From IMG/VR virus record IMGVR_UViG_3300045015_000053: DNA of 64,000 bases, one strand, 5' to 3'. The stretch comes from a virus. Taxonomy: Duplodnaviria > Caudoviricetes. The number at the start of each line of letters is the position of its first letter. Positions within the stretch are counted from its first letter, which is position 1. The notes under the pieces are model-generated. The model had not been told where the DNA came from. It did not search any database and saw only the letters and a program-made list of their open reading frames with translations. Shown piece by piece: positions 1 to 64,000 of this stretch. A program made the translations under genes and the position numbers.

Positions 1-186
1 CAGAGTGTCCCGATCCCAAAGCGAAGCAGACCATGCAGAGCTACTACTACTCCTTCTACGCTGGCGTGCGTAACGCGCTCATGCAGAGCAAATACGCGGA
101 GGTGTGGCCGGAAGAAAACCCTACATGGTGAGCGGCATCTCTTCGTACCCACTCATGCCGCTGACCGCTTATAAGTCAGCGTACTG

Positions 187-969
187 ATGGCTGATGTCGC
201 TCGGCAGATCGCAACTCACTACAACATCCCGTCAAATCCGTCCCTCGGCGTAGTCATCGGGACGTTCGGGACGCCGGGGTTTGTGCATCTGCATCTGGAA
301 GCAATGAAGCGTTACAACCCCGGTGTTCGGGTTCTGGTGTCGGACGACGCGAGTGGTCGCCCGGAGTTCGAGGGGTTGTGTCGTGAATACGGGGCCGAAT
401 TCGTCACCAACCCTCGCCGTCTGGGACACATCCCCGGCGATCTTTCCGCCATGTACAACGGCCTGCGTTGGGCCAGATCTAACGGTTTCGACCTTCTGGT
501 CAAGTTCTCTCGTCGTTGGCTCCCTCACAAAGAGTGGACCGACGATTTCAAAAACCTAGCAGTCAGAACTCAACACCACACTTTCAGCAGCAAGTGCAGT
601 TGGAGCGGTTTTTCGTTCAGGAGCGAGTCGCTCGGCATGTCGGCCGTCGCTTGGCACCCGTTCGTTTACGAGCTTGAAAAAGTTGTCCAAGATGCTGCTT
701 CACCCAACTGGGTCGAGTATTGGTTGCACGACCGGGCGATCAACATGCAGGCCAATTTTCCCGCCTACCAGTACGAATCGCCCGCCAAAGGCTATGTCGA
801 ATGGGAGGCGATGTTCGGCAACCGAAGTCGCAAAGTGAACCCGCCCGGTGTTTTTTGGCACAACGCTACTCGTACAGAAGAGTACGTCGCGTTGGCGCGT
901 TCGTGGGGTTTGCCGACCGATGACAATTACTTCACCTACCAACTGGAACAGGACAAACACGATGATTGA
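187..969 (+). CDS. glycosyltransferase family 2-like protein
   Basis: GT-A-like N-terminus (VVIGTFG...VLVSDDASG) and LLVKFS strand; 260 aa. Confidence 0.55.
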   Translation: MADVARQIATHYNIPSNPSLGVVIGTFGTPGFVHLHLEAMKRYNPGVRVLVSDDASGRPEFEGLCREYGAEFVTNPRRLGHIPGDLSAMYNGLRWARSNGFDLLVKFSRRWLPHKEWTDDFKNLAVRTQHHTFSSKCSWSGFSFRSESLGMSAVAWHPFVYELEKVVQDAASPNWVEYWLHDRAINMQANFPAYQYESPAKGYVEWEAMFGNRSRKVNPPGVFWHNATRTEEYVALARSWGLPTDDNYFTYQLEQDKHDD

Positions 970-1273
970 GCAAGATCACTGGGCCGTGTTCGTCTTTTAT
1001 TCTTCACACACTGAGCAGGGTAAAGCCGGTTCGGTCACACAGGCACAGAACCAGCTTCACGGCCTTTTGGCCGAGTGCGATCCGGGGTACGCCACGGGAA
1101 TGATCGTCCAGATGAAAGAGGGGGACGGGTTTCCGCCGCACGCGGCTCCAGAAGATCGCAAGGGTTATTTCGCCCTGTCGGAAGACGGGTCGATGAGGAT
1201 GATTTCGCGGGAAGAGGTTTACAAGCTGGCGTTGTCGGCTTATAGTGTCAGGGCTGGTAAGTTACCCAACTGA
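962..1273 (+). CDS. hypothetical protein
   Basis: ATG at 962 overlaps the upstream stop; 3' part of track ORF 848..1273. Confidence 0.55.
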   Translation: MIEQDHWAVFVFYSSHTEQGKAGSVTQAQNQLHGLLAECDPGYATGMIVQMKEGDGFPPHAAPEDRKGYFALSEDGSMRMISREEVYKLALSAYSVRAGKLPN

Positions 1274-1297
1274 TTACTTTAACCCCCGCAGAAAGCC

Positions 1298-1651
1298 ATG
1301 AAAGAAAAGTTCCAGATGCTGGCCCGCGTCCTCACCGCGATGACCGACGGCAAGGCCACCGCGAAGGACAAGGCCAAGTTCCGCGAAGACCTGATCGCCA
1401 CGTCCGGCGACACCAACAAGGACGGCACCGCGAAGACCTACGCGGACTATGACGCGGACGAACGCGGCGAGATCGATGAGGTGGTGGACGCCCTGTTCGG
1501 CCTCGGCGACGTGATCGACACCGTCTACGAAGCCCGCGCCCGGCTGACTTTCAAGTTCTTCACCGCGCTCAAGAAGGCCGGCTTCGATGAGAAGTCCGCT
1601 CTGCTCATCACCGCGCACCAGCAGAACGTCACGATGACCGACAGCAACTGA
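1298..1651 (+). CDS. hypothetical protein
   Basis: 117-aa ORF with strong GC3 codon bias. Confidence 0.7.
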   Translation: MKEKFQMLARVLTAMTDGKATAKDKAKFREDLIATSGDTNKDGTAKTYADYDADERGEIDEVVDALFGLGDVIDTVYEARARLTFKFFTALKKAGFDEKSALLITAHQQNVTMTDSN

Positions 1652-1667
1652 TCGGGACGCGACGGCC

Positions 1668-1982
1668 ATGAAGTTCTCACTCATCTCCTGCGGCAAGCCG
1701 ACCACGCCGGTTCCCGGCGTGGACGGTCAATACATCGCGTACTGCCCCCGTTGCGACGACAGCGAACTCTTCGCAACGCGGGGCGGTTTCACCGGCGTCG
1801 AACACTGCTACGGCTGCGGCTTGGAAAAGGAAGTACGCGGCCTCAAGCAACGCGACATCGACGGCCTGATTCTTTCTTCTTGGAGCCACTGGCAGAGATG
1901 GCCCCTCTTGCCTTATAATTGGCACGAGAAGACCGAGGAAGAGAAGATGAAGATTCTCTTCCCCAAGAGGGCCAAGACATGA
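1668..1982 (+). CDS. hypothetical Zn-ribbon protein
   Basis: CPRC...CYGC pairs. Confidence 0.6.
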   Translation: MKFSLISCGKPTTPVPGVDGQYIAYCPRCDDSELFATRGGFTGVEHCYGCGLEKEVRGLKQRDIDGLILSSWSHWQRWPLLPYNWHEKTEEEKMKILFPKRAKT

Positions 1983-2281
1983 TAAGCCGTCTTACGGCGA
2001 TGATTATCGCCTCTCGCGACGACATCCACTGCACCAGTGCCGGTCCCGTCGATGGTAAGTACCTCGGCTGGATCACACTCGGTGCAGATGATCGTTTTCG
2101 GCCGCTGTTGAACACCGAGCCGCATTACGCCTCGGCACAGGAAGCGGTCGCCGCGATGGAGGCCATCGTCAAAGAGATCCGCGACAAAGAGTCGAAACCC
2201 AAGTGCGAAGAATGCGGCGGGAGCGGTTACGGGATCTACGGACAGCCCGGCGACACGCCCTGCGCCGCGTGCAACTCGTGA
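1979..2281 (+). CDS. hypothetical protein with C-terminal DnaJ-like Zn-finger motif
   Basis: CEECGGSG...CAAC; ATGA overlap with the upstream gene. Confidence 0.6.
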   Translation: MISRLTAMIIASRDDIHCTSAGPVDGKYLGWITLGADDRFRPLLNTEPHYASAQEAVAAMEAIVKEIRDKESKPKCEECGGSGYGIYGQPGDTPCAACNS

Positions 2282-2288
2282 GGCGAAC

Positions 2289-2576
2289 GTGGGCAACACC
2301 AAGAAGCTCGAAGCGATCACAATGAGTCCGGCCGTCATCGAGGCCATCAACGAAGAACTCGCATACCAAGCGACCCTACCCGGCAGTGGTCGCGCTGATG
2401 CGAACGATCACGGCGTGGCGGGCCAACTCGTCACCCTTCAGGTCTACACGGCCGAAGCGATGGTGGCGTGGACGAAAACGGCCGGGGACGAAAAGGCTCT
2501 GGGCGCACTGAGGAAAGTGGCGGCGATTGCGATTCGCGCTCTCGAACAACACGGATGCCCGCGACGAAATCAGTAA
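2289..2576 (+). CDS. hypothetical protein
   Basis: GTG start after GAGG RBS. Confidence 0.65.
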   Translation: MGNTKKLEAITMSPAVIEAINEELAYQATLPGSGRADANDHGVAGQLVTLQVYTAEAMVAWTKTAGDEKALGALRKVAAIAIRALEQHGCPRRNQ

Positions 2577-2624
2577 TCTTGGTCTATACTGACGCCTCGT
2601 CGGTTACTCCAAGAGGAACGGGAA

Positions 2625-3173
2625 ATGAACGCTTTCTTAGACTGGGTTCTGCCGATGAACTGCAACTGGTTCATCCTGTGGTGCATTCTGGCGGTGGTCG
2701 CGACGATCCTCGCTTGGTGCTGGACCGCGAGCGACAACACGACTTCTGAGTTGGTCAACGGGGTGCGTGTCGAACACTACCACGGCGTCTACGCCTTCTC
2801 GAAGGGTGTCTTCTCGCTGGCGGTGACGGTGATCGCCCTGAGCGTGTTCGTCTGGCTGATCTACTCCGCGAGCCGCGACCTCGAAGTCGAACACGAGGAG
2901 AGGATCGAGATCAAGCCGGTGAAGTACCCGGACGGCAAGGTCGTCCAGATGTTCACCTGCAACGACAAGAACTACAACTGCAACTCGCTCTACTCGTGTT
3001 CGCCGCCGGAAGGCAGTTACATTCGGCGTGTGGTTTACAAGAAGGTGTACGTCGGCGTATACTGGCCTGCGAACCGGGTCAACCGCCGGTCGAGCAACGA
3101 CGACGCCTTCTTCCTTGTGACGCCCAATGGGGTAGACAAGAAGGCCGATAAAATGGAACCAGCCACTAACTAA
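2625..3173 (+). CDS. hypothetical membrane protein
   Basis: two hydrophobic segments (WFILWCILAVVATILAWCW; VFSLAVTVIALSVFVWLIY). Confidence 0.7.
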   Translation: MNAFLDWVLPMNCNWFILWCILAVVATILAWCWTASDNTTSELVNGVRVEHYHGVYAFSKGVFSLAVTVIALSVFVWLIYSASRDLEVEHEERIEIKPVKYPDGKVVQMFTCNDKNYNCNSLYSCSPPEGSYIRRVVYKKVYVGVYWPANRVNRRSSNDDAFFLVTPNGVDKKADKMEPATN

Positions 3174-3224
3174 GCAGAAGAACCTCGAACCGCCAGCAAA
3201 CGGGAGAACCGCCGCCATGCTCGT

Positions 3225-3270
3225 CCTCTGAGTGATTTCTGAAACATCACAATCACTTAGAGGGGCGTGC
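3225..3270. promoter_or_regulatory. 13-bp hairpin upstream of a gene
   Basis: CCTCTGAGTGATT pairs with AATCACTTAGAGG (one G-T pair). Confidence 0.45.
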
Positions 3271-3288
3271 GCACGCACGTCAGCGGTC

Positions 3289-3675
3289 ATGGCACAATCA
3301 TTCACGATGCGGTTCGCGTTCTTTTTTCCAGAACGTAGCAAAGGTATTTTCTGGAGCGGCCCGTATCAGGTTTACGCGAAGACGGTCAACGAGGCGAAGG
3401 ACATCCTGACGGACGCGGTTCTGAAAGAGACGCGGCGCGAAGACGGCCCGCTCTACCAGATCAGCCTCCTCGAATGCGAGAACCGGCTGAACCCCGGCCG
3501 CAACGAAGAACACTACTGTTGCATCAACATCGGCATCGCCGAAGAGATCCACAAGCGTGCGGTGTTCCGCGAGCAGTTCGAGTGGAAGAAATACCTCGAA
3601 AAGAGGTTCCCGAAGGGCGTACCCAAGATCAGGAGCTTGGACGCCGAATGGGACTGGGGCGATGGAGATCTGTGA
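3289..3675 (+). CDS. hypothetical protein
   Basis: ATG at 3289 within track ORF 3232..3675. Confidence 0.6.
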   Translation: MAQSFTMRFAFFFPERSKGIFWSGPYQVYAKTVNEAKDILTDAVLKETRREDGPLYQISLLECENRLNPGRNEEHYCCINIGIAEEIHKRAVFREQFEWKKYLEKRFPKGVPKIRSLDAEWDWGDGDL

Positions 3676-3884
3676 TGTCGCTTTACAGAACGTATACTGG
3701 CGCGGCGAACGAAGAACAGGCACTGCAAAGGACTTTCGCTCGGCGAGCCTACGCGATTTGGCTCGCCGAGGGCAAACCGCTTGGCAAGGAAGAAGAACAC
3801 ATGCGGCGAGCCAAAGAGGAATACGCGGAAGCTCAGGAAGCGATCCGGCTCAGAGAACTCGAAGAATCGAAAAAACGGAGATAG
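3675..3884 (+). CDS. DUF2934-like small protein
   Basis: RRAYAIWLAEGKPLGKEEEHMRRA matches the DUF2934 pattern RAYxxWxxEGxP. Confidence 0.65.
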   Translation: MSLYRTYTGAANEEQALQRTFARRAYAIWLAEGKPLGKEEEHMRRAKEEYAEAQEAIRLRELEESKKRR

Positions 3885-3913
3885 TCATGTTGTAGGTTAA
3901 CGATTGTCGCGAG

Positions 3914-4147
3914 GTGGTTTTCCACTTCAACAAGGCCAGCATCCAAGACCCCACGGTTCCGCCGTGGGTCGTCAAGGCGAAGGGCCAGACGTATTACGTC
4001 ATGCACGTTACCGCGTCGGCCCCGTGGTCTACGAAGGAAACCCCCGACAACGCCCACACGAAGGGCAGCATCAAGTTCAAGAACGTGGACGTGGTCATTG
4101 ACGACGAGAACTGCGCCGAGATCACCCCTGCGAAAGATTCGTCATGA
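3914..4147 (+). CDS. hypothetical protein
   Basis: 77-aa ORF overlapping the next gene by ATGA. Confidence 0.6.
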   Translation: MVFHFNKASIQDPTVPPWVVKAKGQTYYVMHVTASAPWSTKETPDNAHTKGSIKFKNVDVVIDDENCAEITPAKDSS

Positions 4148-4413
4148 AAGCCTTCAAATACGTCTTGTTGGTCTTGTTTGTCTTGTCCGTCTTCACAGGG
4201 ATGATTTTGGTTGTGCGGCAAGACAGCGTGAGACGATGGGACGCATACTACGAGAGACGAAATCAAGCAGTTCAACAGGCTTACGACGAAGGTCGGGCCG
4301 CTGCTTCGCAGGGCATTCCTGTGCAAGCATGCCCATACGGGACCAACAAAGCACACTCTGCCGAAGGCTGGAAACGCGGATGGATTGATGCTACTCAGTC
4401 GAAAGGTAAATAG
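4144..4413 (+). CDS. membrane-anchored Rmf/CrpP-fold protein
   Basis: N-terminal TM, then AYDEGRAAASQG...CPY...WKRGW (ribosome modulation factor-like pattern). Confidence 0.55.
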   Translation: MKAFKYVLLVLFVLSVFTGMILVVRQDSVRRWDAYYERRNQAVQQAYDEGRAAASQGIPVQACPYGTNKAHSAEGWKRGWIDATQSKGK

Positions 4414-4415
4414 TC

Positions 4416-4868
4416 ATGGGCGTCCATCGTAAAAGGCCAAGTGGCGAGCCGCGTCGGGCGTACTATCCGTCCGGCCCGTGGATCGACGGCATCAAGCCGC
4501 CGGGGTACGACGACCACCGGCCGGGCGTGGCGATTCCCGAACCGCCACCCCCGCCTTTGGGCAACCCCGACCCTGACAACTACCAGATCGTGAAGGCCGA
4601 AGAACACGGCAAGTGGTTGATCCTTCAGATGAAATACCCGGACTGCACGAATTTTGAAGGGCAGAAGATCCTCGTCTTCAAAGACACGACGTTGATCGAG
4701 TTGGTCAACCAGAAGTTGATCGACCCGCACTTCTTCAACGACAAGAAGTTCAAGTCCCCGGTCGCGCGGTTCGTGCCGACTGACGAAGGGTGGGCAATGG
4801 CTCAGATCTTCGTGAACGCGATGATCGCCAAAGCTGACAGCAAGGTTTCAGGAGCGACCAAGCGATGA
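4416..4868 (+). CDS. hypothetical protein
   Basis: 150-aa ORF with Pro-rich N-terminus. Confidence 0.7.
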   Translation: MGVHRKRPSGEPRRAYYPSGPWIDGIKPPGYDDHRPGVAIPEPPPPPLGNPDPDNYQIVKAEEHGKWLILQMKYPDCTNFEGQKILVFKDTTLIELVNQKLIDPHFFNDKKFKSPVARFVPTDEGWAMAQIFVNAMIAKADSKVSGATKR

Positions 4869-5098
4869 CCCGCAAGGAACTTCAAGACATCGCCACGTCG
4901 TTACTGATGCGGCGAAACTTCATCGAGACTGGTACGGTCACGATGTCGGCGAACGACGCCGTGGCAGCGAAGAAACACAATCTGATCAAGGCTCTGGAGC
5001 CTCAGCAGAAAGAAACGATCCGGCGGCTGGAAAGTCTTCATGCAAAATTCCAGCGTGCGGCCTTTGAAAAGCCGGACGACGAAGATACAATGCCTTGA
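4865..5098 (+). CDS. hypothetical protein
   Basis: ATGA-coupled ORF. Confidence 0.55.
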   Translation: MTRKELQDIATSLLMRRNFIETGTVTMSANDAVAAKKHNLIKALEPQQKETIRRLESLHAKFQRAAFEKPDDEDTMP

Positions 5099-5292
5099 TG
5101 ATCACCATCAATGCTGTTGTTAATGACGGACCAGTCCGACTCAGTGAACCGCAGTCCGTCGAAGTTTATGTGGGGGCAATGGAGTCTTACGAGGTTTTCC
5201 ATCTGGGCGGCGTGCGTTGGAAATTCCCGACCGGGATGGTCGAAGACCTTTTGACGGAATTCAAAAAGAAACGCGCCGAAGAGGATACATAA
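5098..5292 (+). CDS. hypothetical protein
   Basis: TGATG-coupled ORF. Confidence 0.55.
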   Translation: MITINAVVNDGPVRLSEPQSVEVYVGAMESYEVFHLGGVRWKFPTGMVEDLLTEFKKKRAEEDT

Positions 5293-5417
5293 TAGTTGAC
5301 TGGCTTAGGTGCCTAAGACAACTCGTGCCGCCTTCGGGCGACTCTGCGGTTCTGGTGGTTTCGACTACCGCTCACGCGGAACGGCATTATACGATTGTCA
5401 CCATCGAGCCGTCACTT

Positions 5418-5488
5418 GCGACCATGATGTAGCGGTAGCCTAGAACTTTGCCAAAGTTCATGTCCGGGTTCGACTCCCGGTGGTCGCT
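5418..5488 (+). tRNA. tRNA-Gly(GCC)
   Basis: acceptor GCGACCA/TGGTCGC, anticodon arm GAACT-TTGCCAA-AGTTC, T-loop TTCGACT; no encoded CCA. Confidence 0.9.
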
Positions 5489-5491
5489 CTC

Positions 5492-5520
5492 AACCCCCGG
5501 TAACACGGGGGTTTTCTTTT
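5492..5520 (+). terminator. intrinsic terminator
   Basis: ACCCCCG-GTAACA-CGGGGGT followed by a T-tract. Confidence 0.65.
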
Positions 5521-5532
5521 TGGAGGTCGTCA

Positions 5533-5739
5533 ATGAACATCGCCAAAGCAACCAAAGCGTTCGAGATCATTTCCAAGTACGACAAGAAGGGCGAGATCGG
5601 CGTCGGCCACGACGTGCTGTACGCCGGTGGCGGGAAGAAAGCAGAACCAGAGAAGATGGAGAAAGCCGATCTTGAGGCTCTTGAAAAGCTCGGCTGGATG
5701 TGGAGCGAAGAAAGTTATTCTTGGTTTTGTTTTGTGTGA
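5533..5739 (+). CDS. hypothetical protein
   Basis: GGAGG RBS, 68 aa. Confidence 0.7.
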   Translation: MNIAKATKAFEIISKYDKKGEIGVGHDVLYAGGGKKAEPEKMEKADLEALEKLGWMWSEESYSWFCFV

Positions 5740-5758
5740 ACCACGCTCTACTACGCGC

Positions 5759-6370
5759 ATGGAAAAACAAACATGCAGTTCGCACCCTGCTGCCAAAAAG
5801 TGCAAATCCGCTTCCTCCCCCAACTGGGGCCGTCAGGGGCAGTGGGTGAAGTATGCCGCTCACGAGAAGTGCTGCAACCAGAAGGATGACGGGATGACAC
5901 ACGGGCCGGACGACCACTACGTCCACGGCCGCAGCGAGTACGATCTCCCGCTTACCGGGGGATTGTGTGGCGTCGGGATCGGCGGCAAACGCAAGCTCGC
6001 CAAGTACGCCTCTTCGATGGACAACTGGGCCGAAGCCTATATCGAGTCCGAACTCGCACACGTCGAAGAGTTGCGGAAACTGGGCGAGCGGTTCGTGGCA
6101 CTCGACGGCGCGTACCGGGCCAGACTGAGGAAGACCGAGAACGAGTACGCCGAAGCTCTCGAACAGGGTTTCGAGGAAGCTTACGCGGTCGTCGTAGAAG
6201 TTCAGGCCGAACTGAAGAAGGTCAAGGACGAGCTTGTGCGGTGCTACGAGGTGATGTCGCGGTGTTGCCCCGGCGAACTGCCGAAGCAAGACGCGGGTGT
6301 TGAGAAGGACGAGTGGCCGAGCATCAAGGAAGCCGGTTGTTGCAACCGCAAGCAAGTTCGAGTAGCATGA
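5759..6370 (+). CDS. hypothetical protein with coiled-coil C-terminus
   Basis: ATG at 5759 in track ORF 5627..6370. Confidence 0.6.
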   Translation: MEKQTCSSHPAAKKCKSASSPNWGRQGQWVKYAAHEKCCNQKDDGMTHGPDDHYVHGRSEYDLPLTGGLCGVGIGGKRKLAKYASSMDNWAEAYIESELAHVEELRKLGERFVALDGAYRARLRKTENEYAEALEQGFEEAYAVVVEVQAELKKVKDELVRCYEVMSRCCPGELPKQDAGVEKDEWPSIKEAGCCNRKQVRVA

Positions 6371-6397
6371 ATAAATAGTGCCGATGGCTTGGCACAT

Positions 6398-6465
6398 GGC
6401 CCGTCCGCTGGTGCGGCGTTGAGGTTTCGACCCTCGACCGAGCAGTCCGATTCTGCTATGGGTCT
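6398..6465 (+). tRNA. non-canonical compact tRNA-like gene, Arg anticodon UCG
   Basis: GGCCCGT|CCGC-TGGT-GCGG|C|GTTGAGG-TTTCGAC-CCTCGAC|CG|AGCAG-TCCGATT-CTGCT|ATGGGTC|T; ATAAATA motif at 6371. Confidence 0.7.
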
Positions 6466-6467
6466 TT

Positions 6468-6692
6468 ATGGGACTTTTCAAACACAGGGTCTGGGACCGT
6501 TCAAAGCAGACGTACTTCATCTTGCGCCGGGGTACGCCCTGGAAGGTCATGGACATGAAGGGCGAACGCACGGTTGCTGACTACCCGGCGTTCCTTTACA
6601 ATGGTCTGTTGGAAGAACGTGTCTGTTTCGCCGCGAGCGACGAGGCAGTTGTCGAGATCATGAAGAAGCACGCCGAGGGGAAGTTCCCGTGA
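6468..6692 (+). CDS. hypothetical protein
   Basis: coupled small ORF. Confidence 0.55.
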   Translation: MGLFKHRVWDRSKQTYFILRRGTPWKVMDMKGERTVADYPAFLYNGLLEERVCFAASDEAVVEIMKKHAEGKFP

Positions 6693-6880
6693 AAGCGAAC
6701 GAACGCAAGATGCACGTCGAGCTTAACAAGCGATGGCTGTCCGAGGACAACCGCCTGCCCCGGTGGAACCATCTGAGGGACCGCTGTGGGTTGGAGCCGC
6801 TGACGCTCGAACAGGCCGCTGAACTGATGGCGGTCAACAAGCAAGTCGATAAGGACATCAGGGAATACTTGGAGGGTTGA
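6689..6880 (+). CDS. hypothetical protein
   Basis: GTGA overlap. Confidence 0.55.
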   Translation: MKANERKMHVELNKRWLSEDNRLPRWNHLRDRCGLEPLTLEQAAELMAVNKQVDKDIREYLEG

Positions 6881-7092
6881 TGAAGAAGTACGTTGCCGTT
6901 TTGAAAGAAGGCAGTGACACGTCAAAGTTTCAAGCGGCAGTTGAAGAGATGGGCGGGGTGGTCCGCGATGCGAACGTCAAATACATCTTGGTCGAACTCC
7001 CCGGCGCGGCCGGCGACTTGAAGAAGCTCCGAGCGATTCCCGAAGTGAGAATCGCCGATACCGTCAAATACGCCAAACCAGCGGGGAGTTGA
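6880..7092 (+). CDS. hypothetical protein (ACT/ferredoxin-like alpha/beta pattern)
   Basis: TGATG overlap; GGAGG RBS. Confidence 0.55.
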   Translation: MKKYVAVLKEGSDTSKFQAAVEEMGGVVRDANVKYILVELPGAAGDLKKLRAIPEVRIADTVKYAKPAGS

Positions 7093-7095
7093 AGC

Positions 7096-7314
7096 ATGTG
7101 GGCTTACAAAGCGGATACGACCGTCTACGTTGAGGAAAGCTGGTACGACATCCTGTTTCAAGGGTTCATCGCTTTCTGGTTCGCTTTTTGGATCTTGATC
7201 GTTGCCGTTTTGTTCTCGCCGTTTGGAGCGGCGTGGGCGGCATACCGTCAATACAGGTACTCAAACTGCCCGCTGCCCGAAACCGAAGTTCGCGAGCGAG
7301 CGCATTTGGGGTAA
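7096..7314 (+). CDS. hypothetical membrane protein
   Basis: hydrophobic segment FIAFWFAFWILIVAVLF. Confidence 0.55.
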   Translation: MWAYKADTTVYVEESWYDILFQGFIAFWFAFWILIVAVLFSPFGAAWAAYRQYRYSNCPLPETEVRERAHLG

Positions 7315-7329
7315 CGCGAGGGCTGTGAC

Positions 7330-7539
7330 GTGAACGAAGATTTCGATTCTTTCGTGGTCTACTACGTCGCTTGGCACGAAGGCGAGTTCAACCTCCAGAC
7401 CATGAAGAAGATGGTGCTGGATGACATCGGCCAAGAGGGTCTGACGAACGCTCTGATCGTTTTCAGAGCCAAGCGTTTGGAGCGTGAGTCGAGGGGCGAC
7501 TACCGCACATTGTTCCAAGCAATGCAGGCGTCACCATGA
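7330..7539 (+). CDS. hypothetical protein
   Basis: coupled ORF. Confidence 0.5.
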   Translation: MNEDFDSFVVYYVAWHEGEFNLQTMKKMVLDDIGQEGLTNALIVFRAKRLERESRGDYRTLFQAMQASP

Positions 7540-7832
7540 AGCCCGGCAAGTACATCTGGAAGGCCAAGCACCACGCGGTCATTCACAACGGCAACGAGTA
7601 CAAATTGTTCTCGCCCGCGCCACGCATCTTCTCTTCGAGCGTATACGACATCAACTCCTACTCGGACTTTGAGTACGGGATCAACTCGCGGTTGGTCCTG
7701 AGAATGAACAGATTCTTTGTCACGGTTGACGACCGCCATCTTCAAAAATGGGTGTGCGGCGGCTCGGTCGCTTATCCGACAGGATGGAACGGTGACGCGA
7801 ACGGGGTGTATTTCGGCGGAAGGGTGAACTGA
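7536..7832 (+). CDS. hypothetical protein
   Basis: ATGA overlap. Confidence 0.55.
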   Translation: MKPGKYIWKAKHHAVIHNGNEYKLFSPAPRIFSSSVYDINSYSDFEYGINSRLVLRMNRFFVTVDDRHLQKWVCGGSVAYPTGWNGDANGVYFGGRVN

Positions 7833-8113
7833 TGAAGTGGGAAGTTTCAATTCCGCCGCCGTCCGCAGCGAGGATGGCGGGAACCGGGAAGCTGTTTGTC
7901 CAGGTGTCTGACGGGTGGTGTGCGCACCGACCCGAACAACTCTTCTTCGCCCCCGAACACACGACCGTCCAGTTCGACGTGGGCGACGATTACGAGTGGA
8001 TCGGTGCGAGGACGACGATGGACGGGCCGAACTTCACGGTTTGGATCGAATACAATAACTCAACTGGCAGTCGCCAAGAGAAGATCAGGCTCGTGCCTGG
8101 GAAGGTGGAATAA
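7832..8113 (+). CDS. hypothetical protein
   Basis: TGATG overlap. Confidence 0.55.
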   Translation: MKWEVSIPPPSAARMAGTGKLFVQVSDGWCAHRPEQLFFAPEHTTVQFDVGDDYEWIGARTTMDGPNFTVWIEYNNSTGSRQEKIRLVPGKVE

Positions 8114-8433
8114 TGGGTCAAAAGCAACTGACACGCGAACAGATCATCAACAGGATCATCGGTTTCGATTTCTTGGAGTGGTACGAGCGGCTTCTCGACA
8201 TCAAGGCCGTAATTGATCTTCCAAAACCAAAGAACGGCGTGTATCATCAAGGTCCAGTGACAAAGCCCAAACCGGCTTCGATCTTTGAAACGGGAACTGT
8301 CGGATTCGCTCCGACCGATGAACCACGTCGAAAGTACCGGCACAGGTTCGATTCCGTGTCAACGGAAAGCGAATTCGGGGACACGAATGAGTGGAACAAG
8401 CGGTCGAAAGCGAAAAAACTTGGAAAAGGCTGA
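8113..8433 (+). CDS. hypothetical protein
   Basis: TAATG overlap. Confidence 0.55.
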   Translation: MGQKQLTREQIINRIIGFDFLEWYERLLDIKAVIDLPKPKNGVYHQGPVTKPKPASIFETGTVGFAPTDEPRRKYRHRFDSVSTESEFGDTNEWNKRSKAKKLGKG

Positions 8434-8504
8434 ACCTTTGGCGTACTAGATACGTCAAAGTTGTGGTCACACCTGCGGGCAGGTTTTGTCCCTCCCGCAT
8501 CGAA

Positions 8505-8573
8505 GCCCCTGCCAGCGGTCTGGCTCTATCCCTCCGAAGGATGGTTGCGAAAGTCCGACTCTTTCCAGGGGTA
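8505..8573 (+). tRNA. non-canonical compact tRNA-like gene, Arg anticodon CCG
   Basis: GCCCCTG|CCAG-CGGT-CTGG|C|TCTATCC-CTCCGAA-GGATGGT|TGC|GAAAG-TCCGACT-CTTTC|CAGGGGT|A. Confidence 0.7.
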
Positions 8574-8577
8574 TTTT

Positions 8578-8610
8578 GTACCTCCGAAGCAATTTTTGCT
8601 TCGGAGGTAC
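8578..8610. repeat. 14-bp perfect inverted repeat covering the GGAGG upstream of the HNH gene
   Basis: GTACCTCCGAAGCA-ATTTT-TGCTTCGGAGGTAC. Confidence 0.85.
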
Positions 8611-8622
8611 TCGTTTACAGGT

Positions 8623-9099
8623 ATGAAAACATGCCACAAATGTTGCAAGTGCAAAGAACTTGAACAGTTCCCGATCAACCGTAGTCGCAAAGATGGTCGT
8701 AGTGAAACTTGTTTACTCTGTAAACGAGAGTACAATCGTATCCACTACAAAAACAATCGCTCTTATTACATGGACAAGGCTCAAGCGGCAAGAGATCGTT
8801 TGAAGGAGGCTTTTCGTCAATTGAAAAGCGAGATGAAATGCAGTCGTTGTCCAGAGACTCATGTTGCGGCTTTGCAATTCCATCATACCGATCCTTCTAA
8901 GAAGGAATTCTCCATTTCGATGGCGGTACAATCCAATTGGTCAAAAGACAGAATCATGAATGAGATTGCTAAGTGTGAAGTTTTGTGCGCCAATTGCCAC
9001 CTCAAACATCATTGGAGCGAACGGCATGCTTCCGACCTCCCGATGGAAGTTACGGCAAACGCTCATCAAGGTGTACCAGAGCAAGATCGAACACCTTGA
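8623..9099 (+). CDS. HNH homing endonuclease
   Basis: N-terminal CxxC Zn module; KCSRC...LQFHH...KCEVLCANCHLKHH. Confidence 0.85.
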   Translation: MKTCHKCCKCKELEQFPINRSRKDGRSETCLLCKREYNRIHYKNNRSYYMDKAQAARDRLKEAFRQLKSEMKCSRCPETHVAALQFHHTDPSKKEFSISMAVQSNWSKDRIMNEIAKCEVLCANCHLKHHWSERHASDLPMEVTANAHQGVPEQDRTP

Positions 9100-9313
9100 G
9101 GGCGGCATACGTTCGGCTCTGGGGATCGTCGGGGATCTGATCGACGCATCCGACTACGAAGGCGCGGCGAGCATTCAAGTCGTAATCGCCCAAGACGAGC
9201 AAACGCTCGCCGAGTTGAGAGAAAAACTTGAACTCGTCAGTGACGAGGACGAGTTCAACAAAATGGCAGACCACTTTGAGGGTGAAGTGGAAGAGGAACC
9301 GTTCCTCGAATAG
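9026..9313 (+). CDS. hypothetical protein
   Basis: ATG at 9026 overlapping the HNH 3' end in another frame. Confidence 0.55.
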   Translation: MLPTSRWKLRQTLIKVYQSKIEHLEGGIRSALGIVGDLIDASDYEGAASIQVVIAQDEQTLAELREKLELVSDEDEFNKMADHFEGEVEEEPFLE

Positions 9314-9315
9314 AA

Positions 9316-18384: not shown

Positions 18385-18522
18385 ATGTGCAAGAGGAAGC
18401 AGGCCGTTCGCCGTCAGTTCCGTGACGGCACCTTCAAACGCGACAAGTTTCGTTGCGTCTGTTGCGGCTTCGCGTCAACTCCCGAACGTGCCGAGAACGA
18501 GCTTGACGCTCACCACATTACT
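18385..18522 (+). pseudogene. 5' half of an interrupted HNH endonuclease
   Basis: not in the track: MCKRKQAVRRQFRDGTFKRDKFRCVCCGFASTPERAENELDAHHIT. Confidence 0.7.
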
Positions 18523-18548
18523 TGTTCAGGCATGTTGCTATATATGGC

Positions 18549-19553
18549 ATGAAAAATTTTCGTTCATGGTTTGAAGAGAACCAAGGTTTGAATGGTTGGG
18601 AAATTCACTCCCATTTGACCAAAATGCGTCGAGACTCGCCGGAGGATTTCCGAAATTATGGACTACCGTATACACAGGGCATGATTGTTCACAATGACGG
18701 AAATGTCTATGAAAAGAAATGGGATGCTAGTTTAGACAGGAAAAAATGGAGTCATGTAGATGACTCTACTCCCAAAAAGACTCCTGAAAATGAAGAGCAT
18801 TTCGCCCGTGACAAATACGGTCATGAGGTAGTAAATCACCATGAATTGTATAGGAAAAAAGCAATTGAAGAAGTTTCAGACAAGGTGAAGATCGTTGGAG
18901 GTCACGATCTGAGTCAGATTAACGGCCGAGTTCCCAGAGGAACCAAACCATCTCCAGATAAAGTTTGGGAAACAGCAATACAGTACGGTACTAACCTGAG
19001 AATGCTTTCAAATGATAAAGGCGAAGTAATTATTGGAGGGGCAAACGCTCATATGTATCTTCCCAATAGATATACGTTTTCTGGTAGCGGTGAATTATTC
19101 TACATGCGTTGGTTCATTAATCCAGATTCAAAAATGATAACTCTCAGTTCAACCGATGTAGGTAGCAAAGACGAAACAGTTAAAGCGGAGTTTTGGAAAC
19201 GACCTGACAAGTTCATAAATTTGACGTTGCGATCTCTTGTGGATTCGGGGTTGGTTAATGGAGGCTGGAGGGTGGAAGCGGGTACGCAGGCTCATGCTCT
19301 TGGTGCGCCATTGAAGACGGTTGGAGATTGGTTAGGTTTTAAGTCAAAAGCCGACATTGATGCTGATCTCGCTCGAAAAGCACAAGAAAAATTCGACAGG
19401 GACGCCGAGTATAGAGCCACTTGGCCAGCGAGACGGTATATGAGAGAATTAATGCGACGAGGTGAAGGCCCGTGGCACTTACCTCGGGGGGAAGCTCACC
19501 AATGGTCATTTGCCAAATATGTCAGTCTTAGAGAAAACATGGTGCTATCATGA
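18549..19553 (+). CDS. AT-rich hypothetical protein, putative virion internal protein
   Basis: MKNFRSWFEEN N-terminus; CTATATA at 18538; visibly lower GC than the flanks. Confidence 0.7.
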   Translation: MKNFRSWFEENQGLNGWEIHSHLTKMRRDSPEDFRNYGLPYTQGMIVHNDGNVYEKKWDASLDRKKWSHVDDSTPKKTPENEEHFARDKYGHEVVNHHELYRKKAIEEVSDKVKIVGGHDLSQINGRVPRGTKPSPDKVWETAIQYGTNLRMLSNDKGEVIIGGANAHMYLPNRYTFSGSGELFYMRWFINPDSKMITLSSTDVGSKDETVKAEFWKRPDKFINLTLRSLVDSGLVNGGWRVEAGTQAHALGAPLKTVGDWLGFKSKADIDADLARKAQEKFDRDAEYRATWPARRYMRELMRRGEGPWHLPRGEAHQWSFAKYVSLRENMVLS

Positions 19554-19592
19554 TGTTATGGAAAAGATCGTACTGTTTTGTTTGGTTCTGAA

Positions 19593-19626
19593 ATAAAAAG
19601 CCCCGAGTCATCTCGGGGCTTTTTAT
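19593..19626. terminator. bidirectional intrinsic terminator
   Basis: ATAAAAAGCCCCGAG-TCAT-CTCGGGGCTTTTTAT. Confidence 0.85.
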
Positions 19627-19680
19627 TACGCTTTGACCACGATTTCTGTCTTGAAGTCGTTGAGTCCGCTGTTCTTCAGT

Positions 19681-19881
19681 CTTCGCGACGAGATGCCCAA
19701 CGGCGGGTACGTCAAAGAGAATGGCGTGACGCTGTGCAAAGGTGATGACGGAACGTCTTGCCACGAGAAGGCGGAAATGGTATTACAGGGGATCGACATT
19801 CCGGGGTTCTCCCCGGACGACCTCTACACCCTGATCGGTTCCGACCGGGACCGAGCATTCCAAGAGAGCGAGAAGTTATGA
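19681..19881 (+). pseudogene. 3' half of the interrupted HNH endonuclease
   Basis: RDEMPNGGYVKENGVTLC...CHEKAE continues the HHIT fragment. Confidence 0.7.
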
Positions 19882-20747
19882 CGACTGCCATCGCCAGCCC
19901 CGACCGCATGACCGACGACGAGTTCAAGAGCTTCTTCCTCGAAAACTCCGTCAGCCCGAACGACGACGACGATCCCGCCGCCGTTCTCAAGAACTACATC
20001 CGCACGCGCAACGAGACGATCTTCAAGGCGACCGAACTCGGCATCGGCGAAGCCGGCCTCCAAGAGATCAAGTCGAAGGCCGCGAACGCCTTCCTCAAGC
20101 GGTGGATGATGCTCCGGTTCGCCACCGTCGATCTGTCCTTCACCGACCGCAAGTGGTGGCTGAAACTCGAACGCGACACCAACGGCGTCAAGGTCGTTCA
20201 GGCATCGCACGAACCCATCGACGTGACCGGCGATCCGGCCTTCTTCACCGTCGCCGAGATCAACCGCTTCTTCAAGGTCGAGACGAACGCCGAGGAGTTC
20301 GCGTTCGGCAAGAAGATCAGCGACAAAAAGGCTCACCAAAGCAATGGCGGTTTCGCTCCGACACGCAAGAACGGCGGCATGCCCCGCACTAACCTGACCA
20401 TTTCGGCGGTTCTGCCGGACGGGATCGGCCAGAAGCAGATGAAGAAGGCTCAGGTGGCAATCGGCCACAAGCACTTCGCCCGCGCCGTCTGCTACTGCCA
20501 CGGCATCGATCTCGAAGCCGATCTGGGCCGCACACGGTGGGATCGGCGCGACTCAACCGTCTCGGTAATCTGGGGGCCGAACGCGGACGTTCTCAGCTTC
20601 ACCCAGACGCCGCCGCGTCCGGCCGGTGACCCCGCCATCGTCATCGACATCGGCGAGGAAACGTACCTGCTGGACTTCTACGACACGCCGGACGAACTCC
20701 CGATCAGCAACCTGATTCGCGAGTTCAGCGAAGGGAAGCTTCGCTAA
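19878..20747 (+). CDS. hypothetical protein
   Basis: ATGA overlap; strong GC3 bias. Confidence 0.75.
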   Translation: MTTAIASPDRMTDDEFKSFFLENSVSPNDDDDPAAVLKNYIRTRNETIFKATELGIGEAGLQEIKSKAANAFLKRWMMLRFATVDLSFTDRKWWLKLERDTNGVKVVQASHEPIDVTGDPAFFTVAEINRFFKVETNAEEFAFGKKISDKKAHQSNGGFAPTRKNGGMPRTNLTISAVLPDGIGQKQMKKAQVAIGHKHFARAVCYCHGIDLEADLGRTRWDRRDSTVSVIWGPNADVLSFTQTPPRPAGDPAIVIDIGEETYLLDFYDTPDELPISNLIREFSEGKLR

Positions 20748-20796
20748 AATATGAAGGACGCCCGACATTCGGGCGTCCTTCAAGCTAGGAGAAGTT

Positions 20797-21075
20797 ATGC
20801 GGAAAATCATCGTCGCCTTGATTTTGGCTCTGGTGTTGGCCTGTCTGATTGGTTGTGGTCCACAACCACCGGCCGCTCATGCCGAGCCGGTGCAAGAGGC
20901 CAACATCACGAAAATGTTGCCGCACGGTTATACCAACCTCAAAAAACTGGGCAACCAGTGGTTCTCATACGACCTTGAGGTCGGCGGCAAGAAACGTCAA
21001 TTCATGGTCCGGTATTCGACTGGCTCGCACGGAGAGTACAGTCTTGCCGTGACCGAACTACACGAAGGGAAGTGA
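20797..21075 (+). CDS. putative lipoprotein
   Basis: signal peptide with lipobox-like LIGC. Confidence 0.65.
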   Translation: MRKIIVALILALVLACLIGCGPQPPAAHAEPVQEANITKMLPHGYTNLKKLGNQWFSYDLEVGGKKRQFMVRYSTGSHGEYSLAVTELHEGK

Positions 21076-21078
21076 CTT

Positions 21079-21916
21079 ATGGGAGCCGCAATCGTTGAAG
21101 GCGGTGTTGACACCCGTCAAGTAGGATGGGACAGCATCCGGGTGCTGTCCTCGACCGACAAGAACGTAAAGAAGTACGTCTTCGAGAAGGGGGATGCCGT
21201 CGCCGAGTCGGTACTGTACAAGTACCCCGACTACGAAACCCGCACCGTCATCTGCTGCTCAACTCAGAGCGGCTGTCCGGTCGGCTGTCGGTTCTGCGGC
21301 GCGGGCGACAACTTCGTGCGGTCGCTGACCAGCGAAGAGATCTTCTCGCAACCGAAGCGGTTGCTGGATGACACGGGTGTCGATCCGACGAAGATGGGCC
21401 GACTCCAGATCATGTTCATGAGCATGGGCGAGCCGTTGCTCAACCAGAACAACTTGATCCCGGCCCTGTACCGTCTGCACGAGAAGTACCCGAACGCCGC
21501 CCTGTTGATTTCTACCAGCGGCCCGCGAGTCGGTTACGGTCGAATCCGCGACGTGTCGGTGGCGATCCCGACCATCGGCCTCCAGTTCTCGATTCACGAA
21601 AGCACGGACGAGGCGCGAAACAAGCTGATCCCGTTCGAGAAGAAGCTGACGCTGACAGAGATCGCGGCCGAGGGCAAGCTGTGGTACGAAGCAACGGGCC
21701 GCACACCGTTCTTCAACTACTGCGTCCACGACAAGAACAACACGCCAGAAGACGTGGAACGGCTCACCGCCCTGTTCGATCCCGACATCTGGCAGGCGAC
21801 GATCTCCGTGATCTGCGAGCGTGACGAATACGTCGCGGCGGCGAACGCCCGTCAGAAGGCTCTGGCAGACGATTTCCGGGGTGGTCTGATGAGCAAGGGG
21901 TTCCGCACTCGCGTGT
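21079..21916 (+). pseudogene. RlmN/Cfr-like radical SAM protein, C-terminally truncated at an inversion breakpoint
   Basis: CCSTQSGCPVGCRFC (CxxxCxxC) and MSMGEPLLN; after RTRVF the frame reads antisense sequence and no GxCGQL motif follows. Confidence 0.7.
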
Positions 21917-22340
21917 TTGAAGATGCCGAACGACGCGCCGGATTCGAGGCCGAGCATCTCCCGCTTCACGAAGTCGAGAGCGTTGCGTACCGCGTCGTGG
22001 CAAGCGTCCTGACGGGTGTGGGGGTCCATGTTCAGGACGTTCCAGACCTCGCTGATCTGGCCGATCCCGATGCGACTGTAGAAATCCAGAGCCGCCACAA
22101 GGATCGCACCCTGTTCGGCCGTGACTTCCAGCGTGAATTTCTTCTCTTCCGGCATGATCGGCCTCACACTTTGGTGCCGCGAGATTTGAGGAACTTGACG
22201 GCCTCGCCGTCCCACTTCTCCAAGTTCATCGCCCGCAGCCTCTCCACGTCAATGAAGGCGTTGGTGTAAGCGTGCGGGTGCTTGACGAACGTTTCTGCTA
22301 CGGCCCGCGAAACCTCGCGGGCGTACAACTCGCCGTTCAA
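21917..22340 (-). other. ~420-bp inverted block containing two gene fragments
   Basis: flanked by TTGAA/TTCAA; the minus strand encodes ...LNGELY...GTKV* and MPEEKK...GASFGIF. Confidence 0.7.
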
Positions 22341-22647
22341 CAGCAAGGTGCCTGAGCGGTACAAGACCGCGTGGGATCTCCAGCAGGTGATTCGGCACGT
22401 TCTGGCGTGGGACGCGAACCCGGAAGGCGGGTTCGGTGTCAATTTCCACGAGCCGCTGAAATCGGGCAAGCACGGCCTTGCTACAATGAAAGTATCCGAA
22501 CAGTGGCTGCGGGAGATGGCCGAGAAGGAAGACAACGGCATCATCTCTGTCGGCGGTCTGGTAACAAGAATGAGGCAAGCCAATGATCCCGCCGTCAATC
22601 CTGATGCTGGACATGCTGAAACCGAACGGAAAACCACCGAAGAATGA
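22341..22647 (+). pseudogene. 3' part of the gene whose 5' part lies in the inverted block
   Basis: NSKVPERYKTAWDLQQVIRHVLAWDANPEGG joins in frame to GASFGIF on re-inversion. Confidence 0.65.
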
Positions 22648-22738
22648 ACCGTGGTGGCAGACCGCGATCACGGTCGTACTCCTGACGGCCGTGCTGATCG
22701 GCACGCTCGTCGGCGCGATCTACTTGATGAAGCATTGA
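22613..22738 (+). CDS. 41-aa membrane peptide
   Basis: not in the track: MLKPNGKPPKNEPWWQTAITVVLLTAVLIGTLVGAIYLMKH. Confidence 0.5.
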   Translation: MLKPNGKPPKNEPWWQTAITVVLLTAVLIGTLVGAIYLMKH

Positions 22739-22739
22739 G

Positions 22740-23186
22740 GTGAACGTGAGCATACGGTCCTACGATCTGAGCGGCGATCAAGCCGCCGAACTGATTCTTG
22801 CCCTCAACGGTGACGCAGAGAAACGCGAGAAATGGTTGAGGCAGTTACGCAAGTGGGTCGCCTACCGTGATCTCAAGCTGAAGATCCTCGGTTTGACGGA
22901 GAATTGGCTCAAAGCCTTCGGTTTGAAGAAGGGCGTTCACGTCGGTCGGGAAGATTGGCAGAGCGACGAAGAAAACCTTCTGGACTGGGTGTACTACCAG
23001 ATGGAGTACATGAGTGGCTTGACATGGGACGAAGCGACGAAAAGTGTGATCATCAACAAGTACGCTTCGAGCCGCCCGCTGCTGCGGGACGAAGAGACAA
23101 AAGAACTCTTGGAATTTTTGACGTTGGAAATTGGCAAGGATACTGTATATAATGAACTGACGGCCCATCCGCCGGCGCGGTGTTAG
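22740..23186 (+). CDS. hypothetical protein
   Basis: 148-aa ORF. Confidence 0.6.
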   Translation: MNVSIRSYDLSGDQAAELILALNGDAEKREKWLRQLRKWVAYRDLKLKILGLTENWLKAFGLKKGVHVGREDWQSDEENLLDWVYYQMEYMSGLTWDEATKSVIINKYASSRPLLRDEETKELLEFLTLEIGKDTVYNELTAHPPARC

Positions 23187-23230
23187 AGCTTCTACCTCTG
23201 ACTGGACGGGTTCAACTCCTGTATGGGCTT
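23162..23230 (+). tRNA. non-canonical compact tRNA-like gene, Arg anticodon UCU
   Basis: GGCCCAT|CCGC-CGGC-GCGG|T|GTTAGAG-CTTCTAC-CTCTGAC|TGG|ACGGG-TTCAACT-CCTGT|ATGGGCT|T. Confidence 0.75.
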
Positions 23231-23237
23231 CTTGACT

Positions 23238-23308
23238 GCCGCTATCGTATAGTGGGATTACCCTTGTCTTGTAAACAAGTGACCTCAGTTCGATTCTGAG
23301 TAGCGGCT
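23238..23308 (+). tRNA. tRNA-Thr(UGU)
   Basis: acceptor GCCGCTA/TAGCGGC; CTTGT-CTTGTAA-ACAAG; T-loop TTCGATT. Confidence 0.9.
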
Positions 23309-23319
23309 CTGATTGATTT

Positions 23320-23390
23320 GCCAGCATCGTATAGTGGTATTATGCTTGTTTCGTAAACAAGTGACCTGAGTTCGATTCTCAGTGCTGGCT
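23320..23390 (+). tRNA. tRNA-Thr(CGU)
   Basis: acceptor GCCAGCA/TGCTGGC; CTTGT-TTCGTAA-ACAAG; near-duplicate of the preceding tRNA. Confidence 0.9.
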
Positions 23391-23471
23391 CTGTACCCCT
23401 CCCGTGGATAGAATCGCGGGACCATCACCTCGGTCTAAACCACCGAGGTGATTCTTTTGGTAGAATTCATC

Positions 23472-23681
23472 ATGGCGCGACAGCACTTCAAAGATCCGAG
23501 CATCAGTCAACGAAACGACGCGAGTTGCATCAACAACAAGCGTGGCATGGCTCGTCGCGCCAAACGCAAGTCAGGCAAAACCGACCGCCAACTACTGAAG
23601 AAGGCTCTCGATGAAATTCAAGATCAAGAAGTCCAATCCGGTTCCGGGTGTGATTCACCTGCTGTTCAAGAACCAGTATGA
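23472..23681 (+). CDS. small basic hypothetical protein
   Basis: ATG at 23472 after an 11-bp hairpin. Confidence 0.4.
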   Translation: MARQHFKDPSISQRNDASCINNKRGMARRAKRKSGKTDRQLLKKALDEIQDQEVQSGSGCDSPAVQEPV

Positions 23682-24264
23682 GACGTGTTCCACGTTCATG
23701 CGGCTCCAAGAGTTCTATGAGTCGCCGTTCAAGCAGATTCGCGGCAAGCTGTTCTCGCTCGAACAGTTGATGGACCTGTACGCCAAGCAGCAGGGCAACT
23801 TCACTTACACCTGCGACTGGGGCGGCTTCAACGTGCCGGGCCACGTCGTTGACGAGTTCTTCCGTCTTTACGACGGGCAGTTGCTCGAAAAAGAGAAGGA
23901 CTTGAGGGAACTGGTTAAGGACAAGGCCGGCAAGATTGCGGTCGGCTCTAAGTATTACGTCATCGGGATGTACGGCGAAGAATGTCTGGATCACGAACTG
24001 GCCCATGCGTTATACTACCTCAATGACGACTACCGCCGTCAAGTTAACGGCCTAGTCAAAGCGTTGCCGGAATCGGTAAAGTCTGCCATCGCGAAGTGGC
24101 TCTTGGACAAAGGGTACTCGAAGCCGCTGATCGTGGACGAAACCAACGCCTACTTGACGACCGACGATCAGGAAGAGTTGACGAAGCGTTTCGGCAAAGC
24201 GGTCGGCAAGCGGTACGCGAAGTACGAGCCTTTCAGGAGAGCGTTCGATGACGCAAAGTTCTGA
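23611..24264 (+). CDS. HExxH-containing hypothetical protein
   Basis: LDHELAHALYY; strong coding bias. Confidence 0.7.
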   Translation: MKFKIKKSNPVPGVIHLLFKNQYETCSTFMRLQEFYESPFKQIRGKLFSLEQLMDLYAKQQGNFTYTCDWGGFNVPGHVVDEFFRLYDGQLLEKEKDLRELVKDKAGKIAVGSKYYVIGMYGEECLDHELAHALYYLNDDYRRQVNGLVKALPESVKSAIAKWLLDKGYSKPLIVDETNAYLTTDDQEELTKRFGKAVGKRYAKYEPFRRAFDDAKF

Positions 24265-25084
24265 GCCGTGGCGTGACGCAGTCACCTGTTTTGAGGACGG
24301 GGTGATTACCCAACACGAGTTCGTCAACACCATGTTCGATCTGTTGACGGTCGAGAACGTTTGGGAGATCGGCAAGCAGATCGACAAGAAGTATTTCGAC
24401 ATGCTCGCGGCGCGGCTCTCCGAACTGCCCGACGACGACGAGGGCTGGTCGAAGATGCGACGTTCCCACATGGGGAGCTTCACCGGCCCGGTCACCCAGA
24501 ACGAAGACTTCTCTGCAATGCGGCGTGGTGTCGAAGCTTTCCGCCGTTACTGTCTGATCCCGACAAAAGCACAAAAGAACTGGAAGTGCCTGTGCTATCT
24601 CTGCTTCCCCGAAGCGGTGGAGTACGGCGAACTTATCCCAGACATGTTTCTGTTCAAGGACGGCGACACCTACGGGTTGATGATGCAGTCCGGGCATCGC
24701 GGGGACTACATACTCTTGTTCCCAGAAAAGCCGACGCCGGACCCCGATCCTGAGTGTGTCCACGAATACGACGAGATCGCCACATCCGAGCGTTGGGTGG
24801 ATGTGGTGGCCGACTGGCAGGAGAAGTTGAAGCTGTTTCCGTCCGAGGGGCATCATCTGGTAGAGTCCTGCAAAGAGGCCGGGTGGAGCTACAAGCACGG
24901 CCACATGCTGTTCTGGCTGTTCGACCGCGCCGGGAAGATGCTGGAGGGTCAGGATGTTTCCGGTCAAACCGCAGGATCTGGATCTGCTTCCGAACCGGAG
25001 TGCAGAGTTGAGGGAGAAGATTCTGATCGGGCATGTGGTTCGCCCGATCAAGGTGGAGTGGTTGGACCTGAAGGAGCCGACTAA
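24248..25084 (+). CDS. hypothetical protein (3' end possibly frameshifted into 24954..25139)
   Basis: 278 aa; the last ~40 codons look less gene-like than the overlapping frame. Confidence 0.6.
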   Translation: MTQSSEPWRDAVTCFEDGVITQHEFVNTMFDLLTVENVWEIGKQIDKKYFDMLAARLSELPDDDEGWSKMRRSHMGSFTGPVTQNEDFSAMRRGVEAFRRYCLIPTKAQKNWKCLCYLCFPEAVEYGELIPDMFLFKDGDTYGLMMQSGHRGDYILLFPEKPTPDPDPECVHEYDEIATSERWVDVVADWQEKLKLFPSEGHHLVESCKEAGWSYKHGHMLFWLFDRAGKMLEGQDVSGQTAGSGSASEPECRVEGEDSDRACGSPDQGGVVGPEGAD

Positions 25085-25139
25085 GCCGAAGAAGGGTTTG
25101 CCTCCGATGCGGTCCTTAGACGACGAGTGGGAGTCATGA
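24954..25139 (+). CDS. small protein ending RSLDDEWES
   Basis: GGAGGG upstream of the ATG; shared C-terminal motif. Confidence 0.5.
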   Translation: MFPVKPQDLDLLPNRSAELREKILIGHVVRPIKVEWLDLKEPTKPKKGLPPMRSLDDEWES

Positions 25140-25444
25140 GCAAATTTCTCGAAGAAGCCAAAGAGCTTGAGAAGCGTTGGGGCCAGTCCAAACTCATGAG
25201 CGGTATTGAAGAATCTTGCCGCCGACAAATGATCAAGCAACTGCTTGAGAACCAAGCGGCGATGAATGCTGCGACTTCTGCTCCAGACGCTTCGGAGTTA
25301 AAGCGGATAAAAATTCCGCTCATTCGGCGTCTGCAAGGGCCACAAATGTCGCCTTCTGATCCTATACTGTCGGGACAGGGGACGACCAAGCCGAAACGCA
25401 GAAGGCCGGTCATCCGTGATCTCGATGACGAATGGGAAAGCTGA
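25136..25444 (+). CDS. protein resembling the T4-like major capsid N-terminal segment, ending RDLDDEWES
   Basis: KRWGQSKLMSGIEE...MIKQLLENQ...KIPLIRRL resembles the start of gp23-type MCPs; too short for a capsid protein. Confidence 0.45.
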   Translation: MSKFLEEAKELEKRWGQSKLMSGIEESCRRQMIKQLLENQAAMNAATSAPDASELKRIKIPLIRRLQGPQMSPSDPILSGQGTTKPKRRRPVIRDLDDEWES

Positions 25445-25452
25445 GGCATCAA

Positions 25453-25770
25453 ATGGGCGGTAGTTGCAACATGGTCGGTGGTGTTTCGGCCAAAGAACAC
25501 GCGACAAACGTGTTCTTGAACAAAGACACCGCGTTCGACAAGGCGCGGGACGCACACGAACAGGCCAGTCGCCTCGAAGACGCCGCTCGGAAAGAGTGGC
25601 ACGAGGCGAAAGAGGCGTTGGCGAAGGCTGTCGGGTACAAGGCCGGCGATCCGCCGGTTAGCATCGTCGTTGGCGACGGCCGTTTGATTCGGCTGTACAC
25701 TCGCCGAGAGGATCGGTGTGGGCGTGACCGCGAGCAAGAGGTTTCCGTCTCCATCGAGAAGGTCGTCTGA
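25453..25770 (+). CDS. hypothetical protein
   Basis: GAGG RBS. Confidence 0.55.
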   Translation: MGGSCNMVGGVSAKEHATNVFLNKDTAFDKARDAHEQASRLEDAARKEWHEAKEALAKAVGYKAGDPPVSIVVGDGRLIRLYTRREDRCGRDREQEVSVSIEKVV

Positions 25771-25979
25771 TGTCCGAGCCGATCAACGTCGATACGCCAG
25801 AGAAACTCCTCGAAATCTTCGGCAGTGCCTCGTTCATGCCGAAGACTTTGCTGGATACCGACCCGTTGGTGCGGTTCGACACCGAGCGTTCGATGGACCC
25901 TGCGATCCTCGCTCAGTTCCTACACAATTCGACCAAGCGGCCGAAGATGCGTGATCTGGACGACGATTGGTTTTCTTGA
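25770..25979 (+). CDS. small protein ending RDLDDDWFS
   Basis: TGATG overlap. Confidence 0.6.
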   Translation: MSEPINVDTPEKLLEIFGSASFMPKTLLDTDPLVRFDTERSMDPAILAQFLHNSTKRPKMRDLDDDWFS

Positions 25980-26017
25980 TTGAAAACATTCACATCTCGG
26001 ACTATATTACTTGACAT

Positions 26018-26086
26018 GCCCCGGCCGCTAGTGCGGTGCCGAGTTTCCTAAACTCAGCTTGAGAGGAGCGTAACCTCTCCGGGGTA
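26018..26086 (+). tRNA. non-canonical compact tRNA-like gene, Arg anticodon CCU
   Basis: GCCCCGG|CCGC-TAGT-GCGG|T|GCCGAGT-TTCCTAA-ACTCAGC|TTG|AGAGG-AGCGTAA-CCTCT|CCGGGGT|A; T-loop degenerate. Confidence 0.65.
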
Positions 26087-26119
26087 CTAAGGAAAGCATG
26101 AAAGAATACGAGGCAACCA

Positions 26120-26662
26120 ATGTGGCCATTCCAGTGCATAGGGCCAAACGGTCAGATCTATCTGCACAACGATAACTGGGAACAATTCATCAAGGAACGC
26201 GAAAAAGAGTATCCACACAACTGGAACCATCGCCGTTCTCTCATTACCCTTTTTGCCCCTCGCGACAACTTCCAAGACATCCCCGGCGTCACCGAGGCCA
26301 CGTTGCTCAACAACGTGGAGAACGACTATTCGGTGATCTTCCAGCCCTACCCCGCGCACCTGCGTACCGGCTACGACCCCGACGCCCGCGAAGAGTCGTG
26401 GAACATCTTCGTTGAAGACGGCCACTTCAACCCGCTCGGCGAGAAGGTTTCACTGTTCAGCACCGGCTTCTACTTCTTCCCCTCTGGCAGTTTGTTGGAC
26501 TTCACCAGTCGCCCGGAGCGGTTCGTGAAGTTCCGAAACAAATACTGGCGGGTACACGCAGTTCGAGGCGGCGGGTTGGGTGCCGCTGCGCCGCCGGCAC
26601 CGCCACCCAAGCCAAAGACCGACAAGATCTGTTTGCGTAATCTTGATGATGATTGGGAATGA
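26120..26662 (+). CDS. hypothetical protein ending RNLDDDWE
   Basis: 180 aa; Pro/Lys linker before the motif. Confidence 0.65.
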   Translation: MWPFQCIGPNGQIYLHNDNWEQFIKEREKEYPHNWNHRRSLITLFAPRDNFQDIPGVTEATLLNNVENDYSVIFQPYPAHLRTGYDPDAREESWNIFVEDGHFNPLGEKVSLFSTGFYFFPSGSLLDFTSRPERFVKFRNKYWRVHAVRGGGLGAAAPPAPPPKPKTDKICLRNLDDDWE

Positions 26663-26953
26663 CGTTTACAAGTGGGATCATCGCTCTGGGAGTTTGGATC
26701 TGTTTTGCGGCTCGTTGAACAAAACCAAGAAAAACTTGGAAAAATCCGACGAAGCCGCCGAAAGCTGTCTATATTAACTTCACGAGCCTCACGGCTCAAC
26801 GCCCGATCCGGCGTCTAACGCCGGCCGGTAATTTTGTGGCGAGCTTTTTCGCCATTGCACGGGACGCTTTTTAGTCCCTTGACCGAGAAGGAACATCATG
26901 TTCAACAAACACATCTTGCAAAACTCTTTTGCACCGCGTGACTATAATACGTC

Positions 26954-27661
26954 ATGCACACAACAAAAACACGTTTGAGACGTTGGTTGAAAGAAAGGTC
27001 GTCTTTTCTTGCTGCGATCAAGAGCAAGGGAGGCAAGTGTCAGAAATGTGGCGAAGACCACATTGCAGTTTTGGATTTTCATCATCGTGATGGTGACGAG
27101 AAAGAAGCACATGTTTCTTCGCTCGTTAGGAAGCCCAAACAAAAAGAAAAACTAGCTGCCGAATTGTTGAAATGCGATCTTTTGTGTTCAAATTGTCACC
27201 GCAAAGAGCATTTTGACAAATCAAAGTGGGATGCTCACGCCGAGGAAATTGAGCGTAGAGCAACTGGTTGGAAGCCAAAACGCGATCCGGTTTGCAAACG
27301 TGTATCCAAAGATGAGATTTCAAGTATTCGTCTTTGGATTGGCGAAGGATTGTCTTTTGAAAAGATGGCTAACCGTCTTGGTAGGAACCCAAGCGGGATG
27401 CGACGATCTGTCGTGAGACTTTACGAAAAAGGATTGCTCCCTGAATTTGCCTCTTATATTAGACCTAAAAGGGCAAAGAAGACGCGGGCCGATCAAAAAG
27501 AAGCAAAGCGTCTTTGGGAAGAGGGTCATACTGTTGCCGAGATAGCTTTGCTTCTCGGATGTGGCATTCGTGCAGTTTATTCTGCACTAAGGGGTATCAA
27601 AAATGGCGAACAAGAATCTCTTCAAGTCGAAGTCTCCTCTGGCGAACCTCAAGCCGTGTAA
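26954..27661 (+). CDS. HNH homing endonuclease with C-terminal HTH repeats
   Basis: KCQKCG...VLDFHHR...KCDLLCSNCHRKEH, then HTH-like segments; lower GC. Confidence 0.85.
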   Translation: MHTTKTRLRRWLKERSSFLAAIKSKGGKCQKCGEDHIAVLDFHHRDGDEKEAHVSSLVRKPKQKEKLAAELLKCDLLCSNCHRKEHFDKSKWDAHAEEIERRATGWKPKRDPVCKRVSKDEISSIRLWIGEGLSFEKMANRLGRNPSGMRRSVVRLYEKGLLPEFASYIRPKRAKKTRADQKEAKRLWEEGHTVAEIALLLGCGIRAVYSALRGIKNGEQESLQVEVSSGEPQAV

Positions 27662-29396
27662 TGCGGTGAATGAGGCTGGAGGAAAGGCGTATAAGCTGTC
27701 TGACCGTCAGGCTCTTAGCCAGTACGTCGCGACGGGCTGCTTCAACAGCACCTACTACGTCTCTGCGGAGACGCAACTACAGACCGTCCTCGAACTCGCC
27801 AACAAGGTCGAGCCGGGGTTCCTCGCGCGTGCGGCCCTGTACGGACACCAGAAGTCGTACATGAAGGACGTGCCGGCGTTGCTGGCGGCGGTACTCGCGT
27901 CCCGCGACGAGAAGACGCTGAAGAAGGTGTTCTCGAAGGTGATCGATTCGGGGAACATGCTGCGCAACTACGCACAGATGATCAAGAGCGGCGTGACCGG
28001 CCGCAAGTGCCTCGGTACGGCCAGCCGCAAGCTGGTCGGCAAGTGGTTCAGCGACCGCACCCCGGAGAACGTGTTCCACCAGAGCATCGGGAACGACCCG
28101 ACGTTGGGCGACGTGATCCGCATGGCGCACGCGAAGCCGGCGTCCCCGCAGCACGCGGCACTGTTCGCGTACCTGACCGGCGCAAAGGTCGAGACGGTCG
28201 AGGGGCGTAAGCTCCTGCGGACCCCGTACCTCGATGAGTCGAAGGTGCAGAAGTACCTCGAACACCCGTTCGACAACCTGCCGGAACTGGTGAAGCAGTT
28301 CGAGGCGTGGAAGGCTGACAACAGCCAGACGATGCCGAAGCTGAACTTCCGGTTCCTCGACGGCGCGGGCAAGCTCACTCTGGACCAGTGGAAGGAGATC
28401 GTTCGCAACGCGAACTGGCTGACCACGCTGAAGTCGCTTCAGTCGTGGGCGCGGCGCGGCGTCTTCGCCGACAAGGACATGACCAAGCTGGTTGCCGACC
28501 GGCTGCGTAACCCGGAACTGGTGAAGAAGGCCCGCGCCTTCCCGTACCAGATCATGATGGCGTACCTCGCGACGGACGCCCCGTCGCAGTACACCACCAA
28601 CTGGGGCCGCGCGTCCTCTTCGGAGGCAACGCCGGTGCCGCCGGAAGTCAAGAACGCACTTCAGGACGCGATGGAAGTCGCGACCCAGAACGTTCCGAAG
28701 ATGTCGGACGACGCGGTCTACGTCTGCCCGGACGTATCCGGCAGCATGTCGAGCGGTTCCGTCACGGGCAACCGTGGCACGGCAACCTCCCGCGTGCGGC
28801 CAATCGACGTGGCGGCACTGATGGCGGCGTGCGCCCTGCGTACCAACCCGAACGGCGAGGTGATCCCGTTCGAGGGGGCGGTGGTAGACGTGAACCGCAT
28901 CCGGCTCAACAGCCGGGACAGCGTCATGACGAACGCCGAGAAGCTGTCCAAGATCGGCGGCGGCAGCACGAACTGTGCCGCTCCCCTGCACCTTCTGAAC
29001 CAGCGGAAGGCGAAGGGCAAGGTCGTCATGTACATCTCCGACTACGAGTCGTGGGTGGACACCGGAACCGCCGCTCGCTACGGCAGCGGGGCTGCGGACA
29101 TGCTCGCGGAGTGGGAGATCTTCAAGAAGCGGAACCCGGACGCGAAGCTGATCTGCATGGACATGACCCCGCGTACCACCGCGCAGGTCACGACCCGGAA
29201 GGACATCCTTCAGGTCGGCGGGTTCAGCGACAACGTGTTCAACGTGGTGGACTCGTTCCTCCGTGCGAACGACAGCGAGGACTACTGGGTCAAGCTGATC
29301 GAAAGCATCGACCTCGACGCGCCGGTTGACACCCGGCCGGCGAAGGCCGAGGCGTCGGAAGAAGACGTTCCGTTAGCCGAAGCCGTGGAGGAATAA
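27603..29396 (+). CDS. TROVE-domain Ro60/Rsr-like RNA-binding protein with vWA domain
   Basis: NEAGGKAY...LSQYVATGCFNSTYY...YMKDVP...FPYQIMMAY...CPDVSGSM...ISDYESW. Confidence 0.92.
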   Translation: MANKNLFKSKSPLANLKPCNAVNEAGGKAYKLSDRQALSQYVATGCFNSTYYVSAETQLQTVLELANKVEPGFLARAALYGHQKSYMKDVPALLAAVLASRDEKTLKKVFSKVIDSGNMLRNYAQMIKSGVTGRKCLGTASRKLVGKWFSDRTPENVFHQSIGNDPTLGDVIRMAHAKPASPQHAALFAYLTGAKVETVEGRKLLRTPYLDESKVQKYLEHPFDNLPELVKQFEAWKADNSQTMPKLNFRFLDGAGKLTLDQWKEIVRNANWLTTLKSLQSWARRGVFADKDMTKLVADRLRNPELVKKARAFPYQIMMAYLATDAPSQYTTNWGRASSSEATPVPPEVKNALQDAMEVATQNVPKMSDDAVYVCPDVSGSMSSGSVTGNRGTATSRVRPIDVAALMAACALRTNPNGEVIPFEGAVVDVNRIRLNSRDSVMTNAEKLSKIGGGSTNCAAPLHLLNQRKAKGKVVMYISDYESWVDTGTAARYGSGAADMLAEWEIFKKRNPDAKLICMDMTPRTTAQVTTRKDILQVGGFSDNVFNVVDSFLRANDSEDYWVKLIESIDLDAPVDTRPAKAEASEEDVPLAEAVEE

Positions 29397-29413
29397 CCGT
29401 CTAAACAACGGAC

Positions 29414-29446
29414 AGACCGGCGGGATGGCCCGCCGGTCTTTTTGTT
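29414..29446 (+). terminator. intrinsic terminator
   Basis: GACCGGCGGG-ATGG-CCCGCCGGTC-TTTTT. Confidence 0.8.
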
Positions 29447-29667
29447 TACCGATGGCCCCAACCGTACCCTGAGATGCAGTGAGTGCCACGTTGGACGGTG
29501 TATAACCGCCCGCTGTGTTCGCCGACGACTTTGAATGTGCCATCCTCGAACGACCCGTCTTCTTCGTTCGGACCCTGGACCCGGATGCACCACTCGCCCG
29601 TTCCGTTTACTTGCAGACGTTCTCCTCCACTGACGTTTTCGATTACCGTGTCGTAGATGCAGGCCAT
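29446..29667 (-). CDS. hypothetical protein
   Basis: 73-aa ORF converging on the terminator. Confidence 0.4.
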   Translation of the reverse strand: MACIYDTVIENVSGGERLQVNGTGEWCIRVQGPNEEDGSFEDGTFKVVGEHSGRLYTVQRGTHCISGYGWGHR

Positions 29668-29775
29668 GATCTGTCTCCGTTAGTGGCGGGCGAAATGCCA
29701 GCCTACAAGATAAACGATTGGCCGTTACAAGAAAATGGCGGGTATAATCTCGACTATACTTAGTAGGGGGTCGTC

Positions 29776-30042
29776 ATGTGGGACGAAGACACCGCTGAGT
29801 CTGACAATGTTTACAACCAGCCGCTTTTCAATCCGTACTTGAAACAGCACGCTAAGGCTCGTATGGACTCTTACCGAAAAGAACTTGAGAGTTCCTATCG
29901 GGGTGCGGAGAACGGTTACTTCACGGAAGCGGAATTGAACAAACTGGCTTCTCAGATCGGTTCGGTGGCAACCGGACTTGACAACCAGCCCAAGAAAAAG
30001 AAACTGGTTATGCGCAATCTTGATGACGATTGGCAAGCCTAA
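29776..30042 (+). CDS. hypothetical protein ending RNLDDDWQA
   Basis: AGGGGG RBS. Confidence 0.6.
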   Translation: MWDEDTAESDNVYNQPLFNPYLKQHAKARMDSYRKELESSYRGAENGYFTEAELNKLASQIGSVATGLDNQPKKKKLVMRNLDDDWQA

Positions 30043-30054
30043 AGGGAGAATCAC

Positions 30055-30399
30055 ATGCCTGTCAAAACTCTGCCGCGAACGAAGCCGTCCGCTCCCGAAC
30101 ACGAGCCGGACGCAAAACGAAAACTCAAACACCAGCCGCCGTACAACGTGGTGCTGCTCAACGACGACGATCACTCGGTCGATTACGTCGTATTCATGAT
30201 GCAGAAGTTGTTCGGCAAGAAGCCCGAAGACGGCCTGCGTGTGGCCGAAGAGGTACACACGAAGGGTCGCGCCATTGTGCTGACGACGACCCTCGAACAC
30301 GCCGAGTTCAAACAGCAGCAGATCCATGAATTCGGCCCGGACCAGAAGGTGTCTCACTGCAAGGGAAGCATGAGTGCCGTGATCGAAGTAGCGGAGTGA
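30055..30399 (+). CDS. clpS: ATP-dependent Clp protease adaptor ClpS
   Basis: PPYNVVLLNDDDHSVDYVV...EVHTKGRAIV...EHAEFK. Confidence 0.9.
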   Translation: MPVKTLPRTKPSAPEHEPDAKRKLKHQPPYNVVLLNDDDHSVDYVVFMMQKLFGKKPEDGLRVAEEVHTKGRAIVLTTTLEHAEFKQQQIHEFGPDQKVSHCKGSMSAVIEVAE

Positions 30400-30400
30400 C

Positions 30401-31336
30401 ATGACCAACTTCTCGAACGTCCTATCGGTCTTTTACCGCATCAGCGACAGCCCGACCCCCGACAAGTGTTGCCCCAGAGAAGTCTGTTTCGTCAACTTCC
30501 TGAGCGTGTTCAGGGGGTTGCCGATCATGGTGGTGGCCGACAACGTCGGCCCTAAAACCTTGTCTCTCATCAAGCAGTCGGGCGTTCCCTTCATCGAAAC
30601 GTCTCTCGGCAACAGCGGCTCGTTCCTGAAGTGCCTCGAACTGGCAACTCAGGTCGATACGCTGTTCTCCTATTTCTCGGAAGACGATTACATCTACCGC
30701 GACCACGCCCCGCAGCTAATCGTGGAGGGTTTGCGGTGGAGCAACTACGTCACTTTGTACGACCACCCGGATAAGTACATCAAAGAACGCGGGTACGGGG
30801 AGGTCGGCCGGTGTTTGAAAACGGAAACGTGGCACTGGCGGCAGACGATCAGTACCTGTTGCACGTTCGGCGCGAACGTCAACTTGCTCCGTCAGGACAT
30901 GGACGTGTTCAAGAAGCACTGTCAGGGGAAGACGCCCGCCGACCACGCGATGTGGTGCGAGTTGTCTCAGCAGAAGCGGAGTCTGACGACCGCGATTCCG
31001 GGTGCGGCTTTCAACACGCACCGAGTTTGTGAACACAGTAACTTCGATTGGGGGAACACATGGGCGAGTGGCCAGATCAAAAAAGTTGTGGACGCGATGA
31101 ACCAGCAGGGGCGTTTCCAGCACCCGCCAGAATCAGTGACGTTCCAGCCTTTGGAACTGCAAAAAACTACATCGGGATTGCCGAACCTAGCGGCGTTGGG
31201 GAAAACGTCAACACCGCCGCAATTGCGGGGGCCGTCGCTGGCGATACCGGACCCGATGGCCCTCCACCAACAGAACATCAACAAGAAAAAGTACACGTTG
31301 CAAGAAGGGGAGCTTGGGGTTTTCACGCCGATCTGA
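30401..31336 (+). CDS. glycosyltransferase family 2-like protein
   Basis: IMVVADN...YFSEDDYIY...YVTLYDHPDKY. Confidence 0.65.
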   Translation: MTNFSNVLSVFYRISDSPTPDKCCPREVCFVNFLSVFRGLPIMVVADNVGPKTLSLIKQSGVPFIETSLGNSGSFLKCLELATQVDTLFSYFSEDDYIYRDHAPQLIVEGLRWSNYVTLYDHPDKYIKERGYGEVGRCLKTETWHWRQTISTCCTFGANVNLLRQDMDVFKKHCQGKTPADHAMWCELSQQKRSLTTAIPGAAFNTHRVCEHSNFDWGNTWASGQIKKVVDAMNQQGRFQHPPESVTFQPLELQKTTSGLPNLAALGKTSTPPQLRGPSLAIPDPMALHQQNINKKKYTLQEGELGVFTPI

Positions 31337-31546
31337 CGGGTTACCATCTCGAACAAATGCGAGCGGCCGTCGCCGAGATCGAAGACCCGATCAACGCGAT
31401 GTTTTTCAAGGCGCACCTTTCTGGGATGGAAAAGCTTGTTGAAGTAACTCGCCAGTGGTATGATGAACCCACGCCAGAGCTACACGACCGTATACAGACC
31501 CTGCGGCAGAACCTCACAGAAGGGCTGCAAGCACTGAGGAACTCAA

Positions 31547-31891
31547 ATGAGCCAGCAAGTGCGCACATTGCGAATTGACCAGAAGGAACGGGTCGAGACG
31601 GGTGCCGTCGAGTTCCAATACTCGGACGGCAACACCGACTGGCCCGGCATCTTCATTCGCGGCGACAACGCATTCGGACTCGCTCTTGGCATCCAGAGCG
31701 TCGTCGCCTTCTTCAAAGAGTACGAGAAGACCAAGCCCCTCCCCTTCGACCTGTTCATGGGTCTTCAACAGATCGCCGGCCTCGCCGACACCATCCACGG
31801 CGAGGTGATCGTCGGCGGCGCTTCCCCCGGCCTCGAACAAAAAATCAAAGACCAACAGATCGACCGAAAGATCGCCGAGGCAGGAGTTTGA
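31547..31891 (+). CDS. hypothetical protein
   Basis: GAGGA RBS; strong bias. Confidence 0.65.
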   Translation: MSQQVRTLRIDQKERVETGAVEFQYSDGNTDWPGIFIRGDNAFGLALGIQSVVAFFKEYEKTKPLPFDLFMGLQQIAGLADTIHGEVIVGGASPGLEQKIKDQQIDRKIAEAGV

Positions 31892-31993
31892 AAACAAGAT
31901 CAAGAAAAACATAGTCGAGACATTATGTCTTGATTACGCCTGCTGTATAATGAGTCGTTCTGGTTCAACCGATGACCACTCCGAGGGATCAAC

Positions 31994-32578
31994 ATGAAGA
32001 ATCTCACCTTTCTCAGATGGTGGGTAATCTACATCGCCTGCATGGTCGGGCTGGCGTTCGTGTGGAAAGCTGGTTTGGTCAGCAAGATTGCACAGAAAGA
32101 CGACACCTACGTTTCGTTCATCATCATGGCGGTTTTCATGGTGGTGTCCCCGCTGTGCGGTCTGAGTACGCGGGCGGTCTGTCGCGCACAGGACGGCGGC
32201 AACTGGGACGAGCAGTTCAAGAAAAAGGCCGAAGGCTGGAACGAGACTGGCTGGTTCTACAGCGAGTTGTGCCTGACGCTAGGCATGCTCGGTACGGTGA
32301 TCGGGTTCGTGTTGATGTTGGGCGGCTTCGAGCAGCTTGACATGAACAACGTCGCGAGCATGAACGCCTTCATCACTTCGTTCGGCCACGGCATGTCGAA
32401 GGCGTTGTACGCCACTTTGGTCGGCATCGTGTGCAGCATTCTTCTGAAGCTCCAATACTTCAACCTGACCAAAGCCATCGAGAAGAAGGCGAAGACCGAA
32501 GAACAGACCAGCTTCTCGTTGCGTATCTCGCCAGAGGCGATGAACAAGCTCGCCGGCAAAAAGGATGGTGCCAAGTGA
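31994..32578 (+). CDS. MotA/TolQ/ExbB proton-channel family protein
   Basis: LGMLGTVIGFVLML...GMSKALYATLVGIV. Confidence 0.85.
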   Translation: MKNLTFLRWWVIYIACMVGLAFVWKAGLVSKIAQKDDTYVSFIIMAVFMVVSPLCGLSTRAVCRAQDGGNWDEQFKKKAEGWNETGWFYSELCLTLGMLGTVIGFVLMLGGFEQLDMNNVASMNAFITSFGHGMSKALYATLVGIVCSILLKLQYFNLTKAIEKKAKTEEQTSFSLRISPEAMNKLAGKKDGAK

Positions 32579-33201
32579 GAAGCAAATACGCTACGCACTT
32601 CGCGTGGATCGACACGCTGATGAACATCCTGCTGGCCTTCATGGGGCTGTACGCGGTTGCGTTCATCATGACGGCGGTCAACAAGAAGCAGCAAGAGATG
32701 CAGGCGTCCGCGCCGATGAAGGGCGTGTTCCTGATCACCGCGACGTGGGAACCGGACCACGACGACGACGTTGACTTGTGGGTCGAAGACCCGGAAGGTC
32801 ATACGGTCGGCTACAACCGCCGCGAAGACGGTCTGATGCACCTCGACCGCGACGACCTCGGTTTTAGCAGCGACACTGTTGAGACACAGTTCGGGCCGGT
32901 CACCGTCAAGGACAACCGCGAACTCGTGACGATCCGTGGGATAACGCCCGGCGAGTTTACGGTCAACGTCCACATGTACCGCAAGACCGACCCCAAGCCG
33001 ACACACGTTCGTGTCACGCTCGAAAAACTCCAGCCGTACAGCATCGTCACGGCCAAAGAGGTGATCTTGACGGTCGCGGGGGACGAGGTTACTTCGTTCC
33101 GGTTCACGTTGAACTCGAAGGGTGAAGTGACCGAGATCAATCAACTGCAAAAGAAGTTCGCATCCAACGCCGCTCGCGGTCAGCCGCCGGGCCAACCTTA
33201 A
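32575..33201 (+). CDS. MotB/ExbD-like single-TM partner with periplasmic domain
   Basis: TM WIDTLMNILLAFMGLY with conserved Asp; DDVDLWVEDP domain. Confidence 0.6.
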   Translation: MRSKYATHFAWIDTLMNILLAFMGLYAVAFIMTAVNKKQQEMQASAPMKGVFLITATWEPDHDDDVDLWVEDPEGHTVGYNRREDGLMHLDRDDLGFSSDTVETQFGPVTVKDNRELVTIRGITPGEFTVNVHMYRKTDPKPTHVRVTLEKLQPYSIVTAKEVILTVAGDEVTSFRFTLNSKGEVTEINQLQKKFASNAARGQPPGQP

Positions 33202-33212
33202 CGGAGGTCGTC

Positions 33213-33869
33213 GTGGACAACAACGCTATCGGCATCCCTCTGGCGTTTTTCGCCATGATGGTCGTGCTGTGCTGGTGGGTCGTCGCCGCCAAAGGCTATT
33301 GGCTGATGAAGGTCTTGCTGGTCGCGTCCGCGCTGCTGGTGAGTCTGCTTCTGTGGAAGTCGGTCAGCAGTTTGGGCGGATGGGCGACCAACGAGAAACT
33401 CCCTGAGAAGTTCTTGGTTCACTGGGTCGTGATCCAAGAACCAGATCCGGGCGGCAAACACCCCGGTTACATCATGATCTGGGCCACCGAGCTTTCCGAC
33501 GACACGACCGTCAAGAAAGACGAGAGCAGGTTCAAGATCACCGCCGATCACCCCGGCGAACCTCGCGTCTACAAACTGCCCTACAGCCGGCCACTACACG
33601 ACCAGATGAACAAGGTTCAGGGTCGTCTCAAACAGGGCAAGCCGGTCGTCGGGAAACGCAGAGGCGTGGAAGACGGAGAAGATGGTGACGGCGACGGGGA
33701 TGAAGATGGGGACGGTGACGGGGATGGCAAGGGCGGTAAGGGCAAGGGTAAAGGAAAAGGCAAGGGCAAGGGCGGTACTGGTTCGGGCGGCGGGTTCTCG
33801 AAGCCCACCGAGTTCATGTTCTATGATCAGCCGCCGCCGAAGATGCCTGAGAAGATTCCGGGCAAGTGA
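33213..33869 (+). CDS. membrane protein with G/D and G/K low-complexity tail
   Basis: two TM helices; GDGDGDEDGDG and GKGKGKGKG tracts. Confidence 0.7.
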   Translation: MDNNAIGIPLAFFAMMVVLCWWVVAAKGYWLMKVLLVASALLVSLLLWKSVSSLGGWATNEKLPEKFLVHWVVIQEPDPGGKHPGYIMIWATELSDDTTVKKDESRFKITADHPGEPRVYKLPYSRPLHDQMNKVQGRLKQGKPVVGKRRGVEDGEDGDGDGDEDGDGDGDGKGGKGKGKGKGKGKGGTGSGGGFSKPTEFMFYDQPPPKMPEKIPGK

Positions 33870-33873
33870 AACA

Positions 33874-33902
33874 AAAACGCCGACCACATGGTCGGCGTTT
33901 TT
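33874..33902. terminator. intrinsic terminator
   Basis: AAAAACGCCGACC-ACAT-GGTCGGCGTTTTT. Confidence 0.8.
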
Positions 33903-33918
33903 GTTGCCTATATACGGT

Positions 33919-34644
33919 ATGAACTTTAGAGTATGGCTTGAGTCGCAATTGCCGTCGCCTTTGGACTCCTTCAGGAGCAAGGACGAGTTTATTGCGTTTT
34001 TGAAGAAGTCTTCGGCGGCGGATCGTCAGGGCATTCTGGATTGGGCCGAGAAGATCAATGCCGCCAACTACGCGAAGAAGGTGGGGACCAACAATCCCGC
34101 AGTCCTCTACCACGGCTCGCCTCAAGATAAGATCGCCAAAGACGGGTTCCAGATCACGATGGGCCAAAGAAGTTCCGGGTTCATGGGCGCGACGTACTCG
34201 GTCCAGAACCAGGGCATCTTCATGACGGACTCGAAGGAGATGGCGAACTACTTCGGGAGCAATCGGAGCGACGGCGGCAGGAACTTCCGCGTCTACACGG
34301 CCTATGCCAACCTAGATCACCTGTTTGATGTGACGCTCGGCATGCCGCTTCAGTACCGCAAACTCGGCCTCAAGCTCATCAACGACTACTACGGCAAGAA
34401 GAAGACGAAGTTGGCCGAGTCGGACATCTGGTGGTTATTGGACCGGCCGGATTTTGTGAACCTGATCAAGCAGGGCGGTTACAACGCCGTCAAGTTCAAA
34501 GAAGACTACTCGATCAGGAAACAGAGCAGCAAGGCGGCGTTCAGCTATCTTGTTTTCGACACAGCACATCTGGTGGTCAAGAGTCCCCAAAACGATTTGC
34601 TCAACAGCGTGGACTCCATTTGGGAGTACATCTCCGGTCATTAG
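33919..34644 (+). CDS. ADP-ribosyltransferase-like putative virion protein
   Basis: VLYHGS...GIFMTDSKEMANYFG...VYTAY (ART-like fold pattern); MNFRVWLES N-terminus; CTATATA upstream. Confidence 0.55.
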   Translation: MNFRVWLESQLPSPLDSFRSKDEFIAFLKKSSAADRQGILDWAEKINAANYAKKVGTNNPAVLYHGSPQDKIAKDGFQITMGQRSSGFMGATYSVQNQGIFMTDSKEMANYFGSNRSDGGRNFRVYTAYANLDHLFDVTLGMPLQYRKLGLKLINDYYGKKKTKLAESDIWWLLDRPDFVNLIKQGGYNAVKFKEDYSIRKQSSKAAFSYLVFDTAHLVVKSPQNDLLNSVDSIWEYISGH

Positions 34645-35096
34645 TTGGGGATCTTGCTCGCGCAAACCGACTTCTCAGTAGCCTTCCCTGCGAGGTGAGG
34701 GTCAACGGCTCTGGGCTTTTTGACCAGACAGTCTTTGGTCGGCTTGCCCGGAAGTGGTGAATCTTGTGGCTTCCGTACATCGCCCGGCGGCATCTTGTAG
34801 TGCGGCATTTTTGCCGGGCTTCCTTTTGCATGAGGCACGACCCATCCGGGCATGCCGTGTCCCTTCGGCTCTTGTACGTCACCGGACAGGTGATCGATGT
34901 TGAACGGCTTGCCTTCCCAGTACGCCGAGTATCTGTCGTCAATGCTGAGGTAGTACAAGGTGTCGGCCGCTGACGGCATCAGGTAAGCGGGAGGGTAGTT
35001 GCCGATGCCGTCGTATCCGAGCGGGTACAGGCCGGTTTTGGTTCCCGCGCGGCTGTTCTCGTTAACCAAGTCCAGAAATTGGTCAAAGTTCATCAT
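34641..35096 (-). CDS. hypothetical protein, putative late gene
   Basis: MMNFDQFLDLVNE; CTAAATA upstream on the minus strand. Confidence 0.65.
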   Translation of the reverse strand: MMNFDQFLDLVNENSRAGTKTGLYPLGYDGIGNYPPAYLMPSAADTLYYLSIDDRYSAYWEGKPFNIDHLSGDVQEPKGHGMPGWVVPHAKGSPAKMPHYKMPPGDVRKPQDSPLPGKPTKDCLVKKPRAVDPHLAGKATEKSVCASKIPN

Positions 35097-35179
35097 CGCT
35101 CTTATTTAGCCAGTTGACTGCGAAGAAAACGTGGATCGAAACGGGACTTCATGTTACAATAAGTCTCAAGGAGGCACCG

Positions 35180-35671
35180 ATGAAATACTACACCCCCGAA
35201 ATGGTCAACCGCTGGAACGGCGACAAGCTCGGTCTGAGACAGGCCGAGTTCGACGCCGAATGGGACAAGGCTCAGACCGAGTACGAGGAGCATTTCGCCA
35301 AGCTCAAGGATCTTCCGCTTTCCGTACAAAAACTGCACGACGGCGCGGTCCTTTATGGCGAGCGGCTGATCTCCCTTCCGAAGCCCGAAGGGTATCAACG
35401 CGGCGAAGACTTCGTGATCGTAACTGGCGACGAACGCGATGGTGTAAACCACATTTTGGTCTATACTGTCGAAAAGCCGCCGGTCGTGAGGGTTCACGAG
35501 GGGGTCGGGTTCGACCCCGCAACCACGCCCGGCGTCTGGCTTTACGACGAGTTCGGTGTCGATGCGGACGGTGCGTTCACGCACAATACGATCTTCACCA
35601 ACGGCATCGAAGTGGAAGTGACGTTCAAGTCGATGCACTGGATCGAGGCGGTCACACAGGAATCCGGGTGA
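35180..35671 (+). CDS. hypothetical protein
   Basis: AAGGAGG RBS. Confidence 0.7.
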   Translation: MKYYTPEMVNRWNGDKLGLRQAEFDAEWDKAQTEYEEHFAKLKDLPLSVQKLHDGAVLYGERLISLPKPEGYQRGEDFVIVTGDERDGVNHILVYTVEKPPVVRVHEGVGFDPATTPGVWLYDEFGVDADGAFTHNTIFTNGIEVEVTFKSMHWIEAVTQESG

Positions 35672-36036
35672 TGGAAACGAAACAGGTAATTCTGATTCGC
35701 CGCGACCTGAAAATGCGTCGGGGCAAAGAAATCGCGCAGGGGGGCCACGCTGCGTCGTCCTTCCTCGCCGAGATCGTCAGAACGGGCCGAGAGGTCACGC
35801 TCGCGGAACGGGCGTGGCTCGACGGGCTTTACAAGAAAGTCTGCTTGGTGGTCGAATCCGAAGCGGAACTCCGCGAACTACATGAGAAGGCACAGGCGGC
35901 GGGCCTGACCTCCCACATGATTTTGGATTCGGGTCTGACGGAGTTCGGCGGCGTGCCTACACCGACATCGTGCGCCATCGGGCCAGCCGAGGAAAGTGCG
36001 GTGAACGCGATCACCGGCCACCTGAAGCTTTACTGA
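35671..36036 (+). CDS. pth2: peptidyl-tRNA hydrolase type 2
   Basis: KQVILIRRDLKMRRGKEIAQGGHA...KKVCL...ILDSGLTEFGG...CAIGP. Confidence 0.92.
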   Translation: METKQVILIRRDLKMRRGKEIAQGGHAASSFLAEIVRTGREVTLAERAWLDGLYKKVCLVVESEAELRELHEKAQAAGLTSHMILDSGLTEFGGVPTPTSCAIGPAEESAVNAITGHLKLY

Positions 36037-36280
36037 CGTGGGGTGAAGATGCGTTCAGACGTTTTGGCAAAAAGTTGGGCATTGACGGTGTCCAACTTGT
36101 CTGTGGCCGCAACGGTTTTGTTGAGCATGGTGTTGACGGCGTCTGCTTGGGGTCTGATCGGGTTGATCGTGATCCCCGTAAATCTGCTGGTTTGGCAGTA
36201 CACGAGACGCGGCCTCATGCTCGTCGGGTGCGAGGACCACGAGATCGAAGTGTTGTTCCAAACCATAGGAGAGGAATCAG

Positions 36281-36907
36281 GTGGAGACGGCCTTGATTGT
36301 GGCGACCGTCGTTCTCGCCATAGGGCTTGTGGCGGCGTTCGCCCTCCAGAGACAACAAAACAAATCGCTGACCCTGAAGTTAGCGAAAATGCAAGCCGCA
36401 TTGACGACCCAAGATACGCTAACTGCTTCAAAGCTTGACGCGATCACCGTGGAGGTCGAGGAACGGCTGATCGACCACAAGAAATACTGTGCGGGCGTTG
36501 AAGAGGCGTTGAAGTCTCTGTTGACGCAAGAAGAATCGAAATGGCGCGAACTTATCGAGCGGCTGAAGGCTCAGTTCGGTACTGCCATCGAAGAAGCCCG
36601 AAAGGAAACGGGCGAGAAACAGGCCGAAATCATGGCCGACATCCAGAAGGAACTGACGAAGCAGGTGGATAACTTCCGCAGCCTGATGAATCAGGCGTAT
36701 CTCGAACAGTACGAGAAGATGCGGCGTAATCCGCCGAGGCCGGTGAAACGGCCGCGAAGCAAAGTTGCCCCACCGGAGCGGTACAGAAGTCTTGACGACG
36801 ACTTCAACTGCATGCCGACGCCCGAACCCGAACCCGAACCCGCTGCTACTGAAGAGGCTGCCGAGCCGGTGAAGAAGAAGCGGACGACGCGGAAGAGGGC
36901 CAGATGA
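36281..36907 (+). CDS. membrane-anchored coiled-coil protein with internal RSLDDDF motif
   Basis: N-terminal TM; heptad repeats. Confidence 0.7.
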   Translation: METALIVATVVLAIGLVAAFALQRQQNKSLTLKLAKMQAALTTQDTLTASKLDAITVEVEERLIDHKKYCAGVEEALKSLLTQEESKWRELIERLKAQFGTAIEEARKETGEKQAEIMADIQKELTKQVDNFRSLMNQAYLEQYEKMRRNPPRPVKRPRSKVAPPERYRSLDDDFNCMPTPEPEPEPAATEEAAEPVKKKRTTRKRAR

Positions 36908-36984
36908 GTGGGTTTCATGGTGTGGGGCCGTGAAACCTTTTTTGTTGAGGGAAAGGGACCAGAGCTATGCTCTAGGGGGAAATT

Positions 36985-37680
36985 ATGGGTGCTTTAGCTC
37001 AGAAGAAGGTGTTGGTACTGAACAAGCACAGCGTTGCTGTCGGCGTGGTGTCGCTGCAACGCGCCATCATCATGTTGTTCTCATTCGACCCGAAAACCCT
37101 CAAGCCGAAGGCCGAGATCATTGACGAGGGGTGCCAGCCGTGGACCTGGGAGGAGTGGGCGTTGTTGCGCCCGGAGGACAACGAGGACGCAATAAACTCC
37201 TGTCAGGGTCGGTTCAAGATTCCTGAGATCATCAAGCTGTCGAAGTACGACAAGATGCCACAGCATCAGATCCACTTCAGCCGCCGGATGATCCACAAGC
37301 GTGACGGTAGCCAGTGCATGTACTGTCGCGCCCGGCCGGGAACCGAGGAACTGACCATCGACCACATCATTCCACGCTCGAAGGGTGGCTTGACGACGTG
37401 GGAGAACTGTGTCCTCGCCTGCGTGCCGTGCAACAGCAACAAGGCCAACCGGATGCCCGACCGCACGACCGTCGTTGACCACGTCAAGGACGATCACGGC
37501 AAGCTGAAGGAAGTACACGTTCCGGCCTTCACCGTGTACTTCAACGACAAGACCCGGAAGACCATCCGGCAGCCGAAGAAGCCCAACTTCGAGGTCTTCC
37601 GTGGGGAGATCCCATACAAGTCTTGGGCGCAGTGGCTCAACGTGGCCTACTGGAACGTCGAGCTAGAAAACGACAACTAA
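36985..37680 (+). CDS. HNH endonuclease (McrA/HNH_5-like)
   Basis: KVLVLN...RDGSQCMYC...TIDHIIPRSKGG...WENCVLACVPCNSNK. Confidence 0.88.
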   Translation: MGALAQKKVLVLNKHSVAVGVVSLQRAIIMLFSFDPKTLKPKAEIIDEGCQPWTWEEWALLRPEDNEDAINSCQGRFKIPEIIKLSKYDKMPQHQIHFSRRMIHKRDGSQCMYCRARPGTEELTIDHIIPRSKGGLTTWENCVLACVPCNSNKANRMPDRTTVVDHVKDDHGKLKEVHVPAFTVYFNDKTRKTIRQPKKPNFEVFRGEIPYKSWAQWLNVAYWNVELENDN

Positions 37681-37695
37681 GAACAAGGGGAGCAA

Positions 37696-38586
37696 TTAGT
37701 CGTGGTGCTTTTGATTGGCCGCACTCAGGTATCCGTCGTCTCTCTCGGCCCGGCTTCTGAAGCGGTGCTTGGTCAAGAACTTGCCGAACTTGGCGAGCCG
37801 TCCACGCGGGTTCGGGACGTGAGCCTGTCCGAGACTCGGCAGTAGGTGTTCGAGTTCCTTGAAGTCGTGCCATTTTTTACCGTCGAACCCGGCGATCCAA
37901 ACGCTCGTGTCATCTCGAATGACGCCCTTCGCGGCGAGCTTGGCGAGATCCTCAAACTTCACGTCCACCTTACGCCCGAATGCGTTGATGTAAGCCGCGT
38001 TTTTGCCGGCGAATTCCTCGGCACCCAAAGTCGGTGTTGTAGCCGCGACGTACTGGTGCATGTCATCTTGCACGTCTTTGTGTTTGTACGGCAGCCAATC
38101 GTCGTATCCGTACCGCTTTACCATCGTGTCGGGTTTGATCCACCTTTTGGCGACCGCGTCAGCGAACTCTTTAGACCCGACGAATTTGTAGGCGTGTCCG
38201 TCGAGGTAGGCCCACCACACCGTCTTGTCGTTCGCCACGCCCTTGCTGACCCGGCTGAAAGGGAGGTACTTCTTGGCGTCTTTGATCTGGTTCCAGTTTT
38301 GCTCACCTTGTACCCAAATCATGTCTTCGGGATGAACTTGGTTGATCCGGTACAACTGAACGATTTTGATGCCGTCCATTTGCACCGGGTTGACGCCGTC
38401 TTCTCGCGGCTTGTCGGGCCGGTACAACCAGAACATGCCGCGCTGGTCTTTTCGCTTGCCGCGTTCGCCGAGGCCACCCTTGATCGCGCCGTAAGCAGCA
38501 CCGCCCAACGCGGCGGCGGCGAGTGCCGTACCGACGATTTCGTCCAGTTGCCGCTTCTCTTTCCCCCATTTCACGAATGATTCCAT
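37696..38586 (-). CDS. protein with repeated GYF_2/DUF4339-like domains
   Basis: repeats INQVHPEDMIWVQGEQNW, IKPDTMVKRYGYDDW, IRDDTSVWIAGFDGKKW. Confidence 0.65.
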   Translation of the reverse strand: MESFVKWGKEKRQLDEIVGTALAAAALGGAAYGAIKGGLGERGKRKDQRGMFWLYRPDKPREDGVNPVQMDGIKIVQLYRINQVHPEDMIWVQGEQNWNQIKDAKKYLPFSRVSKGVANDKTVWWAYLDGHAYKFVGSKEFADAVAKRWIKPDTMVKRYGYDDWLPYKHKDVQDDMHQYVAATTPTLGAEEFAGKNAAYINAFGRKVDVKFEDLAKLAAKGVIRDDTSVWIAGFDGKKWHDFKELEHLLPSLGQAHVPNPRGRLAKFGKFLTKHRFRSRAERDDGYLSAANQKHHD

Positions 38587-38669
38587 TTTGCCTCTTTGCA
38601 GAACAACACAAGCTCGCTAGTATATAGTCCGAAGGGTCACATTCTGCCCTGTTTCAACCGGAGGCAATC

Positions 38670-39448
38670 ATGTCGAAGAAAAACCAATCAGCGAGGTGGC
38701 TTTGACCCTGTAAAGGGTCAGGAAACCCATTCCCAGGCTGCCTCCTGGCTTTGACCACGCCAACGAAATCATCCTCGAAGTCCTTTATGGCGAGGGTGGT
38801 ACTGACTCGAAACTCTTCGTCACCGATCTCGGCGATCTCTACGTCAAATATGCCGCCCGCAAGGGTCTGGCGTGTGAGCTTTTGACCGAAGACGACGGAC
38901 ACGTCACCTTCAAGATCAAAGGCAAGAAAGCCGCGTGGCACTTCCGTCACGAGGCAGGCAAGCACTGCGTTCAGCGGGTTCCCCCGACCGAGCGTAACGG
39001 CCGGCGTCAAACGAGCTTCGTGAACGTCGCTATCCTGCCGATCCTTCCTGAGTACACGAAAGTGACACTCAGGGACAACGACCTCGAAGAGAAGTTCCAG
39101 ACTGGGCGTCAAAAGGCCGGGGGCCAAAACGCGAACAAAGTCGCTTCCGCCGTGCGACTGAAGCACAAGCCGACCGGCCTCTGCGTGTTCATCAACGGCC
39201 GCGATCAGGGGCAGAACCGCGAGGAAGCTCGCCGCATCCTGACGGCCAAAGTGAACCAGCAGAAGATCGAGAAGGAACGCGCGGCCGAGGTCGGGATGAG
39301 GGAAGACTTCCTGAAGAATCGCGGACGCGGGGACAAGATCAGGACGTACAACTTCATCATCAACGAGGTGACGGACCACCGACTGGATCGTTCTTCCAAG
39401 AACATCAAGGCGGTGATGAAGGGCGATCTGGACGAAGTCATCGGATAA
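38670..39448 (+). CDS. class I peptide chain release factor, RF1-type (PxT), lacking domain 1; needs two +1 frameshifts
   Basis: IILEVLYGEGG...QRVPPTE...AGGQNANKVASAVRL...KIRTYNF; no in-frame start before 38882; CTT-TGA-C at 38700 and 38749. Confidence 0.85.
38691..38756 (+). promoter_or_regulatory. tandem prfB-like +1 frameshift signals
   Basis: GAGG-TGG-CTT-TGA-C (SD 3 nt upstream of CTT) and a second TGG-CTT-TGA-C 49 nt downstream. Confidence 0.8.
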
Positions 39449-39513
39449 TCGAGCCGAACAAGACAGAAGGCACGAGTTATAATGACTCGTGTCTTCTTTT
39501 TTTTGAGGTCGAT

Positions 39514-39858
39514 ATGACTACCGAAGAACTACTTGACCAGATTTCGGCGTACCTTCTGACGGAGAACGCCGAACTTCACGAGGAGTGGTCGGAGATGAAG
39601 AACACGGGCGGGAACCCGTGCAAAGTTTGGAATCAAAAACTGGAAGCTATCGGGATCGTGGATCAGGCGTCTTACGAGTGGCACCACGGCGAGTTCGGAT
39701 TGCCGGTGCTGCACGAGATGTTCCACCGCGTGATTAACGCGAACCACCCGCCCCTCGTGGTTGTCGATTTCGATGACGGGAGCAACATGACGCAGACCTA
39801 CGTCTTCGACCGGAAGAAGGCCGAAACTACTTTACAAGGCAAGCGATTTTGCGTATAG
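39514..39858 (+). CDS. hypothetical protein
   Basis: GAGG RBS; TATAAT at ~39478. Confidence 0.6.
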   Translation: MTTEELLDQISAYLLTENAELHEEWSEMKNTGGNPCKVWNQKLEAIGIVDQASYEWHHGEFGLPVLHEMFHRVINANHPPLVVVDFDDGSNMTQTYVFDRKKAETTLQGKRFCV

Positions 39859-39877
39859 TGGCTAAATGGGAGATTGA

Positions 39878-40591
39878 GTGATGCCTACCAAAACCGAATA
39901 CCAGAAACGCAAACAAAACAATCTCTGTTTACGTTGTGGTAAAACGCCATTGGATTCCAAAAACGTTTGTCAAAAGTGCATAGACAAGGCGATGGCGAAG
40001 TATGCCGCAAAAAAACAAGCAAAAGTTTGTGTAAATTGTAGTCGGCCCGCTCCAAATGGAGCCAGATGTGTCGAGTGCGCAAAGGTCCACAAAAAAGTTG
40101 CAGATCGAAGACGGATTACAAAAAGAAAAACATCAATTTGTTTGATTTGCCCGACTCAAACAAATGGCTCTGCCTATTGTGATTCTTGTTTGGCGAAGAA
40201 TAGGGCCAAGTGTCGCCGGAAGCGAGAATCGGGATTGTGTCGCAATTGTTCCAAAAAGGCTATTCCGGGGAAAGCAAGATGTGAAGAATGCACGCAGACA
40301 AATCGCGAGAGCATTCTCAGACTCAGGGATAAAGTGTTCGCTGCGTATGGAGGGGCAAGATGTAATTGTTGTGGAGAAACGACAGTAGAGTTTTTGGCAT
40401 TAGATCACATAAACAACGATGGTGCCGAACACAGACGAAGTTTGCGTGAGAACAGCGTCTATCGTTGGGTTAGTAAAAACGGGTTCCCTGCCGGTTTTCA
40501 GGTACTGTGCCACAATTGCAATTGGGGCAAACATATTTGTGGTGGAGTCTGCCCACATCAGAGGAAAATTCATGTCGAACATCATCAATGA
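39878..40591 (+). CDS. HNH endonuclease with tandem Cys-rich repeats
   Basis: multiple CxxC...CxxC units; RCNCCG...LALDHINNDG...QVLCHNCN. Confidence 0.85.
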   Translation: MMPTKTEYQKRKQNNLCLRCGKTPLDSKNVCQKCIDKAMAKYAAKKQAKVCVNCSRPAPNGARCVECAKVHKKVADRRRITKRKTSICLICPTQTNGSAYCDSCLAKNRAKCRRKRESGLCRNCSKKAIPGKARCEECTQTNRESILRLRDKVFAAYGGARCNCCGETTVEFLALDHINNDGAEHRRSLRENSVYRWVSKNGFPAGFQVLCHNCNWGKHICGGVCPHQRKIHVEHHQ

Positions 40592-42683
40592 TCTGGTCCA
40601 GAAGAAACTTGCTCACCCACCTGCGTGGCTTAGTTCCAATACCCATTATCTAACGATGATGGGTTCGGTGGCCTACGGGGTGAGCAGCGACACGTCCGAC
40701 ATGGACCTGTACGGCTTTTGTCTGCCGCCGAAGGAAATCGTCTTCCCGCACTTGTCGGGGGAGATTTTCGGTTTCGGCACGCAGAAGAAGCGGTTCAACC
40801 AGTGGCAGCAGCACCACATCAAAGACCCGTGTGCGATGCAAGGGAAGGGACGGCAGTATGACCTCACGGTCTACAACGTGGTGGATTACTTCAATCTGTT
40901 GATGCAGAACAACCCCAACATGATTGACAGTATTTTCACGCCCGACAACTGCGTGTTGCACATCACGCGGATCGGCACGATGGTTCGCGAGAAGCGACGG
41001 ATGTTCCTCCACAAGAAGTGTTGGCACACCTTCAAGGGGTACGCCTACGCTCAGATGAAGAAGATCCGCAACAAGGAGCGTGAGTCTTCGTCGCGGCGCG
41101 ACCTGATCGAGAAGTACGGGTACGACTGCTATCTTGATTCCGAAACTGAATTTCTTACTGAAGCCGGCTGGAAGAAGTACGACGATGTGGAGGCCGACGA
41201 TTCTCTGGCAGTGGTAGATCCGTCAACGGGGAAGATCGGATGGGAAAATTACACCGAACGCATCGACAAGCCTTTCTCCGGTCCCATGTACGTCGTAGAA
41301 CCGGCGATGAGCAGGTGTGTGGTTACGCCCAATCACCACATGCTCGTTTCACCCGCACGTCGCTCGGAGGCGACTAACTTTTCATACCGTTATTTCGAGG
41401 ATAAAGCGGACTGGAATTTGGTTCCTTTCTCAACCCTTATGACTGGATCGAGGTCGTGGTTTCACACACGTCGCCGTGTGGAAGGCAACTGCTTCGACTA
41501 TTCCGGTGTCACCGACGAGTATTTGGTTTTGGCCGGTCTGTATATTGCCGAAGGCACCATCAACTTCAGGGATGGCAAGGTCAAGACCGCAAGACTGACC
41601 CAGACGCCGAATGGGAAGCAAGAGTTTTTCGAGATGGCTGATCGTATTGCTAGTGCCTTCGACATGAAGCGATACGACTACGACAAGGAAACAGTCTGGA
41701 CCGTTGAGCGTGCTACCGCCGAAAAACTCTATACGGATTTCGGACATGGTTCTGGTAGCAAGAGGCTCCCTCTGTGGTGTTACAAGTTGTCCGAACGACA
41801 GGCTTCCATTCTTTGGAAGAATGCCTGTCTCGGAGACGGAACTCCTACGCCAAACGGCGAAGTCTACTACACCAGTAACGCTGCACTTGCTGGCGATGTG
41901 CAGGCTATGTTAACATGCGCCGGCGTACTGTGTTCTGTACGCGGGCCTTACAGTTACGAGCGAAACGATGAATGCTTCGGTAACTGTGACATGTATCAGG
42001 TGTATCGGCCTTCGGACCAGTACGCCTACTCCTGCGTAGATTTCAAGAACAGGATTCAGAAATCCGATGATGAGGCGACTGAGGTGACGGGCGATGTTCG
42101 TGTTGATGGCCTCCGTCATTTCACAGAAGATGACGACCCCAAAACAAGCTGGCCCATCAAGGAACGTATTGTTCAAGAAGAACGCATCGTGTGTTTCCAA
42201 GTCCCATCGGGAACTTTGATCACTCGAAGTAAGGGCCGAGTCGCCCTGCATGGCAATACGAAGTTCGCATACCACCTTGTTCGTCTGATGAACGAAGTGG
42301 AACAGATCATGGTCGAACACGACCTCGATCTGATGCGGAACCGCGAACAGTTGAAGCAGATCCGCGCCGGGTGCTGGACCGAGGAGCAACTTGAGGACTA
42401 CTTCGCCAAGAAGGAAGTATCCCTCGAAGAGACGTACAACAAGAGCGATCTCCGTTGGGGACCGGACGAGCCGGCCATCAAGGAACTGCTCCTGAACGTG
42501 CTGGAAGAACACTACGGCAACCTCGACAAGTGCGTCATCCGTCAGGACGCGGTCGTGACTGCCCTCCGCAACGTGATCGGCGCGGCTGATGAAGCCCGCC
42601 GCGTACTGGAGCAGATCACATATGAAGAACCTGCTGAGGCGGGCGGCGAACAGTCTGAACAGGCTGTGGCACCGACTGAGTGA
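40572..42683 (+). CDS. Pol-beta superfamily nucleotidyltransferase interrupted by an intein
   Basis: MMGSVAYG...SDMDLYG...NNPNMID...FKGYA; KYGYD|...|TKFAYHLVRL. Confidence 0.88.
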   Translation: MSNIINDLVQKKLAHPPAWLSSNTHYLTMMGSVAYGVSSDTSDMDLYGFCLPPKEIVFPHLSGEIFGFGTQKKRFNQWQQHHIKDPCAMQGKGRQYDLTVYNVVDYFNLLMQNNPNMIDSIFTPDNCVLHITRIGTMVREKRRMFLHKKCWHTFKGYAYAQMKKIRNKERESSSRRDLIEKYGYDCYLDSETEFLTEAGWKKYDDVEADDSLAVVDPSTGKIGWENYTERIDKPFSGPMYVVEPAMSRCVVTPNHHMLVSPARRSEATNFSYRYFEDKADWNLVPFSTLMTGSRSWFHTRRRVEGNCFDYSGVTDEYLVLAGLYIAEGTINFRDGKVKTARLTQTPNGKQEFFEMADRIASAFDMKRYDYDKETVWTVERATAEKLYTDFGHGSGSKRLPLWCYKLSERQASILWKNACLGDGTPTPNGEVYYTSNAALAGDVQAMLTCAGVLCSVRGPYSYERNDECFGNCDMYQVYRPSDQYAYSCVDFKNRIQKSDDEATEVTGDVRVDGLRHFTEDDDPKTSWPIKERIVQEERIVCFQVPSGTLITRSKGRVALHGNTKFAYHLVRLMNEVEQIMVEHDLDLMRNREQLKQIRAGCWTEEQLEDYFAKKEVSLEETYNKSDLRWGPDEPAIKELLLNVLEEHYGNLDKCVIRQDAVVTALRNVIGAADEARRVLEQITYEEPAEAGGEQSEQAVAPTE
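41127..42257 (+). mobile_element. intein (377 aa) with LAGLIDADG-type endonuclease
   Basis: N-terminal CYLDSETEFLTEAGWK, TPNHHM block B, LAGLYIAEG and CLGDG motifs, C-terminal HGN followed by Thr. Confidence 0.92.
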
Positions 42684-42885
42684 TCCGTTTTTGGCGGGCG
42701 AGTATTGGCTCGTTGTCGAATACTCGCCCGCCAAAGATGCCATCTACTACTACACCTACTACGACGAAGCAGAAGCCCGTGAACACGCCGTTCGTTTGGG
42801 CAAGTCAGAATACTTCTGGTACTGGTGGAGCGGGATGTACGGATGGGCTTCGCAGGGTGTTGACATTTACCCGAAACCCAGATGA
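42622..42885 (+). CDS. hypothetical protein
   Basis: Tyr/Trp-rich ORF overlapping the upstream 3' end. Confidence 0.55.
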   Translation: MKNLLRRAANSLNRLWHRLSDPFLAGEYWLVVEYSPAKDAIYYYTYYDEAEAREHAVRLGKSEYFWYWWSGMYGWASQGVDIYPKPR

Positions 42886-42894
42886 GGGGTTGCC

Positions 42895-43059
42895 GTGAAC
42901 GACAAATTCGACCCCCGAAAGTACATCGAAGAACTCGCCTATCGTCTTTGGCAAGAGGCGGGCGAGCCTCCGAACAGTGCTTTGCATTTCTGGTTGGAAG
43001 CCGAACGGCAATTCGAGCGAACGACCGGCTCCGGTCGCGGCCCGCAAGGTCGTCAATAA
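42895..43059 (+). CDS. DUF2934-like small protein
   Basis: not in the track: IEELAYRLWQEAGEPPNSALHFWLEAERQF. Confidence 0.7.
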   Translation: MNDKFDPRKYIEELAYRLWQEAGEPPNSALHFWLEAERQFERTTGSGRGPQGRQ

Positions 43060-43111
43060 ACGCAATTCGGATCACTATGATAGGTTTGTCGCCGCCCTTC
43101 ATAGTGAGAAC

Positions 43112-43657
43112 ATGGAAACACCAGAAACATTCGGCCCGCCTATCGTTCCGTCTTCCATAGACGAACCCGAACAACGGCCGTTGGCCGTCGCGCTCGTTTT
43201 TGACATCTCCCGTTCGGCCTACGGCAATCAGCGTGTTGTGGATCTGTTCAAGTCCGCGTTGGTGAAAAAGTTCGCCAACATGGAGTACGACAACGTTCTT
43301 TTGCTCGGCAACGAGCTACACGAAGATCCGGGTCACGCCGTCGCCGCGATCAGGGAGTACAAGAACCCCGTCCGACGTTTTAACCAAATGCTCGGCGAAG
43401 CCGTTCGGTCGCTGATGCACATCGACCGTTTTTACGTTCGCCGTCTGGTGGTCGTGACCGATCAGTTTGCACAGCCCGATTTGACGATTGTCGAGTCGGC
43501 GATCAACAAGAACCAAACGTCAATGTCCGACATTGACTTCTACTGTTTAGCCTTCGGGCCGCAGTACGAGCGTGCGGTCGCCAACTGTAGTTGGGACATT
43601 TTCCGCCACGCCGAACCACAAGACATCGAAGCCGCAGTAAACGAGGTGTGCAGTTGA
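43112..43657 (+). CDS. vWA-like domain protein
   Basis: LVFDISRS (DxSxS MIDAS), LVVVTD, FYCLAFG. Confidence 0.55.
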   Translation: METPETFGPPIVPSSIDEPEQRPLAVALVFDISRSAYGNQRVVDLFKSALVKKFANMEYDNVLLLGNELHEDPGHAVAAIREYKNPVRRFNQMLGEAVRSLMHIDRFYVRRLVVVTDQFAQPDLTIVESAINKNQTSMSDIDFYCLAFGPQYERAVANCSWDIFRHAEPQDIEAAVNEVCS

Positions 43658-44472
43658 ACACAACACAAAGAGTACGAATCAAGAAAGAGAATGTTGAAGT
43701 CGATGGTTTCGTGGGGCTGGAGTCCACGATCAAGCACCCCGTTTTCGGTCGCAGTCCTGTTGACATCATCGTCCCGTTCCACGGGCAATACAAGCGACTC
43801 ATTACCTTGATCGAGAGCGTTTTGAGGGTGCGGAGCAACCCGTATTTGCTCACTCTGGTGGATGACGGTTCGCCCAATCCGGGCTTCCTCAAACAACTGG
43901 AGAAAGTCCCCCAACTCAACCGGATCAGGTTGGATGAACAAGTCGGTTTCGGCGCGGCTCTACAGGCCGGCTTTCAAGCGACCAAGCAACCGTTCGTCAT
44001 GTTCATGCACAGCGACTGCGAAGCCCTCGACCCTTCTTGGATGTTGAGCCTCGGTCAAACCCTGATCGAACTAGAAGAAAAAGGCGTCGGGATGGTTTCG
44101 GCACGCTCGGACAATCCGTTTTGTGATGACACGCGGTTTGAAGGGAAGCTGAATTCTACCTCCGAACACGTCATTCTTGAATCGGGCGAATCCATGCCGC
44201 TCTACTGCGCCATGTGCCGACGCGGACTGTTCAACAAGATCGGAGGGTTCATCAAGAGCTATCCGTTCGCAATGTACGAGGACCAAGAGTTGTCGTACCG
44301 AATGGGCGTCCACGGCGTCAAGCAGGCGATCAGCGGGACCAGTTGGATCAAACACCACGCCAATGCCACTATTAGTGAAGTTTCGCGATCTAACCCGTTG
44401 GCTCTGGGGCAGATGGAGAAGAACTACGACCGCTGTGTCGCGGACATGAAGGCTTGTTTGCCCAAAAAGTGA
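43654..44472 (+). CDS. glycosyltransferase family 2
   Basis: VDIIVPFHG...LVDDGS...GFGAALQAG...FMHSDC. Confidence 0.85.
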   Translation: MNTTQRVRIKKENVEVDGFVGLESTIKHPVFGRSPVDIIVPFHGQYKRLITLIESVLRVRSNPYLLTLVDDGSPNPGFLKQLEKVPQLNRIRLDEQVGFGAALQAGFQATKQPFVMFMHSDCEALDPSWMLSLGQTLIELEEKGVGMVSARSDNPFCDDTRFEGKLNSTSEHVILESGESMPLYCAMCRRGLFNKIGGFIKSYPFAMYEDQELSYRMGVHGVKQAISGTSWIKHHANATISEVSRSNPLALGQMEKNYDRCVADMKACLPKK

Positions 44473-44524
44473 TGACGCGGGCTATATACCTGTACGAGCT
44501 AGGCCAGCTTTACAAGGAGAAACC

Positions 44525-44680
44525 ATGCGTTGCAAAAAGCCTGACGGCACTTTCACGAACGCGACTTGGTTGGTGTTTTACCCGACCTGTCCGAGAACCA
44601 ATGTCAACCACCTCTGCAACCAGCTTGCGGGTGCTTACGTTGCGGCTGTCACCGTGTGCGGTCAACGACTGTTCCGTTGA
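44525..44680 (+). CDS. 51-aa Cys-containing peptide
   Basis: not in the track; AAGGAG RBS, CTATATA at 44482, terminator at ~44703. Confidence 0.55.
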   Translation: MRCKKPDGTFTNATWLVFYPTCPRTNVNHLCNQLAGAYVAAVTVCGQRLFR

Positions 44681-44701
44681 TCTGCGATCTGGAAACAAGA
44701 A

Positions 44702-44730
44702 GACCCCGGCTACCGGAAGCCGGGGTTTTT
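44702..44730 (+). terminator. intrinsic terminator
   Basis: ACCCCGGCT-ACCGGA-AGCCGGGGT-TTTT. Confidence 0.75.
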
Positions 44731-44815
44731 CGTTTTCCGTCGTGACAAACAGCGAATTTCGGTCTAGAGTGTCCGTCGTGACTATCTCGCCGTCAAACCG
44801 CGTCCGGGGTTCGTT

Positions 44816-45043
44816 GTGCTGCCAAACAATCTGCTCGACCAAGTGAGGAAGACACTTGGCGAAAATTCCCACACCCAGAAACTAAGGATCACCGCCGACG
44901 ACGAAGACGGAGTTCTCGTGTTACGCGGATCGGTTTCTAGTTATTACCTGAAGCAGATGTCACAAGAATCAATTCGGGGTTTGCTGGACGATTATGATCC
45001 GCGCCCCGTTCTCCGCAACCTCATTGAAGTAAACGGGAATTGA
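44816..45043 (+). CDS. BON-domain protein
   Basis: VLVLRGSVSSYYLKQMSQE. Confidence 0.65.
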   Translation: MLPNNLLDQVRKTLGENSHTQKLRITADDEDGVLVLRGSVSSYYLKQMSQESIRGLLDDYDPRPVLRNLIEVNGN

Positions 45044-45132
45044 CATGTCAATTGACTTCGTTTATCCGCCTCGAAATTCGCCTTCCATTTCATAGATACC
45101 TTCGACAATAGGGTCTATGAAATGGAGGAAGT

Positions 45133-45579
45133 GTGTCTTACTTCAAAGAACGACGTGATCGTCTTTACAGTGCTGGTTTGTGTGTCAATTGTGGAGTTTC
45201 GCCACACACTGCCACGGCAAAGATGTGCGATGAGTGCGGGATCAAAGCAAGGGCTGCTTCCAATGCGTGGCGTGTGGCCCACCCAGATAAGTGGAAAAAG
45301 CTGAAGAACAACAACGCCAAAAAACGGCGAAACGAAACAAGGTTGGAACTGCTTAAAAAGCTCGGTGGCAAATGTGTCTGTTGTGGCGAGGAAAGAGAGC
45401 AGTTTTTGCAGATAGACCATGTCAACCGGGACGGTAGTCGGCATCGAAAGGAATGTCATAACCGTGTTGTCTTGGACTTGCTGAAGAATCCAGACAAATA
45501 CCAAACAAGGGTGTTGTGTGCAAATTGTCACTTTGCCATAACCGTATATGGAGCCTGCCCTCATGAGTCTTCTGAATGA
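45133..45579 (+). CDS. HNH homing endonuclease
   Basis: LCVNCG...GKCVCCG...LQIDHVNRDG...VLCANCH; GGAGG partly inside a 12-bp hairpin (45085-45125). Confidence 0.85.
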   Translation: MSYFKERRDRLYSAGLCVNCGVSPHTATAKMCDECGIKARAASNAWRVAHPDKWKKLKNNNAKKRRNETRLELLKKLGGKCVCCGEEREQFLQIDHVNRDGSRHRKECHNRVVLDLLKNPDKYQTRVLCANCHFAITVYGACPHESSE

Positions 45580-46177
45580 GTATGTCTTCCCGCCTCGTCC
45601 GGGCGGCAGTATTACGGCCGGCGACCTGTCATATTACGAAAAGACTGGTCAGTGGCTGGTACAGCCGAAGTTCAACGACACCCGCCTGCTCACGCACATT
45701 CGGCCCGATGGAACCGTGGTTTTCTGGACCCGGCACCGCACTCGGCCCACCAAATTTGACGCCGCTGGCTTCAGCATCGAAGTCCTGAAGCACCTCAATC
45801 TCGCGCCGGGCCAGGAATACTGGCTCGACGGCGGCGTGATGAATCGCGAGAAAGACGCGGGTGGCGAATTGGTCTTTTTCGACGTTCTGTGCGTCGGGAA
45901 GTACCTGTTTCTGAAGGGCCAAGAGGACCGACTTGCTGCCCTGAGTACAATTTGTCACAACCCGGAGACGTTCAACGAACAGGGAACGGCTCTGAAGATC
46001 GGCGGGCGACTGTACATGGCCCCGATTTTCCGTAAAAACTTCTCCGAACGTCTCAAGTCGCTCTTGACAGTCAGCTACATTGAGGGCTTAATGCTCAGAA
46101 GATGTAGCTCGCAGCTTGACAACTACGGTGTCAAGCAATACGAGGCTTCTTGGATGAAGCGTTGTCGAGTGAAATAG
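45563..46177 (+). CDS. ATP-dependent ligase-like nucleotidyltransferase domain (no OB domain)
   Basis: QPKFNDTR (motif I), WLDGGV, FFDVL, IEGLMLR. Confidence 0.7.
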   Translation: MSLLNEYVFPPRPGGSITAGDLSYYEKTGQWLVQPKFNDTRLLTHIRPDGTVVFWTRHRTRPTKFDAAGFSIEVLKHLNLAPGQEYWLDGGVMNREKDAGGELVFFDVLCVGKYLFLKGQEDRLAALSTICHNPETFNEQGTALKIGGRLYMAPIFRKNFSERLKSLLTVSYIEGLMLRRCSSQLDNYGVKQYEASWMKRCRVK

Positions 46178-46262
46178 TCTGCAATCCATCGGCTACGGCT
46201 GATGTTCAGGCAGAAGCGTTGCCGGATCAAGTAATTCTCACCACGCTCACGAGGAACGTACC

Positions 46263-47480
46263 ATGTCCGCGAAACTGGCCGAAGGCATCAAGCACGTCTA
46301 CGGGACGCTCTACGAGATCCCCCACGACATCATCATCATCCCGAAGAAGGGTGAAGAGGGCGCGAACATCCGCTACCTCTCCGGGGACGACAACAGCCTC
46401 GGCGTGGGTTTCGAGAAGCCCGCGATGGACCGGCTCTACGAGTCGATCAAGAGCAGCGGCCTCCACAACCCGCTCATCTGTCGGTGGATCACGGAGGGCG
46501 ACGAGAAGACCGTCAAACTGGTTGACGGGGAACGTCGCTGGCGGAACGTCGAACGCCTTCTGGTTAAGGACGAGAAGGTCTACGACCCGGCCACCAAGAA
46601 GATGGTCCCGGCGAGTGAACTCTACGGCAAGTTGTTGGTCCGCGTCTACGACGCCGCCGACGACAAGGAAGCCATCCGCCTGTCCTACCAAGAGAACCAC
46701 AGCCGCGTGGCTTTCAACGACAAGGTGGACATCTCGCTGGTCAAGCAACTCCGCGACAAGGGTTTCAAGGACGAGGAGATCCTCGACATCACCGGCCAGA
46801 AGTCGGACTGGCTGCGTGACACGGACAAGCTGATCGCCGCGTTGGAACAAGACCCCGACACGCTGGACGCCCTGTCCCACGGTGTCATCCGCCGTGACGC
46901 GGCCCTGATCTTCATCGGGATCGAGGGCAAGGAAGAACGCAAGGACGCCATCAAGATCGCCACCGACTACGCCGACAAGCAGTACAAGGCGAAGATGGAG
47001 AAGCTCGACAAGTCCATCCGCCGCGCCCGGCTACAGAAGGACGAAGCGGCTACCGCCGAGGCAATCGCGGGTGCGAAGGGTGACGACACGGCCAAGAGTG
47101 CGGCGAAGGACAAGAAGGACGCGGCGGCACAGCGGATCGATGACAAGACCCGCGAGAAGACGGAAACCAAACCCGAAGTCGGTAAGCGTGGCGCGAAGAA
47201 GGCCGCGAAGAAGAAGTCCGGTGGCGCTCGGCCGAACGACGGGCCGAGGGCGATGAGCAACAAGAAGATCACGAAAGAGTTCATCGAACCCTACGACAAG
47301 CTGATCAAGGCTCGCGGCGTGCCGGAAGGCGAAACCGACATGGCGTGCCACCCAGACGTTCTCAAGGCGTTCCGCGACGTGGCGAAGGCCATCGCGACCA
47401 GCGACGAGGGTCAGGCACTGCGGGTGGCGAAGAAGTGGTACAAGCACTTCGTGCTGTACGGCTTCAAGGGCAGCAAGTAA
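46263..47480 (+). CDS. ParB/Srx-domain protein with Lys/Ala-rich C-terminus
   Basis: SIKSSGLHNPLI...LVDGERRWR...ENHSR. Confidence 0.8.
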   Translation: MSAKLAEGIKHVYGTLYEIPHDIIIIPKKGEEGANIRYLSGDDNSLGVGFEKPAMDRLYESIKSSGLHNPLICRWITEGDEKTVKLVDGERRWRNVERLLVKDEKVYDPATKKMVPASELYGKLLVRVYDAADDKEAIRLSYQENHSRVAFNDKVDISLVKQLRDKGFKDEEILDITGQKSDWLRDTDKLIAALEQDPDTLDALSHGVIRRDAALIFIGIEGKEERKDAIKIATDYADKQYKAKMEKLDKSIRRARLQKDEAATAEAIAGAKGDDTAKSAAKDKKDAAAQRIDDKTREKTETKPEVGKRGAKKAAKKKSGGARPNDGPRAMSNKKITKEFIEPYDKLIKARGVPEGETDMACHPDVLKAFRDVAKAIATSDEGQALRVAKKWYKHFVLYGFKGSK

Positions 47481-47484
47481 ACAA

Positions 47485-47520
47485 AACGGGAACACCCGGC
47501 AAAACGCCGGGTGTTCCCGT
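47485..47520. terminator. strong hairpin after the ParB-like gene
   Basis: ACGGGAACACCCGGC-AAAAC-GCCGGGTGTTCCCGT. Confidence 0.6.
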
Positions 47521-47534
47521 CTACATAATGACTG

Positions 47535-47864
47535 ATGATGTACCTTTGCCCCTTCTGTGGCAACCAACTCGACCGCGAGCTTCGTGACGGCATCGCGGAC
47601 TGTTACCACTGTCATCGAGTCTTCGACTCCTGCAAGTACAACCAACTCTCTTCTGCCGCCTGGGTCTTGCAGAAAAACCCACACGTCGATCTCGACCGCT
47701 TCATCTACATGACCAAGTTGTCGCGTGAAGACGCCATCTTCGTGTACGCCTTCATGGTCGATAACTGTTACTCTCACGAAGAGTTTCAGAAGTACCTGCG
47801 GACTTTGGGACTGGCTAAAAAGATCGCTTGCGAACTTGAAGGGTCCGCGATACCATCTACTTGA
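47535..47864 (+). CDS. Zn-ribbon hypothetical protein
   Basis: CPFCG...CYHC. Confidence 0.65.
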   Translation: MMYLCPFCGNQLDRELRDGIADCYHCHRVFDSCKYNQLSSAAWVLQKNPHVDLDRFIYMTKLSREDAIFVYAFMVDNCYSHEEFQKYLRTLGLAKKIACELEGSAIPST

Positions 47865-47921
47865 CGACCGATGACTGGTCGATTGACTTCCACATGACGT
47901 GTACTCCTTCCGAGGGCCGTC

Positions 47922-48425
47922 ATGAAGATCCAAGTTCTGGTCGGGATGATCGCGTCCGGCAAATCGACCTACGCGAAGAATGCGGCGCGGTCGGGCCTTC
48001 TGTGCGTCAACGACGACGCCATAGTCAACATGCTGCACGGCGACGACTACTCGCTCTATAGCACCGCTCTCAAGCCACTCTACAAGACACTCGAAAACAC
48101 CGCGATCTCCACCGTACTTGCGATGGGGAAAACAGTCGTCGTTGACCGTGGGCTGAACGTGAGCTTGGAAGGGCGTCAGCGGTGGCTGGCTCTCGCCAAG
48201 AGTTTCGATGTTCCGTGCGAGGCGGTCGTCTTCGACCACGACGGCGTCACGACACACGCCGAACGTCGCGCCAAGTCCGACTCTCGCGGTCACGACATCG
48301 AATACTGGAAGCGTGTCGCTTTCATCCACAATTCCGTCTACAAAATGCCCACCGTCGAAGAGGGGTTCGATAAAATCCATCGGATCTCTTTCGATGAAAT
48401 CACAGCCGGGAAGGTAATCCAATGA
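47922..48425 (+). CDS. P-loop kinase (AAA_33/polynucleotide kinase-like)
   Basis: GMIASGKSTYA; VVVDRGLN. Confidence 0.8.
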   Translation: MKIQVLVGMIASGKSTYAKNAARSGLLCVNDDAIVNMLHGDDYSLYSTALKPLYKTLENTAISTVLAMGKTVVVDRGLNVSLEGRQRWLALAKSFDVPCEAVVFDHDGVTTHAERRAKSDSRGHDIEYWKRVAFIHNSVYKMPTVEEGFDKIHRISFDEITAGKVIQ

Positions 48426-49279
48426 CCGCACGCTCACTGTCGGGTCGGCCAGTCGCGGACTCCATCGAAGCAGAAATCGCCGTAGAAACGCGGCGATTTC
48501 TGCTTGAAGAGGGTCGCAAACCTTATCTCGCAGTCGTAGTCGTTGGGAACGACCCGGCCAGTCAGATCTACGTCAACAAAAAACGAGAAGCCTGCGAGCG
48601 GGTCGGCGTCCACTGTTGTATTCACCACTTGCAGACGACGGCAGACTTGATTGCCAAACTCGACAGTCTTTCGGAAAACGACGGGTGCGACGGGATCATT
48701 CTGCAACTCCCGCTGCCCGGCGGCGAAAGCCCGGCACCGTACTTCAATCACATCGTCTCTTCCAAAGACGTTGACGTTTTCTCCCCGACGAGCGTCGGCC
48801 TGTTGGACCAGGGCAGGTTCGACTGGGAGCCGTGTACCCCTTCGGCCGTGATGCGGATTCTCAAACACTACGAAATCCCTACGGCCGGCAAGGAAATGGT
48901 GATTTTGAATCGCAGTTGGGTGGTGGGTCGCCCGCTGATGGGGATGGCGGTACACAAAGGGGTGGACGCGACGGTCACGGTGTGTCATGATATGACTCCC
49001 GCCGCGAGTACGGCGCGGCACTGTCGCGAGGCCGACATCATCGTCGTGGCGGTCGGTAAACCGGGGTTTCTGACTTCTGACATGGTGCGACCGGGTCAGA
49101 CGGTGATCGATGTCGGGATCAATCGCATCGACGGCAAGGTGGTCGGAGACGCCGCCGCATCGGTGGCCGAGGTAGTTGAAAACTTGACCCCCGTTCCCGG
49201 TGGCGTCGGGCCGGTCACGGTCGCGTGTCTGATCGAGAATGTCGTTCACGCCGCTTCTATTCGTTCCAAACGTAGTTGA
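48422..49279 (+). CDS. folD: bifunctional methylenetetrahydrofolate dehydrogenase/cyclohydrolase
   Basis: PASQIYVNKK...DGIILQLPLP...KDVD...PCTP...IDVGINR...TPVPGGVGPVT. Confidence 0.95.
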   Translation: MTARSLSGRPVADSIEAEIAVETRRFLLEEGRKPYLAVVVVGNDPASQIYVNKKREACERVGVHCCIHHLQTTADLIAKLDSLSENDGCDGIILQLPLPGGESPAPYFNHIVSSKDVDVFSPTSVGLLDQGRFDWEPCTPSAVMRILKHYEIPTAGKEMVILNRSWVVGRPLMGMAVHKGVDATVTVCHDMTPAASTARHCREADIIVVAVGKPGFLTSDMVRPGQTVIDVGINRIDGKVVGDAAASVAEVVENLTPVPGGVGPVTVACLIENVVHAASIRSKRS

Positions 49280-49496
49280 ATTATGCCGGACACATTCACA
49301 GATTGCAGAACGACCGAGGGCGTGACTGTTGGTTTGGTTGACGCTTTGATTTCGATTGCAAGAGTCCTAGCAAGCAGACATTTGACTTCACCCGAAGTAA
49401 CCGAAGCTTTGTGTGATTTGGCCGACGACGAGGACGTTCAACGTTTGTTTACCAAAGCTTCTGAAGTTGCTTCTATCCGCAACCGGAGGTAATGCC

Positions 49497-50495
49497 GTGG
49501 GCATCAAGATTTTCGGTCTGGACTCTTCAAGAGACTACGCGGCCAAAGTCGCCGCCGAGGTCGGAGTTCCGCTCTCGAACAAAGTCGAAGACTACTTCGA
49601 GGACGGCGAGGCGACTCTTCGCAGCGAGGTGAACGTTCGCGGTCAGGACGTTTACGTTGTCGGCTCTCTGCACACCTGCGAAAAGGAACGGGTCGCCGAC
49701 AAGATCGTGAAGATGCTGATGTTCATCGGCTCGCTGCGTGACGCATCCGCCAGACGCATCACCGCCGTCGTGCCGTACCTCGCCTACCAGCGGCAGGACC
49801 GCAAAACGGTCAGCCGTGCGCCCATCGTGACCAAGTACCTCGCGAAGTGGCTGCAATCCGTCCAGCTTGACCGGCTGCTGACGATTGACACCCACAGCCT
49901 TCAAGCCCTTCAGAACTCTTTCGACAAGACGATCACCGACCACCTCGAAGCCAAACGGCTTCTGGCGACATACGTTGCCGAAAACATCACCAACCCTGAC
50001 CGCATCTCGGTGATGTCGGCCGACATCTCGGCGATGAATCGCGCCAGACTGTTCCGCAACGTGTTGGCGTCCATCTTCGTGGCACGCCGTGTGCTTCCGC
50101 CGGACTTCGAGATCCCGCTGTGCGTGATGGACAAGACGCACGTCGGCCGGGTGATCGAGGGACACATGATCGTGGGCGACGTGAAAAACCGAGACGTGAT
50201 CATCGTGGACGACATGATCGCCAGTGCCAAAACGATGGCCGAAGCTCGAAAAGGCGTACTGGACAATCAGGGTCGCGTCTGGGGTGCGTGTGCCACCCAC
50301 GGCCTTTTCGTGGGCAAGGCGAACGAAAATCTGGCCGGGTTCGACCGGATCATCGTCAGCGATTCGGTGCGAGCCGGCTACCGGCTCAACCCGCAAAACG
50401 CCCAAAAACTCGTCACGATTTCAACGGCCAAACTGTTCGCGGACGCCATCAAACGCATTAACGAGGAAGGTTCGATCAGTGACTTGCTGTCCTGA
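49497..50495 (+). CDS. prs: ribose-phosphate pyrophosphokinase
   Basis: FEDGE...VVPYLAYQRQDRK...IVDDMIASAKT...CATHGLF. Confidence 0.93.
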   Translation: MGIKIFGLDSSRDYAAKVAAEVGVPLSNKVEDYFEDGEATLRSEVNVRGQDVYVVGSLHTCEKERVADKIVKMLMFIGSLRDASARRITAVVPYLAYQRQDRKTVSRAPIVTKYLAKWLQSVQLDRLLTIDTHSLQALQNSFDKTITDHLEAKRLLATYVAENITNPDRISVMSADISAMNRARLFRNVLASIFVARRVLPPDFEIPLCVMDKTHVGRVIEGHMIVGDVKNRDVIIVDDMIASAKTMAEARKGVLDNQGRVWGACATHGLFVGKANENLAGFDRIIVSDSVRAGYRLNPQNAQKLVTISTAKLFADAIKRINEEGSISDLLS

Positions 50496-50588
50496 CGGGC
50501 CGAATAACTGGCAGATTGCCTTCACAAATCCGCCGGTTTTGTCTATACTGACCGCACCTGATTTGGAGCGCATCGCCTGGAGAAAGAC

Positions 50589-51122
50589 ATGAACATGACA
50601 GCCGACGTTAGCGTCCAAAGGGCGCGACTGGCAGAACTCAAGATACAAGAAGCCGAGCTTCTGATGGAGGCTGCCAACATCGAACGCGATCTCGCCGCAA
50701 AAGAGGGCGAGATCCTCAAACTGCGTGGTCAGATCGAACAACTGACACGCGGCCTATCCCACCTCGCATACGGCCCTGTGACGCCCCGCGTGGGGAGTGA
50801 GGTGATCGTCAAGGCCGAAGTGACCGGCAACGCGCCGGCGACAAAGACCAAGAAGCACGGGCGTCCGCGACTCTCCGACATCGAGAACGCCGGTGGTTCT
50901 TCATCCCAACCGTCGCTCGGTGCGGTGATCGAAAAGATCGTCAACGAGTCCAACGGTGTGTCGAAGCCCGAACTCGCGACCAAGATCCTCGCGAGCGGCT
51001 ACGTCAGCCTGTCCGACGACTTCGAGACGATGATCGATCAGGCGATCTACCGTCTGAAAAAGAAGGACAAGATCTACCGCCACCCGGACAGCCTCTTGTT
51101 CTTCAAGAAGGAAGCTGCGTAA
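50589..51122 (+). CDS. coiled-coil protein with C-terminal winged-HTH-like domain
   Basis: heptads, AT-hook-like GRPR, LGAVIEKIV...SKPELATKI. Confidence 0.6.
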   Translation: MNMTADVSVQRARLAELKIQEAELLMEAANIERDLAAKEGEILKLRGQIEQLTRGLSHLAYGPVTPRVGSEVIVKAEVTGNAPATKTKKHGRPRLSDIENAGGSSSQPSLGAVIEKIVNESNGVSKPELATKILASGYVSLSDDFETMIDQAIYRLKKKDKIYRHPDSLLFFKKEAA

Positions 51123-51128
51123 CCGTTC

Positions 51129-51737
51129 TTATTTCGCAGCCGCGTCGATCTCCACGCTCGAACGCATTAGGTTCGCCACGTTCTCTTTGCAGAACCCGAA
51201 CCCGGTGCGTTCGATGAACTCGTAGATGACCCCGGTGAGTGCGTGCGGGGTCGAGAACACCTGCGTTAGACCTTCGCAGTGAAACGGCTTTTCGCTGCTG
51301 AAGGTTCCCCACCCTTTTTCTGCCCATTCTTTCATTTTCCCTTCAACACTCGGCACCTGATACGCCAAGTGGTGTATCCCGCCGATCCCACCGCGAGCCG
51401 CTACCCATTGTCCAACAATGCTGTTCGGCGTCCCGTCAGACACGAAGATTTCCGGTGCCATGTGATAGTCGATGTTCACGGTCGGCAATGCCAGATATGC
51501 GTCTATGCTGATGCCGAGGTCGTCTCTGATGCAGTCGGGGTGTGTCGCGAGGGATTGATGGACCCACGGAGCGTCGGCGACTTTTTCCGGCGGTTCTAGC
51601 GCGATACAGAGGCACTGGTCGCCGCCGCCGAAGTCAATTGTGAACTCTTGTTGGAGCTTGTACCCGAATGCGTCCATGAAGAACTGGGCGGTCTTTTTGC
51701 GGTCTGCGGTTCGGTAAGCAATATGATCCAGTCTCAT
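51129..51737 (-). CDS. VOC/glyoxalase family protein (HPPD-like)
   Basis: LDHIAY...GGIHHLAYQV...QVFS...IYEFIER. Confidence 0.8.
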   Translation of the reverse strand: MRLDHIAYRTADRKKTAQFFMDAFGYKLQQEFTIDFGGGDQCLCIALEPPEKVADAPWVHQSLATHPDCIRDDLGISIDAYLALPTVNIDYHMAPEIFVSDGTPNSIVGQWVAARGGIGGIHHLAYQVPSVEGKMKEWAEKGWGTFSSEKPFHCEGLTQVFSTPHALTGVIYEFIERTGFGFCKENVANLMRSSVEIDAAAK

Positions 51738-51792
51738 CTTTCCTCCTGTTGGGGTTTGACTCTATTATGAAGAGAGAAACACCGGAGGAAAA

Positions 51793-52566
51793 ATGTCACA
51801 AGCTCGGATCGAAGCGGAACTCGCGATTGCCTCGGCATGTCAAAAACCTGCCGAGATCGACGTAATCATGGTGGTACACAACCAGCCCGAACTCACCCAG
51901 AACGCGATTTCTTCACTGTCGCAAACGACGCCCAATTACCATCTGTACGTCTACGACAACGGGTCTGACCAAGAGACGGTTGACGTTCTGAAGAAGGCCG
52001 ATTTACGCGGCGGCAGAATAGTGAGGGGCGAAAGAAACATTGGCTTCCTTTTGCCCAATAACTTGCTTGCGAAGGAGGGGAAAAGCCCCTATATTGTCCT
52101 TCTCAATAACGACGTGTACTGCTTGCAGGGTTGGTGGGAACCGCTGATCGGTTGTCTCCAAAACTACCCCGAAGTCGGCGCGACGGGCTACCTCGGAGGG
52201 TATCTGAACACTCAAGGAGTGGGAACCTCGCCGGCATGGGGGTACGATGTGGACTACATCTCCGGTTGGTGTCTGGCCTTGCGCCGCAAGGACTACGAGA
52301 AATTCGGGTTGTTCGATGCGGAACACCTCGAATTTGCCTACTGTGAAGATGCCGATTTCTGCTTCCGATTGAGAGAAGCAGGACTCACCACATACGCCTT
52401 TGGCCTCGATCTTGTCTGGCACAAAGGCCACGCAACATCAGGAAACATCGATCCGCAACTACTCGGAGGTCCGTTCGCGCGTAACCACGCTTACATAAGA
52501 AACCGCTGGCAAAAGTATCTTGGCCGAAGTACGAGTGGGCTATACAACCCCCTCGCTAATTGTTAA
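51793..52566 (+). CDS. glycosyltransferase family 2
   Basis: VYDNGS...NIGFLLPNN...VLLNNDV...YCEDADFC. Confidence 0.88.
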   Translation: MSQARIEAELAIASACQKPAEIDVIMVVHNQPELTQNAISSLSQTTPNYHLYVYDNGSDQETVDVLKKADLRGGRIVRGERNIGFLLPNNLLAKEGKSPYIVLLNNDVYCLQGWWEPLIGCLQNYPEVGATGYLGGYLNTQGVGTSPAWGYDVDYISGWCLALRRKDYEKFGLFDAEHLEFAYCEDADFCFRLREAGLTTYAFGLDLVWHKGHATSGNIDPQLLGGPFARNHAYIRNRWQKYLGRSTSGLYNPLANC

Positions 52567-52593
52567 ACTCTGTCATCCAATGGAGATGGACCA

Positions 52594-53871
52594 ATGGCAA
52601 AAAACCGCAAGAACAAAGTCGCAGAACCGCACTGCGACTTCTGCAAGCAACCCAAGTCCGAATGCGGGGGCCACCTGATCGAAGGGCCGGGTTCTCTAGG
52701 CAACGGGCGCAACAGCGGGGAGGACACCGTCTGGATCTGCCCCACCTGCATCGGCACCTGCGCTGCGATGCTCAACAAGGCCGGGATTGAGTTCGCGGCC
52801 AAAGAGGAAGAGAACGCTCCGCTGCCGGCTCTCAACGTCCCCGACCCGCGTGAGATCAAGAAACATCTCGACAAGTTCGTCATCGGTCAGGACCATGCCA
52901 AGCGGATCATGGCGGTGGCCGTAGCGAACCACTACAAGCGGCTCGTTTCGACACCCGGCGACTACCTGAAGGATGTCGAGATCGAAAAGAGCAACATCCT
53001 GATGGCCGGGCCGACCGGCAGCGGCAAGACCCTGCTCGCCCGCACCCTCGCGAAGACGCTCAACGTGCCGTTCGCCATCGGTGACGCCACCGCGATCACT
53101 GAAGCCGGCTACGTCGGTGAAGACGTGGAGAACCTGTTGTTGCGACTCATCCGCGCGGCAGACGGCAATCTGGTGGCGGCACAACGCGGCATCCTCTACA
53201 TCGATGAGATCGACAAGATCGGCCGCACCAACCAGAACATGAGTTTGACCCGCGACGTGTCGGGCGAAGGTGTTCAGCAGAGCCTCCTGAAGATGATCGA
53301 GGGGACTATTTCCAACGTCCCTCCGCAGGGCGGGCGGAAGAACCCCGAAAGCAACTACATTCAGTTCGACACCAGCAACGTGCTGTTCATCTGCGGCGGC
53401 ACGTTCTGCGGCCTGAGCGACATCGTGAAACGCCGCGTCGGACGCGGGTCGATGGGGTTCCTCGCGCAGTCGAAGTCGGGTGAACTGACTGACGATGAAC
53501 TGCTGCGTCAAGTCACCACCGAAGATCTCGTTGAGTTCGGGATGATCCCCGAATTCATCGGCCGGCTGCCCGTCCGCACCTCGCTCGACAAGATCACCGA
53601 AGACGGGCTGATCAAGGTTCTGACCGAGCCGAACAACGCGATCATCAAGCAGTACCAGAAGATCTGCCACATGGACAGCGTTTCGCTCAAGTTCGATGAC
53701 GACGCCGTCCGCGAGATCGCCAAACAAGCCCTCGAACGCGACACCGGGGCGCGTGCCTTGCGGGGCGTCGTGGAAGAAGTCATGCTGGACCTGATGTTCG
53801 ACATCGCCGACCACAAGGGTAGCGAGATCGTCATCACCGGCGAACGGGTTCGTCAAAAGAAGGCGGCGTGA
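52594..53871 (+). CDS. clpX: ATP-dependent Clp protease ATP-binding subunit ClpX
   Basis: Zn-binding CDFC; GPTGSGKT; TEAGYVGEDVE; RDVSGEGVQQ; GARALR. Confidence 0.97.
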   Translation: MAKNRKNKVAEPHCDFCKQPKSECGGHLIEGPGSLGNGRNSGEDTVWICPTCIGTCAAMLNKAGIEFAAKEEENAPLPALNVPDPREIKKHLDKFVIGQDHAKRIMAVAVANHYKRLVSTPGDYLKDVEIEKSNILMAGPTGSGKTLLARTLAKTLNVPFAIGDATAITEAGYVGEDVENLLLRLIRAADGNLVAAQRGILYIDEIDKIGRTNQNMSLTRDVSGEGVQQSLLKMIEGTISNVPPQGGRKNPESNYIQFDTSNVLFICGGTFCGLSDIVKRRVGRGSMGFLAQSKSGELTDDELLRQVTTEDLVEFGMIPEFIGRLPVRTSLDKITEDGLIKVLTEPNNAIIKQYQKICHMDSVSLKFDDDAVREIAKQALERDTGARALRGVVEEVMLDLMFDIADHKGSEIVITGERVRQKKAA

Positions 53872-53872
53872 C

Positions 53873-54292
53873 ATGTCGGACGTGATCGCGACGTTCAAGA
53901 AAACTGCGGATGGCCTTATCGACCACGATGGGGTCTATCCCAACTTCGTCGTTTACGAGGCTGAGAACGGCTCTGCGAACGTCGAGTTCGTGGAGCGTTG
54001 CGAGCCGATCATGGTGATGTGCCGCGCCTTCGACAAGATCCACAACCTCAAGTCGAAGAAAGTCGTTTTTTGCATCGACCGCTACACCGATCCCGAATTC
54101 GGGATCGACACAAAAGATTTCCTCGCCGTGTACTACTGGGACGAGTCCGCTTGGAAGTTCGGCGTCCTCGAATACGACGACGGCAAGACCCGTGAGATTC
54201 GGTGGGACCACGCCGCGTGGGGCAAGTGGCACAAGCGTTTTGGCGACGAGATCAAACAGGCTATGATGCAGTTTCTGAAGGTGCGGTCATGA
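53873..54292 (+). CDS. hypothetical protein
   Basis: coupled ORF. Confidence 0.65.
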   Translation: MSDVIATFKKTADGLIDHDGVYPNFVVYEAENGSANVEFVERCEPIMVMCRAFDKIHNLKSKKVVFCIDRYTDPEFGIDTKDFLAVYYWDESAWKFGVLEYDDGKTREIRWDHAAWGKWHKRFGDEIKQAMMQFLKVRS

Positions 54293-55260
54293 AGTTCCAC
54301 ACGCCACGCAAGAGGGTTACTGAGCGGGTGCCGTGCGCCGAGTGCGGCACCAAGCCGTTCACCCCGTACATGATCCAAGACGACCTTTGGAAGAAGGTCG
54401 CCGGTAACACGAGCCTGCTTTGTCTTTCTTGTTTCACCAAGAAGCTAGGCAGAAAATTGAAGTTGGATGACTTCAAACCGTGCCAACTGACTAATTTGAT
54501 CATGTTGGGGAATTCGATTGGCACCGGAGAAGAAATCGACATGACCGAAGGCTACAAAGACGAGCCGGCGAAGGTTCACTTTCGGATGATCGGGGACGTT
54601 CACGGCGAACTCTTGGAATACATCAAGCTCGCGAAGGGGGCCGAATACTCGCTGCAAGTCGGCGACCTCGGCTTCGACTGCATGGGGCTGGAACAGTACC
54701 TGTCTCCGCAGCACCACTTCGTCGTGGGCGGCAACCACGACAACTACAACACGCTCAACGACGGCGAGACGTTCTACGATCAGCCGCCGCACTACCTCAA
54801 GGACTTCGGAAGTCTGGAACTGCCCGGCGTCCCGAAACTGTTCTACGTTCGCGGCGCACGCAGCGTTGACAAGGACCGCCGCACGGCCGGTCACGACTGG
54901 TGGCCTCACGAGGAACTGAACTACCGCCGGATGACCGACGCCATCACCGCCTACAACGAGGCCAAGCCCGATTTTGTGGTGAGCCACGAGTGTCCGGCGT
55001 TTCTGGTCAACGAGGTGACGCGGTGGAAAGTGCCGCTGCGTCCGAGCAGTACGGCCTTTGCACTGGAGTCGATGTTCGAGAACCACCAGCCGAAGGTGTG
55101 GATTTTCGGACACTTCCACAACGACTGGTCGATGGAGTTCAAGGGAACCTATTTCCGCTGTCTCGACATCCGCACCACTTACGACCTGACCTTCCCATTT
55201 GGGATCGATGAGTTCGTCTCTGGTGGCAAGATCACGAGTTTGAACATCGGGGGCAAATGA
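54289..55260 (+). CDS. metallophosphoesterase with N-terminal Zn-finger
   Basis: CAECG...CLSC; GDVHG, GDLG, GNHD, SHECP, GHFH. Confidence 0.88.
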   Translation: MKFHTPRKRVTERVPCAECGTKPFTPYMIQDDLWKKVAGNTSLLCLSCFTKKLGRKLKLDDFKPCQLTNLIMLGNSIGTGEEIDMTEGYKDEPAKVHFRMIGDVHGELLEYIKLAKGAEYSLQVGDLGFDCMGLEQYLSPQHHFVVGGNHDNYNTLNDGETFYDQPPHYLKDFGSLELPGVPKLFYVRGARSVDKDRRTAGHDWWPHEELNYRRMTDAITAYNEAKPDFVVSHECPAFLVNEVTRWKVPLRPSSTAFALESMFENHQPKVWIFGHFHNDWSMEFKGTYFRCLDIRTTYDLTFPFGIDEFVSGGKITSLNIGGK

Positions 55261-55841
55261 AGCGATTCTGGGCCGCACCGCTGAACAAGGCGGCATTCTC
55301 GGCGGGGGTAAATTGGGTGTCGCACGTTAAGCGACACAAGCTATTGCCACTCGTTGTCGATCTGGGCATGGACGACGATCAGGTGAAAGAACTCGTTGCC
55401 GAGAAGGTGACGGTGCTGTCGGTCGGTCCCAAGTCGCACTTCGATGTTTGGGGCGAGCTTTTGAATCTTGATTTCGGCGTACTTTTGTACTCTTCGCCGG
55501 GAGATTTGTTCGACCCCACAAAGGCGATGCTGAACGGCGAGGACCACATGGTTTTTGCCAAGTGGCCGGCGGATAGCGAATACTACAATCTCTGTGGAGC
55601 GATTGTTTCGGTGCTGGCTCGCGCAAAGACCGCGATCCACATTGAGAAGAAAGTGGCAGAGACGCAGGGCGGGATCGCCTGCCCGGTACGGGTTTGTGGG
55701 CCTGCCTATTTGTGGCGGGCGATGGTCGGGATGACGCGGTTCGTCCGCGCCGGCCAGCCGCACCCGTCGAACCAGTGGGAGCCGTTGGCCGTCAATCTGT
55801 TTGCGGCCGAGTATCCCGAATACACACTGCTCGAAAGTTAA
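55257..55841 (+). CDS. hypothetical protein
   Basis: ATGA overlap. Confidence 0.6.
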   Translation: MKRFWAAPLNKAAFSAGVNWVSHVKRHKLLPLVVDLGMDDDQVKELVAEKVTVLSVGPKSHFDVWGELLNLDFGVLLYSSPGDLFDPTKAMLNGEDHMVFAKWPADSEYYNLCGAIVSVLARAKTAIHIEKKVAETQGGIACPVRVCGPAYLWRAMVGMTRFVRAGQPHPSNQWEPLAVNLFAAEYPEYTLLES

Positions 55842-55849
55842 GAGGAAAG

Positions 55850-56257
55850 ATGGCGAAGCACTTACTGTTCGTGTACGGCACTTTGAAAAAGGGTCACACC
55901 CGCCACAAGGTCATCGGCGACCAACGGTACTTGGGGACAGCCGTCCTCAAGCCCAATCACAAGATGATCTACCTCGGCGGTTTCCCCGCACTCGTTCCGG
56001 CTCTTACCGGCGAGGGCAGCAAGGTTCGTGGCGAACTTTACGAAGTTGACGACAACTGTTTGGTGGAAGCTGACAAGGTCGAGGGCGTCGATCACGGTCT
56101 GTTCAAACGCGACCCGTTGGAAATCGAATCCCACGTTCCGATGATGCTCCCCACCCAACAGACCACGTTCAACAAGCTTGAGAAAGGCGAGGTCCAGGGT
56201 TACGTCTACGCTCGCGAGTATGGCAATGCTCGTGACTGTGGTGTTTTTTGGTTTTGA
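55850..56257 (+). CDS. gamma-glutamylcyclotransferase (AIG2-like)
   Basis: LLFVYGTLKKG...GFPAL...VRGELYEV...DKVEG. Confidence 0.88.
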   Translation: MAKHLLFVYGTLKKGHTRHKVIGDQRYLGTAVLKPNHKMIYLGGFPALVPALTGEGSKVRGELYEVDDNCLVEADKVEGVDHGLFKRDPLEIESHVPMMLPTQQTTFNKLEKGEVQGYVYAREYGNARDCGVFWF

Positions 56258-56281
56258 CTGAGAAAACACCCCCTTCATCTC

Positions 56282-56311
56282 TTGCGTCAGTTCCCTTCAA
56301 GTGGTTATAAT
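56282..56311 (+). promoter_or_regulatory. sigma70-like promoter
   Basis: TTGCGT-N18-TATAAT upstream of the sigma gene. Confidence 0.5.
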
Positions 56312-56335
56312 GCCGCTATCGAGGAGGGAACGTAC

Positions 56336-57283
56336 ATGGTCGCAACACTGCCTGTTACCGATGCTCGCAAGCGTGCTGACGCCCTTCGGGGGGTTCTGGA
56401 CTCCCGTTGGAAGGTGTTCTCTCACCCGGACTTCGACCGGCCGAAGATGGAGCGGAAGATCGTGGCCGACATGCCCGATCTCGCCTCCTACGAGGCGAAA
56501 CGGGGTGAAGTCAAGAAACTCCGTCTCGCCAACACCGACAGCGAGATCCTGCCGTTCTACCAAGAGCCGTTGCTCTCGAAGGCTCAGGAACAGCACCTGT
56601 TCCGTAAGATGAACTTCTTCAAGTACAAACTGGAGAAGACGGTGCGGTCGCTCCACCCGTCGCACCCCAGTCTGGTGAAGCTCGGATTCGCCGAGTACCT
56701 GAACGTCAAACGGAACGCCGTGAAGCAGCACATAGTTTGCTGCAACACGCGGCTGGCCTCTCAGGTGCTGCGGCGGTACGGCGATTACTGCCGTCAACGC
56801 GGTCTGGCGACCGACATGTTGAGCGAGGCGTACCTCAACATCGTCCGCGCCGTGGACTGTTTTGACTGGACGAGGGGCTTCAAATTCAGTACCTATGCTA
56901 CATGGGTTCTGATCAACAACTTCAGCCGCGACCTGAGCGGCGAACGTAAGTTCACCGAGAACTTCGTCACGGGTTTTGACGAATCCATCTACGACGACAA
57001 AGAAGACAATCGCGATGAGGTGGATCGGGTCTATACTGAGAAGCACGAGGACAACAAGGTCCGGGCCGAAAAACTGATCGGCCTGCTCGACAAGCCGGAA
57101 GACGAGCGAAAACGTTCCGTCATCGAACGTTTCTTCGGTATCGGCGGTGAGAAAAAGACCTTGCTCCAGATCAGCGAAGAGATGGGGCTGACGAAGGAGC
57201 GGGTCCGTCAACTTCGCGAACGCGGTCTAGAAGAGATCCGCGAGCGGATGGCGGAAATGGGATGGACGGACGAACTCAACTGA
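56336..57283 (+). CDS. sigma-70 family RNA polymerase sigma factor
   Basis: region 2 FDWTRGFKFSTYATW; region 4 TLLQISEEMGLTKERVRQL. Confidence 0.93.
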   Translation: MVATLPVTDARKRADALRGVLDSRWKVFSHPDFDRPKMERKIVADMPDLASYEAKRGEVKKLRLANTDSEILPFYQEPLLSKAQEQHLFRKMNFFKYKLEKTVRSLHPSHPSLVKLGFAEYLNVKRNAVKQHIVCCNTRLASQVLRRYGDYCRQRGLATDMLSEAYLNIVRAVDCFDWTRGFKFSTYATWVLINNFSRDLSGERKFTENFVTGFDESIYDDKEDNRDEVDRVYTEKHEDNKVRAEKLIGLLDKPEDERKRSVIERFFGIGGEKKTLLQISEEMGLTKERVRQLRERGLEEIRERMAEMGWTDELN

Positions 57284-57290
57284 GGTCAAG

Positions 57291-58229
57291 ATGAACACGC
57301 AGCTAACCGACAAGGAATTCTTAGCTCTCGCCCGGTCATTCGACGCCGGGCCAGAGCCGATGATCAACGGCTACCTCTGGACCGAAATGGGCCAGTTCGC
57401 GGACGGCGACCACCACAACATGATGGTGGAGTATCGTGGCAACGGCAAGTGGGCCATCAAGGTCGGCGGTTGCACTCTCGACATCCACGGGGAGCGACAG
57501 TACGAAGGCATGAGCAGCAGTCGCACCGACGAGTACCTTGCCGAAAACAGGTACGTTTCGGCCCGCGAAGCTCTGGAGATCGCCGGTCACTATCGCGACC
57601 GTGTGACTTGGGCGATCCTCGAAGCCCGGAAGACCGACCCGAAATCGACGCATTGGGGCGACTCTGACGACCACGTCATCTTCCGCGCCACCGCACTGGC
57701 CTACGTCGCACACCGTGGACAGGTCCGCAAGTACAGTGAACCCGGACAAGAACCGTCCCCGTACATCAACCACCCGGCGGCGATTGCTTCGGTGACCGAA
57801 AGCTGGACTATCGCCAAGAAGAAGTCGGAACAGCGGCGGCTGATGGTTTCGGCGGCGTGGTTGCACGACGTGATCGAGGACTGCCCGGCCGAGTTCGCGG
57901 GCCGCATCAAAGAACTCGGTCAGGACATCTACACGCTGGTCAAGGAACTGACCAATCCGAGTAAGGGGTCGAAGCTCAACCGCGCCGCCCGCAAGAAGAT
58001 GGACCGCGACCACCTGAAACACGTTTCGTGGCAGGCTAAGGTCATCAAGTTGATCGACCGTCGATCCAATTTGATGGAGATCCACGGGCAACCGGCCGAA
58101 CCGGACTTCAAGCGGCTCTACGCCCGCGAAAGTCTGGAACTGCTGGAAGCTCTCCGCAGCCCCGACACCGCCGATCTCGAAGAGGAATTGGAGGTCTGGG
58201 CGCGGGCGTTGCTAGAAACGAAGGGCTGA
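57291..58229 (+). CDS. HD-domain hydrolase (SpoT/Mesh1-like) with unknown N-terminal domain
   Basis: AHRGQVRK...PYINHP...AAWLHDVIED...VKELT...IKLIDRRSNL. Confidence 0.8.
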   Translation: MNTQLTDKEFLALARSFDAGPEPMINGYLWTEMGQFADGDHHNMMVEYRGNGKWAIKVGGCTLDIHGERQYEGMSSSRTDEYLAENRYVSAREALEIAGHYRDRVTWAILEARKTDPKSTHWGDSDDHVIFRATALAYVAHRGQVRKYSEPGQEPSPYINHPAAIASVTESWTIAKKKSEQRRLMVSAAWLHDVIEDCPAEFAGRIKELGQDIYTLVKELTNPSKGSKLNRAARKKMDRDHLKHVSWQAKVIKLIDRRSNLMEIHGQPAEPDFKRLYARESLELLEALRSPDTADLEEELEVWARALLETKG

Positions 58230-58230
58230 G

Positions 58231-58575
58231 ATGAACGTCTGGTTCCTCCCTTGTAACGAGACGCCCTTCCTCAACCGCGATCACCCGGTCTTCCTGGCAA
58301 TCAGGGACCGGGTGCTTGGCTGTGACGACTACCGCATCCTGCTCGAACACTTCGGTTGGGTGACTTACCACTCGTGCTTCAAGACGAAGGAAGAAGCACA
58401 GGAAGAACTGTTCCACAAGTACGAGGTTTACTGGCTCGATCAGGGGTTGCCCCTGGTCGCAAAACGGAGTACCCTGTTTGGGTATTTCAAACATCTGGGC
58501 AAGCCAGAGGTCATGTTGCCCTGGTTCGATTTGGACAGCGTTCTGCGAGATCCCTATGCCGAAACCACAGATTGA
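58231..58575 (+). CDS. hypothetical protein
   Basis: coupled ORF. Confidence 0.55.
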   Translation: MNVWFLPCNETPFLNRDHPVFLAIRDRVLGCDDYRILLEHFGWVTYHSCFKTKEEAQEELFHKYEVYWLDQGLPLVAKRSTLFGYFKHLGKPEVMLPWFDLDSVLRDPYAETTD

Positions 58576-58933
58576 TCCCGAACTTCTCGCGGGCTGGAAC
58601 CAAGAACTCAGTGCCGCCGAGGTACAACTCGAACATCTGGTCGTCAATCCGGTGCTTCACGCCAAGCTGCACGAGATCGGGTTGGCCGGCAAATGGCTCA
58701 AGCACGTTCTTGTTTCCGACAACACGCCACCAGACAAGGTGACACAGTTTTTTGCACTGTTCTGCCAGAAGGCGTTCGGCGTACAAGACGTGTGGGAACT
58801 CGCGGTCAAAACCTTCGACGCCCACCACAAGTTCCAAGAGTTCAAAAAGAATCCACCCTACACAACAGTCGAAGTCCCCCTCGCCGAACGGGACGAACTG
58901 CTCGAACGACTGACCCGCGTTCATTCCGAATAA
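58556..58933 (+). CDS. hypothetical protein
   Basis: ATG at 58556. Confidence 0.55.
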   Translation: MPKPQIDPELLAGWNQELSAAEVQLEHLVVNPVLHAKLHEIGLAGKWLKHVLVSDNTPPDKVTQFFALFCQKAFGVQDVWELAVKTFDAHHKFQEFKKNPPYTTVEVPLAERDELLERLTRVHSE

Positions 58934-59012
58934 AAAGCGCTGAAGACCTTTACAAACTGCTCCGAAGTGTCGATATTGACTCCATAATCGACACACGCAC
59001 TCGGAGCAGATC

Positions 59013-60593
59013 ATGGGCCTCAAACTCGACAAGAACGAATTCCCTGCCAATCACGTCGCCGAAGACTTCCAGTGCTTCGGCCCGCCCGCTCTGAAGGACG
59101 GCGAGTTCGACACCGTGAAGATCGCCGACCTCGGCTGTTTCACCCAAGACGGCAAGGACAGCAACAAGTATTACCACTGCGCTGTAGTCAAGTCTCGCAA
59201 GACCGGCGAGTGGGGCGTCTACAAAGAGTGGGCGCGTACCGGCTCCAAGAATCCGAACTTTCAGTTCGTGATGTGTTCGAGCGAAGCCGAAGCCCAACGC
59301 GAATTTGCCTCCCAACTTCACGAGAAAAACGACCGTCGCGGCGAGTGGACCGTCGTCGGCGGCATCCGCGTCCTCCGCGCCAAAGCGGGCAAGGATTGCT
59401 ACCTCGTTCGCGCACAAGCGACCCGTTCAACCGGACTGCCCGACGCCAAGTGCATCAAGGCCAACGACGGCGCACCCAAGCCCGTGGCGGAAGCCAAAAA
59501 GACGGACGCTGCCCCGACAACTGCCAAGCGGCGTTCGGACACTCATACCCTTTCGTTGCTCCGCGATTTGGGGCAGGCGACGGTGAGCTACACCCGTGGC
59601 AGCATGGCCGACAGCAGCCTGCCGACCCAGACCGCCATTGACGAGGCGCGGAGCTTCCTCGGCGAAGCCAAGAAGCGGCTGAAGGTAGTCGGTCCCAACG
59701 AAGATGATCAGGTGAAGGACAAGGCTCTCGTTGACTTGACGAGTCTCATGTACGGTCGCATCCCGAAAAAGAAGGCTCTGCACTGCCCGCCGAAGGACTG
59801 GATTCTCAGTGCCGGCAACATCGGCGCGTGGGAACTCGACCTCGATGCCTTCGAGTCGGCTCTCCACACCGAGCAACAGACGGAACAACAGGTTTCCGAC
59901 CCGCTCGACGGCCAACCGTTCTTCCTCGAATGGATGGACCCGAAGTCGAAGGAAGGGGACTGGCTGTACAAGTGGTGGCCGAACGCCACCCGCAACCGCC
60001 ACGGTCACGTCGGCTCGATGAAGATCAAAAACCTCTGGCGGGTCGAACGTTTCGGCGACCGCGACCTGATCGAGAAGTCGCAGACCGCGATCCTCAAGAG
60101 TAAGTTCTCGATCACCGAGAGGGCTTTGCACCAGCCGAAAGAACGCGCGGACCTCGCCGAGAAGGACTTCCAGCGGTATCGGGACACGAACACCGCGATG
60201 TTGTTCCACGGCACGCGGCGGGTGAACGTGACGGGCATCCTCCGCGAGATGCTGCGGTTGCCGAAGCATCTGGTGGGCGTCGTGATCACCGGGGCCATGT
60301 TCGGCGGCGGCTGTTACTGGGCCGACGACTGGAAGAAGTCTGCCGGCTACACGGACGGCGGCTACTACGACCGGGGCGGCAGCGGCGGCAATCGCGGGTG
60401 CTTCATGTTCGTCGGGGACGTAGTTCTCGGCAACCCGTGGGTCGCGCCGTCGAGCGGCGGCTACACCGGCCCGCCGAAGGGCCACCACTGCATCTTCGGC
60501 AAGGCCGGACACAGCGGCGTCCAGAACAACGAGTGGATCACCTTCGAGCGGAACCACATGGAACTCCGCTACCTCGCCGAGTTCACCAGTTGA
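59013..60593 (+). CDS. poly(ADP-ribose) polymerase-like protein (WGR + regulatory + catalytic domains)
   Basis: WARTG (WGR-like); LFHGT, GAMFGGGCYWAD, NNEWITF (H-Y-E triad). Confidence 0.88.
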   Translation: MGLKLDKNEFPANHVAEDFQCFGPPALKDGEFDTVKIADLGCFTQDGKDSNKYYHCAVVKSRKTGEWGVYKEWARTGSKNPNFQFVMCSSEAEAQREFASQLHEKNDRRGEWTVVGGIRVLRAKAGKDCYLVRAQATRSTGLPDAKCIKANDGAPKPVAEAKKTDAAPTTAKRRSDTHTLSLLRDLGQATVSYTRGSMADSSLPTQTAIDEARSFLGEAKKRLKVVGPNEDDQVKDKALVDLTSLMYGRIPKKKALHCPPKDWILSAGNIGAWELDLDAFESALHTEQQTEQQVSDPLDGQPFFLEWMDPKSKEGDWLYKWWPNATRNRHGHVGSMKIKNLWRVERFGDRDLIEKSQTAILKSKFSITERALHQPKERADLAEKDFQRYRDTNTAMLFHGTRRVNVTGILREMLRLPKHLVGVVITGAMFGGGCYWADDWKKSAGYTDGGYYDRGGSGGNRGCFMFVGDVVLGNPWVAPSSGGYTGPPKGHHCIFGKAGHSGVQNNEWITFERNHMELRYLAEFTS

Positions 60594-60652
60594 AGTTAAC
60601 TTTCATCGAGAATATCCCTAAAAACGGGATATTCTCGATGAAAGTTAACTTC
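60592..60652. repeat. 27-bp perfect inverted repeat
   Basis: GAAGTTAACTTTCATCGAGAATATCCC-TAAAAAC-GGGATATTCTCGATGAAAGTTAACTTC. Confidence 0.95.
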
Positions 60653-60663
60653 GGAGACATCAC

Positions 60664-60912
60664 ATGGATTTCCCAGAAGACGAGATGGATTTTCAACGAG
60701 CTTGGTCGTTGGTCGCCGGTGAACTTTACGGCGTCAAGCAGTGCATTGTTGAAACCGAAAAGCGTGCGTGTGTGGCGTTCGCGCGGCGTCAAGACGCGGT
60801 CGCAAATGCTCTGCGTGATTTGACCGACGAACTCGCCCGCAAACGTGACAGTCTTTCCGAACAGGTTCAGGGGTACATCAACGAAAACCGGCGGCGGAAA
60901 GCTCTCGTTTAG
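60664..60912 (+). CDS. small coiled-coil protein
   Basis: GGAG RBS directly after the palindrome. Confidence 0.6.
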   Translation: MDFPEDEMDFQRAWSLVAGELYGVKQCIVETEKRACVAFARRQDAVANALRDLTDELARKRDSLSEQVQGYINENRRRKALV

Positions 60913-60973
60913 CGCAATTTCGGAGACATCGGTTTTGCTCGCTTTTTGGGTATGAACCTCTTTGGAGAAGGCC

Positions 60974-61198
60974 ATGCCAATCGAACAGATCGAAACCGAA
61001 ATCACCGTGGGCGACATCCTCGACCGCATCGCGCAGGGTCGCCTGAGCCGCGACACGAAGGTCAAACTCGTGATGAACCACGTTCACGAGGAGCCGCCGC
61101 TGGACTTCAAACTGTTCAACGTGGCTTCGGTCACTTCGGACGGTGACGAACACGGACTCTACGTTGTGGTCGAAAGCCGCCGCCAACCAGTGGAGTGA
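60974..61198 (+). CDS. hypothetical protein
   Basis: GGAGAAGG RBS. Confidence 0.6.
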   Translation: MPIEQIETEITVGDILDRIAQGRLSRDTKVKLVMNHVHEEPPLDFKLFNVASVTSDGDEHGLYVVVESRRQPVE

Positions 61199-61201
61199 GC
61201 C

Positions 61202-61555
61202 ATGACACGCGACATGAAGGCCACGATGCCTTACATCCACTACTCCAACCCGATCTGGGACAAACCTCGGACGATCTGGGGCGCGGCCGAAGAAGGGCTT
61301 CAGTACGAGTACAGCGACCGGCTTTGGCAGTGGGACCGGGCGAAGGCAGAAGACGCGAGCAAGAAGGCGGCGAAGAAGGCGGGCAAGGCGTTTACGCCCA
61401 AGTACATTCAGGAGTTCTTGAAGGTGCTGTTGGGCGAGCCGGTGGAACTGCTGCACATCAAGGGCGGCGTCAACACCAACGGCTACACCTATTACATCTA
61501 CGGGTTCCGGGTCAAGGAAAAGGCCGTCAAGAAGAAGAAGGTGTCAAGTGAATGA
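61202..61555 (+). CDS. hypothetical protein
   Basis: strong coding bias. Confidence 0.65.
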   Translation: MTRDMKATMPYIHYSNPIWDKPRTIWGAAEEGLQYEYSDRLWQWDRAKAEDASKKAAKKAGKAFTPKYIQEFLKVLLGEPVELLHIKGGVNTNGYTYYIYGFRVKEKAVKKKKVSSE

Positions 61556-62156
61556 CATCCCGCTCGCCAAGCCGAAACTCTTCGAGTTCACGAAGGTTCC
61601 GGCCGTCATTCTCGCGGCCAAGACGCCCGTCACCGAGGCGTTGTTCGTCAAGATCGTCGGGAAGGCGAACGTCGAACACTTGCAATGGGTGATCGGGAAC
61701 TACTGGGAACAGAAGATTTCCCGGCTCGACACCGACGCTCTCTACGAGGAACTTCGCATCCTGTTCCACAGTAAACGCCGTGCGAAGCGGACGATGAACG
61801 AGACGCGGGACGAGATCGCCTCCCGCGTGATCGAGTGCGACTGGGGCCGCATTTGGAAGACCTTCAAGCAGAAGGTCGAACGGTGCTTGTGGAAACACCC
61901 GAAGACGAAAGGACTCGTGGCACAGACGATCCAGCTACACGGCGCGGACCTTGTCATCGAAGAAAACAGCACTTGCGAGGTGCATTTCGAGGGCAAGGGT
62001 TACACGGTGGACATCGAGGGCCGACGCAGCATCGTGGGCAACTTGACTTCCGTCAACCGTGACAAGACCCGCGTGATGAACGTCAAAAACAGGTTCGTGG
62101 GCAGGACGTTTTGGCAGTGTCAGGGACGCAGCCACGTCGTCTACCAAGAAAAGTAG
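61548..62156 (+). CDS. hypothetical protein
   Basis: 202 aa. Confidence 0.65.
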   Translation: MNDIPLAKPKLFEFTKVPAVILAAKTPVTEALFVKIVGKANVEHLQWVIGNYWEQKISRLDTDALYEELRILFHSKRRAKRTMNETRDEIASRVIECDWGRIWKTFKQKVERCLWKHPKTKGLVAQTIQLHGADLVIEENSTCEVHFEGKGYTVDIEGRRSIVGNLTSVNRDKTRVMNVKNRFVGRTFWQCQGRSHVVYQEK

Positions 62157-62234
62157 CGCAATCTCGGAGACACAATCTCCGAGAGCTTGTTGGTGGTGGG
62201 TACGAATCCAAAACCTTGCAAAACTGGTGCTGAC

Positions 62235-62921
62235 ATGGGCGTCGATGCGAAGATCTATCTGCCGGGCAACGTGCGTCTGAGTACGGTCGTGGAAGTGGTC
62301 GCACGGTTGCTGGACGCGCCGGCGGTCTACAAGAAGCTCGAACCGGAGAAGCCCAAATCAACTTCGTGGCATGCCTCGATTCCCGAAGGCGTGGTAGAGT
62401 ACCGCAACACCGTGCAGGGTCTGGTGGGCGTCACCATCGGCCAGATCAACCCCGCCCTTCGCGGCAGCGAACACTTCCCGTTCAGCTACCACTATGAGTT
62501 CGGCGGCTATAAGGGCATGGGCGCGTGTCGGGGCATGATCCTTCGTTCGTGGGACTGCAACATTGCGATCCTGCGTGGCCTCGCCGACTTCTTCGGCGGC
62601 ATCGTGGACCATCAAGACTGCGACGACGAGGAGCGTGACTACGTCGTCGCGGACAAGCCCGACAACATGAACTGCCCGGAAGATGGTCGCGCGTGGCAGT
62701 TCCTGCAAGAACGTATCATGGCCGTCGAACCGCTCACACAGGAGCAGATCGACGCTTGCGACCAGTACGCCGCTTACCACGAGAACGTCGGCGAACGCAC
62801 CAAGCGGCTCGCAATGAAGAAGAAGACTTCTGCGTCCATCGCCGTCGAAACACTGGCGAAGGAGTTGGGCAAGTCGGTCGATTTCGTTACAGCCCTTCTT
62901 AGGAACGGGGGTGCGATGTGA
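62235..62921 (+). CDS. hypothetical protein
   Basis: ATG at 62235. Confidence 0.65.
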   Translation: MGVDAKIYLPGNVRLSTVVEVVARLLDAPAVYKKLEPEKPKSTSWHASIPEGVVEYRNTVQGLVGVTIGQINPALRGSEHFPFSYHYEFGGYKGMGACRGMILRSWDCNIAILRGLADFFGGIVDHQDCDDEERDYVVADKPDNMNCPEDGRAWQFLQERIMAVEPLTQEQIDACDQYAAYHENVGERTKRLAMKKKTSASIAVETLAKELGKSVDFVTALLRNGGAM

Positions 62922-63382
62922 GCGACTACGACCGCCTCGCCGAGTTGTTCCGAGACGAGTTCTACACCCACCCACAAGGCGGTGGGGCGGCTCTGAAGGC
63001 CCGCATCGATTCGGGCGAGGTGAAGTTCAAGTTCGCGCCGAAGAACTGGCGTGAGGACTGGTACTCGGACCCCTACTTCAAGGTGTCGGTCCCGGTCGCG
63101 TTGAGCATCGCTTCTGCCCTCGCCGGGCCGTTGAACTTCGAGATCTACTACACACCGGACTTCGACTTCCATCACGTCCGGTTCGAGTACGACGGCGACA
63201 CTTACGCCGTCCAGTGGTACAAGGTGTTCGTCCTCTACCGCAAGAGCGACGGCAAGCAGTGTTCGTTCGCCTACGACCGTTACAGCATCGCCCCATTCTT
63301 CCGCCGGGGCGATCACAAGAACGATAAGTTCTGGTTCGACGGCGGAAGGTTTGCCACCCCGTTTAAGGAACAAGAATCATGA
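62918..63382 (+). CDS. hypothetical protein
   Basis: GTGA overlap. Confidence 0.6.
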   Translation: MSDYDRLAELFRDEFYTHPQGGGAALKARIDSGEVKFKFAPKNWREDWYSDPYFKVSVPVALSIASALAGPLNFEIYYTPDFDFHHVRFEYDGDTYAVQWYKVFVLYRKSDGKQCSFAYDRYSIAPFFRRGDHKNDKFWFDGGRFATPFKEQES

Positions 63383-64000
63383 GTAAGACACTTGACACCC
63401 TGCTCGTCGCGGGGATTCAGAACGCCATCGACGCCAAAGTCGGGGCGTGCGACATGTTCACCGCGTTCGGCGTTTCGAGAGCCGTTCAGCAGACCGGCGT
63501 CAAAGAGCGTCACAACAACATGAAGCACGTCGTCCACGAATACTTCGAGAGCGGCGCGATGCCGGGCTACGACCGCACCCTCGTTCGCGTGGACCCGTCC
63601 AAGCCGGAAGCGTGGGTGTACCACCCGACAGGCACCGACGCCACAACGTACCGGCCGAGCTACCAGCCGCTGCCCTCGCCCGGAACGACACCGCAATCGT
63701 TCTACGCGGCGAACCAGCCGACCTCGGCCCCCGCGCCGACGCCGAACCCGTCGATCAGTTCGGTGTCGTTCCAGCCGCCGGCCGCGAAGCACAAGCCCGA
63801 CCAACGGGGGGCCGTGACCGTGCCTGCGAAGGTAATCGTGGGCATCGGCGCGAAGGCGGGTGACGTTCTGGACGTGGTGGTTGACGGGGACAAGATCGTC
63901 GTCTCCAAAGACGGCACGACCGGCCGGAAGTACGTCGTCAACACCTCGAACAATATCCGCATCAAGCGTCGGACGTGGTCGCAGATCGTCAAGACGACCA
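63379..64000 (+). CDS. partial gene with AbrB/MazE-like C-terminal region (runs off the window)
   Basis: not in the track; MSKTLDTLL...DQRGAVTVPAKVIVGIGAKAGDVLDVVVDGDKIVV. Confidence 0.6.
   Translation, partial: MSKTLDTLLVAGIQNAIDAKVGACDMFTAFGVSRAVQQTGVKERHNNMKHVVHEYFESGAMPGYDRTLVRVDPSKPEAWVYHPTGTDATTYRPSYQPLPSPGTTPQSFYAANQPTSAPAPTPNPSISSVSFQPPAAKHKPDQRGAVTVPAKVIVGIGAKAGDVLDVVVDGDKIVVSKDGTTGRKYVVNTSNNIRIKRRTWSQIVKTT

Follow-up and report, generated by a model that had tools for sequence, protein, structure and literature searches.

The tRNAPyl of Candidatus Methanomethylophilus alvus works on bacterial ribosomes. This tRNA, which belongs to the ΔN PylRS class, joins its acceptor stem to the D stem without a connector and has a 4-nt D loop, 1 nt ahead of a 6-bp anticodon stem with an unpaired base or bulge, and a 3-nt variable loop (PMC7609411). 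In mammalian mt-tRNASer(UCN) and the tRNAPyl of Methanosarcina and Desulfitobacterium, the connector is shortened, the D loop is small, the anticodon stem has 6 bp and the variable loop 3 nt; the mitochondrial tRNA keeps G18G19 and TΨC (PMC7609411). Across 42,109 bacterial genomes, anticodon stems of a length other than 4 or 5 bp account for 0.2% of tRNAs (PMC13092985). Among phages, nuclease escape is proposed or shown for mycobacteriophage anticodon-loop variants and for T5 tRNAs facing PARIS and retron effectors (PMC10264068, PMC11464382, PMC11555353). Our literature search returned no description of a compact phage tRNA-Arg design.

Here we analyze four compact Arg tRNA genes in a 64,000-nt stretch of phage DNA (the window), taken from a 188-kb lake-water phage fragment that is kin to Myxococcus phage Mx1. 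Their likeness to tRNAPyl and mt-tRNASer(UCN), suggested in a preliminary description of the window, is supported by comparison with PMC7609411: the window tRNAs match M. alvus tRNAPyl in shape (zero connector, 4-nt D loop, longer anticodon stem, 3-nt variable loop), whereas mt-tRNASer(UCN) and the Methanosarcina and Desulfitobacterium tRNAPyl retain one connector nucleotide. M. alvus tRNAPyl shows that such a fold is workable in translation. M. alvus tRNAPyl is, however, an archaeal tRNA with a CUA anticodon that is read by PylRS, while the anticodons of the phage tRNAs are sense anticodons (Arg, Ala, His and others), their T loop is mostly TTCGAYT, and both G18G19 and the identity marks of standard synthetases are retained. 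Assignment to tRNAPyl itself, defined by a CUA anticodon and a cognate PylRS, was rejected for the window loci, whose anticodons are Arg sense anticodons. Moreover, the known examples are organellar or archaeal and represent one specialized tRNA each, whereas the phage genes form a whole isoacceptor family in viruses of bacteria.

Fold, detection and setting of the window loci

The positions, anticodons (UCG, CCG, UCU and CCU) and T loops first reported for the four loci all agree with the sequence (Table 1), and each 7-nt anticodon loop carries U33 and A37. Cloverleaf architectures were threaded exhaustively through each locus, including canonical alternatives with a 2-nt connector and a 5-bp anticodon stem. 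The optimum in 3 of the 4 loci is a 7-bp acceptor stem, no connector, a 4-bp D stem with a 4-nt loop, 1 nt, then a 7-bp anticodon stem; for Arg(CCG) it features a 6-bp anticodon stem with flanking U-U rather than 7 bp. The two connector nucleotides of canonical tRNA (U8, N9) are absent from the best threading of all four. The proposed connector-free fold, with its 4-bp D stem and 6-7-bp anticodon stem, therefore stands, but the variable region spans 2-4 nt, not 2-3 nt. These compact threadings contain 0-1 mismatches and outscore every canonical alternative, and the RNAfold minimum-energy structure is exactly the compact fold in two copies and nearly so in a third.

Table 1. Features of the window, with positions counted from its first nucleotide
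Feature	Position	Strand	Details
Compact tRNA-Arg(UCG)	6398..6465	+	68 nt including discriminator U; D loop TGGT; T loop TCCGATT
Compact tRNA-Arg(CCG)	8505..8573	+	69 nt; D loop CGGT; T loop TCCGACT; G1-U72; A73
Putative sigma-70-like promoter	23124..23153	+	TTGGAA-18-TATAAT; consensus match only; ends 9 nt before Arg(UCU) 5' end
Compact tRNA-Arg(UCU)	23162..23230	+	69 nt; D loop CGGC; T loop TTCAACT
Two canonical tRNA-Thr (UGU, CGU)	23238..23390	+	RF00005 59.9 and 61.4 bits
Intrinsic-terminator-like hairpin	23424..23452	+	11 bp then T run; closes Arg-Thr-Thr unit
Putative sigma-70-like promoter	25980..26008	+	TTGAAA-17-TATATT; consensus match only; ends 10 nt before Arg(CCU) 5' end
Compact tRNA-Arg(CCU)	26018..26086	+	69 nt; D loop TAGT; T loop AGCGTAA (A54...U58 variant)
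Ro60/TROVE gene	27603-29396
RlaP-domain gene	40419-42683

The window tRNAs retain a 7-bp acceptor stem, a 5-bp T arm, a 7-nt anticodon loop, U33, a purine at 37 and G18G19. With canonical bacterial tRNA-Arg (RF00005) they have in common the acceptor stem, T arm, anticodon-loop pattern and C35 with G36 or U36, but lack positions 8 and 9, A14/R15/A21 and the 5-nt variable loop, and their anticodon stem is 6-7 bp. Arg(UCG), in which CCA is not encoded and the minimum-energy structure is the compact cloverleaf, scores highest (R2, 71.1 bits), followed by Arg(CCG) at 60.6 bits and Arg(UCU) at 56.8 bits. Arg(CCU) scores 41.3 bits, with one C-A mismatch in its 7-bp anticodon stem and A18 as an exception to G18G19.

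The expectation that standard scanners would miss these genes held for Rfam but only in part for ARAGORN. RF00005 recovered 0 of 4 loci at its gathering score (29 bits) and 0 of 4 at E≤10 when searched on 2-3-kb stretches. ARAGORN called 2 of 4, detecting Arg(UCG) and Arg(UCU) and making no call for Arg(CCG) or Arg(CCU). Arg(UCU) leads an Arg-Thr-Thr tRNA operon, with the tRNA-Thr pair directly downstream in one predicted transcription unit. The runs containing the sequence are DNA only (lake-water metagenomes).

Covariation and distribution of the compact class

We aligned 20 compact tRNAs from six phage genomes, including Mx1 and IMG/VR relatives. In this set 97.0% of cells are paired, against 63.5% in shuffles and 33-46% in slid registers; 22 of the 23 pairs show compensatory changes on both sides, and RNAalifold predicts the identical 23 pairs, bearing out the covariation first noted between the window copies. 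Among 98 distinct compact sequences, which span 41-77% G+C, 95.5% are paired (slid controls, 34-54%). Pairs 8:19 and 9:18 (compact numbering) form in 20/20 and 98/98 sequences, as CG, GC or UA variants. The sixth anticodon-stem pair forms in every sequence (UA 12, CG 8), and the seventh in 70% of the 20 and 60% of the 98. Canonical tRNAs have 5 bp in the anticodon stem and at least 4-5 nt in the variable loop; these depart from both, the variable region being 2-4 nt. The compact tRNAs are thus a distinct, conserved, covarying class.

It could be argued that they are relics of tRNA-Arg genes decaying under relaxed selection, their D arms having collapsed independently, and deviant copies do occur: Arg(CCU) with its AGCGTAA loop and C-A mismatch, an Arg-GCG-like copy with a disrupted D arm, and the Arg-UCU of Mx1. 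Yet phages with Ro60 proteins of just 41-53% identity keep the architecture, with compensatory change in 22 of 23 pairs, as do the 98 sequences with their wide range of G+C; nor would D-arm collapse extend the anticodon stem in step. Contradicted by covariation in both sets, the relic explanation is largely refuted and hardly credible.

The class proved larger than the family of four first described, and is not dedicated to arginine. The 188-kb contig (G000) also carries a compact Arg-ACG (84468-84535), the Arg-GCG-like copy (84539-84609), a compact Ala-CGC that keeps G3:U70 and a compact His-GTG that keeps G-1:C73, and one Trp tRNA of the same genome adopts the compact fold. The compact tRNAs of relatives also cover Ala, Gln, Met/Ile(CAT), Trp, Thr, Val and Cys. 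The Arg set of the contig thus comprises UCG, CCG, UCU and CCU in the window plus ACG and the GCG-like copy. We found no canonical tRNA-Arg across the 188-kb contig, although such genes could lie outside it because it represents ~37% of the genome (CheckV estimate). Arg tRNAs are likewise exclusively compact in Mx1, a complete genome from a cultured phage, where all are unannotated; the published genome lists 22 tRNAs and zero tRNA-Arg.

To survey this fold more broadly, we used an Arg-specific pattern and a covariance model built from Arg and Ala sequences on a sample of 80 viral and 80 prokaryote loci, all of them pattern matches. This search of phage and metagenome data, as the preliminary description had proposed, yielded 84 further compact Arg tRNAs, spread over 58 of the 80 viral loci; compact Arg tRNAs occurred in 7 of the 80 prokaryote loci, some being short MAG contigs with several matches each. 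ARAGORN called 37 of these 84. Because the pattern was Arg-specific and the model was built from Arg and Ala, the survey overstates how large a part of the compact tRNAs is Arg. Where a locus holds both compact and canonical-length Arg tRNAs, the two have an anticodon in common in 3 of 32 cases.

Identity elements and charging

The Arg identity nucleotides C35 and G36 or U36 are present in the UCG, CCG, UCU and CCU tRNAs, and in the ACG and GCG copies elsewhere on the contig. Other identity marks are also kept: every compact Ala has G3:U70, compact His has G-1:C73, and compact Gln has U1-A72/G73. The anticodon loops (CUUCUAA, CUACGAA etc.) feature Y32, U33, A37 and A38 throughout, and all six Arg codons occur in phage genes of the parent genome. 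These identity marks, together with anticodons that supplement the canonical Arg repertoire, point to ordinary decoding. From sequence comparison, the compact genes are probably genuine phage Arg tRNAs used for decoding CGN and AGR codons in the course of infection, as part of a conserved, virus-enriched tRNA architecture.

Non-decoding roles, of which the preliminary description raised decoy and Ro60 ligand, would make the RNAs mimics: decoys for a colicin D-type tRNA-Arg anticodon nuclease, or ligands or cofactors of Ro60 and the RNA-repair genes. The nearby Ro60/TROVE and RlaP-domain genes, and the phage tRNAs documented to counter anticodon nucleases (PMC10264068, PMC11464382, PMC11555353), are consistent with such roles. 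However, a decoy or Ro60 ligand would need no G3:U70, G-1:C73, A20-like base or complementary anticodons; the molecules are closed cloverleaves without an additional Ro-binding stem, and most carriers were picked without regard to Ro60. We found no positive evidence for these roles, and the identity marks and complementary anticodons favor ordinary decoding, leaving mimicry very improbable, although nuclease-resistant decoding, also put forward in the preliminary description, may apply and can coexist with a decoy role. A YrlA-like Y RNA, with a long 5'/3' Ro-binding stem and no anticodon arm, was also considered and rejected: each RNA comprises a 7-bp acceptor stem and a full anticodon arm, and the Rfam Y RNA models gave no match in the window at gathering score.

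The reported absence of A20 holds in this genome, where GG is followed by no A in any of the five Arg D loops (TGGT, CGGT, CGGC, TAGT and CGGT), but not elsewhere. The D loops of surveyed compact Arg tRNAs are nearly always NGGA, and ~75 of 80 compact Arg tRNAs from elsewhere keep an A after G18G19, compared with 0 of 5 compact Ala; an A after G19 is thus common to canonical tRNA-Arg and to compact Arg outside this genome. Two of the five Arg copies here carry U73. With no A20-like base, U73 in two copies and the deviations of Arg(CCU), some copies could be poor ArgRS substrates.

One explanation for the missing A is an orthogonal pair, in which a phage mini-ArgRS of ~435 aa charges the compact Arg tRNAs by a host-independent route, allowing A20 to be lost here. 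Relatives G001, G002 and G011 encode an ArgRS-like protein of 431-452 aa with HVGH, KMKSR and a DALR domain, within a family of at least 294 members. Its profile alignment to solved ArgRS structures begins at about profile position 54-58, equivalent to ArgRS residues 105-130, leaving ~55 residues ahead of the Rossmann fold where ArgRS has 105-130. By these alignment lengths, rather than structure, the enzyme appears too short before the HIGH motif for the full N-terminal domain that reads the D loop, and this genome is unique in that its Arg D loops lack the A. Against such a pair, no ArgRS-like gene was found across the 188-kb contig; where a relative has its PTH2-HNH-ArgRS-RF-RlaP block, the syntenic site here has just ~1 kb separating HNH from RF. 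Furthermore, the phages with the mini-ArgRS (G001, G011 and G053) retain the A after GG, and neither Mx1 nor 47 of 49 other compact tRNA-Arg carriers has an ArgRS, one of any kind being encoded by 2 of the 49 carrier contigs. We regard the orthogonal pair as improbable. If the compact genes are decoding tRNAs, as we favor, the RNAs would be expressed, given CCA (not encoded) and charged with Arg, in most phages by the host ArgRS reading the retained A after G19 and C35.

Possible reasons for the compact core

The compact design dispenses with connector nucleotides 8 and 9, with half of the variable loop and with the larger part of the D loop; the D stem adjoins the acceptor stem directly and the anticodon stem extends to 6-7 bp. 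Watson-Crick stacking may then substitute for the canonical tertiary layers 8-14-21, 15-48 and 26-44, while the acceptor stem, the T loop, G18G19 and the 7-nt anticodon loop (Y32, U33, A37, A38) keep their canonical form. Our leading guess for the reason is that the compact core lets the molecules evade tRNA-directed host factors. We suggest, tentatively, that the core is kept compact because this removes features that host factors, or shut-off factors of the phage, use to bind or cleave the cores of canonical tRNAs; the molecules would remain acceptable to synthetases with anticodon and acceptor-stem identity (Arg, Ala, Met, Trp, Thr, Gln, His). The dominance of Arg is explained in part by the ease with which one compact ancestor reaches every Arg anticodon, through single changes at 34 and 36 with identity kept. 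The known defence-evading phage tRNAs keep a canonical cloverleaf and differ in the sequence of the anticodon loop or stem, whereas here the anticodon loop is canonical, the core is altered and evasion is hypothetical.

A broader proposition, which we consider rather unlikely when taken jointly, is that phages maintain a separate all-helical, tRNAPyl-like architecture for sense codons, arginine above all; that this shape is invisible to or independent of core-recognizing host factors (defence nucleases, modification enzymes, quality control); and that in this lineage the loss of A20 made it a natural orthogonal substrate for a phage mini-ArgRS.

If decoding by these tRNAs is borne out, they would constitute a natural, widespread and conserved class of 67-70 nt that functions inside bacterial cells, implying that bacterial ArgRS, AlaRS, HisRS, EF-Tu and ribosomes tolerate a core of tRNAPyl type in sense-codon decoding. 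Counts of phage tRNAs would be systematically too low, as for Mx1 and by ARAGORN in the survey. The class would also provide a testable candidate for a difference between phage and host tRNAs in the tRNA arms race, and ready compact scaffolds for orthogonal tRNA engineering. Mx1 and M. xanthus form a cultured system suited to testing compact tRNAs; in Mx1, compact Arg genes lie in tandem (ACG, CCG, CCU) at 51522-51736, with the odd UCU copy at 56328.

Fold and covariation of the compact tRNAs

The four arginine tRNA-like genes of the window lie where a preliminary description had placed them and read as it described. The fold proposed for them, in which a 7-bp acceptor stem meets a D stem with no connector and the anticodon stem is lengthened, is borne out. 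Exhaustive threading, with the connector allowed 0-2 nt, the D stem 3-5 bp, the D loop 3-11 nt, the spacer 0-2 nt and the anticodon stem 5-7 bp, favours this compact cloverleaf over the canonical one for all four. The best threading of Arg-UCG, Arg-UCU and Arg-CCU is 7 / 0 / 4 / 4 / 1 / 7 / 2-3 / 5 (acceptor stem, connector, D stem, D loop, spacer, anticodon stem, variable region, T stem), and Arg-CCG has an anticodon stem of 6 bp with a flanking U-U; each of these fits has 0-1 mismatches and outscores the best cloverleaf of canonical type (two connectors, 5-bp stem). For Arg-UCG and Arg-UCU the RNAfold minimum-energy and centroid structures are both exactly the compact fold, and Arg-CCU comes close to it. 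The expectation that standard scanners would miss these genes holds for the Rfam tRNA model, which finds none of the four at its gathering score or at E<=10 on 2-3-kb stretches, and in part for ARAGORN, which reports two of them; the adjoining Thr tRNAs score ~60 bits with the Rfam model. Arg-UCU leads a predicted operon that continues with two canonical Thr tRNA genes and ends in a terminator-like hairpin, and promoter-like sites end 9-10 nt upstream of Arg-UCU and Arg-CCU. Most ORFs near the compact tRNAs lack Pfam matches and give no clue to function. A hairpin of 13 bp (GTACCTCCGAAGC / GCTTCGGAGGTAC) also stands 5 bases 3' of tRNA-Arg(CCG), and one of its arms is a copy of that tRNA's anticodon-loop 9-mer CCTCCGAAG (window 8530-8538).

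The covariation originally noted among the four copies extends to a larger set. A covariance model, R2, rests on seven members of 68 nt, drawn from four genomes and aligned without gaps. Among 20 compact tRNAs from six genomes, in an alignment fitted to R2 and hence biased toward the structure, standard pairs fill 97.0% of cells; the figure is 63.5% for shuffles and 33-46% for slid registers. Both partners vary in 22 of the 23 pairs. An independent RNAalifold prediction arrives at exactly these 23 pairs, its covariation term being -9.6 kcal/mol; neither the threading nor the single-sequence folds depend on the fitted alignment. The D-stem pairs next to the acceptor stem are formed in every sequence (CG/GC and CG/UA). 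So is the sixth pair of the anticodon stem (UA in 12, CG in 8); the seventh is present in 70% of the 20. The corresponding share of paired cells in a wider set of 98 distinct IMG/VR sequences is 95.5%, and slid registers give 34-54%.

Among described folds the nearest is that of tRNAPyl from Ca. M. alvus, which lacks any connector and has a D loop of 4 nt, a variable loop of 3 nt and an anticodon stem of 6 bp plus an unpaired base; other tRNAPyl and mitochondrial tRNASer(UCN) are variants with one connector and 6 bp (PMC7609411). Three features set the phage tRNAs apart: sense anticodons, retention of G18G19 and the T loop, and compactness across entire isoacceptor sets. A literature search found no published description of compact phage tRNAs. 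The bacterial tRNAs known so far are all canonical according to a recent paper (PMC11551756), and an anticodon stem other than 4-5 bp is found in 0.2% of bacterial tRNAs (PMC13092985).

Compact tRNAs on the source contig and in related phages

The window comprises bases 105123-169122 of a 188,369-bp IMG/VR viral record with a CheckV completeness of ~37%. Near-identical DNA is confined to lake-water metagenome runs, none of them RNA runs; an exact-word search of metagenome contigs found no continuation of the contig, and the INPHARED phage collection yielded no close DNA relatives. At least 50 tRNA genes are present on the contig, which also encodes PrkA, SpoVR, Ro60, an RlaP-domain protein and a PARP-like protein. 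Its nearest named relative is Myxococcus phage Mx1 (OR576727.2), with a Ro60 41% identical by tblastn.

The compact family exceeds four genes and extends beyond arginine, contrary to the initial view of an Arg-only family, as the same contig also has compact Ala(CGC), His(GUG) and odd Trp copies. A covariance model of six members (the four window genes, Arg-ACG and Ala-CGC) brought up three additions on the contig: an Arg(GCG)-like copy, a tRNA-His(GUG) and odd Trp copies (see table). No canonical tRNA-Arg was found in its 188 kb, the genome being ~37% complete by CheckV, and all six Arg codons occur in the phage's codon usage. The anticodon loop of one Trp(CCA)-like gene of 64-67 nt with a compact core is TGCCAGT, with G33 rather than U33, which makes a functional role doubtful or would imply unusual decoding.

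Positions of compact tRNAs and associated features
Feature	Record	Position	Remarks
Arg-UCG	window	6398-6465	
Arg-CCG	window	8505-8573	
Arg-UCU	window	23162-23230	
Arg-CCU	window	26018-26086	variant T loop
13-bp hairpin	window	8578-8610	
tRNA-Arg(ACG)	contig	84468-84535	misfolded by ARAGORN; refolds perfectly as compact
tRNA-Ala(CGC)	contig	82813-82880	compact fold; G3:U70 kept
Arg(GCG)-like copy	contig	84539-84609	D arm disturbed; six-member model
Compact tRNA-His(GUG)	contig	85265-85333	8-bp acceptor stem = G-1:C73; six-member model
Odd Trp copies	contig		six-member model
tRNA-Trp(CCA)-like gene	contig (G000:C1)	94870-94936	
Other variant T loops	contig (G000:C1)	68159-68369, 84328-84401	also in relatives G001 and G011
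PTH2-HNH-release factor-RlaP block	window (contig G000)	34.9-40.9 kb (139994-146056)	
Compact Arg-ACG, Arg-CCG, Arg-CCU	Mx1	51522-51736	tandem
Arg-UCU	Mx1	56328	aberrant
Compact Ala-UGC	Mx1	43750	G3:U70
Compact-ish tRNA-Cys	Mx1	48887-48955	overlaps annotated hypothetical CDS on opposite strand
112-nt element	Mx1	52126-52237 (L008:7212-7323)	
Compact Arg-ACG, CCG, CCU, UCU; Ala-UGC	relative G001 (340 kb)		
Compact Arg-ACG, CCG, UCU, CCU; Ala; Met/Ile(CAT)	relative G011		found via ArgRS-like gene
Compact Gln(CUG)	relative G002		U1-A72/G73; Arg tRNAs short (70 nt), two connectors kept
Compact Met/Ile(CAT), Trp	relative G007		Arg tRNAs canonical
ArgRS-like gene	G001	L047:805-2115	
ArgRS-like gene	G002	L048:1321-2616	
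ArgRS-like gene	G011	G011:C1:43614-44927	

The GenBank record of Mx1 annotates none of its compact tRNAs, and the tRNA-bearing stretches inspected (41.0-70.6 kb) contain no tRNA-Arg entry. The genome paper gives 22 tRNAs by tRNAscan-SE and ARAGORN (PMC10720576); ARAGORN on 38-70 kb of OR576727.2 reports 37, compared with the 22 of paper and record. A BLAST search with compact tRNA arrays as queries returned nothing useful from cultured phages. An alignment of the Ro60 proteins of this contig and Mx1 recovered 19 IMG/VR loci, among whose contigs are relatives G001, G002 and G007 of the table. Across the contig, Mx1 and relatives G001, G002 and G011, a G1-U72 first acceptor pair is found in 13 of 20 members, including most copies of this genome, and even in the two-connector Arg tRNAs of G002; it is rarer among wider IMG/VR compact Arg tRNAs (19 of 80). 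Mx1 also has a 112-nt element, 4.7 kb upstream of its Ro60 gene, with a 7-bp acceptor-like closing stem; inside it are a D arm of compact type and two T-arm-like hairpins that are separate from each other (GGTGGG TTCGAAT..., AGG TTCGATT CCT). The element could represent a tRNA-like or Y-RNA-like RNA.

Distribution and probable role in decoding

To survey viruses and prokaryotes, two collections were scanned with a degenerate, Arg-specific pattern of the compact architecture, which matched at least 119 stretches of IMG/VR. Among the 80 IMG/VR loci listed, R2 at E<=1e-7 gave 102 matches, and threading identified 84 Arg tRNAs without a connector, spread over 58 loci; ARAGORN called 37 of these 84 tRNAs. 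Arg anticodons predominate among the 102 (UCU 29, ACG 22, CCU 11, CCG 11, UCG 10, GCG 3), a share biased by the Arg-specific pattern; the remainder include compact Thr, Val and Trp, a Cys with one connector, and five compact Ala-UGC, every one of which has G3:U70. The G+C content of the matches ranges from 41% to 77%. The same scan of 185,579 prokaryote genomes yielded R2 matches in just 7 of the 80 loci listed, several of them short MAG contigs with multiple matches (e.g. five on a 27-kb Polyangiales contig). The compact class is therefore strongly virus-enriched among the matches listed (58/80 viral versus 7/80 prokaryote loci).

Several features are evidence for compact tRNAs being decoders. 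Identity marks of AlaRS, HisRS and GlnRS are retained, and anticodon loops (CUUCUAA, CUACGAA and similar) conform to Y32-U33-A37-A38 and match those of E. coli tRNA-Arg. The promoter-like sites before Arg-UCU and Arg-CCU, and the predicted operon of Arg-UCU with Thr tRNAs, are part of this evidence. Compact and canonical-length Arg tRNAs share an anticodon in just 3 of the 32 loci having both, and are therefore complementary; CCA is absent from the genes and so would be added post-transcriptionally. Of 80 distinct compact Arg tRNAs from other clades, 65 carry A directly after the first D-loop GG and ten more have GGGA; all five compact Ala have G at that position. ArgRS of both E. coli and T. 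thermophilus uses A20 as a determinant, and the Arg-specific A would fit its retention. The preliminary observation is thus confirmed and extended, and its interpretation as a dedicated class of Arg tRNAs or mimics is partly supported.

In the compact molecules, helical stacking would stand in for the tertiary layers found in the core of canonical tRNAs and leave the anticodon-to-elbow length roughly unchanged. Our leading guess, still a tentative one, is that phages keep the design because it frees the tRNA from host factors that recognise a canonical core, whether by evading them or by not needing them. Its amino-acid spectrum would then be set by which synthetases tolerate the altered core, and we propose that Arg is favoured because single substitutions take one compact ancestor to all Arg anticodons.

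A phage-encoded ArgRS-like protein

The D loops of the contig's own Arg tRNAs (TGGT, CGGT, CGGC, TAGT, CGGT) contain no A, which raises the idea of an orthogonal pair with a phage ArgRS. Relatives G001, G002 and G011 encode an ArgRS-like protein of 431-452 aa with HVGH, KMKSR and a DALR domain. It belongs to a family of at least 294 members of 385-475 aa on large viral-looking contigs, with HVGH and KMKSR intact and a DALR domain. When the family profile is aligned to solved ArgRS structures, the match begins at profile position ~54-58, corresponding to residues 105-130; ~55 residues thus precede the Rossmann fold, compared with 105-130, so this mini-ArgRS probably lacks room for a full N-terminal D-loop-reading domain. 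However, no ArgRS was found in 188 kb of the contig (Pfam PF00750 and PF05746, tblastn, profile search). A PTH2-HNH-(ArgRS-like)-release factor-RlaP block is common to the window and L336, a locus of a relative of 52% G+C, yet the ArgRS-like gene is absent from the syntenic site here, where its position spans only ~1 kb. Mini-ArgRS phages moreover retain the A after GG, and ArgRS is absent from Mx1 and from 47 of 49 other carrier contigs. These data argue against generalising the pair, and with ArgRS in 2 of 49 carriers the mini-ArgRS is ruled out as a general partner of compact tRNA-Arg. Two ArgRS-like proteins, P0005 and P0011, were rejected as this genome's ArgRS, being on other phages of 40% and 52% G+C.

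In several tRNAs (Glu, His, Lys, Arg-CCU) of the contig and of relatives, T loops ATCGAAA, ATCGTAA or AGCGTAA replace TTCGAnT, swapping the 54-58 pair (A54...U58); ATCGAAA is also the T loop of the eukaryotic initiator.

Follow-up and report, generated by a model that had tools for sequence, protein, structure and literature searches.

A portable C-terminal peptide on unrelated proteins of huge freshwater phages, a putative docking tail

A short peptide recurs at or near the C-terminus of many otherwise unrelated proteins in a huge freshwater phage and its relatives. We read it, with a little better than even confidence, as a portable docking tail that serves a single, co-evolving partner. The window analysed here is a stretch of 64,000 nucleotides from a 188,369-bp record that holds 37% of the phage genome. 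An earlier note had pointed to six proteins in it that share the motif R-[SDN]-L-D-D-[DE]-[WF]. All six were found where described, five with the motif near the stop codon and one with it internally, and the observation is confirmed and was understated. Six-frame translation of the entire record gave six copies of R-x-L-D-D-[DE]-[WF] and no further match, all on the + strand and spanning no more than 12 kb (Table 1). The strict motif lies one or two residues ahead of the stop in five copies and 33 residues ahead in the sixth. From residue frequencies, R.LDD[DE][WF] is expected 0.008 times per proteome and 0.06 times per six-frame translation, and 2000 per-protein shuffles produced a mean of 0.01 copies and a maximum of 1, bearing out the proposed enrichment over a shuffled background.

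The conserved stretch extends further, and tolerates more variation, than first described: a Lys/Arg cluster and a hydrophobic or aromatic residue precede R-[SDN]-[LIV]-D-x-x-W-[EDQ]. Scanning for the relaxed core (hydrophobic-R-[SDN]-[LIV]-D-x-x-W after a Lys/Arg cluster) added two carriers and brought the total to eight in 188 kb. One is m7, whose C-terminal end is KIRSLDAEWDWGDGDL and which had no match in Pfam, PHROG or NCBIfam; the other lies outside the window. An ADP-ribosyltransferase-like protein that ends in a weak look-alike is possibly a degenerate carrier and was left out of the count. The codons for the tail vary among the window copies and the flanks are unrelated, and the peptide is therefore not a DNA repeat. 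Stripped of their tails, the carriers show no significant mutual similarity (best E 0.1–0.3), and the motif follows flexible basic or Pro-rich linkers, both as the note had held. For m1, which overlaps its neighbour, coding potential changes frame near 24930–24960, and relative L013 likewise has the two as separate overlapping ORFs, with the m1 orthologue at 9414..9614 ending IRSIDDEWEPSGV. The AF2 model of m4 (pLDDT 80) illustrates the architecture of a carrier: a folded or bait part, a disordered Lys/Pro-rich linker and the terminal peptide, itself disordered. A fold comparison with this model returned no match.

Table 1 Tail-bearing ORFs, a look-alike and context genes (window positions unless stated otherwise)
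Feature	Position	Strand	Product and tail	Basis or remark
m7	3232..3675	+	147-aa orphan protein, ending ...FPKGVPKIRSLDAEWDWGDGDL	motif 3631-3651; relaxed-core scan
m1	24954..25139	+	61-aa protein, ending TKPKKGLPPMRSLDDEWES	strict motif; overlaps 3' end of ORF 24248..25084
m2	25127..25444	+	105-aa mini-protein, ending TKPKRRRPVIRDLDDEWES	N-terminal ~70 residues of a T4-type major capsid protein, plus tail
m3	25770..25979	+	69-aa protein, ending STKRPKMRDLDDDWFS	proposed counterpart of SpoVR N-terminal piece
m4	26120..26662	+	180-aa protein, tail PKPKTDKICLRNLDDDWE	folded orphan domain (1-150), Gly/Pro-rich linker, tail
Ro60/TROVE protein	27603..29396	+	vWA domain with intact D-x-S-x-S metal site	Pfam
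m5	29776..30042	+	88-aa protein, ending QPKKKKLVMRNLDDDWQA	strict motif; 13 nt upstream of ClpS
ClpS adaptor homologue	30055..30399	+		Pfam ClpS, E 2e-19
Weak look-alike	33961..34644	+	ART-PolyVal ADP-ribosyltransferase-like protein, ending NSVDSIWEYISGH	no Arg, no basic cluster
m6	36281..36907	+	208-aa protein, internal motif ...APPERYRSLDDDFNCMP	strict motif
ClpX homologue	52594..53871	+	N-terminal zinc finger	Pfam AAA_2, ClpB_D2-small, zf-C4_ClpX
Strict-motif starts	25110, 25415, 25950, 26636, 30013, 36785	+		
Eighth carrier ORF	G000 77808..78296 (outside window)		ending FRSLDALWDYDEPLKPLFE	relaxed-core scan

The tail is also present in related huge (half-megabase) lake and freshwater phages. 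The complete 533-kb relative G002 has about 36 carriers scattered genome-wide; its largest ORF with the motif codes for a 409-aa RNA-ligase-like protein and, being judged a chance internal match, was not counted. When C-terminal words were searched without bias for enrichment, the motif emerged from G002 and from this record (G000), and LR756511 and Myxococcus phage Mx1 yielded nothing comparable. The tail is absent from both of these, although the 595-kb LR756511 has 83 proteins in common with our phage. Sinorhizobium phage Phosso has no copy of the C-terminal form that contains Trp, in a scan blind to Trp-less tails. Among carriers the tail is modular and lineage-specific. The aliphatic position is Leu in all eight carriers of this record and Ile in 37 of the 39 G002 matches; the position after D-D is Asp or Glu here and Pro in G002; and the residue before Arg is a mixed set of hydrophobics here and Tyr or Trp in G002, where the form is Y-R-S-I-D-D-P-W. 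Codons in G002 are mixed as well (Ser AGY and TCN, Arg CGN and AGR), and the flanks are merely 25–32% identical. The lockstep change of tail residues inside each genome fits a single co-evolving receptor.

Thirteen orthologues of m4 share 48–78% identity, and in the alignment R[SN][LIV]D[DE][DE][WF] is terminal in 12 of the 12 full-length ones while the linker varies. The tails of m6, m8 and the gp32-like protein described below are kept across lineages, with [YF]R[SN]LDDDF retained in the m6 orthologues of L013, L188 and L189. Because orthologues at this distance retain the tail while the linker drifts, the peptide is under purifying selection at the protein level. The earlier proposal of a protein-level origin thus holds as regards selection; 'convergence' is a less apt word for a tail that, as a module, turns up throughout the genome and shifts in concert inside each lineage.

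The motif Arg is invariant, and the window encodes ART-PolyVal and PARP-like proteins and the genome PrkA, so that the peptide might instead be a modification site, for Arg ADP-ribosylation by the ART/PARP-like enzymes or Ser phosphorylation by PrkA. R-S-I-D-D fits the patterns of both basophilic and acidophilic kinase sites. Asn or Asp replaces Ser in half of the window copies, however, so phosphorylation cannot be essential, and the motif-free LR756511 retains a homologue of the presumed PrkA (70.7% identity) and the PARP-like protein. Modification would also leave the preference for the extreme C-terminus unexplained, and we consider it very improbable.

Two kinds of carrier lay beyond the earlier account, a probable single-stranded DNA-binding protein with the tail at its tip and fragments of capsid and other self proteins. 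The former ends YRSIDEEWQV in L014 and WRSIDEPWSSQ in L184 and G002. It is probably a gp32-like SSB, judging from several matches that are each weak alone: Pfam gp32 (E 2e-4; 21.8 bits, under the 26.8-bit cut-off), PHROG 1192 SSB (E 1.8e-4), a tblastn match to a phage protein annotated as ssDNA-binding, and conservation of the pattern H...C...CxxC. Its AF2 model (pLDDT 43) was unusable. The SSB of the phage under study was not seen in the 37% of its genome that the record covers. In L185, the SSB bears the sole copy of the tail, as the D-to-S variant YRSISAPF. E. coli SSB, T7 gp2.5 and T4 gp32 all carry partner-docking peptides at the extreme C-terminus.

The note had suggested a docking tag for one hub, possibly a sliding clamp. 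Portable-tag behaviour is what we observed; a T4-type clamp as the hub is not supported. S-L-D-x-x-aromatic after a basic stretch does resemble the C-terminal clamp-binding peptides of T4 and RB69 (S-L-D-F-L-F type), of which the tail would be a lineage version. Yet the complete G002 has no match to gp45-slide_C or DNA_pol3_beta (one gp45 and one DnaN model), no polymerase, ligase or sigma-type factor occurs among its roughly 36 carriers, and the polymerase in our record, which by eye looks DnaE-type with a PHP start, ends without the motif. We regard clamp binding as the least plausible reading of all.

Several other carriers are, by sequence similarity, mini-proteins, pieces of the phage's own major capsid protein (MCP), prohead protease, gp32, PrkA and SpoVR. 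Residues 5–74 of m2 share 51% identity with the N-terminal part of the intact G002 MCP ORF (338843..340279; E 4e-17), and also match the LR756511 genome at 38%, in an unannotated region, as well as carrier 13859..14215 of L014. In G002, four mini-proteins correspond to separate, non-overlapping stretches of Pfam Gp23 (31.9–54.8 bits) and are 49–88% identical to that phage's own intact MCP. Another carrier matches PrkA_C at 40 bits, one matches gp32 weakly (E 0.013), and one shares 39% identity with the prohead-protease-like gene of its own phage, with a weak Pfam match to the protease family (17 bits). The L013 carrier 9607..9843 aligns to residues 19–69 of this phage's SpoVR protein (E 1e-11), the identity of which was confirmed at 347.7 bits. 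Its proposed counterpart m3 has diverged: it gives no hit of its own and matches the L013 carrier only weakly over 19 N-terminal residues (E 0.017). The capsid-derived pieces include the N-terminal propeptide region of the MCP.

Because several of these pieces come from head proteins (the MCP with its propeptide region, the prohead protease), the tail might be a localisation or packaging signal that directs carriers into the prohead or to a compartment for replication or assembly, and not to a soluble hub. T4 internal proteins offer a precedent in their shared short capsid-targeting sequence, and m6, which by eye has an N-terminal membrane helix and a long coiled coil, could pin such a site to the membrane. 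Against this, the T4 signal is N-terminal and cleaved off and no cleavage-site pattern was seen near these tails; SSB, the PrkA and SpoVR pieces and a membrane protein have no reason to enter the head; and the window carrier genes sit amid tRNA and auxiliary genes, outside the structural module. We judge targeting of this kind decidedly improbable.

Ro60, ClpS and the phage EF-Tu are candidate partners, encoded in motif-positive genomes and missing in LR756511; a host protein is at least as likely. Co-occurrence of the tail with any one candidate is imperfect. Ro60, for example, is missing in LR756511 yet present in the motif-free Mx1, which has the closest cultured-phage homologue (41% identity). 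The tail could be the ligand of the metal site (MIDAS) of the Ro60 vWA domain, gathering carriers on a Ro60/Y RNA particle, with the invariant Asp after the aliphatic residue completing metal coordination as in integrin ligands (L-D-V-P, I-D-S-P). [LIV]-D is indeed invariant at the heart of the motif, and I-D-D-P-W of G002 resembles the integrin motifs I-D-S-P-L and L-D-V-P. D377, S379 and S381 of the D-x-S-x-S site are invariant across 39 aligned homologues, and carrier genes flank Ro60 in G000, L013, L014, L184 and L188. Besides Mx1, three observations weigh against a MIDAS ligand and make it quite improbable: in L186, which has Ro60, no carrier lies within 10 kb, the sole copy in L185 has Ser in place of the key Asp, and the G002 carriers are spread over 533 kb rather than clustered at Ro60.

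The main rival, akin to the stability tag also raised in the note, is a degradation tag that a Clp protease would recognise with or without an adaptor; the protease could be phage ClpX, or host ClpA/ClpC acting with phage ClpS. Carriers would be turned over quickly, or would take the targets bound to them along to the protease, as UmuD delivers UmuD'. The phage encodes ClpS, a zinc-finger ClpX and a ClpP-family protein. ClpS occurs in every motif-positive genome examined in full, is present in G000, G002, L013, L014 and L188, and is absent from LR756511 and Mx1; Phosso, where no Trp-containing tail was seen, has a ClpX and a distant ClpS homologue (43% identity across 54 residues). Small carrier genes lie immediately upstream of ClpS in L013, L014 and this record (m5); in L188 the carrier gene is also upstream, with one gene in between. 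Placement at the very C-terminus is strongly favoured, and about one-third of G002 carriers stop exactly one residue beyond R-S-I-D-D. A few proteins, however, have the tail N-terminally or internally (G002 18099.., 140650.. and 524328..; m6), so a free C-terminus is not obligatory. LR756511 keeps a ClpX orthologue (54% identity, compared with 57% in G002) without the motif, and a protein required in such quantity as SSB would be a strange target for constitutive proteolysis. Known C-terminal tags for ClpX and ClpA are non-polar (ssrA, ending L-A-A) or basic (MuA type), unlike this acidic tail, and ClpS recognises N-terminal rather than C-terminal residues. On balance, a degradation tag seems unlikely.

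We propose instead that a clade of huge freshwater phages places a docking tail, through a disordered linker, on the ends of many different proteins and that all of these would reach one common binding partner. This short linear motif comprises a Lys/Arg cluster, a hydrophobic or aromatic residue, R-[SDN]-[LIV]-D-[DE] and, usually, x-W-[EDQ]. The variable part of each carrier may be a 'bait' or working domain and the tail its tether, a layout that resembles SspB with its ClpX-binding tail or SSB with its tip. Self-derived pieces could bind whatever recognises those segments, be it the full-length protein, a chaperone, EF-Tu or a host immune sensor, and then carry the bound recogniser to the partner of the tail. 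With a probable DNA-coating protein and capsid-derived mini-proteins among its carriers, the peptide looks like a common address tag.

Known systems share parts of this design. The acidic C-terminal tails of T7 gp2.5 SSB and gp4 helicase-primase both dock on gp5 polymerase, and E. coli SSB has the tip D-D-D-I-P-F. Like these, the phage tail is an acidic, aromatic-containing peptide at the extreme C-terminus behind a flexible linker, borne by the probable ssDNA-binding protein and by more than one protein for the same putative partner. Unlike them, it has an invariant Arg and an aliphatic-Asp core after a basic cluster, its aromatic is not terminal and G002 can dispense with it, most carriers do not handle DNA, and the scale is far larger, with eight carriers in 188 kb and about 36 in one complete genome. 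SspB-type ClpXP adaptors combine a substrate-binding domain, a flexible linker and the C-terminal ClpX-binding peptide L-R-V-V-K. The carriers have the same three-part architecture, and the phage ClpX has the zinc-finger domain used in E. coli to bind such tails, but the phage peptide combines acidic and aromatic residues where L-R-V-V-K is basic and aliphatic, and a motif-free relative still has the ClpX orthologue. With the clamp peptides of T4/RB69 gp43, gp33 and gp55 the tail has in common a C-terminal position on unrelated proteins and a loose S-L-D-x-x-aromatic likeness; it differs in that two models found no clamp gene in the complete relative and no polymerase or transcription factor is a carrier. 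The capsid-targeting sequence of T4 IPI–III and Alt is likewise a short address label on unrelated small phage proteins. That sequence is N-terminal and removed by the prohead protease, whereas the tail described here is C-terminal, acidic and also found on non-head proteins.

A six-frame scan of the whole of G000, the linear IMG/VR virus record (188,369 bp; 37% complete by CheckV) of which the window is a part, returned exactly six matches to R.LDD[DE][WF]. All are on the plus strand between window positions 25110 and 36805, and they are the six shared tails that the earlier note had described. Five of the six end one or two residues before the stop and the remaining one 33 residues before it. 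Residue frequencies predict 0.008 copies per proteome, and 2000 shuffles yielded at most one, which bears out the enrichment over a shuffled background. The codons differ across all six copies, and the G000 carriers show no similarity to each other once their tails are removed, both as had been claimed. Copy scan, shuffles, differing codons and dissimilar carriers therefore confirm the observation; the finding is real and much larger than first reported. Comparison of related loci defined the conserved unit as, in order, a Lys/Arg cluster, a hydrophobic or aromatic residue, R-[SDN]-[LIV]-D-x-x-W-[EDQ] and 0 to about 15 extra residues. A relaxed core adds two carriers in G000. The same phage is also carried by a 475,914-bp contig elsewhere.

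Coordinates of carriers and neighbouring features (L numbers denote related phage loci; L274 and L300 are pieces of the complete relative G002; MCP, major capsid protein)
Feature	Position	Observation
Carrier added by relaxed core	window 3232..3675	
Carrier added by relaxed core	G000 77808..78296	
ORF 24248..25084 and carrier 24954..25139	window 24248-25139	ORF extends ~50 codons beyond the switch in coding potential to the carrier's frame
Carrier m2	window 25127..25444	N-terminal ~70 residues of MCP plus tail; 51% identity to G002 MCP N-terminus, E 4e-17
Carrier m4	window 26120..26662	180 aa
Gap from Ro60 to the carrier gene preceding ClpS	window 29397-29775	380 nt without convincing ORF
Membrane and ADP-ribosyltransferase genes	window 31994-34644	MotA/ExbB-like channel protein, then two proteins membrane-bound by eye; ART-PolyVal ADP-ribosyltransferase-like protein
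ART-like gene	window 33961..34644	C-terminus is a weak motif look-alike
Carrier with, by eye, a membrane anchor and a coiled coil	window 36281..36907	internal motif, conserved in L013, L188 and L189
GYF_2-repeat protein	window 37696-38586, minus	296 aa; three GYF_2-like repeats (Pfam, 45 bits); hydrophobic N-terminal segment; invariant N-terminus MESFxKWGxEKxxLDE; only in close relatives
PARP-like protein	window 59013-60593	WGR domain
PrkA/SpoVR operon	G000 5316-10890 (outside window)	putative PrkA (709 aa), 408-aa protein, SpoVR (347.7 bits); common to G000 and LR756511, 54-71% identity
Phage EF-Tu	G000 70664-71842 (outside window)	73% identity to G002 EF-Tu; none in LR756511; top cellular matches Phycisphaerales and Verrucomicrobiota
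Intact MCP gene	G002 338843..340279	
Paralogue of MCP C-terminal third	G002 524328-524810 (L300:6928-7410)	YRSIDDD (no Trp) near N-terminus
Further MCP N-terminal piece	G002 ~475.6 kb, minus	fused to zinc ribbon; ends QAGW
gp32-like protein	L014 16480..17103	207 aa; ends YRSIDEEWQV
gp32-like protein	L184/G002 36315..36992	ends WRSIDEPWSSQ
Split second gp32-like gene of G002, zinc-binding N-part	L274:13789-14031	ends in tail RWRNIDEPWEASS
Split second gp32-like gene of G002, OB part	L274:18099-18464	4 kb off; peptide KKYRSIDDPWED near N-terminus
DDDIPF protein	L014:18109-18399	96 aa; ends PEEPDDDIPF, identical to the C-terminal tip of bacterial SSB; within a few genes of a shared-tail carrier
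Ribosomal protein bL12 homologue	L184:9357-9785	directly upstream of Ro60 in a 673-kb relative

Selection on the peptide itself is apparent in the carrier m4. Among its 13 orthologues (48-78% identity), R[SN][LIV]D[DE][DE][WF] is kept at the end of all 12 full-length sequences while the Gly/Pro-rich linker varies. AF2 modelled m4 as a confident orphan domain with a disordered tail; despite the good model, no matching fold was found among PDB or AFDB clusters, and family searches with the eight G000 carriers against Pfam, PHROGs and NCBIfam gave no match. The earlier note had named a recently duplicated DNA segment as something that would count against its reading. The first 21 Trp-containing copies of G002, a complete IMG/VR genome of 532,729 bp (CheckV 100%), encode Ser with codons of both its families, and Arg likewise, and their flanks are only 25-32% identical, which excludes such a segment and rules out a DNA repeat or mobile element.

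Across the whole of the G002 genome there are about 36 carriers. About one-third stop one residue past R-S-I-D-D, roughly half go on with P-W-E plus 2-6 residues, and a few have the peptide internally or near the N-terminus. The two genomes differ in concert: G000 has Leu in eight of eight carriers, Asp or Glu after D-D and mixed hydrophobic residues before the Arg; in G002, Ile takes the place of Leu in 37 of 39 matches, D-D is followed by Pro and the Arg is preceded by Tyr or Trp. Because the DNA is not homogenised, yet the variable positions agree within each genome, the difference is best explained by a single receptor that would itself differ between lineages.

Motif-positive genomes comprise G002, the 586-kb NCBI contig behind L013, L014 (51 kb), L015/L016, L184 (673 kb), L188 (90 kb) and L189. 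No motif was found in LR756511 (595 kb), a true relative with 83 proteins in common with G000, or in Myxococcus phage Mx1, which owns the closest Ro60 of a cultured phage; Sinorhizobium phage Phosso, which has ClpS and ClpX, lacks the Trp-containing C-terminal form, the one form scanned there. When words enriched among the C-terminal 14 residues of every ORF were counted without bias, the motif emerged in G002 and G000, and nothing comparable did in LR756511 or Mx1. Beyond these phages, a codon-restricted pattern matched IMG/VR 12 times, essentially noise, with one plausible single copy on L003 and no further copy in that record. The same kind of search of 185,579 species genomes gave at least 120 matches, noise save for one unrelated Coriobacteriia protein family that ends in ARLLDDDWEE and is heterodisulfide reductase-like by eye. 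These scans rule out a general bacterial or viral motif. From the split between positive and negative genomes and the noise-level scans, we conclude that the motif is an invention of one huge-phage lineage and not a general bacterial signal.

Several carriers are pieces of the phage's own proteins. Four in G002 match non-overlapping parts of Pfam Gp23 (positions 3-62, 146-196, 206-258 and 301-331; 54.8 to 31.9 bits), a fifth accounts for the C-terminal end, and these pieces are 49-88% identical to the phage's own intact MCP. Another is 39% identical to its own prohead-protease-like gene, which adjoins the MCP gene (the match to the Pfam prohead protease family is weak, at 17 bits and below cut-off), and others match the PrkA C-domain (40 bits) and, weakly, gp32 (E 0.013). 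A 78-aa carrier of L013 aligns to SpoVR residues 19-69 (E 1e-11), of which the G000 carrier m3 appears, from a weak 19-residue match (E 0.017), to be a diverged counterpart. A gene of the m2 kind, an MCP piece with a tail, lies directly before ClpS in L014. Orphan small proteins form a further class. We note that a frameshift fusion of ORF 24248..25084 with carrier m1 is less likely than two overlapping genes, L013 having separate ORFs with their own start codons; because the L013 homologue of this ORF ends much earlier, the annotated end of 24248..25084 is probably spurious.

One carrier, in L014 and L184/G002, is a probable, not proven, gp32-like ssDNA-binding protein, judged by profile matches. 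The L014 protein aligns to nearly the full Pfam gp32 profile (E 2e-4; 21.8 bits, below cut-off), and its counterpart in L184/G002 hits PHROG 1192 ('single strand DNA binding protein', E 1.8e-4) as well as a Bacillus phage Nachito protein annotated as ssDNA-binding. An H...C...CxxC pattern, which we take to resemble the gp32 zinc site, is retained across the family. No PDB sequence was matched in a profile search, and the AF2 model (pLDDT 43) was too poor for fold comparison. In L014 and L184/G002 the motif sits at the extreme C-terminus after a flexible segment (the SSB of this phage falls in the part of the genome beyond the 188-kb record); in L185 the homologue closes with the variant YRSISAPFNPAW, with the key Asp replaced by Ser, and that of LR756511 has an unrelated long tail. 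The L185 form, YRSISAPF, hints at an earlier and different version of the motif. Given the L014 protein that ends in DDDIPF, this phage group may also borrow a second, host-type docking tail.

Candidate partners were compared across four genomes.

Carriers and candidate partner genes in motif-positive and motif-free phages
Genome	Carriers	Ro60	ClpS	ClpX	EF-Tu	GYF_2-repeat protein
G000 (37% complete)	8	yes	yes	yes	yes	yes
G002 (complete)	about 36	yes	yes	yes	yes	no
LR756511	0	no	no	yes	no	no
Mx1	0	yes	no	no	no	no

Ro60, ClpS and the phage EF-Tu are common to G000 and G002 and missing in LR756511. Carrier genes immediately precede ClpS in three lineages and stand one gene farther off, on the same upstream side, in L188; they flank Ro60 in five. 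The phage EF-Tu is 60-65% identical to those of many phyla, with PVC-group bacteria on top; in G002 its gene lies 2 kb from ClpS. Other clade-specific genes examined were an RNA ligase, a glycosyltransferase, a NUDIX protein and unknowns. The GYF_2-repeat protein was rejected as a hub, having no homologue in G002 with its roughly 36 carriers. Nor did the T4-type clamp suggested by the earlier note hold up: complete G002 has no match to PF09116 or PF00712 (two models tried), and no polymerase was found among its carriers. A 409-aa RNA-ligase-like protein is the largest motif-bearing ORF in G002, and its internal match was discounted as due to chance; the apparently DnaE-type ORFs of G000 end without the motif. 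The partner is no less likely to come from the host than from the phage.

The main alternative to docking is that the tail marks its carriers for degradation from the C-terminus, a reading favoured by the encoded Clp genes and by the large number of tails in G002 that terminate immediately behind D-D; against this stand the acidic chemistry, the presence of an SSB among the carriers and the distribution of ClpX, of which motif-free LR756511 keeps an orthologue (54% identity, same zinc-finger insertion). A ligand of the integrin MIDAS type (L-D-V / I-D-S) for the vWA domain of Ro60 ranks lower. The features for it exist, as [LIV]-D is invariant in the tail and D377, S379 and S381 of Ro60 (an intact D-x-S-x-S) are invariant in an alignment of 39 homologues. 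Co-occurrence is mixed: Ro60 occurs in all motif-positive genomes and is missing from LR756511, yet it also occurs in motif-free Mx1 and in L185 and L186, which show no canonical copy, the L185 SSB variant being the only one seen there. A packaging or localisation signal, a clamp peptide and a modification site likewise rank below a degradation tag. Mimicry of tmRNA tagging was rejected, G000 having no tmRNA gene and the tail being unlike ssrA tags, as was stalling of the nascent peptide at termination, the distance from motif to stop ranging from 1 to more than 30 codons.

We lean, by a modest measure, towards a docking tail, because the carriers pair a domain and linker with a terminal peptide under selection, the SSB bears it at its tip and the peptide changes in step within each lineage. 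A carrier would consist of a working or bait part, a flexible linker and the short selected peptide, and the self-derived pieces might be baits for whatever recognises those segments. Such a decoy or capture role is plausible by analogy, since capsid proteins are known triggers of bacterial immune sensors such as CapRel (PMC9712102) and, with EF-Tu, Avs7 and Dsr1 (bioRxiv 10.64898/2026.01.04.697583), and T4 MCP binds EF-Tu, according to earlier work cited in that preprint; host sensors of capsid protein, a current topic in both reports, are possible targets. More speculative, and in our estimate rather unlikely, is a full 'bait-and-tether' system, in which mini-genes copied from parts of the phage's best-conserved proteins (its own MCP, prohead protease, SSB, PrkA and SpoVR), each fused to the universal tail, would capture the segment's recogniser and hand the captive to one phage-controlled partner for sequestration or destruction. 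Such captives might be EF-Tu, misfolded copies of the full-length protein or immune sensors with which the host detects the core phage proteome.

About 5% of the genes in one half-megabase phage bear this single peptide, among them a probable SSB and pieces of capsid protein, protease and SSB. Were the tail a tether, identifying its partner would reveal a hub central to huge-phage biology and give dozens of orphan genes a first function at once. Were the self-derived pieces baits, they would represent a new viral way to aim one effector at many targets, and bait-and-tether, if true, a modular protein-level targeting built from the phage's own gene fragments. At 8-12 residues the peptide is portable and could, with its partner identified, double as a tool tag.

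Shared docking tails are already known from a few replisome proteins. What is new is the peptide together with the number of its carriers and the way it co-varies by lineage, and most of all that it is joined to pieces of the phage's own core genes: in the searchable literature we found neither the peptide strings nor a description of tail-tagged capsid fragments. The docking logic proposed here is that of SSB tips, of the acidic tails of T7 gp2.5 and gp4 and of the ClpX-binding tail of SspB. The likeness to the SSB tip and T7 tails lies in the location at the extreme C-terminus of a probable phage ssDNA-binding protein. Those tails consist of D-D-D-[IL]-P-F, or of an acidic run to a C-terminal Phe with a bound carboxylate, whereas the core here is R-[SDN]-[LIV]-D-[DE] and the aromatic residue is 1-16 residues from the end or absent. 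With the XB type of SspB the likeness is one of architecture, a domain, a flexible linker and a short C-terminal peptide, and a ClpX with zf-C4_ClpX is encoded here.

Follow-up and report, generated by a model that had tools for sequence, protein, structure and literature searches.

How could a 258-aa release factor be made from a phage gene whose own reading frame is closed by a stop codon near its 5' end and offers no ATG, GTG or TTG until the middle of a domain? The question is raised by a locus at positions 38655-39448 of the window, by which we mean the whole 64,000-nucleotide stretch of DNA that was analysed, itself part of a 188-kb IMG/VR virus record from lake water that is estimated to be 37% complete. 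An initial annotation of this DNA proposed that the product depends on two tandem +1 frameshift sites resembling that of prfB or, alternatively, on a single hop of 50 nt. We consider a programmed tandem +1 frameshift gene for a phage mini release factor to be the best explanation of the locus, with a probability of about 85%.

Anatomy of the putative doubly shifted gene

All features described here lie on the plus strand. A GGAGG Shine-Dalgarno (SD) sequence (38660-38664) stands 5 nt upstream of an ATG, from which a leader of 11 codons is read in frame 0 (MSKKNQSARWL, 38670-38702), the last codon being the slippery CTT of shift site 1, CTT TGA C (38700-38706). The bases that lead into this site are GAGG, TGG and the CTT itself, forming an internal SD-like GAGGTGG (38693-38699) whose GAGG is separated from the CTT by 3 nt, in the prfB register. 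Read on in the +1 frame, the sequence translates as a middle segment of 16 codons (38704-38751; DPVKGQETHSQAASWL), which arrives at shift site 2, a second CTT TGA C (38749-38755). One further +1 step opens the release-factor body in the +2 frame (38753-39448), which begins DHANEIILEV and consists of 231 codons followed by a TAA (39446-39448). Upstream of site 2 this frame is shut by a TAA at 38711-38713, and its earliest ATG, GTG or TTG is the mid-domain TTG 38882; the 188-aa ORF that starts there is all that gene callers would report. In all these respects the initial annotation proved accurate: the ribosome-binding site, start, leader and first site agree base for base, as do the middle segment, the second site and the closed factor frame. 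Immediately 3' of the gene, a sequence scan picked out a terminator-like hairpin with a T-run (39465-39505), and a strict sigma-70 promoter scan 5' of the gene returned no match.

The two sites lie within the 11-bp direct repeat that had been described, with its copies 49 nt apart. The 11-mer TGGCTTTGACC is found in the window only at 38697 and 38746, against an expectation of 0.05 copies, while the bare heptamer CTTTGAC is not enriched (11 occurrences against 10.5 expected); what marks the locus is therefore that the sites stand in tandem and in phase, and not the frequency of the word. At both sites (38700-38706 and 38749-38755) a slippery CTT-T has a stop as its following in-frame codon, and both read TGA C, with a C directly 3' of the stop. 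The claim that the sites share the geometry of the RF2 site holds for site 1, with its SD-like element at prfB spacing, but not for site 2, where the bases before the CTT are gctgcctcctgg and include no SD-like element, so that the efficiency of slipping at site 2 may be low.

A CCAGG/CCTGG hairpin had also been noted between the sites. Its stem (38733-38737/38744-38748) is indeed present in the minimum-energy fold, but the RNA folds of 38650-38790 and 38700-38800 are not significant (z = -1.87). Separately, a 9-bp hairpin with a GUAA loop (38701-38722; UUUGACCCU / AGGGUCAGG) begins inside shift site 1, and it is absent from the relatives described below. Given the z-score and the lack of conservation of the site-1 hairpin, we rejected RNA structure as the stimulator of the shifts. 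A T3 run falls short of the length at which transcriptional slippage is known to occur.

Reliability of the sequence and genetic code of the phage

Logan contigs from three sequencing runs (X1, X4 and X7), covering 38602-38994, and one from a fourth run (X8), covering 38561-38711, show 0 differences and 0 gaps relative to the window. A 151-nt contig from a fifth run (X9), which belongs to another study and another year, covers 38678-38828 with both sites included; it is free of indels and departs from the window by a single substitution, 38774 C>A, which replaces Leu by Ile in the release-factor frame. Given that five independent run assemblies are concordant, one of them representing a strain variant, we regard an assembly indel, a possibility that the initial annotation had singled out for checking against reads, as very unlikely.

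Gene prediction with code 11 gives a normal coding density, 81% of the 188-kb record being covered by 262 genes, whose stops are TGA in 153 cases (58%), TAA in 72 and TAG in 37. No suppressor tRNA is present among the 50 tRNAs found in the record. On these three grounds, normal density, TGA as the commonest stop and no suppressor tRNA found, we rejected an alternative genetic code: TGA is a genuine stop in this phage, which uses the standard code. Neither a second release-factor gene nor any convincing further prfB-like site was found across the 188-kb record, and a nucleotide search against phage records gave no match.

The body encodes an RF1-like factor without domain 1

RF1, the prfA product, has an N-terminal domain 1 and a full length of about 360 aa. 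The predicted product of the phage gene has 258 aa, and both profiles and an AlphaFold (AF2) model assign its body to release-factor domains 2-4. Pfam recognises the second half of PCRF (profile positions 96-194 of 194; 85.2 bits) and the complete RF-1 domain (74.6 bits). The NCBIfam prfA model scores 207 bits against a cut-off of 400 (NF001859), TIGR00019 gives 195 bits against 423, and prfB reaches only 160.6 bits, under the prfA score. Both RF1 scores thus fall below the equivalog thresholds; the profile match starts at position 99-108, domain 1 being absent, and we attribute the shortfall to the missing first ~100 residues. The NCBIfam model of prfH is matched weakly and below its threshold (44.8 bits against a cut-off of 166.65). 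In a search of the PDB the body matches RF1 structures, and the AF2 model, built on 45 relatives and with a pLDDT of 92.4, superposes in Foldseek on ribosome-bound RF1 with a TM-score of about 0.8; the score for RF2 is slightly lower and that for PrfH is 0.61.

The residues with which RF1 reads stop codons are also recognisable. The PPT tripeptide (38981-38989), the PxT-type 'anticodon' of RF1, lies within VQRVPPT, where the RF1-type Gln stands three residues before PxT, in agreement with the RF1-type assignment first made from QRVPPTE; the body further has the Thr-Ser of the HTS motif and GGQ, the peptidyl-tRNA hydrolysis motif (39119-39127). From its sequence, then, the predicted product is an RF1-like mini factor and not an orthodox prfA.

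Among the relatives, GGQ is kept in 60 of 61, and GGQ, the Gln before PxT and the Thr-Ser of HTS are all invariant or nearly so. Changes specific to the lineage include the Pro at the middle of PxT, a His to Gln replacement at body position 86 (35 of 61 relatives) and a GG-x-Asp-Ser-Lys sequence at the tip of helix alpha-5. A few relatives depart from PxT, among them L028 (metagenome contig Ga0066903_100879276; sites TGA,TGA) with SPT and L004 (IMGVR_UViG_3300017388_000001; sites TAA,TAG) with PHL, and these replacements may point to a changed stop-codon specificity.

Conservation of single and double shift sites

A scan of viral, metagenome and genome collections yielded about 160 loci, or 61 after removal of duplicates. 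The 61 non-redundant domain-1-less factors, which come from huge phages, form one clade (support 100/99), apart from full-length bacterial RF1. Two shift sites precede the factor in 29 of them, as in the window, and one site in 30, while the remaining two have an in-frame TGA instead; the factor-adjacent site is present in 59 of the 61. The architecture from which the initial annotation derived a factor of ~258 aa thus recurs in relatives, and the retention of sites in homologues, which it had named as a check, extends to all but two of them. Because about 60 related genes of phages retain the design of one or two slips, we conclude that it represents genuine recoding rather than an error.

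The details of the design are equally recurrent. The slip motif is CTT-T-stop at 85 of 88 sites and GTT-T-stop at the other 3, with a C after the stop at 68 of the 88, and site 1 of the window is matched by the first sites of the 29 double-site relatives. An SD-like element lies 3-4 nt 5' of the first sites in 22 of 26 cases and within 3-5 nt 5' of the second sites in 17 of 26. Related leaders comprise 8-18 codons, begin MSK(K/H)N and start with an ATG preceded by an AAGGAG-type SD; a TATA(T/A)A-like -10 element is seen at only 21 of 59 loci. The nearest phage record, the 595-kb huge phage LR756511.1, has a factor of 50% identity and the same plan: AGGAGG-ATG with 11 codons, CTT TAA C, 15 codons, CTT TGA C and the body, with the factor frame closed three codons 5' of the second site.

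We searched for every [C/G]TTT-stop, in any frame, within 130 nt 5' of the factor-adjacent site. Of the 31 upstream motifs, 30 are spaced from that site by 1 mod 3, and the exception overlaps the SD of L004. In the 29 double-site loci the distance between sites ranges from 31 to 70 nt, with a spacing of 49 nt in seven loci, the window copy among them. Between the sites, all 29 loci have a +1 frame free of stops and a factor frame interrupted by a stop; 17 of the 29 have an open zero frame. The conserved phase, the open +1 frame and the stop that would follow a landing on the second site argue that the middle segment is translated and that two separate +1 slips would be needed. Sequence evidence of this kind gives strong support to the reading of the locus as a predicted tandem +1 frameshift.

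On the tree of the clade, changes between one and two sites number at least 5 and, most parsimoniously, 12. In several loci, such as L020 and L055 with a leader and a middle segment that both end in NRGCL, the second cassette nearly copies the first. Duplication of a 3n+1-nt unit leaves the frame undisturbed when the unit brings a slip site of its own, and we infer that double sites probably arise and revert in this way.

In the two relatives that have no CTT-T-stop, L010 and L018 (1440-1520), an in-frame TGA separates a short leader from the factor body, for example ATG AAG AAT CAG TGA AGA GGA, an arrangement that suggests either that readthrough of UGA acts as the gate or that the phage has recoded TGA.

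Proposed mechanism and regulatory logic

From the anatomy of the gene we infer the following course of translation. Ribosomes would initiate at ATG 38670 and, on reaching CUU-UGA-C at 38700, the peptidyl-tRNA-Leu would slip from CUU to UUU, in competition with recognition of UGA and aided by pairing of the GAGG with the tail of 16S rRNA. After 16 codons in the +1 frame, a second slip at CUU-UGA-C (38749) would complete a 258-aa RF1-type factor comprising domains 2-4 with PPT and GGQ, whereas ribosomes that fail to slip would release peptides of 11 or 27 aa. The output would then be the product of two slip probabilities, each of which would fall as UGA termination speeds up.

In a host with the standard code, UGA is read by RF2 and TAA by both host factors. 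Given that the phage uses the standard code, both sites in the window compete with UGA termination, and since UGA is read by RF2 the window copy would report the capacity for UGA termination and not the factor's own RF1-type activity. The squared cross-regulation by RF2 that had been suggested is accordingly a plausible reading of the window copy, as it would follow logically from the combination of UGA,UGA with RF1-type residues. We stress that, judged by the stop codons at its sites, an 'RF2 sensor' would fit the window copy (TGA, TGA) and not the family as a whole, and that a UGA-gated RF1-type factor is not obviously useful.

Across the family, the stops at the 88 sites are TAG in 52 cases, TGA in 28 and TAA in 8. 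Their identity flips between near-identical factors (TAA in L008, TAG in L009; likewise in L011, L029 and L034) and they are mixed within single genes, as TAG+TGA, TAA+TGA or TGA+TAG. The choice of stop shows no correlation with GC content across the family, and in the family alignment no covariation with the residues of the decoding loop; the columns with the highest scores fall elsewhere than in the decoding elements, and phylogeny confounds them. TAA never occurs at the factor-adjacent site of a double-site gene and stands mostly at SD-assisted first sites, and this placement, together with its rarity, fits a kinetic race between slipping and termination. With stops that are mostly TAG, labile and without covariation in the decoding loop, the general principle appears to be that any stop may compete with the slip.

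Would the mini factor, then, limit its own synthesis? The same anatomy would serve an autoregulatory loop if the factor read UGA besides UAG and UAA. All three stops are used by the family, even mixed within one gene; the decoding loop does not covary with stop identity; the lineage-specific changes (the middle Pro of PxT, position 86 and GG-x-D-S-K) lie near the decoding site; and the relative with SPT is one with TGA,TGA sites. Yet the RF1-type determinants, namely the Gln before PxT, the Pro and the Thr, are retained, and missing covariation is equally expected if the sites sense host factors. In the window the site stops are UGA, while the factor, by its PxT and Gln motifs, is of RF1 type. 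Judging from these motifs, the phage factor certainly could exert feedback on itself at TAG and TAA sites, and it could do so at TGA sites given a specificity broader than the motifs suggest. We consider a loop of this kind an unlikely account of the gene.

We put forward, tentatively, a different logic for the tandem +1 frameshift gene, in which the cassettes may be modular stop-codon sensors, multiplied by the frame-neutral 3n+1 duplication and joined as AND gates over the termination capacity of the host, so that the production of the factor would be timed. The window would then represent RF2 x RF2 and its relatives RF1 x RF2 or RF1 x RF1, and a domain-1-less factor would be made when host termination turns limiting. 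Were the factor able to read UAA, UAG and UGA alike, these cassettes would instead make its synthesis self-limiting.

Alternative readings of the locus

It could also be supposed that only one shift is used, translation starting in the middle frame at TTG 38596 or in the factor frame at a non-canonical ATT 38726 or CTG 38738, with the first ORF being merely an upstream ORF. In the window copy the middle frame is open upstream as far as TTG 38596 and site 2 is preceded by 13 open codons of the release-factor frame, as such starts would require. None of the three codons, however, has an SD at normal distance, the sole strong SD being that of ATG 38670. In most double-site relatives there is no middle-frame start 5' of site 1, and in many relatives the factor frame opens just 3-4 codons 5' of the site, which leaves no room for an alternative start. 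The best SD-like stimulators, moreover, are those of the first sites, where they would be pointless for a decoy ORF. We therefore judge the use of a single shift to be quite improbable.

Two frame breaks within 50 nt of each other near the 5' end of a gene, in which gene callers would find no ORF other than that from TTG 38882, might equally be taken for a sequencing or assembly indel or for a decaying pseudogene. This is contradicted by the concordance of the five run assemblies, strain variant included, by a body that is intact and highly conserved in GGQ, the Gln before PxT and the Thr-Ser of HTS, and by the recurrence of the breaks at one shared motif in 59 of the 61 relatives, and we hold an artefact or pseudogene to be very improbable.

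The weakest alternative, to which we attach almost no probability, is the 50-nt hop, a single bypass resembling that of T4 gene 60, with take-off at the first CTT, landing at the second site and ~50 nt skipped untranslated: it draws on the identical CTT codons 49 nt apart, each followed by a stop, and on the small hairpin between them, but an untranslated gap needs neither the phase kept in 30 of 31 cases nor the frame open in 29 of 29, its size varies from 31 to 70 nt, a ribosome arriving on the second CTT would once more have a stop in its A site and would still have to slip by +1, 30 relatives have a single site, and the fold of the hairpin is not significant.

Comparison with known systems

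Frameshifting by +1 at a CUU-stop is the textbook mechanism of RF2 autoregulation. The prfB motif consists of AGGGGG, three nucleotides, CTTT, TGA and C; a survey covering over 12,000 bacterial genomes gives its stop as TGA in 98.6% of cases and otherwise as TAA, with no TAG among 8,164 prfB motifs, and reports prfA to be without programmed frameshift (PMC12421855). The phage gene shares with prfB the slippery CTT-T, the in-frame stop in the A site, the C after the stop, the short leader and, at site 1, the SD-like element 3 nt upstream. It differs in that its product is RF1-type and domain-1-less, in having two tandem cassettes, the second of them without an SD, and in belonging to a family whose stop is mostly TAG; and given UGA sites with an RF1-type product, the loop is not self-evidently autoregulatory. 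To our knowledge, tandem prfB-type slip sites would be very unusual for any gene.

Release factors carried by phages have been described before. Huge phages encode RF1 and RF2, with no mention of a frameshift (Al-Shayeb et al. 2020, PMC7162821), and in the TGA-recoded Jade phages RF1 is part of a code-change module, again with no mention of a frameshift (Borges et al. preprint 10.1101/2021.08.26.457843). The present gene resembles these in being a phage-borne class-I factor and differs from them in lacking domain 1. Since the phage uses the standard code, with TGA as the commonest stop, its factor does not belong to a TGA-recoding module.

The likeness to T4 gene 60 consists in a stop after a codon that is repeated downstream and in a gap of about 50 nt; the gap here, in contrast, appears to be translated, with its phase kept, its frame open and its length varying between loci. 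PrfH (RF-H), another release-factor homologue devoid of domain 1, acts in the rescue of damaged ribosomes. The phage factor is like it in having no domain 1 and in its RNA-repair-type neighbours; it differs from it in the much weaker match given above and in keeping the stop-reading residues of RF1.

We found no published description of a frameshift-gated phage release factor in the searchable literature, where the device appears to be undescribed. Its significance would lie in the use of the classic RF2 signal to gate an RF1-type factor in huge phages, with any stop codon and often in tandem, which suggests that phages may monitor or manipulate host translation termination. The cassettes are also natural, compact candidate sensors of RF1 and RF2 activity. 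For annotation, the consequence is that gene callers will truncate such genes or miss them.

Genomic neighbourhood and possible hosts

Around the factor, at window positions 27603-29396, 35131-36036 and 40419-42683, lie genes for a Ro60/TROVE-vWA protein, a PTH2 peptidyl-tRNA hydrolase domain protein and RlaP, a nucleotidyltransferase of RNA-repair pathways, which has 754 aa and looks split by an intein-like insert. With such neighbours, related to RNA and translation quality control, the factor may serve ribosome rescue rather than bulk termination.

Most of the 50 tRNA genes of the 188-kb record stand in one 40-kb cluster (G000:C1:56258-94936; window 5418-23391). Among the 50 found there is no tRNA-Leu, the slipping tRNA required at CTT-T.

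A frameshift-gated mini factor is also encoded on contigs of metagenome-assembled genomes assigned to Pirellulaceae or Mariniblastus (L103-L110) and to Parcubacteria (L102). These copies, binned with Planctomycetota (Pirellulaceae) and Parcubacteria, may derive from prophages, from phage contigs placed in the wrong bin or from a true cellular copy, and their binning is a possible hint as to the hosts.

The window further contains, at 48422-50495, 52594-53871 and 59013-60593, auxiliary genes of the huge-phage type, for FolD, PRPP synthetase, a ClpX-like AAA ATPase and a WGR-PARP-like protein.
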